NCBI GenBank assembly: GCA_039799345.1 | Contig: JBDLSS010000163.1 | Coordinates: 1-28,026 of the forward strand | Direction: 5' to 3' | Source of the DNA: Pseudomonadota bacterium | Lineage (GTDB): Bacteria > Pseudomonadota > Gammaproteobacteria > Beggiatoales > Beggiatoaceae | DNA: 28,026 nt | Shown: piece after piece, positions 1-28,026 of the stretch | How positions within the stretch are numbered: position 1 is the first letter of the stretch | Layout of the letters: the number at the start of each line of letters is the position of its first letter | Notes under the pieces: generated by a model | What the model was told of the DNA's origin: nothing | The model's input: only the letters and a program-made list of their open reading frames with translations | Databases searched by the model: none | Position numbers and translations under genes: made by a program

Positions 1-12
1 CTGAAACGTTAC

Positions 13-35
13 GGTGCAGGTTACAAACCTGCACC
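13..35. repeat. REP-like hairpin GGTGCAGGTT-ACA-AACCTGCACC
   Basis: Perfect 10-bp inverted repeat with 3-nt loop in intergenic DNA. Confidence 0.6.
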
Positions 36-149
36 AGCTTCATGGATTTTAGGGACGCAGTTAAAATTATTGTTTAGCACCGCCCGTTCATTCTGAAAAT
101 TTTTATTCAAACCAGTACGCGCTTTAGCCCCCTATCTGAGACCTCACAC

Positions 150-3100
150 ATGACCCGTTGGCTTTTTTTCCTCCTCCTGCTCAGCTTGTCTCATTTTTTA
201 AGTGCCGCCGAAAATATCCCCAGTGCCACCACCACCTTAAGCCTTGACCCGCTTAATACGGTACTTAGCCCCGAGTTTATTACTCAACGTCAGGAAAGTT
301 TAGCCGAGCTTGAGGCAAATTTAGCGCGAAAAAATGCGAAGTTACAAATAGATCAGCAGGAATTGCCCAACAAAATTGCGCAGCTTGATGTCAACAAAGT
401 CACGCAGAAAATTTTAGACAGCGCGATTTTAGAACGCGATACGGCGCAAGTTGAAGTCAAAAATGCAGAAGTCGAAGTTCAAAATGCGGAAAATGCACAA
501 CGGGAACACATTAACGTCATTACCAAATTACAAAATGATCTCAATGTATTACGCAAAACCCCATCGCCAGCAGAACAAGTTGCAGCACAAACCCAGCAAA
601 TTACCGATCTGGAAAAAAATATTACTTTACAAAAGGCAGCACGCGAGTTAGATGATCGGCAATTGCATATTAATAAACAGCGGGGTGATTTGGCAGTTAA
701 GCGTTTAGCTTATTCAGAACAATGGGTTGTAGCGGTTCAAAAACTTTATCAAACCCGCCAAAAACAAAGTTTAACCGAGCAAAATCAACAGGAATGGCAG
801 CGTTATGTTGAAGAAACGGCGGATTTACGCGCCCAATTGGAAAAAACGCAACTCCCAATCCAACGTTATCTTTTAGAAATCAAACTACAACTTGCTGAAG
901 AACATCAACAAAAACGCGAGCGTCAGTTAAAACTCCAAAATATACAGAATCAACTTGCTGAATTTGAAACTGCCAGCACCACCCCCCACACCGCAAAAGT
1001 TTCACAAGAAATGATTCGACAAGCGGATGTGGTGCTGAATGAAATTAAAGACAGCAATAATATTTTAGACAGTAAGCTCCAAATTTTAGAGAAACAATTA
1101 CAAGCGACTCGAAAGAATAATGAAGTGTTGCTCGGAATGGAATTAAAAATTGGTAACGAAATTGAGAAAAGTCTCGACAGTACAATCAAAGAGTTGACCC
1201 CGCAACATGCCTTAATTCGTGATCTGAGCAAAACGGCAGCCCAGCATTTAAGTAATTTGACCACGCTTTATCAAACGCGGCTGCGGGAAATGTTATTGCG
1301 GCAGCGAGTTTTGCCCAAAAATTGGAGCGAATGGCAGGATATTTTTAATGAAATAAGTAACTTGCCTCTTATGTTTCTACAGCAAGTCCATACGTCAAGC
1401 CAAAGTTTTATACAAACTTTTCAGCGAATGAGTGAAGGCTCTATCTTCATGTTGGGTTTGGGGAGCACTTTATGGCTTACAGTATTTTTATGGTTTTATA
1501 CGTTACTTGGGGATGTACTCAAACAGTTAGACCGCCCAAACGCAGTTCGTGTGCACAGTGAGGTGTGGCTACGCCTGCTGCGCATGAATTTAATTGGTTT
1601 GGCAATGACAGGCATTATTCTAGTAGTTTCATGGATTGCACAGCCACACCATTCCAGTTTATTGCTTACCCACACGCTGGTATTTTTATGGCTAGGGGTG
1701 AAATTTCCGCTTAATCTTTCACATTTAATTTTATCAGGGCGTTATCTCTCCGATATTCGGCAACGCTCTAAAATTTATCATCAATTGCGCTGGAGCGTGA
1801 TTGCGACGGGAACGTTCACAGCAATTACCTCTATCGTACATTTATTGCCAATTTCTTTAATCTTGCGCGATTTATTTGACAGCATTTTCATGCTGTTATT
1901 ATCGCTGACCACTTTTCCTGTGCTGTTTATCCGCCGCATTACCTTGGCAATATTGGAAAACAGTTTAAAAGGCTATTGGCTTTCGGTAGTGGGTTTGAGC
2001 AGCCTCTTATTGCCCTTATCAATCTTTGCCGTCGCGTTATTAGGCTTAGTGGGTTATATCAATTTGGGCTGGACGGTCGCAAAATTACTCAGCTTATTTT
2101 TATGCGTGTTCACATTATGGTTAATTACGCGCGGCTTCTTGTCGGACTTAATTGGTCTGTTGAAAAATTTCGCACTTAAGCACAGCAAATATGGCTTGTT
2201 ATGGACACAAGACATTATTCCCTTGCTGCACAAACTATTAGATACTGCCTTAATTTTATTAGGAATTGCCTGTTTTTTTTGGATTAACGGCTGGTTTAAT
2301 GATGTCGCCGTCATGGAAAATGTTAAAAGCTTTTGGCATTACCCGCTGCTTAAAATGTTGCGCGTGCAAGTCACTATCGGCAATTTATTATTGTTAGGTT
2401 TTAGTCTATGGCTAATTTTTTGGTTTGGGCGTTGGTCGCGACAAATTACTTATCGTTGGATTTATTCCAGCATCAGTGACTTAGGCATTAGAAATAGCTT
2501 ATCAGTTTTTACTCAGTACGCAGTCATTTTAATTGGTTTGTTAGTAACTTTGCGTTTATTAGGGGTGGATTTAACCACACTCACGGTGTTCGCAGGCGCA
2601 TTGGGGGTGGGGATAGGTTTTGGGCTACAAAATATTGCCAATAATTTCATCAGTGGGATTTTATTGCTGATTGAACGCCCCTTGCGCACGGGGGACGTGG
2701 TCAATATCTCACAATTTGAAGGGATCGTAACTCATATCGGTATCCGTTCCTTGACACTGACCACGTCAGAAAATCAAGAAGTTATCATGCCAAACTCTGA
2801 ATTATTATCAAGGGCTTTTGTAAATTTGACCCATAGCGATTCAAGTGTGCGCACGACCTTATACATCACCACCAGTTATGACGATGATCCGCATAAAGTT
2901 GTGCAAATTTTACGAGATATTTTGTATGAAAATGCAGAAGTGTTAAAAGAACCGCCTTCGCAAGCCTTATTGTGGGATTTTGGAGACTTTTCGGTGAAAT
3001 ATCGGATTGATTTTTTTGTGAATTTACAAAAGGCAAGTCGTAGTCAGGTACGTTCACAGTTGTTTATGACAATTTGGGATCGTTTTAAAACAGCTGGAAT

Positions 3101-3185
3101 TACTATGCCTTATCCGCGTCGTGAAATTTATATGAAAACAGAACACGACAGCGAACTGACTGAAAAAAGGAGTTATCCTCCCTAA
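150..3185 (+). CDS. Large mechanosensitive channel, MscS family (MscK/KefA-like)
   Basis: 1011 aa. N-terminal signal peptide, long Q/E/K coiled-coil region, many TM segments, and C-terminal MscS motifs (AGALGVGIGFGLQNIANNFISGILLLIERPLRTGD, IGIRS, IMPNSEL). Confidence 0.9.
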   Translation: MTRWLFFLLLLSLSHFLSAAENIPSATTTLSLDPLNTVLSPEFITQRQESLAELEANLARKNAKLQIDQQELPNKIAQLDVNKVTQKILDSAILERDTAQVEVKNAEVEVQNAENAQREHINVITKLQNDLNVLRKTPSPAEQVAAQTQQITDLEKNITLQKAARELDDRQLHINKQRGDLAVKRLAYSEQWVVAVQKLYQTRQKQSLTEQNQQEWQRYVEETADLRAQLEKTQLPIQRYLLEIKLQLAEEHQQKRERQLKLQNIQNQLAEFETASTTPHTAKVSQEMIRQADVVLNEIKDSNNILDSKLQILEKQLQATRKNNEVLLGMELKIGNEIEKSLDSTIKELTPQHALIRDLSKTAAQHLSNLTTLYQTRLREMLLRQRVLPKNWSEWQDIFNEISNLPLMFLQQVHTSSQSFIQTFQRMSEGSIFMLGLGSTLWLTVFLWFYTLLGDVLKQLDRPNAVRVHSEVWLRLLRMNLIGLAMTGIILVVSWIAQPHHSSLLLTHTLVFLWLGVKFPLNLSHLILSGRYLSDIRQRSKIYHQLRWSVIATGTFTAITSIVHLLPISLILRDLFDSIFMLLLSLTTFPVLFIRRITLAILENSLKGYWLSVVGLSSLLLPLSIFAVALLGLVGYINLGWTVAKLLSLFLCVFTLWLITRGFLSDLIGLLKNFALKHSKYGLLWTQDIIPLLHKLLDTALILLGIACFFWINGWFNDVAVMENVKSFWHYPLLKMLRVQVTIGNLLLLGFSLWLIFWFGRWSRQITYRWIYSSISDLGIRNSLSVFTQYAVILIGLLVTLRLLGVDLTTLTVFAGALGVGIGFGLQNIANNFISGILLLIERPLRTGDVVNISQFEGIVTHIGIRSLTLTTSENQEVIMPNSELLSRAFVNLTHSDSSVRTTLYITTSYDDDPHKVVQILRDILYENAEVLKEPPSQALLWDFGDFSVKYRIDFFVNLQKASRSQVRSQLFMTIWDRFKTAGITMPYPRREIYMKTEHDSELTEKRSYPP

Positions 3186-3199
3186 ATTCCTCCCATCAT

Positions 3200-3781
3200 C
3201 ATTATTGTGATTTTCTAACTTCTTCGAGAAAGATAACGTTTTCCTCACTAAACGACTGACTTACTGTCTTAACGTATTGTTAAATCGCTCAATATGATTA
3301 GTCAGTCCTACTGCTTTATGGTGTTTACTGGGGAGCACTTTCTTATACGCTTCCCAAAGGCGACTCCTAAAACCTCTCGTGAATCCCTATCCAAAGCTAG
3401 CCATATCTACACTTTCTCTTTAGCGTTTCCTACAAATGACCACATTTCATCGCATTCTAAGCACAACTTCCCTTTTTTTACAGGCTGTGGTTCTAGGCGT
3501 TGTTTCTCATACAAACGGTTTACATAAGCTTGTAGTCACGTCCCCGAGATTCCTGTCACACGGGCTATACCGCTGAGGGGTAGCTTTTCTTTTAGCAACT
3601 TATCTATTTGCGCCCATGTTTCTTGGTTTATATATTTTTTGGTAGGATGTTCTAGAAAACGGCGACCACACTCACGACATTTGTAGTTTTGTGTGCCTGA
3701 GCGAGTTTTTCCATATTTGACGATGTGCGTTGCTTTACAGTTAGGGCAAGTCAGCATTTTAGCTTCTCCTCTATAATCACC
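3200..3781 (-). mobile_element. Degenerate IS1-family element (transposase pseudogene, right end missing)
   Basis: InsA-like Zn finger/HTH ORF 3757..3536 (CPNC...CREC, IARVTG). Reading past TGA gives LQAYVN...CDEMWSFVG...*IWLALDRDSREVLG, then after a deletion/frameshift YKKVLPSKHHKAVG-LTNHIERFNNTLRQ*VSRLVRKTLSFSKKLENH (IS1 InsB-like). Candidate left end GGTGATTATAG at 3781. Confidence 0.88.
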
Positions 3782-3866
3782 ACTTTTCTGATTTTAATAT
3801 CACTGCTTCTTTAGGACTACCAATTATTTAAATCTAAAAAAAATTAGAAATATTAGCGAATTTATT

Positions 3867-3910
3867 TGTCTGAATCAGGATTTACAGGATTATTAGAATT
3901 AAGCAGGATA
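3867..3910 (+). repeat. Solo arm of the TGTCTGAA(T/C)C 9-bp-unit palindromic element family
   Basis: TGTCTGAATC-AGGATTTAC-AGGATTATT-AGAATTAAG-CAGGATA; close to the reverse complement of 25168-25211. Confidence 0.75.
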
Positions 3911-3957
3911 AGCCATTAATATAATAGAAAATTTGATACTTTTAGCCAAATTCGCGC

Positions 3958-3977
3958 CGCTGGAGCGTGGGAATGAG
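3958..3977. repeat. Partial REP-like motif CGCTGGAGCGTGGGAATGAG
   Basis: Resembles one arm of CCCACGCT...AGCGTGGGAA-type intergenic palindromes (recalled); no partner arm seen. Confidence 0.35.
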
Positions 3978-3983
3978 AAAAAA

Positions 3984-4310
3984 TTATTTAAAAGAAAAAA
4001 TTCCACACCACTGTTTTTCACAAGGAATGCCATCATTATTCCCATCCATTTTTGTGTTAGGACAATTTCTTAAGAAAAACGTGGCTTCTTCACAAGAAGT
4101 CATGTGAGAACAGTGTGTTCTACCATCACATTTATAAACTTTCCCTGTCGTTGATGTTTGATTTGCAGGGGTTGTAGGGATTACGCGATTTACAGGGGCT
4201 GGATTAATTTTTTTATAAACATAGAAACCTAACGGAATCATTAGGATCATGACTATTAGGTTAGTCAACCAATAACCTTTAATCATTTTATTTGAACGAT
4301 AATTATTCAT
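3984..4310 (-). CDS. Membrane-anchored Excalibur calcium-binding domain protein
   Basis: N-terminal TM helix; C-terminal CDGRTHCSHMTSCEEA...CPNTKMDGNNDGIPCE motif. Confidence 0.85.
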   Translation of the reverse strand: MNNYRSNKMIKGYWLTNLIVMILMIPLGFYVYKKINPAPVNRVIPTTPANQTSTTGKVYKCDGRTHCSHMTSCEEATFFLRNCPNTKMDGNNDGIPCEKQWCGIFSFK

Positions 4311-4352
4311 GTAATATCACACATCCTAATTTCTAAGGTATCACCAAAGTTT

Positions 4353-4376
4353 AAGGGGCAGTTTTCACCGCCCCTC
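4353..4376 (-). terminator. Probable intrinsic terminator hairpin after ilvC
   Basis: Minus strand GAGGGGCGGT-GAAA-ACTGCCCCTT, 14 nt past the ilvC stop; the U-tract is weak. Confidence 0.6.
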
Positions 4377-4390
4377 ATTCGACTTAAAAC

Positions 4391-5500
<1,110 letters not shown>

Positions 5501-5995
5501 TTATACGTGTAGGCTCTTGTTACCGCGCCCAATGCCAGAAACCCCTGAACGCACCACTTCAACAATCAGCGGTGCTTCAATGGCTTTGATAAAGGCATCG
5601 ATTTTTTCGCCCGTACCCGTGAGTTCGATAGTGTAGTTAGAATCGCCCACGTCAATGATTTTGCCACGGAAAATGTCAACTAAACGTTTGACTTCTTCGC
5701 GTTGGTTATTGGTCGCTGCTTTGACTTTAATGAGCATCAATTCACGCTCAATATAAGGACCTTCGTTCAAGTCAATCAACTTGATCACATCCACCAGCTT
5801 GTTTAATTGCTTGGTGATCTGTTCAATAACGCTCTCAGTGCCCGTGGTGACTAAAGTCATCCGTGACATGGAAGGATCATTGGTCGGTGCAACGGTGAGG
5901 GATTCGATATTATAACCGCGCGCGGAGAATAAGCCCGCCACTCGTGACAAAGCCCCTGCTTCGTTTTCTAACAAAATGGAGATAGTGTGACGCAT
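5501..5995 (-). CDS. ilvH: Acetolactate synthase small (regulatory) subunit
   Basis: ACT domain MRHTISILLENEAGALSRVAGLFSARGYNIESL. Start moved to ATG 5995. Confidence 0.96.
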   Translation of the reverse strand: MRHTISILLENEAGALSRVAGLFSARGYNIESLTVAPTNDPSMSRMTLVTTGTESVIEQITKQLNKLVDVIKLIDLNEGPYIERELMLIKVKAATNNQREEVKRLVDIFRGKIIDVGDSNYTIELTGTGEKIDAFIKAIEAPLIVEVVRSGVSGIGRGNKSLHV

Positions 5996-5999
5996 GTTC

Positions 6000-7727
6000 T
6001 TAAGCCAACTCTCTTTCTGAAGATAACACCATTTCGTGTTGTCCCTTGCCTGCGGCAATCATAGGATACACGTTTTCGGTTTGATCGGTGACAAAATTCA
6101 TAAACACTAAACGATCTTTAATCGCAAACGCTTCGCGCAATGCGCCTTCCACATCGGCGGGTTTATCAATGTACATGCCGATATGACCATAGCTTTCTGC
6201 CAACTTCACAAAATCAGGCAAAGCATCCATATAAGAATGCGAATAGCGGCGATCATAGAACATTTCTTGCCATTGGCGAACCATGCCCATGTAACGATTA
6301 TTCAAGTTAATCACTTTAATCGGCAAATCATATTGCTTACAAGTGGATAATTCTTGAATACACATTTGAATACTGGCTTCACCGGTCACACAAGCCACCG
6401 TTTCTTTCGGATGCGCCAATTGTACGCCAATCGCGGCAGGCAACCCAAAACCCATCGTGCCCAAACCGCCTGAATTGATCCAACGGCGAGGCTTATCGAA
6501 TTTGTAAAACTGTGCCGCCCACATTTGATGCTGCCCCACGTCGGAGGTGATAAATGCGTCACCGTGGGTGATTTCATGCAGCTTTTCAATCACGTATTGT
6601 GGCTTGATTAAAGGGCTGTTGCGATCATAGCGTAAGCAATTCGTAGCACGCCATGCGTCAATTTGCGCCCACCACGACACTAAAGCTTCATGATCAGGTT
6701 GTTTACCCGTTTCACGGATGGCTTTAATCACTTCGGTCAAAACGCGATCCACTGCGCCCACGATAGGAATATCGACTTTCACATTTTTAGAAATGGAAGA
6801 GGGGTCGATGTCCATGTGGATGATTTTGGCGTAAGGACAGAATTTTTCCAAATCGCTGGTAACGCGGTCATCAAAGCGCGCGCCGATAGCAACTAAAACG
6901 TCGCATTCGTGCATTGCCATGTTGGCTTCATACGTGCCGTGCATCCCCAACATGCCCACAAATTGCGGGTCTGATGCGGGATAAGACCCTAAACCCATTA
7001 AAGTTTGCGTAATCGGATAGCCGAGCAAGCGCGTGAATTCAGTTAATTCGCTGGAGGCATTCCCTAAAACCACACCGCCGCCTGTATAAAGCATTGGACG
7101 TTTGGCGGACAGAATTAATTCTGCGGCTTTGCGAATTTGTCCGGGGTGTCCGCTGGCAACGGGCTTGTAAGAACGCATTTCGATTTCTTCAGGATATTCA
7201 AACGCCGCACTTTGGGCGGTGATGTCCTTAGGAATATCAATCACCACGGGACCGGGTCTGCCCGTGGTGGCGACATAAAACGCTTTCTTCACGGTTTCAG
7301 CAAGCTTCTTCACGTCTTTGACGAGGAAGTTGTGCTTGACGCAAGGACGGGTAATCCCGATAGAGTCCACTTCTTGGAAAGCATCATTACCAATTAAATG
7401 GGTGGGTACTTGTCCAGTAATCACGACCATTGGAATTGAGTCCATGTAGGCGGTCGCAATCCCTGTGACAGCATTGGTCGCACCAGGCCCTGAGGTGACG
7501 AGGACGACACCAGGTTTCCCTGTGGAACGTGCATAACCATCAGCCGCATGGGTTGCACCTTGTTCATGGCGCACCAAAATGTGGGTGATTTTGTTTTCTT
7601 TGAAAAGGGCATCGTAGATATGCAGCACAGAACCACCGGGATAACCGAAGATGTATTCCACCCCTTCTTCGATAAGGCAGCGCACTAAAATATCAGCACC
7701 TGTTAAAATCTCTTGTTTACTGGACAT
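6000..7727 (-). CDS. ilvI: Acetolactate synthase large subunit
   Basis: FGYPGG, VRHEQGA, TSGPGATN, SGGLGTMGFGLPAA, ThDP-binding TGEASIQM...NN. Start moved to ATG 7727. Confidence 0.96.
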   Translation of the reverse strand: MSSKQEILTGADILVRCLIEEGVEYIFGYPGGSVLHIYDALFKENKITHILVRHEQGATHAADGYARSTGKPGVVLVTSGPGATNAVTGIATAYMDSIPMVVITGQVPTHLIGNDAFQEVDSIGITRPCVKHNFLVKDVKKLAETVKKAFYVATTGRPGPVVIDIPKDITAQSAAFEYPEEIEMRSYKPVASGHPGQIRKAAELILSAKRPMLYTGGGVVLGNASSELTEFTRLLGYPITQTLMGLGSYPASDPQFVGMLGMHGTYEANMAMHECDVLVAIGARFDDRVTSDLEKFCPYAKIIHMDIDPSSISKNVKVDIPIVGAVDRVLTEVIKAIRETGKQPDHEALVSWWAQIDAWRATNCLRYDRNSPLIKPQYVIEKLHEITHGDAFITSDVGQHQMWAAQFYKFDKPRRWINSGGLGTMGFGLPAAIGVQLAHPKETVACVTGEASIQMCIQELSTCKQYDLPIKVINLNNRYMGMVRQWQEMFYDRRYSHSYMDALPDFVKLAESYGHIGMYIDKPADVEGALREAFAIKDRLVFMNFVTDQTENVYPMIAAGKGQHEMVLSSERELA

Positions 7728-8170
7728 TGAAAGTGTCCCCCCATTCATACATACAAAAGTAGTCAATGTAGATGACTCTAAATTTAGTCGTCTATGATAA
7801 GTAAAGTGCGAATTTTTAAAAATACCAAGCCAGCGCATTAAAATCAAGAGAGAATTGCAGCTCTTTTTCTTAAATCGCTTTTATTTAGTTTATCAGAATG
7901 TATAAAACTTACCCGACTTAAATACTGCGTAATTAATCAAATTAGGCTATGTTATTTTTTACAGTTTATATTCTGTATTTCGCATTAACAGAGAATAAGC
8001 TGTAGCTGTTGATAATACTGTATTTTTAAATATCAGCAACTTCTTTTGATAATTTATTACCTGATAGCGATGTGCAATTCACCTCCATTTAGTTAAGGGC
8101 GTATCATCAAATGGCAATTTCTAGTAACCTGATTACTGTGAAAAAAATTTAAGAAAAAATCAGTTTAAGA

Positions 8171-8308
8171 CTACGCACTACGTGCCACCCGCCCACTACT
8201 CAACGCCTGAATCACCGCATCTTTCGGACCATCTGCCACAATTTGCCCATTGTCCACCACGATTAAACGATCCATCAAACTTAATAGTGGTGTGCGATGC
8301 GTAATTAT
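8171..8308 (-). pseudogene. 3'-end remnant of a paralogous T1SS ATPase
   Basis: Translates IITHRTPLLSLMDRLIVVDNGQIVADGPKDAVIQALSSGRVARSA*, matching the C-terminus of the gene at 10899..13046. Confidence 0.9.
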
Positions 8309-8326
8309 AATATTTTGGTTTTAAAA

Positions 8327-8392
8327 ATAGACTGAGAGAATATGTTCAAGGGCATGATTTAAATCATCAAATTGCCTTTTATATTAGTCTAT
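8327..8392. repeat. Imperfect palindrome inside the AT-rich segment that interrupts the ATPase remnant
   Basis: ATAGACT...AGTCTAT ends, AATAT/ATATT and AAGGGCA/TGCCTTT inner arms, perfect 14-bp core ATGATTTAAATCAT. Confidence 0.45.
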
Positions 8393-8414
8393 CCTTAGTA
8401 TTTAAATACTATAA

Positions 8415-8698
8415 AAATTCAACAGCAATTTCGCAAGGCTATTTTTTCCCGAAGCCACGCGCCCAATAATTCCAACCCGTTCCCCTGCTTGGATTTTGAA
8501 AGAAATATTTTGCAAAGTTTTCAGTGGCTGGGTGGGGTATTGAAACTGCACATTTTTGAATTCGACTGCGCCCTGCAATTCGGGACGGTGCACAAAATCC
8601 TGTCCTTCGGGGCGTTCCAAAGGCAAGCTCATGATGTGATTGAGTGCCTTCAATGCCGCCCGCGATTGGTGATAACGCATCATCAAGCTTGCGACTGG
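8415..8698 (-). pseudogene. Internal remnant of a paralogous T1SS ATPase (Walker A region)
   Basis: Near-identical to 11461..11738 at a constant 3046-bp offset (MMRYHQSRAALKAL...GRVASGKNSLAKLLLN). Confidence 0.92.
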
Positions 8699-8779
8699 AA
8701 TATTACGAAGGCTTTTCGCGCTTTTTCAGCGGCAATGGGCGGGCGTTTTTGCCGTTGCAGAGCGGGGTGAAATGAGTTT

Positions 8780-8871
8780 GTAGCCGTATGGAGCGTAGCG
8801 GAATATGGGGGAATTTAAATCACCGCCTCCAAACTCCCATATTCCGCCATACTCCAACTCCATGTGGCTAC
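8780..8871. repeat. GTAG-type REP doublet (REPIN-like)
   Basis: GTAGCCGTATGGAGCGTAGCGGAATATGG and an inverted degenerate copy ending ...CATGTGGCTAC; both arms start with the GTAG foot. Confidence 0.7.
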
Positions 8872-8909
8872 AATTCATACCCATTTGTGTAAAAAGAACT
8901 TTCTGGAAA

Positions 8910-10823
8910 TTACTCCGCTACAGTAAACCGCAGCGGCTCATTTTGATTAAATACCAACTTCAGTGTTTGTGGAATCAAATAACCCACATAGACCGTGTAA
9001 TTGCCTGTAAATCCTTGAACATTCCCATCGAACACCGCAATTTTTTCTTCAGCATTCAAAGCCATCCTCACTTCGGCAGCCTTCAAATTTGCTAATTGAC
9101 CATCCCACGCTGTCCACGTTTGATTATTCCGAACAAACCACTGTCCTGCATAATTTGCCACAATGACCACATAAACAGTTCGTCCAACATCAGCCGCATC
9201 ACTACTCACATTTGTTGATACGTTAATCGACTGATTACGCTTAATGACTAGATTATTGCCTTGCTGCGTTCCACTGCTCACCAAGGGGGTAAAACTGGCA
9301 GTGCTGCCACGACTAATAGGTGTTTGCGCGCTTAAATCAAAAGCCCCACTGTTAAATGAACGCATCGCAAATGCACCAATATCGCATTGTGTACGTTTTA
9401 CTCCACGCTGATCGGTGGTTGGGCAATTTGTACCGCCATTAATAGCAGGACTGTTTGCTAACAATGCCAAAGTAGCACTCGCCCCCCCATTTTCATTTAA
9501 ACTTGCAAGCAAAGGATCAAGCACGCGACTGTTTGCCACAACTTTGACATCTTTAGGGTCTTGGGTGGATGGTGCGGGGAACTCGAGATTATTGCCCCCA
9601 TCTTTCAACGATGCGCCAACCTGCCAATTAATATTCCAAGGATTATCACCCTTGTTATTGCTGACAATGCTGTTACGCAGCGTGACCTTATCAGCATTTC
9701 CCCAAAATGCGCCCCCCATAAATCCTGCATAATTATTCGCAAGGGTCAAATTTGTAAAACTGCCCTCCGATTGGGTCGAATATAAAATTGCACCCCCCAA
9801 TCCTGAACCTGCACTTTCTTCTGCACGGTTATTATAAAAAGTGCTATTCAATAAACGGGTGGGTGTGGTTTCACCAATCCACAATCCACCGCCTTGACTA
9901 TAAGCGCGATTATTAGCAAACAGTACATTTTCAATCGTTAAATCCGCATTACCAACGCGGAGACCACCGCCCAAAGCATCCCCATTGGAACTTTTAAGCA
10001 CGGTGTTATCGGTAATGGCAGAATTATCAATTATAATTTTGTCGGGAGGATAGCCGAAAAGAAATAAGCCGCCCCCCTGTCCTGCCCCTTTGTTATTGCG
10101 GAATTGGCTGTGAGAAATTTGAATTGTGCCGCCCGTGCTGTCATTAGGGGCAGATGCACCATCTACATAAATAGCACCACCATAACCGCGCGTATCCCCT
10201 GCATTACTGCCCCCGGGTGTTGAATCATTATTGAGAAAAACCGAGCGTGTCACCGTCAGATTCCCCAACAAATGGTTGATTGCACCACCATTAATGCCGC
10301 GATTATTACGAAATAAGCTATCTGTCACGACCAGCGAGCCTAAACTTTTGGTCGCAATTGCACCGCCGCCACGCTCTTGATTACCCGCAGTGCCGTCATT
10401 ATTTTCAAAAATGCAATTGAATACGCTGGCAGTATTAAAATTTCCGAAATAAATACCGCTCCCAGAACCATCACTGCCTGTTTGTTGTCCATTTTTTAGC
10501 GTGAGATTTTTCAGGGTCACTTTGAGGTTGTTGTCACTGCGTAAGATGCGCGTGCGCTTGCCGCCGTCTAAAGTGATTAATCCCCCTTGTTGCGTGCCGC
10601 CGCCATCAATAAGCGTGTCTTTACTGATTAATAATTCACTGTTAATGCTAATAGTTGCGGGCGCATTGCCACAATTAAAACTTAATGTGCCGCCGATTGC
10701 GAATGCCGCACGTAACGCAGTTTCAGTGCAACTTGTCGCCGTACCTGTTCCAATCACCGCATCTGCCCATGTCAAAGGGCTGAATAGCATTAGCGTTAAA
10801 AGTATCCATTGTCTAAGAAACAT
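8910..10823 (-). CDS. Secreted right-handed beta-helix (POMP-repeat / choice-of-anchor-Q-like) surface protein
   Basis: Sec signal (MFLRQWILL...TWA|D) after a GGAGG RBS at ATG 10823; repeated GGAI/GGG and FxxN motifs; DPLLASL...SPAINGG...DQRG...DIGAF module; ~150-aa beta-rich C-terminal domain. Confidence 0.8.
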   Translation of the reverse strand: MFLRQWILLTLMLFSPLTWADAVIGTGTATSCTETALRAAFAIGGTLSFNCGNAPATISINSELLISKDTLIDGGGTQQGGLITLDGGKRTRILRSDNNLKVTLKNLTLKNGQQTGSDGSGSGIYFGNFNTASVFNCIFENNDGTAGNQERGGGAIATKSLGSLVVTDSLFRNNRGINGGAINHLLGNLTVTRSVFLNNDSTPGGSNAGDTRGYGGAIYVDGASAPNDSTGGTIQISHSQFRNNKGAGQGGGLFLFGYPPDKIIIDNSAITDNTVLKSSNGDALGGGLRVGNADLTIENVLFANNRAYSQGGGLWIGETTPTRLLNSTFYNNRAEESAGSGLGGAILYSTQSEGSFTNLTLANNYAGFMGGAFWGNADKVTLRNSIVSNNKGDNPWNINWQVGASLKDGGNNLEFPAPSTQDPKDVKVVANSRVLDPLLASLNENGGASATLALLANSPAINGGTNCPTTDQRGVKRTQCDIGAFAMRSFNSGAFDLSAQTPISRGSTASFTPLVSSGTQQGNNLVIKRNQSINVSTNVSSDAADVGRTVYVVIVANYAGQWFVRNNQTWTAWDGQLANLKAAEVRMALNAEEKIAVFDGNVQGFTGNYTVYVGYLIPQTLKLVFNQNEPLRFTVAE

Positions 10824-10898
10824 GTTTTCCTCCATCTCATTTGAACAACGCTTTAATAAGCCTAGCATAAGTTGTGAAGGGAGGAGTTTCTGATGTAT

Positions 10899-13046
10899 TC
10901 ATTGAGAACTACGTGCCACCCGTCCACTACTCAACGCCTGAATCACCGCGTCTTTCGGACCATCTGCCACAATTTGCCCGTTGTCGACCACGATTAAACG
11001 ATCCACCAAGCTTAACAATGAGGTGCGATGCGTGATTAACAATAAAGTTTTGCCTTCCAAATACGGCAACAAGCGCGTTTTAAATTGCTCTTCGCTACTA
11101 TTATCCATCGCATTGCTAGGTTCATCCATCAACAAAATCGGGGGGTTATGCAACAAGGCTCGCGCCAACGCAATCGCTTGCCGTTGCCCGCCCGACAAAC
11201 CTTCACCGCGTTCCCCAATTGGCAAATCAAAACCCAAAGGATGTTGGTTGACGAACTCGTCTACGCCCGCCAAATGTGCCGCCTGCACTAAAGCCGCATC
11301 GTCCAAATACGGCGCACCCATCACAATATTTTCCTTCACCGTGCCATAAAATAACACGCTATCCTGAGGCACATAGCCAATATTGCGGCGCAAATCCGCA
11401 GGGTCGAGCTGGCGGCTGTCGATGCCATCCAACAACACGCTGCCCTCGCCCACTTGGTACAAATTCAACAGCAATTTCGCAAGGCTACTTTTTCCCGAAG
11501 CCACGCGCCCAATAATGCCAACCCGTTCACCTGCTTGGATTTTGAAAGAAATATTTTGCAAAGTTTTCAGCGGCTGGGTGGGATATTGAAACTGCACATT
11601 TTTGAATTCGACCGCGCCCTGCAATTCGGGACGATGCACAAAATCCTGTCCTTCGGGGCGTTCCAAAGGCAAGCTCATAATGTGATTGAGTGCCTTCAAT
11701 GCCGCCCGAGATTGGTGATAACGCATCATCAAGCCTGCAACTTGCCCCAACGGAGCTAAGGCGCGTCCCGTCAAAATCGTGCTCGCAATCAACGCGCCCG
11801 TGCTCAATTCGCCCGCTTTGATTAAATACACCCCAAAAATCACGATAGCAATCGTTGCAACTTGTTGTACCAGTAACGTTAAATTCACCGCCAAAGCAGA
11901 AATCAAGCGCGAGCGTAAACTACTTTTTGCAATCTCGCCCAACAATTGTTCCCAACGCCGTTGCAACACGCCTTCCGCTTGCAGGGTTTTAATATTTTCA
12001 ATTGCAGCAAGGGCTTCCACTAACACCCCGTGCTTTTGCGCACTGGCGCGAAAACTTTGCTCGACCGCTGTACGCAGCGGAAATTGCAGCGAAAAACTAA
12101 TCAACAACACCACGGGCACGGCAAAAATCGGCACAAACACCAAATTGCCGCCAATTGCCCAAATCACTAATAAAAATAGTAAAGTAAAGGGCAAATCAAC
12201 CACGGTGGTTAAAGTTGCTGAGGTGAAAAAATCCCGAAAGCTTTCAAATTCCAATAAATGATTGGCAAATGCGCCCACAGAACGCGGATGCGCAATCAGA
12301 CGTGTGCCCATGACTTGTTCAAAAATCATGCTGGCTAAAATGATGTCGGATTTTTTACCTGCGAGATCAATAAAATAACCACGTAAGGTTCGCATCACAA
12401 ATTCAAAAGCGAACACGATACCCGCGCCAATTGCCAGCACCCACAAGGTTTCCAGCGCGTGATTAGGCACGACCCGATCATAAACATTCATCACAAACAG
12501 CGGTGAAGCAAGGGCGAATACATTAATCAATAAAGACGCGAGCAAGACTTCTAAATAAACATGCCACGACTTTGCCAGCGTGCCCCAAAACCAATTACGT
12601 GGGCGAGGAATTGCGCCTGCTTCAGAACGCGCATCAAAACGATAGGCTTGACGCACGCAAAGCGCGTAACCCGTGTACTGTTCTTGCAGGCTTGCCACGC
12701 TGATTTCAGCAAAGCCTTCGCCACTTTCAGGCTGAATAATTTGTGCAGTCGTTGGTGTGAGCTGTGCATTCAAAACGCAAGCTTGATTGTCTTTGAGTAG
12801 TAATACCGCAGGGAGTTGTAATTTAGTGAGTTTTTCTAGCGGACGCTTAATCACACGCGCACTTAAACCTGCGCGGGCGGCGGCGCGAATAAATAATTCT
12901 GGGGTTAAACCCTGTTCGGTCAGCGGTAAACCCGCATGTAAAGCTTCAGGGGAAAAAGGACGGTGATGTAGTTTAGTTAAAATCACTAAACAGTACAGCA
13001 AGGGATCATCAATACGCGGGGTTTCAAGCGGAATTGCAGTTGTCAT
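10899..13046 (-). CDS. Type I secretion permease/ATPase with N-terminal C39-like domain (LapB/LssB type)
   Basis: DDPLLYCL...EALHAGLP N-terminus, ABC membrane domain, GRVASGKS, LSGGQRQ, LLMDEP, ITHR. Start set at ATG 13046 because the longer ORF runs through tRNA-Ser. Confidence 0.93.
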   Translation of the reverse strand: MTTAIPLETPRIDDPLLYCLVILTKLHHRPFSPEALHAGLPLTEQGLTPELFIRAAARAGLSARVIKRPLEKLTKLQLPAVLLLKDNQACVLNAQLTPTTAQIIQPESGEGFAEISVASLQEQYTGYALCVRQAYRFDARSEAGAIPRPRNWFWGTLAKSWHVYLEVLLASLLINVFALASPLFVMNVYDRVVPNHALETLWVLAIGAGIVFAFEFVMRTLRGYFIDLAGKKSDIILASMIFEQVMGTRLIAHPRSVGAFANHLLEFESFRDFFTSATLTTVVDLPFTLLFLLVIWAIGGNLVFVPIFAVPVVLLISFSLQFPLRTAVEQSFRASAQKHGVLVEALAAIENIKTLQAEGVLQRRWEQLLGEIAKSSLRSRLISALAVNLTLLVQQVATIAIVIFGVYLIKAGELSTGALIASTILTGRALAPLGQVAGLMMRYHQSRAALKALNHIMSLPLERPEGQDFVHRPELQGAVEFKNVQFQYPTQPLKTLQNISFKIQAGERVGIIGRVASGKSSLAKLLLNLYQVGEGSVLLDGIDSRQLDPADLRRNIGYVPQDSVLFYGTVKENIVMGAPYLDDAALVQAAHLAGVDEFVNQHPLGFDLPIGERGEGLSGGQRQAIALARALLHNPPILLMDEPSNAMDNSSEEQFKTRLLPYLEGKTLLLITHRTSLLSLVDRLIVVDNGQIVADGPKDAVIQALSSGRVARSSQ

Positions 13047-13120
13047 GGGATTGCACGCAGCGAAAATCATGCAAGATAGCTTAGAATAAGCAACATAGAC
13101 ACGCAAGGAAAGAATAAGGC

Positions 13121-13210
13121 TGGCGGAGAGGGCGGGATTCGAACCCGCGTGGGGTTTCCCCCCAACCGATTTCGAGTCGGTGCCGTTATGACCGCTTCGA
13201 GTACCTCTCC
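13121..13210 (-). tRNA. tRNA-Ser (anticodon CGA)
   Basis: GGAGAGG/CCTCTCC acceptor stem plus GCCA, ACCGA-CT-CGA-AA-TCGGT anticodon arm, long variable arm, GGTTCGAATCC T-arm; 90 nt. Confidence 0.97.
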
Positions 13211-13276
13211 AATGCGGCATAATATAGCATTATCAACGTATTTTTAACAGCCTTTAATTAGAGAAGCGACCCCCCT

Positions 13277-14695
13277 GTGCTGACTTATATCATTGCAATT
13301 CCTGCGTTTTGGGCTGCCTATTTGGCAATGGCTTATTCCCCACAACGCGCTTTTCTTACCGCCTATATCCCGATCTTATTTTTATTGCCTGATTATTATT
13401 ATTGGGTGCTGCCCGTGTTACCTGACCCCAGCTTTAATCAAGCGGTGTTAATGGCGATTTTTGGGGTGTGGCTGATGCGGGGTCGTCCGCATTGGAAATC
13501 CAGCTCAACAGATTACCTTGTTTATGGCTATTGTATTTCGACCACTTATTCAGAATACAGCAATGCGGGTTTTGATGAAGCATTAAACCTCGGTTTTGAT
13601 GCGGTTGCTTCAATTCTTGTGCCCTACATCATGGCAAAAGCTCTTATTGAACCTTGTGGTTTACGCTTTGAATTTGCCAAAAGCGTGGTGTGGTCTTTAT
13701 TTATTATTTCAATTTTGTCGGTGTTCCAATTTTTCAGTGGTGCACCCAAAACCTTGTGGCAAATAATGTTAGCCCCATTTTTTCCTGGACAAGGCTGGCA
13801 ATGGGTGACGAGCTTTCGCTGGGGCTTGGCGCGGGTTTCTGGGCCTTATGGACATGCGATTTTAGCGGGCATCATTATGGTGGTGGGTTATCGCATTCAA
13901 CGTTGGTTGCATTGGAGCGGAGCTTGGACAGAACGCATTAAATGGATTGCATGGATTCCGCTCAAAACTGAAACCGTGCTCAGCATAGGCTTATTTGCGG
14001 GCGCATTGATGACTTTAGTGCGCGGCCCTCTGATTGGTGGGGTATTTGGGGCGATTATCGTCATGATTGGACGTTCTACACAACGCTGGTTGATTTTATA
14101 TCTCACCATCGCCGCTGTCATCATCATCGGCATTCCCTTCATGAATTGGTTTATTGGTTATGCCTCCGTCGGGCGCGAGGCAGCGGCGACAGAATCACAA
14201 GAAACCATTGCCTATCGTTGGGAGTTAATCGGAACTTATATTAATGATGGTATAGCACGGATGTGGTTTGGTTGGGGGCGCAGTGGTTGGCCGAAAAATC
14301 CTTACCAACCTTCAATTGACAATTATTATTTGCTGCTGTTTTTAATGCATGGTTTGGTCAGTATCCTATTTTTATTAGCTATTATGCTAGGCATGATAGT
14401 GCGCCTGTTTATTCATGACATGTTCCGTCCTGTACCCAAACGAAAAGGCAGTGCTTTAGGATTTACCTTAATGAGTTTATATGTGGTGTTTGGATGGTCG
14501 ATTGCGACGGTGTATATGGGTGAACAAACTATTCCTTTGCTATTTTTATTGGTAGGTTGGAGTGAAGGTTATTTGATGTATTCCAAACAAGAACATTTAT
14601 TTTATCCCGAACAATTTGGAGGGAATAATAATAGCCTTGAAAACAATATGCCTAGTTCGCCAAGTCGTTTTAAATTCAAGCGTTATTTAGAATAA
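13277..14695 (+). CDS. O-antigen ligase/polymerase-like (Wzy_C/WaaL-type) membrane protein
   Basis: 472 aa, multiple TM helices, R..GPYGHAIL.G, T..RGP, R..LI...WFGWG and IDNYYLLL motifs; GTG start. Confidence 0.75.
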   Translation: MLTYIIAIPAFWAAYLAMAYSPQRAFLTAYIPILFLLPDYYYWVLPVLPDPSFNQAVLMAIFGVWLMRGRPHWKSSSTDYLVYGYCISTTYSEYSNAGFDEALNLGFDAVASILVPYIMAKALIEPCGLRFEFAKSVVWSLFIISILSVFQFFSGAPKTLWQIMLAPFFPGQGWQWVTSFRWGLARVSGPYGHAILAGIIMVVGYRIQRWLHWSGAWTERIKWIAWIPLKTETVLSIGLFAGALMTLVRGPLIGGVFGAIIVMIGRSTQRWLILYLTIAAVIIIGIPFMNWFIGYASVGREAAATESQETIAYRWELIGTYINDGIARMWFGWGRSGWPKNPYQPSIDNYYLLLFLMHGLVSILFLLAIMLGMIVRLFIHDMFRPVPKRKGSALGFTLMSLYVVFGWSIATVYMGEQTIPLLFLLVGWSEGYLMYSKQEHLFYPEQFGGNNNSLENNMPSSPSRFKFKRYLE

Positions 14696-14916
14696 AAAAT
14701 CTATTTTTAAATAGCTTAGATACGACATGATTAAAATCATAACTTATTTATTTACAATGAGTTAATCTTTTACATCGCACAAGAATACTTTCAGTAAAAT
14801 CAAACACTGATAGATTAAACTGCATAAGCCCTAAAAGTGCTTTAAAAAACGTTTGCACCAAAGACTGCTTTTAAGCACAATCTCTATATTATTTTAAAAA
14901 GTCTATCGGTCAAAAT

Positions 14917-16536
14917 ATGGAACAAGCTCCCTCTTATCTGAATTCTAGACTAGAAAGTCGAGAACTACGCAATCTAGTTGTAAAAAACATGGTTATCGCC
15001 GTGTTCGCGAAACTATTTTATTTAGGATCGCGTCTATTTTTGCCCCCCATTACCCTCGCGTATGTAAGTTTGGAAGAATACGGCATTTGGGCGGTCTGCT
15101 TTATTTTGATTGGTTATTTAGGCATGGGAGCGTTTGGAGTTTCTAATGTATACATTCGCTACATTGCTGAATACCACGCTAATAATCAAATACAACGTAT
15201 CAATGGTTTAATGTCCACAGGCATTATTTTTGTATGTGGTATTTGTGCAACGTTAATGCTGACTTTATGGTTTATATTGCCCGACTTGATTGAAAACAGT
15301 TTCCATATTTCCCCGCATCTTCAGCAAACCGCATTTTATTTAATTTATGGAGCTGCCAGTATTTTTATTTTGGAACTTATCATGGGCGCGTTTATTTATC
15401 TTTTAGAAGGTTTACAACGCTTTGCCATCACCTCACTTGCTTTCACCGCCGCATCTCTATTAGAAACAGGATTGGCGATTGTATTTTTATTTTTAGGAAT
15501 GGGTATTTACTCGTTATTATATGCGTTTATCGCTCGTTATATTTTTTACATAACTGCCTGTATTCGCGCGAGTTACCGTGAATTACCCGGACTTTCGGTA
15601 CATGTGCGGAATTTTAGCATCAGTTATCTCCCCTTATTTTTCAAGTTTGGCGCAATTGTCCAAGCGATGGGATTTTTATCAATTTTTGTCCAGTCTATGG
15701 AAAAATTAATTGCTAGCGTCACCTTGGGTGTGGCTGCCACAGGTTTATTAGAAGTGGGGTCAAAATTAGCCACCACCGCCACCACGATTCCCGCCGCAAT
15801 GACCACGGCTTTTCTGCCAGCAACCTCTTATTTACACACCCAAAACCGCAAAACTGAATTGAGTGACATGTATTTGCAAGGCTCACGTTCAATGAATTTA
15901 ATCACAGGATTATTAATGGGTTTTTTAATGGCATTTTCCCATCAAATCATGATGTTATGGTTAGGTAATAACCCAAAATATTCAATTGCTGTTGATATTA
16001 TGATGTTATTTATTTTGCCACAACAAACTCATATTTTGACGGGTTTAGGTTCTGCCATTTTTTACGGCATTGAAAAACCGATATTGACCTTATCATATCT
16101 TTTGCTAAGAATAGGTTTATTTTTGCCCTTTGCAGTGCTGTATTGGTTGAATATTATGGAGTTAACCCTGATTAATTTGGTGTTAGCGGTGACGGCAACC
16201 ACAATTATCAGTGCGTTACTTTATTTGGTGCAAATTAATTACTACATGAAAGTCTCACACTGGAAGTTTTTCCTGAAGGTTTTGCTGCCTGGTGCGTTCC
16301 CATATGTTTGTGGATTTACAAGCCTAGGGGTGCTGAATTTACTGTGGACAACCCCTATTATTGACCGTACTTCAGCGTTCTCATTTTTAATGCTGGGCGG
16401 AATTTTATACAGTGTCATCGTGTTTCCTGGTATTTATTGGGGCATTTATGATTCACATGAACGTGCTGAATTGAGGGTGGTGATTTTGCGGAGTTTGGTA
16501 TTTATGGGAAAATTTATCCCTGCGTTACGACATTAA
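14917..16536 (+). CDS. Polysaccharide/oligosaccharide flippase (Wzx-like, MOP superfamily)
   Basis: 539 aa highly hydrophobic; LGSRLFLPP...LEEYGIW N-terminal pattern, EKLIAS.TLGVAATG central motif. Confidence 0.8.
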   Translation: MEQAPSYLNSRLESRELRNLVVKNMVIAVFAKLFYLGSRLFLPPITLAYVSLEEYGIWAVCFILIGYLGMGAFGVSNVYIRYIAEYHANNQIQRINGLMSTGIIFVCGICATLMLTLWFILPDLIENSFHISPHLQQTAFYLIYGAASIFILELIMGAFIYLLEGLQRFAITSLAFTAASLLETGLAIVFLFLGMGIYSLLYAFIARYIFYITACIRASYRELPGLSVHVRNFSISYLPLFFKFGAIVQAMGFLSIFVQSMEKLIASVTLGVAATGLLEVGSKLATTATTIPAAMTTAFLPATSYLHTQNRKTELSDMYLQGSRSMNLITGLLMGFLMAFSHQIMMLWLGNNPKYSIAVDIMMLFILPQQTHILTGLGSAIFYGIEKPILTLSYLLLRIGLFLPFAVLYWLNIMELTLINLVLAVTATTIISALLYLVQINYYMKVSHWKFFLKVLLPGAFPYVCGFTSLGVLNLLWTTPIIDRTSAFSFLMLGGILYSVIVFPGIYWGIYDSHERAELRVVILRSLVFMGKFIPALRH

Positions 16537-16552
16537 ACTCTTTTATGTTTAG

Positions 16553-16573
16553 CCCCCTTTAGGGGGTTGGGGG
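16553..16573. repeat. Short G/C hairpin CCCCCT-TT-AGGGGG-TTGGGGG between convergent genes
   Basis: 6-bp C/G stem; could be a repeat remnant or a shared terminator. Confidence 0.35.
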
Positions 16574-16612
16574 CGCAGTTACGATTTAAATCCCTCTCGA
16601 TTTTTAATTCAA

Positions 16613-19600
16613 TCAAGCAGGCTTACTCCGCAACTGCACTTCTTTGCGCAACATGTCCCGCAATTCTTGCACCGCAGGATCACGAAATTCGATACGGTAT
16701 AAAGTCAAAATCAAATCAAATAAACGCGGAAAATATAGCCCAAGCTCCCGAAAGTCGCCATAAGAACGCCCCCGCAATAACGGCGGCAACGCTGTCCGCG
16801 CTTCCCCTTCCAAAAGCAAAGGAATCACCGTATTTTTTTCAGCCTCCGTAGCTAATAAACGTTGTGCGATTAAATCCACTTCCGCCGCCACCACACTGCC
16901 CAAATTCGAGACTTTATTTTCATATTTATCCAAATACAACGGCACGCCCACCACTACAATAAAATCGCAATGCTCAATTCGACTGATGAAACGCGACACG
17001 CTAGACCCCAGCGTTGAATTGTCCCAATCGTCTAAAATCACCTCAATGCCCGCATCCTGCATATCCATCGCCAGCTTTTTCACCCAGCGTTCCTGCGTGT
17101 CCACGCCCCAGGCATAGCTGATAAACACCAAAGGTACTTTTCCCTGCCCGCGCCCGCGCAAATAACTTTTCACCCACACCAAGGCTTTGGCATACACCGT
17201 GCGTTCCAGCGCGGAAACTTGTTCACGCTCCAAGGTTTCACGCGTCACCGCCGATAAATGTTGCTCTCCTCGCTGTGACAGAAAAGTAATTTTGCCGCCG
17301 CACTCGCCACAAAACATGAAGGCTTTTTGCGCTTTTAAACGTTTAGCGATTTCACTGCGTTCTTGATGATAATTACAAATGCTACACACTACAGGCGGAT
17401 AGCGTTGAATAACAACTTCACGCCCGCGCAGAAAACGTTCAAATAAGCCTTGAAACAGCAATTTTGTGGATTCTTGCACTTTATAAGAATAATACAGCAC
17501 AAACTCCAGCTCGCCTTCACGCTCTTCAATCTTGCGAAAGCCACAAATTTCGCCCGCGCCTAATTCATATTGCGCTTGATTATGCCATTGTTGCACCCGT
17601 AAAAAAGTGTTGGTATAACCCAATAACACCACTAACGCCGCATATAAGTTTTCAATTGCGCCCGTGACTGCATACGACATATCTTCAAAAATCGGGATTT
17701 TATCCACCGCAGGACGTTTTTGATTAATTAAGCTGGGAAAGACTAATAAACTTTCGCCGTTGTAACTTTCACGAAAACAGAGGGTATGCTCTAAAAATAG
17801 TGCGAGAGCGGCATCTAGTAACACTTCTTTTTCGGTGGGTGTCAGTTCAGATAATTCGGGTAAATCATATTCACCACGCAACACCCGTGATTCTTCCAAC
17901 GCGCCCAAACCTTTTTCATTGCGTCGCGCTTCTAAAATTAAAGAAGAGGCTAAATTACTTAATAAATCAGGTGTTAATAAAATGCTGTATTTTCCCGCAG
18001 AACCCCGTAACAAAGTGATATAGCCATGATTTGCCAGATGTTGTAGCGCAGTTAATAATTCTGCTTGGCTGAATTGCCATGATTCTTCACGTTTTTGCAA
18101 AGATTGCTGTAATTCTTCAAGATTTAATAAAGTATTTTTACGGCGTGGCTGGTCTTTTAAAGCCAATACAAATTCTTTAATGCGTTTAAACGTTAGCGTG
18201 GTCACGGTGGCGGTCATGGTGTCCCAACGCAAAGCTTGCCGCACCCGTGTTTTCAAAGCGTGCAAACCTTCGCCCGTCATTGCGCTGGAAATCAAATAGC
18301 CTTCGCTGACTTCGTGCTGCTGACAAAATGCGTCTAATTCTTCGGCGGTCAAAGTCGGTGCGCCTCGGTCACAACGCGCCCCGACTAATAAAGTACGACA
18401 GTGATTTTCTTTATTCGCGCTACCGAGCTGTCGCAACCAATATTCCACGCCTTTGAGCGGTTCTTGCTGGTGGCTGGGGTCAAATAACACAATCGCTAAA
18501 TCGACTTCGTCCAAAAATAGCGCGTGAACCAGTCGATAATCGGGTTGTCCCGCCAAATCCCATAATACGGCTTCGCATTCGGTGCCGTCGCTGCGGGTCA
18601 CTTTGAGGTCGGGAATAATCCAAAATTGTTGCCCGTGGGTGGAGGCGTGTTCTTTGAATTCGTTGTGTGCTAATCGCCAGCCTAAGCCTGTTTTGCCTAC
18701 GCCGCTGTCACCGACGAGCACAATTTTGGCGGTGGTGTAATGTACCGTTGTGGCAAGCGTGGGAACTGGGGTTGTCGGTTTGCTGAAGGATGTGCCCAAG
18801 GCGCGTAAACGACTGAATAATCCTGAAAAACTACTTTCACTGCTGGCGCGGGGCAGGGCTAATAAACGCGCGGTGTCGAGTTTCCACAGGCGAATTTCAC
18901 GATCTTTTTTGCCCAAACTTGCCAACATCGGTTCGGTGGGATGAAACGCTAAACCGCCTAACCATAATTGATGATCCGTGGGTTCTTGCAACACGGTGAG
19001 TAAACTGCAATCTTCGGTACGCCATAAACGCACGCTGTCGTCGTCGGATTTGGAGGCGAATAATTGCCCATCGCGTGAGCAGGCGAGTTTGTAAACCACG
19101 TCGGTGTGCCCTTCCAAAACCCGCGCTTGTCGCCCGGTGATGATTTCCCACACCCGAATGGTTTTATCGCTGCTCGCAGAAAAAAGTAGCGGTTGCGTGG
19201 GCGAAAATAACACGCTGAACACCATGCCTGAATGCGCTTTTAAAGTGCGTAATAATTGCCCGGTGTCGGGATGCCAGAGGCGAATCAGTTTGTCATCTGA
19301 ACCTGAGGCGAGCATGTTGCCGTCGGGTGACCATGCGACGCTGTTGACGTTGCGGGCGTGGGCATTGAGGCTGTGGCGTACTTGCCAAGTGCTGGTATCC
19401 CATAATAAAACCGTGCCATCATCCGCGCCAGAAGCCAGCAAACTGTCGTCGGGCGACCATGCCAAGGCATTAATGCTGCCTGCGTGTTGTTTCAAGCTGT
19501 GGCAAAGTATGCCCTGTTGATCCCAAATATGAATGCTTTTATCATTGCCGCCTGCCGCCAAATAGTGACCTTGTTGTGACCAGCAGGCAATGCGCGGGTA

Positions 19601-19783
19601 GCCGCTGGGGCAGGGCAGGCATTGTAATAAATTGCCTGTCGCGGTTTCCCAACACAGCAAGCTGTCGTCAAAGGAGGAGGATACCAGCACGCGCCCATCG
19701 GGAGACCAATGTAAACCATTGATGGCGTTGGTATGTCCTTCGAGGGTTTGATAAAGGCTAAAGCCTTCGGGAATAGCGGTCAT
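16613..19783 (-). CDS. WD40-repeat / Roc GTPase / COR / Zn ribbon / TIR-SEFIR multidomain (ROCO-type) protein
   Basis: Seven WD40 repeats (aa ~10-302); G1 GDSGVGKT (358-365), G3 WDLAGQ, G4-like GARCD, G5 SSAMTG; COR-like region with FPSL; CxxC-21-CxxC (800-828); TIR-like VFISYAW...WVKKLA...GIEVILDDW (885-1030). Confidence 0.85.
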   Translation of the reverse strand: MTAIPEGFSLYQTLEGHTNAINGLHWSPDGRVLVSSSFDDSLLCWETATGNLLQCLPCPSGYPRIACWSQQGHYLAAGGNDKSIHIWDQQGILCHSLKQHAGSINALAWSPDDSLLASGADDGTVLLWDTSTWQVRHSLNAHARNVNSVAWSPDGNMLASGSDDKLIRLWHPDTGQLLRTLKAHSGMVFSVLFSPTQPLLFSASSDKTIRVWEIITGRQARVLEGHTDVVYKLACSRDGQLFASKSDDDSVRLWRTEDCSLLTVLQEPTDHQLWLGGLAFHPTEPMLASLGKKDREIRLWKLDTARLLALPRASSESSFSGLFSRLRALGTSFSKPTTPVPTLATTVHYTTAKIVLVGDSGVGKTGLGWRLAHNEFKEHASTHGQQFWIIPDLKVTRSDGTECEAVLWDLAGQPDYRLVHALFLDEVDLAIVLFDPSHQQEPLKGVEYWLRQLGSANKENHCRTLLVGARCDRGAPTLTAEELDAFCQQHEVSEGYLISSAMTGEGLHALKTRVRQALRWDTMTATVTTLTFKRIKEFVLALKDQPRRKNTLLNLEELQQSLQKREESWQFSQAELLTALQHLANHGYITLLRGSAGKYSILLTPDLLSNLASSLILEARRNEKGLGALEESRVLRGEYDLPELSELTPTEKEVLLDAALALFLEHTLCFRESYNGESLLVFPSLINQKRPAVDKIPIFEDMSYAVTGAIENLYAALVVLLGYTNTFLRVQQWHNQAQYELGAGEICGFRKIEEREGELEFVLYYSYKVQESTKLLFQGLFERFLRGREVVIQRYPPVVCSICNYHQERSEIAKRLKAQKAFMFCGECGGKITFLSQRGEQHLSAVTRETLEREQVSALERTVYAKALVWVKSYLRGRGQGKVPLVFISYAWGVDTQERWVKKLAMDMQDAGIEVILDDWDNSTLGSSVSRFISRIEHCDFIVVVGVPLYLDKYENKVSNLGSVVAAEVDLIAQRLLATEAEKNTVIPLLLEGEARTALPPLLRGRSYGDFRELGLYFPRLFDLILTLYRIEFRDPAVQELRDMLRKEVQLRSKPA

Positions 19784-19969
19784 GAGGCAGGGATACCACG
19801 GCGAAAATGAGCATGGGCTTATTTTAACATGGCTGGCTGCGAAGCGCGTTCGATAAGGTGTTGTGTTAAATCAAGAGCTTAAGGCGAAAAAATACGAAAA
19901 TTTTAAAGATTGGGAAATTAACTGGGGAGATTTTTTGGAACTTCGAGAGAGGAACTTACTGTTTTAAAA

Positions 19970-20045
<76 letters not shown>

Positions 20046-20065
20046 ATCAACCGTAAGAAGCGCAT

Positions 20066-20094
20066 ATTTAATCACTTCTCTGGAATTGAGTCAA
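20066..20094 (-). promoter_or_regulatory. Candidate sigma70 promoter for tRNA-Phe
   Basis: TTGACT-17 nt-TTAAAT about 20 nt upstream of the tRNA; the -10 match is weak. Confidence 0.35.
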
Positions 20095-20122
20095 GGGTTT
20101 TGGGAATTATTTTTGAACTTGT

Positions 20123-20220
20123 TGTCTGAACCACAATTCACACAATTAAAAGATAATTATTGTTGTGTGTGTTGTTTAATTGCGGTAATTATGTAAATTG
20201 TGTGAATTGCGGTTCAGACA
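20123..20220. repeat. Palindromic 9-bp-unit element, copy A1
   Basis: 25-bp terminal inverted repeats TGTCTGAACC(A/G)CAATTCACACAATT, 24/25 matched. Confidence 0.88.
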
Positions 20221-20229
20221 AAAAAATGC

Positions 20230-20335
20230 GTAGGTTGGGTTGGCGACCAGCTAACCCAACAAAGATACAGCATGAAAGTTAGGATTGTAGGTGATTTGGG
20301 GTTAATGTTGGGTTGCCGTTTGCAACCCAACCTAC
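20230..20335. repeat. GTAG-type REP doublet (REPIN-like), copy B1
   Basis: GTAG-GTTGGGTTGGC...CTAACCCAAC hairpin and inverted GTTGGGTTGC-CGTTT-GCAACCCAAC-CTAC hairpin. Confidence 0.88.
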
Positions 20336-20339
20336 ACGG

Positions 20340-20440
20340 CTGAACCACAATTTTCACAATTCACACAATTAAAAGATAATTATTGTTGTGTATGTTTAAT
20401 TGCGGTAATTATGCAAATTGTGTGAATTGCGGTTCAGACA
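20340..20440. repeat. Palindromic 9-bp-unit element, copy A2
   Basis: Copy of A1 (right ends 220 bp apart); left arm lacks its first three bases (TGT) and carries one extra 9-mer (ACAATTTTC). Confidence 0.88.
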
Positions 20441-20448
20441 AAAAAATG

Positions 20449-20556
20449 CGTAGGTTGGGTTGGCGACTAGCCAACCCAACAAAGATGCGGCGTGAAAGTT
20501 AGGATTGTGGGTGATTTGAGGTTAATGTTGGGTTGCCGTTTGCAACCCAACCTACG
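20449..20556. repeat. GTAG-type REP doublet (REPIN-like), copy B2
   Basis: Perfect 14-bp terminal inverted repeat CGTAGGTTGGGTTG/CAACCCAACCTACG; two internal hairpins; 220 bp from B1. Confidence 0.9.
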
Positions 20557-20580
20557 CGGCTAGTTACAAACCCCGACCAG

Positions 20581-23544
20581 CTAGGGGGGAAAAGAAACAA
20601 CACGGAAACCGATGTCGTTGTGCCTGTCGTCGCTCCCACCCGAGTAGCCGCTGCAACGAAAGGCAGAACGACAGTCATCCGCATGGTGGCCCCAAGAACC
20701 ACCGCGCAACGGGCGATTTCCATCACCATTTTCTGAACCATAAGCCGTACCATCTGCACTGGCATCTGCAAAATTACGATGCCACTCGTCTTGACACCAT
20801 TCCCACACATTACCGTGCATATCGTACAAACCAAAAGCATTGGGAGGAAATGAGCCAACGTCTACAGTTTTTCCACGACATAAGCCTTTAGGCATCCCTT
20901 CACAAGGATAATTCCCATTATAATTCACTAACTCTGGCGTAATAATGTATCCAAAGTGATATTCCGTGGTTGTTCCTGCACGACAGGCATATTCCCATTC
21001 CGCTTCACTGGGCAAACGAAACCCATTTCCCAACTTTTGACAAAATTCCTTAGCTTGTTTCCAAGTCATATTTTCCGCAGGTAAATTGTCGCCTTTAAAA
21101 TATGAAGGATTTTCACCCATCACCGCTTTATATTGCGCTTGAGTCACCGCATATTTCCCCATATAAAATGGCTGCAAATGAAAAGTTTTACCGTATATTT
21201 CCAGCTCACCTTCAGGAATATAAACCATTTCCAAAGGCACACCATTGGGTAATTTATGGGTGATTTGGCGGGCTTTACATTGACGTTTTTTCTGTTTCAA
21301 AATGGCTTCGGAAACGACTTTTTCAACCTTTTTCGTAGTTAAACCAAACCAAGCAGGTTCTTCCACAATAATTGTTTTTCGTGGTTCAACTTCTACCGTC
21401 ACAGTTTCAAAACTAAACTCAGTCTCTTGAAAATTAGTGACTTTAGCGGGTTGACTCGGACTCACTTTAGGCAGCTGTGCTGCTGCCGCTGCCAACGCAG
21501 CCGCTTGCCGCTGTTTCTCTGCCAACTCAGCCAACAAACGCGCTTTTTGCTCCTCACTTTGAATAGCTTGCGTTTGCGCCATTAAAGCTTCAATTTCAGC
21601 CGCTAAAGTCTGCGCTTGTTTCAAAGCATCCTGTTTTTCCTGAGATAAAGCTGCATTTTTCGCTTCCAAGTCTGCCAGTTTTTGCTGCAAATCCGCCTGT
21701 GCTTTTTTCTCCGCTTTTGCCTTCGCTTTAGCCGCTTTTTTAACCTCCTCCGCTGCCAACTCCTCCGCAAGCCGCTGCTTATCCAAACCCAGCGCGTTCT
21801 CAAAAAACACAATCAAATCCGCAACCGCAGGACGTTTTTCAATCTGAACCTCAACACAATCACACAGAATATGACGCACTGCTTCAGGCAAATCACGCTC
21901 CAGACAATACTCAGGTCGCTTTCCACTGTACAACTGCATCAAAGTTTTTCCATAACTAAACACATCGGTTTTAGCCGTGGGTTTACCCAGTCTTGAATCT
22001 TTCATTTCAGGCGCGGCATAATCCCAAGTGCCCGCCATTTTTAAACTCAAAGTGGAAGATTTAGAATGCGACAAAGCTTTCTGTTTCAAACTTCTGCCCA
22101 CATGCGACAGCCCAAAATCAATAATTCTGACCGTCACCCCTTCCGCAGTTTCCAGCAATAACAAATTAGACGGCTTCAAATCCAAATGCAGCACCCCACA
22201 TTCATGCGCCGCCTGCAAACCCCGCGCAAGACTCAAAGCCACCTGAAACCCCGTTTCCCCTTGCAACACCCCGCGCTGCGCTAACCACATTTCCCCATCA
22301 ATCGCATTTTCAATATATTCCGTAACTAAAAATGCTTTTTCGCCATAAAATCCTTCTGACAAGGGACGCGGCACATAACGACTGTCCACACGTTCCATCG
22401 CCAAGGCTTCGTTAAAAACTTCATGCGGTTCGCCCTGTGGCATTTGCCAAAAACACTTCAACACCACCAAACGTTTTCGAGAAAGCCATGTCGCCAAAAA
22501 CGCACAACCCATCCCGCCCGCCCCTAACAACTTCTCCAAACGGAATAATTTTGGGTCATGCAGCGCAAGCGAGCGGTCTAATTCAATGGCTTCTTGCAAA
22601 TGCTCAAATGCAATTTGATTAAATTCCGACAAGCTATAACGCAAATACACCTGAAATAAATTGAAATGCACCAAAGCCCGCTCAGAATTTTGTTGCGCGA
22701 GCTGTAATGCCTGTTCCAATAAATGCCGCGCCTCCTCCAATTCTCCCAAAGAAAACGCCGCACTGCCCGCCATCAAACAAGCTTTTGCACGCTCCGCAGG
22801 ATTCAAAGGCGTGCGTTTTAATTTACCCACCGCCTCGCCAATCAATTGCATCGATTGTGAACTGACGTGTTTAAATTCATCCTCCGCTTCAATGCGCGGC
22901 GCAATCCCTTGTGCTTCCAAACGCGAAATTAATGCTGTAACTTTTTGCAATTCGTCATAAATGCCCGCCGTTTGCAAAGCCGTTAAACGCTCATTAATAC
23001 TCGGATTGTTCCGCAAAAAGAACTCAATCGCATTGCCCAGCAAATTCTGATGCAGTAAAAACGCTTCAACTTCAGTTTCTAAAACGGTCAGCGTTTTCAA
23101 TTGTTGCAACAATAAAGCAGTCATGTTGATTTGCCCTTTTGGCGAGACCAACACCGCTAAATCCAGCTCACTGTGAATTTCAGCAGCGAATAATTGCGGC
23201 GCGAAACTCTGCAAATTGCCACACGCTTTTGCCAATTGGGTTTTAAATTGTGCAGTTTCAGGCTGGGCAGCGTGAAAAAACGTGGGCAAATAATACGAAT
23301 GCACTTGCCGTTTAAACTGCTTTTTTATTTTGGAATGGGCAACATCAAGCAGTGAAGGTGAGCAAACATTTTGGATAACGCTTAAAGCATCTTTAAACGC
23401 CAATTGATAAGCTTCTGACATTTGATAAGCGGATAAAGTCCAGTGTTTACGTAACACCGCGATAATTTTATCTTTATTACCCGTTGCCAACTCACCGAGT
23501 TCTAATAAAGACTGTAAACCTGATTCAAGTAGCGAAGAAAGCAT
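20581..23544 (-). CDS. Ser/Thr protein kinase with N-terminal helical domain and TPRs, coiled coil, and C-terminal FGE-sulfatase-type (C-type lectin fold) domain
   Basis: Hanks motifs LGAGGMG, VVLK, HLDLKPSN, IIDFG, GTWDYAAPE, DVFSYG (aa 334-585); TPR-like helices ~250-325; A/E/K/Q coiled coil 590-690; FGE motifs VTQAQY, RLPSEAEWEYACRAG, PNAFGLYDMHGNVWEWC, RGGSW...GFRVV. No signal peptide or TM seen. Confidence 0.92.
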   Translation of the reverse strand: MLSSLLESGLQSLLELGELATGNKDKIIAVLRKHWTLSAYQMSEAYQLAFKDALSVIQNVCSPSLLDVAHSKIKKQFKRQVHSYYLPTFFHAAQPETAQFKTQLAKACGNLQSFAPQLFAAEIHSELDLAVLVSPKGQINMTALLLQQLKTLTVLETEVEAFLLHQNLLGNAIEFFLRNNPSINERLTALQTAGIYDELQKVTALISRLEAQGIAPRIEAEDEFKHVSSQSMQLIGEAVGKLKRTPLNPAERAKACLMAGSAAFSLGELEEARHLLEQALQLAQQNSERALVHFNLFQVYLRYSLSEFNQIAFEHLQEAIELDRSLALHDPKLFRLEKLLGAGGMGCAFLATWLSRKRLVVLKCFWQMPQGEPHEVFNEALAMERVDSRYVPRPLSEGFYGEKAFLVTEYIENAIDGEMWLAQRGVLQGETGFQVALSLARGLQAAHECGVLHLDLKPSNLLLLETAEGVTVRIIDFGLSHVGRSLKQKALSHSKSSTLSLKMAGTWDYAAPEMKDSRLGKPTAKTDVFSYGKTLMQLYSGKRPEYCLERDLPEAVRHILCDCVEVQIEKRPAVADLIVFFENALGLDKQRLAEELAAEEVKKAAKAKAKAEKKAQADLQQKLADLEAKNAALSQEKQDALKQAQTLAAEIEALMAQTQAIQSEEQKARLLAELAEKQRQAAALAAAAAQLPKVSPSQPAKVTNFQETEFSFETVTVEVEPRKTIIVEEPAWFGLTTKKVEKVVSEAILKQKKRQCKARQITHKLPNGVPLEMVYIPEGELEIYGKTFHLQPFYMGKYAVTQAQYKAVMGENPSYFKGDNLPAENMTWKQAKEFCQKLGNGFRLPSEAEWEYACRAGTTTEYHFGYIITPELVNYNGNYPCEGMPKGLCRGKTVDVGSFPPNAFGLYDMHGNVWEWCQDEWHRNFADASADGTAYGSENGDGNRPLRGGSWGHHADDCRSAFRCSGYSGGSDDRHNDIGFRVVSFPP
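20590..20715 (-). other. Putative DGR variable repeat (VR) at the 3' end of the kinase-FGE gene
   Basis: Invariant frame RGGSW..C RSA.R..R..GFRVV with variable positions encoded by GGC CAC CAT / GAT GAC / TTT / TGC AGC GGC TAC / AGC GAC GAC / CAC AAC GAC ATC, all reachable from AAC/AAT by adenine substitution. No template repeat or RT in the window. Confidence 0.6.
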
Positions 23545-23577
23545 GATTTGAGACCGTGGGGAAAATAATCGTTAAAA

Positions 23578-23730
23578 TGTCTGAACCACAATTTACTGAA
23601 TTACCCTAATTTACACAATTGAAAATAGATTGCTTGGGTTAAATTTTTCTCGTTTTGGGAATGAGGAATAATTCCTAAAAATTCTTTAATTGTGTCAATT
23701 GGGGTAATTCAGTAAATTGTGGTTCAGACA
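23578..23730. repeat. Palindromic 9-bp-unit element, copy A3 (MITE-like)
   Basis: Perfect 29-bp terminal inverted repeats TGTCTGAACCACAATTTACTGAATTACCC (23578-23606 / 23702-23730), between divergent genes. Confidence 0.92.
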
Positions 23731-23831
23731 ATTAAATTCTGACCACACTTTCACCCCAAAAATTTGGTAAGCCTGAAAAAACCTTGTATCCTGCCATCAG
23801 CCGCTTATTAATTTGTGACCGACAACAAACC

Positions 23832-24989
23832 ATGCCTAATTTCACCAATCTTCCCGCACTCAGCTTATACATACACATTCCGTGGTGTGTTCGTAAATGT
23901 CCTTATTGTGATTTTAATTCCCACGAAATCCGTGAACAGCCTTCAGAAACGCAATATTTAAACGCCCTCTTTGCCGATTTAGAACAAGATTTACCCAAAG
24001 TGTGGGGGCGCAGTGTGCAAAGTATTTTTATTGGCGGCGGCACGCCCAGCGTATTTTCACCAGATTTTTATCAGCAATTGCTGGCGGGAATTCGCAGCCG
24101 CATCAAACTGTTGCCGCAAGCAGAAATCACCTTAGAAGCCAATCCCGGCACAGTCGACAGCGCACGTTTTCAAGGCTATCGTGAAGCAGGCATCAATCGA
24201 CTTTCTTTGGGCGTGCAAAGTTTTCAAGATGAAATGCTGCATAATTTAGGACGCATTCATGACGCACAACAGGCGAAAAATGCCCTCACCGCAATTCGTG
24301 AAGCAGGCTTTGACAATTTTAATCTGGATTTAATGTTTGGCTTGCCGCAGCAAACCATCGCAATGGCTTTGGACGATTTAAACACCGCACTGCAATTTGC
24401 ACCACCGCATTTATCTTGGTATCAACTGACTTTAGAACCGAATACTGCATTTTTTCGCCAACCACCAAACTTACCCGATGATGATTATATTTGGGAAATT
24501 CAAGAAGCAGGACAAGCTTTATTAGCAGCACATGGCTATCAACATTATGAAATTTCTGCGTATTCTAAAACGGGAAAACGCTGTCGGCATAATCTCAATT
24601 ATTGGGAATTTGGAGATTATTTAGGGATTGGCGCGGGCGCACATGGCAAAATCAGCGATGCGGCACAAGCTTCAATTACCCGTTACAGCAAACAACGCCA
24701 TCCGAAATTATATTTAGAAACCGCGCACAGCGGCGAAGTGATTAGCAGTTTACAAGTACTAGAAACTGAAGATATTTGTTTAGAATTTATGCTAAATGCG
24801 CTGCGGTTGCGCGAAGGGTTTTCAGAACAAGATTTCACACAACAAACGGGGCTGGACTTTGAGTTAGTTCGAGCACCATTAAATCATGCATATAAACAAG
24901 GCTGGATAGAATACAGTCATCAACGTATTGCCCCGACCGAACAAGGTTTACGTTTTTTAAATGAATTATTAGAATTGTTCGTGCCATAG
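23832..24989 (+). CDS. hemW: Radical SAM heme chaperone HemW (HemN-like)
   Basis: SLYIHIPWCVRKCPYCDFNS, FIGGGTPS, EANPGT, NRLSLGVQSF, YEISAY, HNLNYWEFGDYLGIGAGAHG. Start moved to ATG 23832. Confidence 0.95.
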   Translation: MPNFTNLPALSLYIHIPWCVRKCPYCDFNSHEIREQPSETQYLNALFADLEQDLPKVWGRSVQSIFIGGGTPSVFSPDFYQQLLAGIRSRIKLLPQAEITLEANPGTVDSARFQGYREAGINRLSLGVQSFQDEMLHNLGRIHDAQQAKNALTAIREAGFDNFNLDLMFGLPQQTIAMALDDLNTALQFAPPHLSWYQLTLEPNTAFFRQPPNLPDDDYIWEIQEAGQALLAAHGYQHYEISAYSKTGKRCRHNLNYWEFGDYLGIGAGAHGKISDAAQASITRYSKQRHPKLYLETAHSGEVISSLQVLETEDICLEFMLNALRLREGFSEQDFTQQTGLDFELVRAPLNHAYKQGWIEYSHQRIAPTEQGLRFLNELLELFVP

Positions 24990-24990
24990 T

Positions 24991-25211
24991 TGTCCGAATC
25001 AAGATTTACAGGCTTAAAAGATTTCTAGAATTATAGGAATTACGCAGTTTAATCTGCAACTATTTGATTTTAATTTAAATATTATTTTGCGGCGAACAGT
25101 GCTAGCTTATTGAAAAAAAGGAGTTACTGTTTCAACTGCGTAAATTCTAAATTAAAAAACTTGTCATTAATTCTGCTTAATTCGGATAATCCTGTAAATC
25201 ATGATTCAGGA
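24991..25211. repeat. Degenerate TGTCTGAATC-type palindromic element containing a nested second element
   Basis: Left arm TGTCCGAATCAAGATTTACAGGCTT..., right arm ...AATTCGGATAATCCTGTAAATCATGATTCAGGA; both resemble 3867-3910. Confidence 0.75.
25034..25149. repeat. MITE-like element with TAGGA(A/G)TTACGCAGTT ends, copy C1
   Basis: TAGGAATTACGCAGTT...AACTGCGTAAATTCTA; 116 bp; shares internal AATCTG(C/T)AACTATTTGATTTTAAT with 26991-27107. Confidence 0.78.
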
Positions 25212-25403
25212 AAGGTTTTTTACAGACATAACTTTAAACCAACTTTACTGATAGTTTATGATCAAAAAATATGAAATAGGCAAGATTTATGCAGGGAAAT
25301 GTTTTGAATAGACGACTGCATTCCGCATCGCTTAAAACTTGCTTGTTGACAACCAAAAGCAAGCCACGCTTAATCGTTAATAACCCACTCCATCGGAGCT
25401 GAG

Positions 25404-26948
25404 ATGAACTATAAAATTACGGTGATTGGGTCTGTTGCAAATACGCCGATTTATACCGAAGCATACATTTTGGATTTGCTAAATACGCAAGAAACCGCGC
25501 TACTGTATGGCGAAACGTTCACGGGTAGACCGGGCACAAAAATTTATATTAATCCTGAAAGTGTCTTGAAAATTCGCAGCGAAATCCGTTTAGATAATCG
25601 TTCGGCAAAACGCTGGGCAATTCAAGCCTTAGATAAGGAAAAAGCATATTTAGTACACCATCCTCAAAAGACATGGTTTATTGCAGAAATTGATAATGAT
25701 ACACCGAGTATTATTGGAAATATTTGCCCAAGAATTAAGCCATTACATGAGTTATTTAATGAAAGTAGTCTCAGTCTTGAGCAACGCTTGACTTATCTTA
25801 GCAAAATCTTTGAACATTATTTTCGCGTCGCGAAACAATTAGACATTCGTCTGGATGAAGGTTTGTCAAATTTTGGGGTGGATGTGCAGGGCGAACTTTA
25901 TTACTTAGACGATGATATTTACAGTTGGGATCGATTTATTTCCTGTGCTCAAATGCTCGGGGTTTATATTCGTTCGTTGGCATGGCTCACGCCTGAGATT
26001 GTGACGCAATTTTCGCAAAATATACGGCGCATCATCTTAGAATATTTTCATGATCCTGAAGTATTGCGGGTATTAGCAGAGCAATTAAAAGATTTGTTCA
26101 TGCCAAATGAACGCTTGCGCCAATTCGTACATCAATTTGTCGATGGACTCTACCGTCAAACTGCCCCCAAACATTTAAACAAACTGCATCACAGCCGTTA
26201 TATCGCTTTGATTGGGGATATTCATGCAAACCTGCCTGCGTTGGATGCGGTGCTTGCGTATTTAAACCATCAAGGAATTAAACGCGGAGTATTATTGGGG
26301 GACATCGTCGGTTATGGACCTTATCCCAGCGAATGTATTGCTCGAATTCAAAACTCGCAATTTTTGGTGGTGAAAGGAAATCATGATCAAGGTTTAGCCA
26401 CAGATAACTTCAAAAAAGGCTTTTCTAAAACAGCGGCATGGGTTTTGGAGTGGTGTGAATCGCGAGTGAGTGCGGTCGAAAAAAAGTGGTTAGAAGATTT
26501 ACCCTCTGTGCTGCATGAAGAATCTTGGATGGCATTGCACGGCGCACCAATAGACCCCACTTTTTTCAATGCTTATGTTTATGAAATGACTTATCACGAC
26601 AATTTAGATGTTTTAGAACGCAAAAATATTCCTGTCTGTTTTCATGGGCATACTCATCAACCACAAATTTACGCGCGGCGTGGCAGTCGTTTATTAGACG
26701 CATCTTATGACGGTGATGTGATTGATTTGAAAAAATTTAACTATTCATTAGTTTGTCCTGGTTCTGTTGGGCAACCACGCAATGGAAAAATTGGAGCACA
26801 GTTTGCCATTTATGATCAGCAAGAGCGTATCGTACATTATCACACCGTCCCTTATGATTTAACTAATATTATTGCGTATATGGAACAAGAGCAGTTTCCT
26901 GTCAGCTTGCTTAAAATGCTCAAGGGACAATCACCAAATTCGCCATAA
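25404..26948 (+). CDS. Calcineurin-like metallophosphoesterase (YfcE/MJ0936 type) fused to an N-terminal protein-kinase-like domain
   Basis: C-terminal half: GDIHAN, GDIVGYG, GNHD, HG, GHTH, PGSVGQPR (strong). N-terminal half: GRPG-TKIY, VLK56, E79, D151-x4-N156, D169 (kinase-like spacing, inferred). Confidence 0.8.
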   Translation: MNYKITVIGSVANTPIYTEAYILDLLNTQETALLYGETFTGRPGTKIYINPESVLKIRSEIRLDNRSAKRWAIQALDKEKAYLVHHPQKTWFIAEIDNDTPSIIGNICPRIKPLHELFNESSLSLEQRLTYLSKIFEHYFRVAKQLDIRLDEGLSNFGVDVQGELYYLDDDIYSWDRFISCAQMLGVYIRSLAWLTPEIVTQFSQNIRRIILEYFHDPEVLRVLAEQLKDLFMPNERLRQFVHQFVDGLYRQTAPKHLNKLHHSRYIALIGDIHANLPALDAVLAYLNHQGIKRGVLLGDIVGYGPYPSECIARIQNSQFLVVKGNHDQGLATDNFKKGFSKTAAWVLEWCESRVSAVEKKWLEDLPSVLHEESWMALHGAPIDPTFFNAYVYEMTYHDNLDVLERKNIPVCFHGHTHQPQIYARRGSRLLDASYDGDVIDLKKFNYSLVCPGSVGQPRNGKIGAQFAIYDQQERIVHYHTVPYDLTNIIAYMEQEQFPVSLLKMLKGQSPNSP

Positions 26949-26990
26949 AATATAACGACACTCTAACTGATACTTTTTTCTTAACATTAT

Positions 26991-27107
26991 TAGGCGTTAC
27001 GCAATGAAATCTGTAACTATTTGATTTTAATAGAAACATAATTGTGTGATGCACAATACTAACTGACTGTAAATAAAGGGAATAGCGTTTCAACTGCGTA
27101 ACTCCTA
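26991..27107. repeat. MITE-like element, copy C2
   Basis: TAGGCGTTACGCAATGAAA...GTTTCAACTGCGTAACTCCTA; 117 bp; same orientation as C1. Confidence 0.78.
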
Positions 27108-27279
27108 GAGTTTAAGGAACGTTATTTCGATTTTAGTGAGTTGTGTACTTTATTAGTCGATAACTTCAACATTATTTTCCCTCCTATCCCAAAATTTTAA
27201 ATCAATCGGGCATATCTTATAGCTGATAAAAACCATAGGTTTATAATAGAATTTTAAGTTATGTATTGATATTGTAGTT

Positions 27280-27298
27280 AATAATGATTACTATTTAG
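27280..27298 (-). promoter_or_regulatory. Possible Fur-family box upstream of the peroxidase gene
   Basis: CTAAATAGTAATCATTATT matches 13/19 positions of GATAATGATAATCATTATC; AT-rich context makes a chance match possible. Confidence 0.3.
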
Positions 27299-27323
27299 TT
27301 TTAAAATTAAGAGTATCATTATC

Positions 27324-28026
27324 ATGTTAAAACTCCGTATGCTTTTCATTTTTTTTATATTACTGAATTTGAGTGCTTGCTTAAGTTCTAGCGGCGGGGA
27401 TACCACCAACAACAATACCTTAACAAGCAGTGCAATAGCGGATTCCAGCGTAGTCACAGATGCTGAAAAAAAGAATTTACAATTATCTTTAGGTAGACAA
27501 TTATTTTTTGATAAAAACCTGTCTTCACCTGCTGGGCAGGCGTGCGCTTCTTGCCACGATCCGAAAACGGGTTTTGCTGACCCCAATCCAAATAGCCCAA
27601 CTTCTCAAGGCGTACATAAAGAGCGTTTCGGTAACCGTAATACACCTACGATGGCATACGCTTCATTTACCCCAACTTTTACTTTCGATGAAAAAGAACA
27701 AGCCTATATCGGTGGTTTATTTTTAGACGGACGCGCGGCTACTTTGGTCGAGCAAGCCAAAGGACCTTTTTTGAATAGTGTTGAAATGGCAAACCCAAAT
27801 AAAGAAACTGTGGTAACTAAAGTATCACAAGCGGAATACGCGCCCTTATTTAAAAAAATTTATGGGGAACAGGCATTTTTAGACAATGAAAAAGCCTATG
27901 ACCAAATTGCTGAAGCAATTACTGTATTTGAGCAAAGCAGCGAAGTGAATGCCTTCAGTTCTAAATATGATTATTTTTTAGCAGGCAAGGTGGCATTGAC
28001 TGAGCAAGAATTGTTGGGAATGCAAT
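27324..28026 (+). CDS. Di-heme cytochrome c peroxidase / MauG-family lipoprotein (5' part; runs off the window)
   Basis: Not in the ORF track; translated by hand: lipobox LSAC, LGRQLFFDKNLS, CASCH heme motif, FGNRNTPT, GLFLDGRA, GPFLNSVEM, FSSKYDYFLAG; open to the window end. Confidence 0.92.
   Translation, partial: MLKLRMLFIFFILLNLSACLSSSGGDTTNNNTLTSSAIADSSVVTDAEKKNLQLSLGRQLFFDKNLSSPAGQACASCHDPKTGFADPNPNSPTSQGVHKERFGNRNTPTMAYASFTPTFTFDEKEQAYIGGLFLDGRAATLVEQAKGPFLNSVEMANPNKETVVTKVSQAEYAPLFKKIYGEQAFLDNEKAYDQIAEAITVFEQSSEVNAFSSKYDYFLAGKVALTEQELLGMQ

Follow-up and report, generated by a model that had tools for sequence, protein, structure and literature searches.

An intact WD40-Roc-COR-SEFIR protein of a widespread and previously predicted bacterial family

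ROCO proteins are known above all for LRRK2 and Parkinson's disease. The Roco of Chlorobium tepidum (CtRoco) is a monomer with GTP and a dimer when empty, and binds nucleotide with micromolar affinity (PMC6337361). According to a 2019 Roco review, every prokaryotic Roco then known was of the LRR-RocCOR type. Kaur, Iyer, Burroughs and Aravind (eLife 2021) predicted, computationally only, that AP-GTPase(Roc)-COR proteins act as counter-invader systems, and listed at least 24 effectors, including TIR, caspase-like and other conflict domains (PMC8195603). The architecture of the protein described here is not new, as proteins of this kind were predicted in that study. The effector described below has its own characterised relative, bSEFIR, which defends against phage and loses this defence upon the mutation D40A; its authors set the rule that the SEFIR domain of the system must be N-terminal (10.1101/2022.05.11.491447). 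Work cited in the same paper originally proposed a general role in interaction for the bacterial SEFIR domain. Depletion of NAD+, which is converted into ADPR and nicotinamide, has since been reported for SEFIR (10.1101/2024.02.11.579819; 10.64898/2026.09.04.749371). Our literature search found no paper linking Roco or Roc-COR to phage defence.

This analysis addresses a ROCO-SEFIR gene in a stretch of 28,026 nucleotides from a Pseudomonadota bacterium (GCA_039799345.1, JBDLSS010000163.1:1-28026), the whole of which is referred to as the window. The host is a sulfur bacterium of the Thiotrichaceae lineage. The gene (Table 1) is intact and is an orthologue in a widespread family that had been predicted before, and its start and stop coincide with those of a 98% identical orthologue from a genome of the same genus. 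A scan for promoters and terminators around the gene gave nothing exceeding chance. All conservation counts are drawn from 121 homologues of the protein.

Table 1. Features of the ROCO-SEFIR gene, in window coordinates, with the corresponding protein residues
Feature	Position	Strand	Protein residues and remarks
Whole ORF (P0001)	16613..19783	-	1056 aa, open throughout; WD40-Roc-COR-Zn ribbon-helix-SEFIR
Seven-bladed WD40 propeller, presumed sensor	18854..19756	-	aa 10-310; Pfam WD40
Roc GTPase	18224..18748	-	aa 346-520; Pfam Roc, Ras
Roc motifs			G1 GDSGVGKT, aa 358-365; G2 STHG, aa 381-384; G3 DLAGQ, aa 409-413; G5 SSAM, aa 499-502
G4 motif G-A-R-C-D, replacing N/T-K-x-D	18368..18382	-	aa 468-472
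COR domain	17393..18199	-	aa 529-797; two winged-helix units (COR-A), then alpha/beta unit (COR-B)
Zinc ribbon, CxxC(21)CxxC	17279..17392	-	aa 798-835
Long linker helix, zinc ribbon to SEFIR	17171..17251	-	aa 845-871; model helix 331-357
SEFIR-type TIR-fold domain, presumed NADase effector	16694..17134	-	aa 884-1030
Glu968 codon, candidate catalytic residue	16880..16882	-	LGSVVAAE, helix alphaC

Sensor, switch and connecting segments

The initial annotation read the protein as WD40-Roc-COR-Zn ribbon-TIR/SEFIR, and this domain order is confirmed by Pfam and PADLOC profiles, together with the fold match of an AlphaFold model for COR. Of the checks it had proposed, the profile search with Pfam yields WD40, Roc, TIR_2 and SEFIR, with the COR models silent, and structure prediction recovers both the COR fold and a SEFIR-type TIR fold in AF2 models.

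The N-terminal propeller was described as seven-bladed, which agrees with the seven WD40 stretches found by Pfam (aa ~10-310, E 1e-62) and with a manual split of the region into seven units, each of 41-46 aa. No domain of the family varies more than the WD40, whose mean pairwise identity is 38%, while Roc, COR and SEFIR reach 58-68%. Homogenisation and DNA tandem repeats were sought among the WD40 repeats of the gene and none were found, which makes this WD40 unlike fast-diversifying receptors and counts against its reading as an immune sensor.

The Roc domain matches PF08477 at aa 353-472 with 72.2 bits (cut-off 27), and the Ras family matches with 66 bits. All GTPase motifs are intact, the G4 being present as an A-R-x-D variant, and between 119 and 121 of the 121 homologues retain K364, T365, D409, G412 and Q413. 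That the G4 reads GARCD was correctly noticed at the outset; the motif aligns with the NKCD of Rab GTPases (RABA1a/Rab11), its Arg and Asp are invariant (121/121 each), and its Ala is kept in 116/121. Plasmids of Nostoc and Calothrix carry relatives of ~29-34% identity in which the variant persists, and on these alignments it is a conserved clade signature and no local oddity. An altered nucleotide specificity, which had been suggested for the variant, is unsupported, since the Asp that specifies guanine is retained; through this residue, A-R-x-D most likely still reads guanine. A STAND core, in the form of a NACHT, NB-ARC or AAA_16-type ATPase, was also sought with Pfam, and only Roc, Ras and Arf families passed, the AAA_16 match being confined to the P-loop (E 0.03). 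The protein is NLR-like in logic, yet it is without a STAND ATPase.

The COR domain directly C-terminal to Roc could be identified by fold search alone, as sequence profiles miss it. The Pfam COR models gave no match to aa 520-800 at E<=10, and a family profile of 61 sequences, run against the PDB, returned zinc-finger noise and no Roco or LRRK chain. The AF2 model of the region (pLDDT 82) matches COR domains first and along the full domain length. CtRoco or LRRK2 fills each of the first 21 places in Foldseek (lowest E 1.3e-9), and VIA-align gives a Z of 12.3 over 273 residues for CtRoco (3dpt_B), 9.7 for LRRK2 and 8.0 for LRRK1. The presence of COR, which had been claimed from the sequence, is thus established on the modelled fold, though without a match at the sequence level.

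Between COR and the C-terminal domain, the expected CxxC...CxxC ribbon is found as C800/C803 and C825/C828. These cysteines are kept in 121, 115, 121 and 120 of the 121 homologues, respectively, whereas the linker helix that follows is poorly conserved (41%). Pfam zinc-ribbon matches to aa 798-835 are all weak, and the AF2 model shows short strands there.

The C-terminal SEFIR-type domain

The C-terminus was expected to fold as TIR/SEFIR, and both profiles and models agree with this. Pfam matches TIR_2 (E 4e-16) and SEFIR (2e-8), the bSEFIR profile of PADLOC matches with E 1.3e-25, and the profile of the domain, when searched against the PDB, finds BcSEFIR (5y8e/5y8f) at 3e-14. The AF2 model (pLDDT 86.5) has 5y8e as its top Foldseek match, with BtTir, SARM1 and AbTir also matched. 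Its VIA Z scores are 15.6 for 9ot1_E (the IL-17RA/RB/ACT1 SEFIR assembly) and 14.3 for BcSEFIR, followed among TIRs by SARM1 (13.4), MyD88 (12.9) and RPS4 (11.5). The domain is 31% identical (E 4e-22) to a genuine Enterococcus bSEFIR protein, itself matched by PADLOC at 4e-76. The latter protein adjoins AbiGi/AbiGii on Enterococcus plasmids. Within the TIR fold the effector falls into the SEFIR branch, and its nearest relatives are bacterial SEFIR proteins.

A Glu at the catalytic position had also been proposed, and this claim stands in part. E968 is kept in 120/121 homologues, lies within model helix 92-106 (helix alphaC, between strands C and D), and pairs in alignments with the Glu of the BcSEFIR 'GVGTE' and with that of 'YEGHII' in an Enterococcus bSEFIR. 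The Glu of canonical TIR NADases, however, is not reached by sequence alignment: with HMMER the full profile, aligned to PdTIR and RPS4, extends to strand C only and ends before E968, a sub-profile around E968 has BcSEFIR as its sole match, and a single-sequence search with aa 930-1010 returned only noise. A second residue, D918, is invariant (121/121). It is likely the equivalent of bSEFIR D40, a placement made from the conserved 'ILD' motif and not from alignment to bSEFIR. The conserved Asp of BcSEFIR is also aligned with the domain in the PDB profile search.

Family, exchange of modules and genomic context

The family comprises ~1,300 clusters at 50% identity, and among relatives the sensor and effector end modules are both swapped. 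The C-terminus may carry Metallophos+CHAT, TIR_2, or an extra CHAT or PNP_UDP_1, and the N-terminus AAA_35 or TIR_2-STAND; in some relatives a second effector (CHAT, PNP) follows the SEFIR domain. In the order of the host the family is patchy, being present in 8/55 genomes and 5/27 genera, and it is also found in Cyanobacteria, Chloroflexota, Bacteroidota, Acidobacteriota and Actinomycetota. Each positive genome of the order has one match, as does the host's own genome, which is 86% complete, and several paralogues with different effectors were found in none of them. A phage collection searched with the protein gave no match.

The survey of neighbourhoods for defence islands, proposed with the initial annotation, found no such context at this locus, in the same-genus genome or in most relatives. 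Nor were shared neighbours or partner genes found across 12 loci or in seven annotated contexts. On three acidobacterial contigs the gene lies in a conserved enolase-iPGM-[gene]-GT9-TonB synteny, with proteins of 73-77% mutual identity, and such a housekeeping synteny looks like stable vertical inheritance. Within the genus of the host, the gene is conserved at 93% of nucleotides and its housekeeping neighbours at 79-93%. A few single contexts are suggestive. The Thiomargarita orthologue is accompanied by Cas6 and two methyltransferases, the contig of one relative carries CHAT and HEPN genes, that of another has a TIR-AAA_16 gene 7 kb from the family gene, and the relative on a Calothrix plasmid has an adjoining integrase.

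Three features of the locus were considered and set aside. Homology with the same-genus genome ends at the stop codon and ~360 bp upstream of the gene, in the manner of a mobile cassette; all window genes are scattered alike, over five contigs of that genome and at similar identity, which reflects genome-wide shuffling at short repeats and no mobile cassette. The upstream kinase-FGE-sulfatase gene, which could suggest an 'LRRK-like split', is separated from the ROCO-SEFIR gene by a tRNA-Phe gene and repeats. Its adjacency is kept in no other lineage and is lost in the same-genus genome, where no full-length copy exists. Finally, the downstream ORF and an ORF near the Thiomargarita orthologue are both of 539 aa, share no similarity, and coincide in length by chance. 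As an ordinary intact orthologue in no special context, the gene gives this window a modest value.

Proposed function and relation to known systems

We consider the protein to be a single-chain, GTPase-switched sensor of abortive infection, NLR-like in immunity or cell suicide, in which a ROCO GTPase replaces the STAND ATPase; we give this reading a probability of about 0.6. An invader-derived protein, or another danger cue, would be bound by the top face of the WD40 propeller, autoinhibition would be released, and the nucleotide state of Roc would change. TIR-type enzymes need self-association. The SEFIR domains would be united by a nucleotide-dependent monomer/dimer change of Roc-COR, transmitted through COR-B, the zinc ribbon and the linker helix. 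By analogy with its relatives, the SEFIR/TIR-type domain probably destroys NAD+. Growth arrest or death of the infected cell would then precede spread of the invader, an outcome of particular weight for bacteria living as filaments or colonies, among them this Thiotrichaceae lineage.

The idea of a sensor-switch-effector protein, already put forward from the sequence, remains the best available explanation. It draws on the swapping of effectors and sensors, which is typical of immune receptors, on the variability of the WD40, and on kinship with bSEFIR, for which depletion of NAD+ is reported; the patchy distribution within the order and the presence in five other phyla count in the same direction. 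What counts against it is the missing defence island, the housekeeping-like conservation within the genus, the acidobacterial synteny, the single copy and the blank phage collection. The direction of the switch also counts against it: as CtRoco is monomeric with GTP, either state may be the one that assembles the effector.

Several of these points would suit a signalling scaffold outside immunity, in which ROCO controls some housekeeping or developmental function, for instance in the envelope or in how filaments or colonies behave, and SEFIR is a homotypic adaptor, as in the IL-17 receptor and Act1. The stable synteny on the three acidobacterial contigs, the conservation equal to that of housekeeping genes and the want of defence neighbours at this locus are all in keeping with it; the best structural matches include adaptor-type SEFIRs (the IL-17RA/RB/ACT1 assembly and IL-17RA), and bacterial SEFIR was initially put forward as a general interaction domain. 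Against the scaffold, no SEFIR partner gene was found nearby, and with this query the own genome yields one match only. The near-invariant Glu, with the invariant pattern of Asp, Lys and Arg, fits an active site better than a surface, the effector slot is swapped for enzymes of conflict systems (CHAT, Metallophos, PNP, TIR_2), and the distribution in the order is patchy. We regard the scaffold as unlikely.

Very unlikely, in our estimate, is a sensor that generates a signal, where SEFIR makes an NAD+-derived messenger (a cyclic ADPR isomer or similar) for a separate effector, as in Thoeris. TIRs that produce signals also have the TIR fold, the structural matches include BtTir, AbTir and ThsB, and the CHAT or PNP that follows SEFIR in some relatives means that SEFIR need not be the final killer; yet none of the lineages examined has an adjoining conserved partner gene, and bSEFIR, its closest characterised relative, acts as a single-gene system and reportedly depletes NAD+. 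Least probable of all is a guard of guanine nucleotides that lacks a protein ligand, in which a fall of GTP upon infection or starvation turns Roc from the GTP-bound monomer to the dimer and pairs the SEFIR domains, the WD40 only tuning or localising the protein: the CtRoco cycle and its micromolar affinity, the self-association required by TIR-type enzymes and a clade-wide A-R-x-D without the Asn of NKxD, which could lower affinity further, all speak for it, but it is pure inference for this clade, the fastest-evolving WD40, exchanged elsewhere for other sensor modules, fits ligand recognition, and the family members that lack a WD40 may be truncated contigs.

The most ambitious form of the GTPase-switched sensor is one in which, for the first time in bacteria, a Ras-like GTPase in place of a STAND ATPase would gate an immune receptor, the ROCO monomer/dimer cycle directly controlling assembly of a SEFIR NADase; at its boldest, a weakly binding A-R-x-D Roc would read the GTP pool and fire when infection drains guanine nucleotides. 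We hold this form to be distinctly unlikely. If either version proved true, the Roc-COR switch of the LRRK2 type would acquire an obvious ancestral output, along with a bacterial model that is easy to work with.

Compared with the AP-GTPase-COR proteins of Kaur et al., the same order of repeat module, Roc, COR and variable C-terminal effector is found here, with the same swapping of effectors among relatives and the same enrichment in bacteria that are filamentous or multicellular. The published description deals chiefly with N-terminal LRRs and with genomes holding several paralogues, whereas the present protein has a seven-bladed WD40 and a single copy, in addition to a zinc ribbon after COR, an effector of the SEFIR branch and the A-R-x-D G4. 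With CtRoco (3DPT, 3DPU, 6HLU) and human LRRK2 and LRRK1, which are the best structural matches of the COR model over 273-294 residues, it shares the order Roc-COR and the fold of the COR, and by analogy the nucleotide-dependent monomer/dimer cycle of CtRoco is the switch expected here. COR identity to these proteins is only 10-15%, and the ROCO-SEFIR protein differs from them in its ARxD G4, in its C-terminal SEFIR effector, and in having neither LRR nor kinase; the WD40 is N-terminal here and C-terminal in LRRK2. Should the proposed function be true, loss of NAD+ would be an easy readout for how an effector is coupled to COR dimerisation and nucleotide state, which is still being asked of LRRK2 as well.

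The effector is of the same SEFIR subtype as bSEFIR (Millman et al. 2022; PADLOC PDLC03957) and BcSEFIR (5Y8E/5Y8F), with the conserved Asp and Glu aligned. In bSEFIR an N-terminal SEFIR precedes a C-terminal region of its own, whereas here the domain lies C-terminal to a ROCO switch, close to the end of the chain (aa 884-1030 of 1056), and only positions 37-184 of the 412 in the bSEFIR profile match. The protein shares with the STAND sensors (Avs/AVAST, TIR-STAND-WD40/TPR) the logic of a repeat sensor joined through a switch to a TIR or other NADase effector, and in one relative a TIR_2-STAND module is fused ahead of the ROCO module. Unlike them, it has a Ras-like GTPase and COR as its switch, and its order is sensor-switch-effector, not effector-switch-sensor. 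If the proposed function holds, ROCO proteins would form a second, independent class of switch, beside STAND NTPases, for single-chain innate immune sensors.

Domain architecture of the ROCO protein

The window is a single entire contig (C163) of a 2.77 Mb MAG that is 86% complete. Its ROCO gene (16613 to 19783, minus strand) runs through 1056 codons without interruption, and the closest public records to its product come from a Thiotrichaceae bacterium (98% protein identity) and from Thiomargarita species (66%). The initial annotation had read this product as a WD40 sensor followed by Roc, COR, a zinc ribbon and a TIR/SEFIR C-terminus, and the observation is confirmed. Pfam and a division by hand both give seven propeller units (41-46 residues each by hand), and profile models recover the Roc and C-terminal domains. 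The details named at the outset, including the GARCD G4, two CxxC pairs and LGSVVAAE968, were each found where they had been placed.

Features of the ROCO protein (aa) and of the surrounding window (nt)
Feature	Position	Strand	Remarks
WD40 propeller region	aa ~10-310	-	seven WD40 repeats, Pfam, E 1e-62
Roc GTPase	aa 353-472	-	Pfam, 72 bits against a cut-off of 27
C-terminal domain of ROCO protein		-	TIR_2 4e-16, SEFIR 2e-8, PADLOC bSEFIR model 1e-25
652-aa protein	8910-10868	-	'choice-of-anchor Q' domain, no Pfam family; directly downstream of C39-peptidase ABC exporter 10899-13220 (-)
tRNA-Ser(CGA)	13121-13210	-	ARAGORN; overlaps first ~100 nt of ORF 10899..13220 (C39 peptidase-ABC exporter)
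Short interspersed, partly palindromic repeats	~14730-14855, 16537-16612, 20123-20440, 23578-23731, 26990-27110		at nearly all gene boundaries
tRNA-Phe(GAA)	19970-20045	-	186 bp upstream of ROCO gene, same strand
TPR-Ser/Thr kinase-FGE-sulfatase (C-type-lectin fold) gene	20581-23544	-	upstream of ROCO gene

The COR domain is supported by fold, and sequence models are silent on it. No Pfam COR model matches aa 520-800, even at E<=10, and a family profile (61 sequences, aa 515-872) returned nothing from the PDB besides zinc-finger noise. Modelled with AlphaFold2 (mean pLDDT 82, pTM 0.76), aa 515-872 fold into a pair of winged-helix units and an alpha/beta unit, followed by a small zinc ribbon and a long helix. 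Foldseek found 21 matches to it at E<=0.001, every one a COR or RocCOR entry of Chlorobium tepidum Roco (CtRoco) or LRRK2, with a top E of 1.3e-9 and alignments of 314-335 columns. With a second, independent aligner run against representatives, the top match was the COR of CtRoco (Z 12.3, 273 residues), followed by LRRK2 (9.7) and LRRK1 (8.0). These three span both COR halves, and the remaining matches cover a single subdomain (winged helix or KA1-like). TM-scores are low (0.3-0.4) because the angle between COR-A and COR-B differs. Owing to these fold matches of a predicted model, we accept the ROCO protein as a true, but divergent, Roc-COR protein.

Switch and effector motifs

The Roc motifs G1 GDSGVGKT, G2 STHG, G3 DLAGQ and G5 SSAM are present and practically invariant across 121 homologues, the Gln of G3 resembling Ras Q61. 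The G4 reads A-R-C-D, where Rab GTPases have NKCD in the alignment. The Asp of NKxD bonds guanine N1/N2 and thereby confers guanine specificity, and septins, with AKxD, still bind GTP. This Asp and the Arg are kept in all 121 homologues and the Ala in 116, and A-R-x-D recurs in Nostoc and Calothrix plasmid relatives of merely ~29-34% identity. Such clade-wide occurrence rules out local decay. The invariant Asp argues, at the level of sequence, that the clade still uses GTP/GDP, so that the altered nucleotide specificity suggested by the initial annotation is unsupported; affinity might drop with the Asn of NKxD absent.

A family profile of aa 872-1056 retrieved from the PDB first the Bacillus cereus SEFIR crystal structure (BcSEFIR, 5Y8E/5Y8F; E 3e-14), and then PdTIR, RPS4, BtTir and AbTir. 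The AlphaFold2 model of the C-terminal domain (pLDDT 86.5) is likewise nearest to SEFIR folds, namely the IL-17RA/RB/ACT1 assembly (Z 15.6), BcSEFIR (14.3) and IL-17RA (13.9), followed by the SARM1 TIR (13.4), and Foldseek is consistent with this SEFIR-first ranking. In TIR NADases, the catalytic Glu sits on the helix that links strands C and D, and E968 lies on the corresponding helix of the model. It is conserved in 120 of the 121 homologues; its counterparts in the alignments are the 'GVGTE' Glu of BcSEFIR and a Glu of an Enterococcus plasmid bSEFIR-family protein (31% identity over 162 residues). HMMER alignments of the family to canonical TIRs end before E968, and the C-to-alphaC loop is longer in the SEFIR branch. 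By our own reading, the invariant D918 would be the counterpart of bSEFIR D40, placed from the shared 'ILD' motif; mutation of D40 abolishes defence (10.1101/2022.05.11.491447). NAD+ depletion by SEFIR to ADPR and nicotinamide has been reported (10.1101/2024.02.11.579819; 10.64898/2026.09.04.749371).

The Enterococcus faecalis protein (308 aa, PADLOC 4e-76, 41 plasmid records; L036 3525-4451) is encoded directly downstream of an AbiGi/AbiGii abortive-infection pair, near recombinase genes. Its plasmids are mostly conjugative or mobilizable per PLSDB, the record examined being typed non-mobilizable.

Genomic setting

The remaining neighbours of the ROCO gene are short palindromic repeats, the kinase-FGE-sulfatase gene, a family-less 539-aa ORF, a Wzy-like gene and the C39 ABC exporter. 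The expected link to a defence island did not emerge: apart from generic kinase matches, PADLOC found no known defence genes among the window neighbours, none of 12 related loci shares a neighbour with the ROCO gene, and defence-type genes occur in a few other contexts of the family without consistency. Three acidobacterial contigs (L025, L026 and the P0040 contig) hold orthologues, with proteins 73-77% identical, in a shared enolase-iPGM-[gene]-GT9-TonB-PatA_N-peptidase M28 order. The acidobacterial gene thus looks stably inherited among housekeeping genes. Such stability is unusual for a presumed defence gene.

In a same-genus genome (G032), the ROCO gene and tRNA-Phe remain paired at 93% nucleotide identity (tRNA at L002 6721-6796), with nothing else shared there; no tRNA adjoins the orthologues in Thiomargarita or other phyla. 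Every other window gene sits on a different G032 contig (79-93% identity), the window genes being spread over five contigs, and synteny is broken genome-wide at the short repeats, each present in dozens of copies. Mobility of the ROCO gene as the cause was rejected, since all window genes are scattered likewise; the break reflects genome-wide rearrangement.

An ORF on contig C391 carries, at its 3' end, a 77% identical copy of the final ~200 nt of the kinase-FGE-sulfatase gene. Mismatches between the two show no adenine specificity, which marks the copy as a paralogue and not a DGR template. The same-genus genome holds no full-length copy of the kinase-FGE-sulfatase gene, whose position next to the ROCO gene is not kept. 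The C39 exporter gene probably starts further downstream than the listed ORF, whose C39 domain begins at aa 72, and the 652-aa protein and this exporter may form an exported substrate-transporter pair.

Family, proposed mechanism and known systems

A word-seeded search gave at least 1,688 matches, mostly ~1,000-1,070 aa and of the same architecture, named at source just 'small GTP-binding protein' or 'TIR domain-containing protein'. HMMER with a COR-zinc-ribbon profile, run against 1.84 billion representatives, returned 1,656 clusters at E<=1e-3, of which 1,297 also reach E<=1e-10; SEFIR is present in 120 of the 125 top-ranking representatives whose COR-zinc ribbon is complete. Some members append CHAT or a PNP_UDP_1 phosphorylase after SEFIR, one carries TIR_2-STAND in front, another has AAA_35 replacing WD40, and more distant plasmid-borne relatives have Metallophos and CHAT, or TIR_2, where SEFIR would be. 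Two such relatives are a 1443-aa WD40-Roc-COR-Metallophos-CHAT protein followed by a NACHT gene (Nostoc sp. C057, L031 3017-7348) and a 1149-aa WD40-Roc-COR-Zn ribbon-TIR_2 protein adjoining a phage-type integrase (Calothrix NIES-4101, L032 2588-6037), both with G4 A-R-x-D. Within the full-length set, WD40 is by far the most variable region (mean pairwise identity 38%, against 68% for Roc, 61-62% for COR and 58% for SEFIR). The family spans at least six phyla, many members being filamentous, and is patchy within the order (8 of 55 genomes, 5 of 27 genera, single copy apiece).

The functional interpretation given initially holds in part. Architecture, module swapping, SEFIR kinship, and the conserved motifs of the GTPase together with the candidate catalytic residues of SEFIR favour a single-chain sensor-switch-effector (probability about 0.6); defence-island context and altered G4 specificity are unsupported. 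A ligand would bind at WD40, the nucleotide state of Roc would change, COR would mediate a switch between oligomeric states of the kind seen in CtRoco, and the SEFIR domains would pair and hydrolyse NAD+, leading to growth arrest. It is doubtful that SEFIR is instead a non-enzymatic adaptor, and quite improbable that it is a signal-producing TIR. CtRoco is a monomer with GTP and a dimer when empty (PMC6337361); if the clade follows it, the dimer (GDP or empty) could pair the effectors, and a guard monitoring the GTP pool is therefore allowed as a minority reading, the least probable of all.

No paper linking Roco or Roc-COR to phage defence turned up in the literature searches. The WD40 sensor, zinc ribbon, A-R-x-D G4 and SEFIR branch are clade traits, not peculiar to this locus, and the ROCO gene, complete and unremarkable, belongs to a known, computationally predicted family. 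The family merits experiment; the present copy contributes little beyond the literature. A 2019 review of the field gives LRR-RocCOR as the sole architecture of prokaryotic Rocos (PMC6337361); this clade has a WD40 propeller as its presumed sensor. Kaur et al. 2021 (PMC8195603) predicted a counter-invader role for prokaryotic AP-GTPase(Roc)-COR proteins that begin with repeats and end in one of at least 24 different effectors, TIR among them; a Roc-COR with a TIR-type C-terminal effector is common to that set and this clade.

Follow-up and report, generated by a model that had tools for sequence, protein, structure and literature searches.

Near the 3' end of a kinase gene in a fragmented gammaproteobacterial genome, codon composition changes abruptly over the last few tens of codons. 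The gene lies in a 28,026-nucleotide stretch of DNA (the window), and its tail raises the question of whether these codons were written by a diversity-generating retroelement (DGR) and, if so, whether they are still being rewritten. The preliminary description of the window took the gene for a probable remote DGR target. This proposal is partly supported by the analysis. The tail is considered, with a probability of roughly 55%, to be the DGR-written variable region (VR) of a kinase-lectin protein that would act as a sensor, and that now appears to be orphan or quiescent. All window coordinates given below refer to features on the minus strand.

Architecture of the gene and composition of its tail

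The gene (20581..23544) encodes a protein of 987 residues, in which the open reading frame list and Pfam delineate an N-terminal helical region, a Ser/Thr kinase, a probable coiled coil and an FGE-type C-type-lectin (CLec) domain. The N-terminal region contains a single, weak TPR-like motif (residues 253–286, 22687..22788), which matches TPR_8/TPR_2 with an E-value of about 5e-5, below the Pfam gathering score. The kinase domain is of the Hanks type (Pkinase, residues 335–545, 21910..22542, Pfam E=2.5e-26). Its catalytic motifs are all intact (GAGGMG, VVLK, HLDLKPSN, DFG and APE), with HLD in place of HRD, which makes it a non-RD kinase. The following linker, rich in Ala, Lys, Glu and Gln (approximately residues 590–690, 21475..21777), is probably a coiled coil, judging from the translation. 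Neither a signal peptide nor a transmembrane helix was found in the 987 residues, the best 19-residue Kyte-Doolittle mean being 1.25. The protein is thus predicted to be cytoplasmic, with no export signal and an intact kinase, as had been claimed.

The C-terminal domain (residues 786–983, 20596..21189) belongs to the FGE-sulfatase family (PF03781, E=8.5e-44) and has the TvpA-like C-type-lectin fold that had been proposed. Its best relative of solved structure is TvpA from Treponema denticola (PDB 2Y3C, E=4e-25), which ranks above true FGEs by homology score. In this comparison, the tail of the gene aligns to the C-terminal segment of TvpA, its variable region. TvpA is a lipoprotein with a neighbouring DGR. 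It shares the FGE-type CLec fold with the window lectin domain, but stands alone (294 residues in the solved chain), whereas the window protein is a 987-residue cytoplasmic kinase fusion with no detectable DGR. The Pfam pair of kinase and FGE occurs in hundreds of homologs, including proteins from Thiomargarita, Parabeggiatoa and cyanobacteria. The order of the domains, with a Hanks-type kinase first and an FGE-type CLec domain at the C-terminus, is that which defines the Ser/Thr kinase-CLec family of variable proteins.

The VR-like segment (20596..20709), delimited by codon reading and ortholog comparison, includes the scaffold codons for LRGGSW, CRSA, R and GFRVV. The scaffold letters are GGTGGTTCTTGG ... 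TGTCGTTCTGCC ... TTCCGTGTTGT, with variable codons in between. Codon reading of the variable stretch proper (codons 952–978, 20611..20691) gives 17 NNY codons, of which 14 have C and three have T at the third position, interspersed with the fixed CRSA and R codons. These counts agree exactly with the preliminary description. Its statement that all positions between the invariant residues end in C or T was slightly overstated, as four more codons (GCG, TCG, GGT and GGG), three of them G-ending, are found there. TCG-GGT-GGG is part of an extra stretch in the R..R loop of the window gene, which was correctly noted to be long: it has 10 residues, versus seven in paralog C323 and in the template of a family relative (G010), and five in the caspase-FGE tail of the genus.

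The third codon position is C in 50% of the last 35–40 codons or so, versus 9% in codons 1–947. In the upstream part of the FGE domain, C and T occupy this position in 10.5 and 42% of the codons, respectively. Among two-fold codons ending in a pyrimidine, the ratio of C to T is 12:4 in the tail and 30:154 upstream (Fisher p=1.7e-6). The same bias marks the tails of six of the 11 FGE-domain genes in the metagenome-assembled genome (MAG; p<=5e-4) and is absent from the other five. Between the tails of paralogs C323 and C413, almost all differences fall on the first two positions of NNY codons. As is characteristic of DGR targets, the variable region of the window gene lies at the 3' end, inside a CLec/FGE fold, and its AAY-derived codons vary at positions 1 and 2. 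The proposed DGR-type signature proved both specific and statistically strong.

Comparison with an ortholog from another metagenome (L087/P0002; JGI 3300019776 / SRR6058016), which shares about 90–92% of its amino acids with the window protein, showed that the tail is hypervariable rather than invariant. Wastewater and freshwater metagenomes contain further sequences with about 90% identity. DNA identity is 88–99% along the gene and falls to 59–69% in the tail. Differences at codon positions 1, 2 and 3 number 50, 32 and 136 outside the tail, and 8, 5 and 3 inside (p=9e-4), so that it is positions 1 and 2 that vary. A single difference was found in the 16 scaffold codons. Indels also separate the two ortholog tails, namely a five-codon difference in the loop and a five-codon insertion upstream. 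A single template mutagenized at its adenines does not yield such indels, which call for different templates or for some other process. The exact nucleotide scaffold is restricted to the genus, being present only in the source MAG and its congener G002 among 55 genomes of the family. A conserved linkage to the adjoining WD40-Roc-TIR gene was ruled out, since the ortholog lies between an NHL-repeat gene and radC.

Search for a retroelement

The search of the source genome that had been recommended, for a template repeat (TR), a DGR reverse transcriptase (RT) and Avd, found none of them in the MAG as assembled (86% complete, 464 contigs). An ungapped scan tolerant at adenines and blastn-short detected no TR in the MAG, either for the window tail or for the five other VR-type tails. 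No match to the RT family PF00078 was obtained, even at E<=10, in the MAG and in G002, which is 99% complete, and the DGR RT of a relative, used as a query in tblastn and protein searches, found no match in these two genomes. In G001, the sole RT has an N-terminal extension of about 350 residues and does not look DGR-like. For Avd, neither PF05635 nor tblastn with the G010 protein gave a match in the MAG. Congener G002 has three VR-like tails, all with decay of the scaffold.

The search was extended to sequence collections. The exact scaffold, searched for in GTDB genomes, JGI metagenomes and IMG/VR, matched other gene ends only, or nothing, and no cognate TR; blastn of the tail found no counterpart in collections of phages and plasmids. 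DGR loci assemble and bin poorly if they are repeat-rich or carried by mobile elements, and with a MAG that is 86% complete, absence from the assembly is not proof. In the Logan contigs of the source sample, a freshwater metagenome, one tail sequence is present and spanned exactly, at a depth of 11.5x, the remainder of the gene having 12.9x. As these contigs drop rare variants, low-level diversification would escape them.

Two sequences of the MAG were considered as templates and rejected. An orphan fragment on contig C91 (about 746–851, minus strand) starts with LRGG and lies outside any open reading frame. Its identity is 50% with the window tail and 63% at best with any tail, and its mismatches extend beyond its adenines. 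Paralog C391, a VR-type gene end in its own right, reaches 74% identity and shows indels. The C91 fragment, which is VR/TR-like, adjoins an insertion sequence (IS) fragment at the edge of its contig.

The 3' flank of the VR, where homing signals would lie, is filled by repeats that are common across the genome. The gene takes its last codons and its stop codon from a truncated copy of a generic intergenic repeat starting with CCCCTAGCTGGTCGGGG (20563..20587). The same element also follows unrelated genes on contigs C36, C330 and C352, as well as other VR-type genes. The truncated copy is followed by a REP-type hairpin with a 10-bp stem (20527..20552), and then by a second one preceding a run of T (20441..20480), which on reading is a plausible gene terminator. 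Three elements were discarded as DGR signals. One candidate for a DGR recognition hairpin was the motif directly after the stop codon, which starts with CCCCTAGC and continues with GGTCGGGGTTTGTAAC; this motif proved to be a generic repeat of intergenic regions, also found behind unrelated genes. AAGGATTCTTCACCCTTAG, which follows other tails and was considered as a conserved IMH, is the end of a repeat element with a TGTCTGAAC cap that also occurs away from tails. The first REP hairpin was considered as a DGR cruciform; its family has 112 copies genome-wide and is not DGR-specific.

Canonical DGRs are present in the family. One relative carries a locus (G010:C67) with target, Avd, RT and TR, in which the VR and TR differ by 13 A-to-N changes, and another (G012:C570) has target, Avd and RT. 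The G010 target resembles the window gene in being of the FGE type, with 54% identity to the window lectin domain, and in having its VR at the 3' end. It differs in its size (383 residues), in having no kinase, and in its nucleotide scaffold, which is not the genus-specific one. The failure to detect a TR or RT, which the preliminary description had regarded as evidence against its proposal, applies at the level of the genus and not at that of the family.

Origin and present state of the tail

The last 35–40 codons or so of the lectin domain are proposed to be the product of mutagenic homing by a DGR. AAC and AAT codons of a template would have been copied with errors at adenines, resulting in NNC and NNT codons. 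The tip of the lectin domain may bind a ligand and thereby control or direct the kinase, as proposed for published kinase-CLec variable proteins. As neither the genome nor the genus has a detectable cognate TR, RT or Avd, a frozen tip is most likely, or at best a quiescent one. Replacement of the native 3' flank by the generic repeat also supports an orphan state. Against an orphan state are the six tails with intact scaffolds and the strong divergence from the close ortholog, which indicate that diversification ran until fairly recently. As to the remote target first claimed, the imprint, the TvpA-like fold and the ortholog hypervariability stand in its favour; the lack of TR, RT and Avd and the single tail in the source contigs do not.

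It is possible, although it seems the less probable course, that the tail is still an active remote target. A cassette of RT, Avd and TR would then be present in the organism, missing from the MAG because it is unassembled, unbinned or mobile, and would rewrite the six tails in trans. The incompleteness and high fragmentation of the MAG would allow for this, and the intact scaffolds of six imprinted tails, together with a tail far diverged from that of a close ortholog around a nearly unchanged scaffold, would agree with it. Remote and trans targets are documented (PMC7517822, PMC10907252), the family has canonical DGRs, and the orphan VR/TR-like fragment on C91 lies beside an IS fragment at a contig edge. 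However, no DGR-like RT, Avd or TR was found in three assemblies of the genus, one of which is 99% complete, and nothing resembling a template turned up in collections of genomes, metagenomes and viruses (exact scaffold) or of phages and plasmids (blastn). The source-sample contigs, from which rare variants are dropped, contain just one tail sequence, at full depth, and a generic repeat occupies the expected place of the homing signals; both also argue against ongoing rewriting.

That no DGR ever acted on the gene is very improbable: a binding loop under positive selection, gene conversion, for which the many FGE paralogs could serve as donors, or horizontal acquisition of a segment with other codon usage would be consistent with the indels between ortholog tails, which are not a DGR product, and with the lack of a TR in the MAG and the collections and of an RT in the MAG, but selection and conversion leave unexplained the synonymous flip from T to C confined to variable two-fold codons, which is seen in exactly those paralogs with variable-looking tails, and the changes avoid third positions, in a pattern that fits real VR/TR pairs of family relatives and the TvpA class.

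Relation to known kinase-lectin variable proteins

A past DGR origin of the tail would place the protein among known ones, as DGR targets of the kinase-lectin type, some of them remote or cytoplasmic, have already been described (PMC7517822, PMC10907252, PMC7159879). Vallota-Eastman et al. (2020) described cyanobacterial Ser/Thr-kinase-CLec DGR variable proteins, remote variable proteins and 'VP homologs', and proposed that the kinase-CLec proteins serve in ligand sensing or in substrate selection for the kinase (PMC7517822). The window protein resembles them by its N-terminal Hanks-type kinase, its C-terminal CLec/FGE domain and a VR at the extreme 3' end, and in both cases many paralogs are dispersed in the genome, in the cyanobacteria some with and some without template homology (PMC7517822). 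Cyanobacterial proteins annotated as 'bifunctional serine/threonine-protein kinase/formylglycine-generating enzyme family' are among its database homologs. Unlike in cyanobacteria, the host is represented by a gammaproteobacterial, Thiotrichaceae-type MAG, the variable loop of the window gene is longer, and as neither its genome nor its genus yielded a DGR cassette, no template can be assigned.

The targets of Thiohalocapsa PB-PSB1, reported by Dore et al. (2024) as DGR-diversified cytoplasmic 'antigen sensors' of multicellular bacteria, are likewise predicted to be cytoplasmic and combine a C-terminal CLec domain with signalling domains that include Pkinase (PMC10907252). Their loci can be incomplete, with targets diversified in trans, and are degraded by transposons and MITE-like elements (PMC10907252). 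RTs and TRs are present in that organism and diversification was measured in natural populations (PMC10907252), whereas no RT or TR was found for the window gene and the source-sample contigs show one tail sequence. The preliminary description had conceived an intracellular diversifying receptor-kinase; the cytoplasmic location and intact kinase agree with this, but the idea had already been published for cyanobacteria and multicellular bacteria. The window gene adds an example to a class of proteins that is already known, and is not a new system or mechanism.

An unlikely but conceivable extension is that sensor tips written by DGRs, six of them in the MAG, are maintained on kinases and caspases throughout this genus of filamentous-type sulfur bacteria, which would have no DGR of its own. 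These would form a once-adaptive, now frozen and germline-encoded receptor family, or their tips might occasionally be rewritten in trans by an RT and template from a mobile element or phage outside the chromosome. With this gene, the kinase-lectin class of DGR variable proteins, published for cyanobacteria and purple sulfur bacteria, extends to a freshwater lineage of the Thiotrichaceae type. It offers a clean case in which the imprint of hypermutation survives while the retroelement is undetectable in the genus. Such cases help to ask whether remote targets are served in trans, and how long DGR-written repertoires outlast their writer.

Architecture of the kinase-FGE protein

A single minus-strand ORF covers the whole of 20581-23544, as had been described, and encodes a protein of 987 residues. 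It contains a protein kinase domain (residues 335-545, Pfam, E = 2.5e-26) and a C-terminal FGE-sulfatase domain (residues 786-983, Pfam, E = 8.5e-44), preceded by a single TPR motif (residues 253-286) with a Pfam score under the gathering threshold. The kinase catalytic motifs are complete (GAGGMG, VVLK, HLDLKPSN, DFG and APE). As the catalytic loop HLDLKPSN (window 22131-22154, residues 453-460) carries HLD, the kinase is of the non-RD type. In plants and animals, receptor kinases of innate immunity are disproportionately non-RD. The HLD is also found in the paralog on contig C91 of the same assembly.

No 19-residue segment reaches the hydrophobicity of a membrane helix (highest Kyte-Doolittle mean 1.25) and no signal peptide was found at the N-terminus; the protein is therefore cytoplasmic, in agreement with the preliminary description. 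The solved structure that best matches the C-terminal 248 residues is TvpA, a variable protein of Treponema denticola (2Y3C, E = 4e-25), which ranks above PvdO and true formylglycine-generating enzymes. The C-terminal segment of TvpA is the region that aligns with the tail, i.e. the last ~40 codons.

Codon imprint and divergence of the tail

The tail combines scaffold codons (LRGGSW, CRSA, R and GFRVV) with variable codons ending in C or T (NNY). The 17 NNY codons that had been listed are all present in codons 952-978, 14 ending in C and three in T; the accompanying claim that all positions between the fixed residues end in this way was slightly overstated, as GCG, TCG, GGT and GGG, not all of which fit, also occur there. 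Third-position C amounts to 50% in the tail versus 9% in the remainder of the gene, and the C:T ratio of two-fold Y-ending codons is 12:4 in the tail versus 30:154 upstream (Fisher, p = 1.7e-6). The same switch is found in six of the 11 FGE-domain genes of G000, the MAG that holds the window (contigs C323, C413, C271, C91, C163 and C391; p ≤ 5e-4), and is absent from the other five, a within-genome control. Adenine mutagenesis of template AAC/AAT codons by a diversity-generating retroelement (DGR) is expected to give such a NNY pattern, with positions 1 and 2 varying. The clearest DGR-type pair in G000 consists of the FGE paralogs at C323 4168-4866 and C413 1458-2186. They are about 90% identical upstream of their equally long tails, with differences chiefly at third positions, whereas differences within the tails are almost confined to the first two positions of NNY codons.

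One close homolog was found in the protein database (P0002, 90% identity), encoded on the 21-kb metagenome contig L087. Its source organism, whose carAB-greA block shares 94.7% DNA identity with a G000 contig, is a close relative. DNA identity between the two genes is 59-69% over the tail versus 88-99% along the gene. Differences at codon positions 1/2/3 number 8/5/3 inside the tail and 50/32/136 outside (p = 9e-4), with one difference among the 16 scaffold codons. The tails also differ by five codons in the variable loop and by a five-codon insertion just upstream, indels that one template cannot produce. Diversification must have gone on beyond the separation from the L087 lineage. The downstream, co-oriented WD40-Roc-COR-TIR gene (window 16613-19783) does not adjoin the ortholog, which is flanked by an NHL-repeat gene and by radC, so this arrangement is not conserved.

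The stop and last codons of the window gene are supplied by a truncated intergenic repeat (20563-20587, minus strand) starting with CCCCTAGCYGGTCGGGGTTTGTAACCCCGAC, the full element being ~100 nt or more. Other copies lie on C36, C330, C352, C413 and C91 of G000 and at L087 6531-6630. The repeat abuts or supplies the stop of FGE genes with a tail of the variable-region (VR) type, namely the window gene, its ortholog, those on C413 and C91, and a kinase-FGE gene of the same-genus assembly G002, and is also found 3' of unrelated genes. Its frequency directly after VR tails looks above chance. REP-type hairpins (112 copies in G000) come next in the window, and other VR-type genes have one of three repeat families within a few bases 3'. 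No DGR-specific homing signal was recognisable in the 3' flank of the window gene. MITE-like elements invading DGR loci have been described (PMC10907252).

Search for the retroelement

The preliminary description had called for a search of the genome for a template repeat, a DGR reverse transcriptase (RT) and Avd, none of which was found in G000 (2.77 Mb, 464 contigs, 86% complete). There was no match to PF00078 (RT), even at E ≤ 10, or to PF05635 (Avd), nor any by tblastn with the DGR RT and Avd of a family relative. An ungapped scan, allowing any mismatch where the candidate carries A, gave no template repeat for the window tail or any of the six VR-type tails; neither did blastn-short. As these three defining features were tested and none found, the window gene is not classed as an active DGR target. 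That it is one nevertheless, its cassette missing from the incomplete MAG, is possible but doubtful: divergence of the ortholog tails accords with recent activity, but no DGR writer was detectable in any of the three assemblies of the genus. G002, a Thiotrichaceae bacterium MAG in 30 contigs, is 99% complete and has no RT; its three VR-like tails, equal in length, have accumulated scaffold changes, among them L to W, R to L and F to V, of a kind that continued homing would remove. The sole RT-like gene (G001:C157:1-1302, locus L063, in the other same-genus assembly) has its RT domain after ~350 residues without assigned function, is cut by the contig end and does not look DGR-like.

Population data bear on the same alternative. 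The window is almost completely present in two runs of one freshwater sample, and Logan contigs span the tail with zero differences at 11.5x in X1 (kinase part 12.9x) and 8.6x in X2. This uniformity counts weakly against strong diversification in that population, because contigs suppress rare variants. Wastewater runs contain ~90% identical alleles or paralogs, with alignments ending within the tail.

On C91, a free-standing ~135-nt copy of a VR-type gene end, from LRGG to stop, lies outside any ORF (~746-851, minus strand, locus L004), 70 nt downstream of the kinase-FGE gene and adjoining a fragment of an IS4-type transposase where the contig ends. For no tail in the assembly is it the template; it may be what is left of a DGR cassette, or of another target. 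Small genes just downstream of two VR-type genes (C391 2211-2666 and C91 220-372) encode products with a conserved N-terminal stretch in common, PNYDPLTYKIIGCAMEVHKKMGNGF, which may be similar to the GxxExxY family.

Among 55 family genomes, the exact nucleotide scaffold was found only in G000 and G002. In the latter, it lies in the tail of a secreted fusion of a caspase (peptidase C14) with FGE (G002:C3:547533-549090; locus L068 2534-4090), so targets that differ in their N-terminal domains were once supplied by one template family. The scaffold pattern retrieved other gene ends only, or nothing, from GTDB species genomes, JGI metagenome contigs and IMG/VR, and the tail matched nothing in the phage and plasmid collections. 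Elsewhere in the family, other genera do have canonical DGRs with FGE-type targets. The one at G010:C67 comprises target, Avd, RT and a template repeat from which the VR differs at 13 adenines; the one at G012:C570 comprises target, Avd and RT.

A probable orphan or quiescent variable region

The best explanation of the tail is a variable region written by a DGR, in a protein that belongs to the Ser/Thr-kinase-CLec variable-protein family. We put the probability that this region is now orphan or quiescent at roughly 55%. That no DGR was ever involved would fit the missing cassette, but is highly improbable beside the codon imprint. By analogy with published proteins, it would function as a sensor kinase.

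The idea of an intracellular diversifying receptor-kinase was already in print, as kinase-CLec and cytoplasmic signalling DGR targets have been published (PMC7517822, PMC10907252, PMC7159879). Kinase-CLec targets are described from cyanobacteria, as are 76 remote targets and numerous paralogs that are not diversified (PMC7517822). In multicellular bacteria, cytoplasmic CLec targets carry signalling domains, Pkinase among them, some loci are incomplete or diversified in trans, and an antigen-sensor hypothesis was put forward (PMC10907252); FGS domains were described in conflict systems (PMC7159879). With the window gene, the known kinase-CLec variable-protein class gains a case in a gammaproteobacterial lineage.

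What the first reader, a model, noticed from the sequence alone, without database searches (positions are those of the whole stretch)
25404..26948. Unannotated N-terminal domain looks like an atypical protein kinase fused to a metallophosphoesterase (writer and eraser in one chain)
Seen: the first ~250 aa carry a Gly loop (TGRPGTKIY), a beta3-like Lys (VLK56), a helix Glu79 followed by LVHHP, a catalytic-loop-like L-D151-EGLS-N156 and YYL-D169. The D-to-N (+5) and N-to-D (+13) spacings equal PKA D166/N171/D184. The C-terminal half has all calcineurin-like metal ligands. Inference: a bifunctional kinase/phosphatase toggle, or a toxin-antitoxin-like pair in one polypeptide. I do not recognise this fusion, and automated annotation would probably report only the phosphoesterase.
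Basis: partly seen in the sequence, partly recalled or inferred. Interest (0 to 1): 0.75.

Follow-up and report, generated by a model that had tools for sequence, protein, structure and literature searches.

The report
Kinase-like domain fused to metallophosphoesterase
This gene encodes a conserved bacterial enzyme that joins an uncatalogued protein-kinase-like domain to a phosphatase-type domain, and in most other bacteria it sits beside a small Ras-like GTPase switch, so it is probably an unstudied output or feedback enzyme of that switch.

Summary
ORF 25404-26948 (+) encodes 514 aa. Only residues 267-473 match a known family (calcineurin-like metallophosphoesterase, MPE).

K56, D151, N156 and D169 are each kept in at least 216 of about 219 relatives, E79 in 209 of 221, and every MPE metal ligand in at least 217 of 219. 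The domain is almost never found without the MPE.

The writer/eraser reading is plausible but unproven. The toxin-antitoxin reading has no support.

New context: in 50 of 79 loci from other genomes the gene directly abuts a Roadblock (MglB-like) gene, usually with a Group 3 MglA-type GTPase. All 8 genomes carrying the fusion in a 301-genome sample also carry that GTPase. In this genome the partners lie on other contigs.

This scan already met the same fusion beside GTPase-Roadblock operons on other DNA (three follow-ups). I found no paper describing it.

The parts
25404..26948 (+). Whole gene: 514-aa PKL-MPE fusion protein (P0001)
   Evidence: ORF. There are 675 homologues with the same two-domain length of about 500-530 aa. 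The full-length AF2 model has pLDDT 89.9 and pTM 0.83.
25396..25399 (+). GGAG ribosome-binding site, 5 nt before the ATG. It lies in a 415-nt intergenic region that holds promoter-like sites.
   Evidence: Sequence read. The best sigma-70-like match is at 25161-25190 (10 of 12), but such matches are not enriched over shuffles.
25404..26165 (+). N-terminal protein-kinase-like domain (aa 1-254), a family without a Pfam model
25509..25571 (+). Long flexible Gly-rich loop (G36, G41, T45) and the beta3 strand ending in K56
   Evidence: G41 is kept in 210, T45 in 213 and K56 in 216 of 221 relatives. The loop at 33-44 has low pLDDT and lies between two strands; K56 is in strand 53-58. VLK56 aligns with VAIK of Pkinase and LVK of AceK.
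25638..25640 (+). E79 codon, in helix 65-82 (alphaC-like)
   Evidence: Kept in 209 of 221 relatives but lost in the most divergent clade. It aligns with the alphaC Glu of the Pkinase profile.
25848..25916 (+). Catalytic loop and metal-binding segment, aa 149-171. It holds D151, N156, D169, D170 and D171.
   Evidence: Translation. D151, N156, D169 and D170 are each kept in 218 of 219 aligned relatives; D171 is D or E in 217. The segment aligns with HRD..N / DFG of Pkinase and with GD..KNFGV..DYD of AceK. In the model it follows the long helix 125-146 and includes strands 157-159 and 165-167.
26166..26198 (+). Interdomain linker (aa 255-265), variable in length among relatives
   Evidence: pLDDT is about 60 here. 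Relatives carry insertions of up to about 150 aa at this point.
26199..26945 (+). C-terminal binuclear metallophosphoesterase domain (aa 266-514) with all metal ligands
   Evidence: Pfam Metallophos_2 at 8.9e-14 and Metallophos at 8.4e-12, both above their cut-offs. phmmer to PDB 3RQZ gives 2.3e-33 over the full length. Foldseek matches 3RQZ, PH1004, 1NNW and SapH. Each ligand is kept in at least 217 of 219 relatives.

Best explanation
The gene encodes a two-domain enzyme. Residues 1-254 form an atypical protein-kinase-like phosphotransferase domain. Its likely catalytic set is complete: Lys56 on beta3, Glu79 on the alphaC-like helix, Asp151 and Asn156 in the catalytic loop, and the metal-binding Asp169 followed by Asp170 and Asp171. 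In shape and profile it is closest to the minimal kinases AceK, Bud32, RIO and WaaP. It has no activation segment of the Hanks type. A short linker joins it to a binuclear metallophosphoesterase of the 3RQZ / PH1004 / SapH / YfcE clade that has all its metal ligands. Both active sites are conserved together across the family, so both are probably active. The family is an accessory component of Group 3 MglA/MglB small-GTPase modules. Those modules comprise a receiver/wHTH-like protein, a Ras-like GTPase with TRxD and DAR motifs, and one or two Roadblock proteins. In most lineages the fusion gene abuts a particular Roadblock gene. In this organism's lineage the genes have dispersed. My inferred mechanism is that the kinase-like domain uses ATP to phosphorylate a component of that module. 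The Roadblock partner is the first candidate, then the GTPase or the receiver-like protein. The phosphoesterase domain would reverse the mark, giving a phospho-toggle that sets, or is set by, the GTPase switch. Shown here: the fold, the residue conservation, the obligate fusion, and the gene linkage and co-occurrence. Inferred: catalytic activity, the substrate, and the direction of control.

Residues. K56, D151, N156, D169 and D170 are each kept in at least 216 of about 219 aligned relatives, and E79 in 209 of 221. Their register matches the Pkinase and AceK motifs. The hhalign comparison with AceK gives P = 0.011.

MPE. Pfam scores are above the cut-offs. 3RQZ matches at 2.3e-33. Each ligand is kept in at least 217 of 219 relatives.

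Obligate fusion. Of 148 cluster representatives that match the N-domain among 1.84 billion proteins, nearly all are about 500-540 aa. Only 25 shorter hits exist, and many of them are partial or lie on short contigs.

Linkage. A Roadblock gene lies within 700 bp in 50 of 79 loci: 28 in tandem upstream and 22 convergent downstream. It lies within 8 kb in 58 of 79 loci. The GTPase is present in 43 loci and the ~340-aa protein in 42. These loci span Methylococcales, Competibacter, Marinobacter, Nitrospira and Phycisphaerales. The 135-aa neighbour has a Roadblock/LAMTOR2 fold. The GTPase shows TRxD and DAR motifs, as described for Groups 2 and 3 MglA in PMC4316618.

Co-occurrence. All 8 fusion-bearing genomes of a 301-genome class sample also carry this GTPase, against 44 of 301 overall.

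Own genome. The GTPase and the N-terminus of the ~340-aa protein are on contig C106. Two Roadblock genes, 68-74% identical to the Thiomargarita neighbour-type copy, are on C355.
Against: No biochemical data exist for any member. The window itself shows no linkage to the GTPase module; its neighbours are a HemN-like radical-SAM gene and a haem-protein gene. The characterised relatives of the MPE domain act on nucleotides or phosphodiesters, not phosphoproteins, and matches to PrpA/PrpB protein phosphatases are far below their cut-offs. Sequence-profile similarity to kinases is weak: E 0.16 to Pkinase and 0.011 to AceK. Position D+1 is Glu152, and there is no Lys at D+2 as in Ser/Thr kinases. 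One natural member has a destroyed catalytic loop (P0182) and another has lost MPE ligands (P0225). Each domain can therefore persist without the other's chemistry. Related genomes are not independent, so the co-occurrence statistic is overstated.
Confidence: 0.6

Rival explanations
1. Small-molecule or nucleotide enzyme. The kinase-like domain phosphorylates a metabolite or nucleotide, or only senses ATP. The phosphoesterase hydrolyses a nucleotide signal such as Ap4A, a cyclic or linear nucleotide, or a phosphodiester. The two domains would then process a small-molecule messenger for the GTPase module rather than a phosphoprotein.
For: The nearest solved MPE relatives are 3RQZ, PH1004, the SapH Ap4A hydrolase/phosphodiesterase and YfcE. 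VIA-align scores small-molecule kinases almost as high as Bud32: APH at 9.7, amicoumacin kinase at 9.7, and the ATP-dependent NIS synthetase AcsD at 9.8. The C-lobe lacks an activation segment. PilZ, cNMP-binding and globin genes occur near some loci.
Against: The best Foldseek and profile matches are to AceK and Bud32, which act on proteins. The tightest conserved neighbour is a protein (Roadblock), not a metabolic gene. No metabolic operon context recurs.
Confidence: 0.25
2. Pseudokinase scaffold. The N-domain is a non-catalytic nucleotide-binding or docking module that couples the phosphoesterase, the only enzyme, to the Roadblock/GTPase complex.
For: P0182 keeps an intact MPE but has lost D151, N156 and D169. 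Several VIA-align matches are pseudokinases: BIR2, IRAK3 and MLKL. Bud32 and RIO act in cells mainly as ATPases or switches (established knowledge).
Against: Conservation of K56, D151, N156 and D169 in at least 216 of about 219 relatives is what a catalytic site predicts and is unusual for a pseudokinase.
Confidence: 0.1
3. A toxin-antitoxin-like or anti-phage defence protein, with a toxic kinase neutralised in cis by the phosphatase.
For: Only the formal analogy to HipA-type kinase toxins. The window also holds other large signalling and conflict-type proteins, a WD40-Roc protein and a kinase-FGE protein.
Against: No PADLOC match for it or its usual neighbours. It is single-copy. Its distribution within families looks vertical, and its conserved neighbours are signalling genes. 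HipA was not among the structural matches listed.
Confidence: 0.03

Closest known systems
AceK, isocitrate dehydrogenase kinase/phosphatase (PDB 3EPS, 6K5L, 4P69; Pfam PF06315)
   Same: It is the best Foldseek match in both PDB and Swiss-Prot and the best profile match (hhalign P 0.011). The register is shared: LVK with VLK56, GD..KNFGV with D151..SN156FGV, and DYD with D169-D-D171. Both are bacterial atypical kinases that pair kinase and phosphatase functions in one polypeptide.
   Different: AceK carries out both reactions in one kinase active site (established knowledge), has a large N-terminal regulatory domain (PF20423), and has no MPE domain. Here a separate binuclear metallophosphoesterase is fused. 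Pfam AceK_kinase does not match. Identity is about 14-18%.
Bud32 (KEOPS) and RIO / WaaP-Kdo minimal kinases
   Different: There is no detectable sequence relationship. The N-terminal extension (strand 3-10, helix 19-26), the long Gly-rich loop and the conserved DDDxYxWD segment are specific to this family. Bud32 works with Kae1, not with an MPE or a GTPase.
Metallophosphoesterase 3RQZ (Sphaerobacter thermophilus), PH1004/1NNW, SapH (3QFM), YfcE
   Same: The C-domain is homologous to 3RQZ over its whole length (2.3e-33, about 31% identity). It has the same fold and the same metal ligands.
   Different: Those are stand-alone proteins of about 250 aa. Their known activities are on Ap4A and phosphodiesters, and none is fused to a kinase-like domain.
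Group 3 MglA/MglB systems (Wuichet & Sogaard-Andersen 2014, PMC4316618; Snodgrassella mgl locus, PMC11112851)
   Same: The usual neighbours of this gene family match the published description: an unknown protein, an MglA homologue with deviant G4 and DAR G5 motifs, and one or two MglB/Roadblock proteins.
   Different: The paper's text has no occurrence of phosphoesterase, phosphatase or calcineurin. Only a subset of Group 3-type GTPase genomes carries the fusion, 8 of 44 in the sample. In this window the gene is unlinked from the module.
Bacterial Pnkp (polynucleotide kinase-phosphatase) and PFK-2/FBPase-2
   Same: Each has kinase and phosphatase domains in one chain. Pnkp's phosphatase is also a calcineurin-type MPE (recalled knowledge, not tested here).
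   Different: Their kinase domains are P-loop folds, not PKL. No Hen1/ligase or glycolytic context is present.

Membership tests
Protein-kinase-like (PKL) superfamily | Bilobal kinase fold: N-lobe sheet with an alphaC helix, and a helical C-lobe | tested here: met
   The AF2 model has pLDDT 95.5. All listed Foldseek and VIA-align top matches are PKL-fold proteins.
Protein-kinase-like (PKL) superfamily | beta3 Lys, catalytic-loop Asp..Asn (+5), and a metal-binding Asp after beta8 | tested here: met
   K56 is kept in 216, and D151, N156 and D169 in 218 each, of about 219 aligned relatives. Their positions in the model's strands and loops fit, and their register fits Pkinase and AceK profiles.
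Protein-kinase-like (PKL) superfamily | Gly-rich nucleotide loop between beta1 and beta2 | tested here: inconclusive
   G36, G41 and T45 are conserved, but they lie in an unusually long, low-confidence loop at residues 33-44. It is not a canonical GxGxxG.
Protein-kinase-like (PKL) superfamily | ATP-dependent phosphotransfer activity | not testable with these tools
   This needs biochemistry.
Hanks-type eukaryote-like protein kinases (Pfam PF00069) | Sequence match to the Pkinase profile, HRDxKxxN, activation segment and APE motif | tested here: not met
   There is no Pfam hit for any of 52 members. hhalign E is 0.16. Position D+2 is Gly153, not Lys. No APE-type segment is present; helices follow directly after residue 179.
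AceK family (PF06315 + PF20423) | Match to the AceK_kinase profile and presence of the AceK regulatory domain | tested here: not met
   There is no Pfam match. The profile similarity is only borderline (P 0.011). No regulatory domain is present. AceK is the closest relative, but this is not a member.
Calcineurin-like metallophosphoesterase superfamily (PF00149 / PF12850) | Motifs DxH, GD, GNH[DE], H, GHxH; profile score above the cut-off; MPE fold | tested here: met
   The scores are 52.2 and 46.4 bits against cut-offs of 27 and 21.5. All ligands are present and conserved. The fold matches 3RQZ with TM 0.83 by target.
PPP-type Ser/Thr protein phosphatases (PrpA/PrpB, lambda PPase) | GDxVDRG and GNHE motifs; score above the NCBIfam equivalog cut-off | tested here: not met
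   The scores are 23.6 and 20.9 bits against cut-offs of 326 and 332. The motif reads GDIVGYG, with no Asp-Arg. PPP structures rank far below 3RQZ and SapH.
Group 3 MglA/MglB module (as accessory component) | Gene adjacency to MglA-type GTPase and Roadblock genes | tested here: not met
   None lies within the window. Adjacency is met in 50 of 79 loci of other genomes.
Group 3 MglA/MglB module (as accessory component) | Co-occurrence with the module in the same genome | tested here: met
   The own genome has the GTPase and a fragment of the ~340-aa protein on C106, and two Roadblock genes on C355. In the class sample, all 8 genomes with the fusion have the GTPase.
Known anti-phage defence / toxin-antitoxin systems | Match to a PADLOC model, or a defence or mobile context | tested here: not met
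   There is no PADLOC match. The conserved neighbours are signalling genes.

The most novel reading that the evidence does not exclude
The fusion is the effector of a bacterial G-protein pathway. The Group 3 MglA-type GTPase, held on a Roadblock dimer, would directly switch an AceK-like kinase and its fused phosphatase between writing and erasing a phosphate on a module component. That would be a prokaryotic counterpart of GTPase/Roadblock-gated kinases such as Rag-Ragulator with mTORC1, or ROCO/LRRK, and it would give the uncharacterised Group 3 Mgl systems their missing enzymatic output.
Probability: 0.25. Interest if true: 0.8.

Novelty: new variant of a known kind. Interest (0 to 1): 0.55.

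Why it matters
If this is correct, it defines a new family within the kinase-like superfamily that current annotation hides under 'metallophosphoesterase'. It also shows an unusual design, with kinase and binuclear phosphoesterase in one chain. [quoted passage not shown] The family occurs in cultivable Methylomicrobium, Methylovulum and Marinobacter strains. Some of these may be genetically tractable (recalled, not checked here), so the hypothesis could be tested directly.

Tried and rejected
- Sequence searches of the N-domain found nothing useful. Pfam (single protein and all 52 members), NCBIfam, and PDB by phmmer and by profile gave only an insignificant PI4K-IIalpha/beta fragment.
- hhalign against one Hanks kinase, and against a 29-sequence Pkinase alignment built from related genomes, was not significant (E 0.32 and 0.16). 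I used it only for motif register.
- PADLOC gave no match for the fusion or its usual neighbours, so I dropped the defence/toxin reading.
- The search for related loci with the divergent N-domain alignment failed because no stretch was conserved enough. I repeated it with the closer full-length alignment.
- The ~340-aa module protein was not found in the own genome with a single query. An HMM later found its N-terminal 92 aa at a contig end.
- Literature searches for kinase-like plus metallophosphoesterase fusions, Roadblock/GTPase plus metallophosphoesterase, and MglA/MglB plus phosphoesterase found no description of this family.
- Model coordinates are not exposed. I therefore could not measure the K56-E79 distance, make a residue-level superposition on AceK or Bud32, or see whether the two active sites face each other.
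- I checked the HemN-like neighbour as a possible partner. It recurs in only 8 of 80 loci and at varying distance, so I treat it as synteny, not a functional link.
Full report
**Observation**

The window holds one long ORF at 25404..26948 on the + strand, encoding 514 aa. It is preceded by a 415-nt intergenic region and by a GGAG 5 nt before the ATG. Pfam sees only Metallophos_2 and Metallophos at residues 267-473. NCBIfam sees only sub-threshold phosphodiesterase and phosphatase models. Residues 1-254 match nothing in Pfam, in NCBIfam, or in PDB sequences searched by phmmer or by profile.

**The family**

A word-indexed search found 675 homologues. All of the 120 best listed are 442-554 aa and carry the MPE domain. 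They come from Beggiatoa, Thiomargarita and Thioploca relatives, Methylococcales, Nitrospira and others.

An exhaustive phmmer of the N-domain alone against 1.84 billion cluster representatives gave only 148 hits, nearly all about 500-540 aa. A profile search restricted to shorter proteins gave 25 hits, many of them partial or on short contigs. The N-domain therefore occurs almost only fused to this MPE.

In a hmmalign of 221 near-full-length members, down to about 22% identity:
- K56 is kept in 216 and E79 in 209.
- D151, N156, D169 and D170 are kept in 218 each.
- D171 is Asp or Glu in 217.
- Each MPE metal ligand is kept in at least 217 of 219.

There are two natural exceptions. P0182 has lost D151, N156 and D169 but keeps the MPE. 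P0225 has lost three MPE histidines but keeps the kinase motifs.

**Fold**

AlphaFold2 with a 52-sequence alignment gives pLDDT 95.5 for residues 1-254. With a 30-sequence alignment it gives pLDDT 89.9 and pTM 0.83 for the whole protein.

The order of secondary-structure elements is that of a kinase:
- K56 lies in strand 53-58.
- A long helix follows at 65-82 and holds E79.
- Two strands follow at 90-96 and 102-109, then a long helix at 125-146.
- Next comes a loop carrying D151 and N156.
- Two short strands at 157-159 and 165-167 come next, then D169.
- After residue 179 there are only helices, with no Hanks-type activation segment.

The structure searches agree:
- Foldseek against PDB returns only kinase-fold proteins among its 50 best matches: AceK first (E 1e-4), then PknB, MPS1, APH(3')-Ia and COQ8A.
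- ESM Atlas gives TM 0.55-0.59 to the Kdo/WaaP, APH, RIO1 and AceK clusters.
- In Swiss-Prot models the best matches are AceK, then Bud32.
- AFDB clusters show two clusters of the same architecture. One is at only 15% identity (A0A6C2YQA8, 588 aa), so the architecture reaches further than HMMER sees.

**Residue register**

Profile-profile alignments are weak but consistent. Against a Pkinase alignment built from related genomes (E 0.16):
- VLK56 pairs with VAIK.
- E79 pairs with the alphaC Glu.
- RLD151EGLSN156 pairs with HRDxKxxN.
- YYLD169 pairs with the DFG Asp.

Against an AceK alignment (P 0.011):
- VLK56 pairs with LVK.
- D151..SN156FGV pairs with GD..KNFGV.
- D169-D-D171 pairs with DYD.

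AceK is therefore the closest characterised relative, but this protein is not a member of the AceK family. Pfam AceK_kinase does not match and the AceK regulatory domain is absent.

**The phosphoesterase**

The C-domain is homologous over its full length to the stand-alone MPE 3RQZ (2.3e-33). By fold it matches PH1004/1NNW, the SapH Ap4A hydrolase/phosphodiesterase and YfcE. PPP protein phosphatases rank far lower. The PrpA/PrpB models score 21-24 bits against cut-offs above 320. So 'eraser of a phosphoprotein' is possible but is not what its nearest characterised relatives do.

**Context**

In the window the neighbours are a HemN-like radical-SAM gene upstream and a haem-protein gene downstream. 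Further upstream lie a kinase-FGE protein and a WD40-Roc protein. None of these recurs with the family.

Elsewhere the picture is different. In 10 first loci, and then in 80 named genome loci, the gene is linked to a conserved cluster of:
- a ~340-aa unknown protein;
- a ~175-aa small GTPase (Pfam ATP_bind_1/Ras);
- one or two 135-aa proteins.

The 135-aa protein has a Roadblock/LAMTOR2 fold. The GTPase has TRxD in place of [NT]KxD, and a DAR G5 motif. The cluster thus matches the 'Group 3 MglA system' of Wuichet & Sogaard-Andersen (PMC4316618).

The counts over 79 loci are as follows:
- A Roadblock gene lies within 700 bp in 50 loci: 28 in tandem upstream and 22 convergent downstream.
- A Roadblock gene lies within 8 kb in 58 loci.
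- The GTPase is present in 43 loci.
- The ~340-aa protein is present in 42 loci.

The 21 loci without any of these are short contigs or belong to the window's own Thiotrichaceae/Thiomargarita-like clade. Other members of that broader group keep the linkage (Ca. Thiomargarita nelsonii, Marithrix, Thioploca). I infer that linkage was ancestral and was lost in this lineage.

In a 301-genome sample of the class, the fusion occurs in 8 genomes from 6 families and the GTPase in 44. All 8 fusion genomes have the GTPase. Kin are not independent, so this is supportive rather than a formal test.

The window's own genome (86% complete, 464 contigs) has a single copy of the fusion. It has the GTPase and the start of the ~340-aa protein on contig C106. 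It has two tandem Roadblock genes on C355, 68-74% identical to the neighbour-type copy of Thiomargarita.

**Mechanism**

Shown: a kinase-like fold with an intact, conserved catalytic set; an intact MPE; obligate fusion; and linkage and co-occurrence with a Roadblock/GTPase module.

Inferred: the kinase-like domain phosphorylates a module component and the MPE reverses it. The Roadblock partner is the first candidate because it is the most tightly linked gene. The result would be a phospho-toggle coupled to the GTPase switch.

The main rival is a small-molecule or nucleotide reading, based on the MPE clade and on the similar scores of small-molecule kinases. A pseudokinase-scaffold reading is weakened by the near-universal catalytic residues. 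A toxin-antitoxin or defence reading lacks any support.

**What is known**

Wuichet & Sogaard-Andersen describe the GTPase cluster, but their text has no occurrence of phosphoesterase, phosphatase or calcineurin. [quoted passage not shown] I found no paper on this fusion.

This scan has already met the same fusion beside GTPase-Roadblock operons in three other genomes, and a lone homologue in a fourth. I reached the linkage independently before reading those notes. I then verified the 'Group 3' label they gave.

**Verdict**

The kinase-fold inference is supported. The writer/eraser idea is plausible but untested. The toxin-antitoxin idea is rejected.

This is a new, uncatalogued PKL family in a new architecture, a new variant of known kinds, with a testable link to bacterial small-GTPase signalling. 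In this particular window the gene stands alone, and the family has been flagged elsewhere in this scan, so I score interest at 0.55.

Noticed in passing
G000 contig C355 (L022) 917-1366 and 1473-1874, minus strand: There are two tandem Roadblock/MglB-like genes between an RsmD-type methyltransferase and a fatty-acid hydroxylase gene. Both are of the type that abuts the fusion gene in other genomes (68-74% identical to the Thiomargarita copies).
   Followed up: partly
G000 contig C106 (L023) 474-986 and 3-278, minus strand: A Group 3-type MglA GTPase is followed by the first 92 aa of the receiver/wHTH-like module protein, which is cut by the contig end. The gene order (GTPase, then unknown protein) is the reverse of the usual one.
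   Followed up: partly
P0182 and P0225 (homologues): These are natural half-dead variants. P0182 has lost D151, N156 and D169 but keeps all MPE ligands. P0225 keeps the kinase motifs but has lost three MPE histidines.
   Followed up: partly
L049, L052, L055, L063 (Nitrospira) and L060, L070, L073, L090, L094: A ~320-340-aa protein recurs near the fusion gene in 9 of 80 loci. In the Nitrospira sp. NS4 locus (L003, the same record as L049) it carries globin domains (Bac_globin; Globin weak). In Nitrospira it comes with DUF420 and PilZ genes downstream and a cNMP-binding Crp-type regulator upstream. This hints at a gas, redox or c-di-GMP input.
   Followed up: no
AFDB cluster A0A6C2YQA8: A 588-aa 'calcineurin-like phosphoesterase' at only 15% identity has the same kinase-like N-domain (TM 0.79). 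The architecture therefore extends beyond what sequence searches recover.
   Followed up: no
window 20581-23544 (-): A 987-aa protein combines TPR, a Hanks-type kinase domain, a long coiled-coil linker and a C-terminal FGE-sulfatase (C-type-lectin-like) domain. The scan flagged it separately.
   Followed up: no
window 16613-19783 (-): A 1056-aa WD40 propeller plus Roc/Ras GTPase protein. It is a second, unrelated GTPase signalling protein in the same window.
   Followed up: no
window 8910-10868 (-) and 14917-16536 (+): Two long ORFs (652 and 539 aa) have no Pfam match. The first lies directly downstream of a C39-peptidase ABC exporter gene (10899-13220, -) on the same strand.
   Followed up: no
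Roadblock proteins adjacent to the fusion in 55 loci: The adjacent Roadblock protein is unusually conserved. Stretches such as VDGALGCAVVDL, HNVPYFT and NLGMGW are at least 90% identical across phyla. It is much more conserved than the second Roadblock copy.
   Followed up: partly
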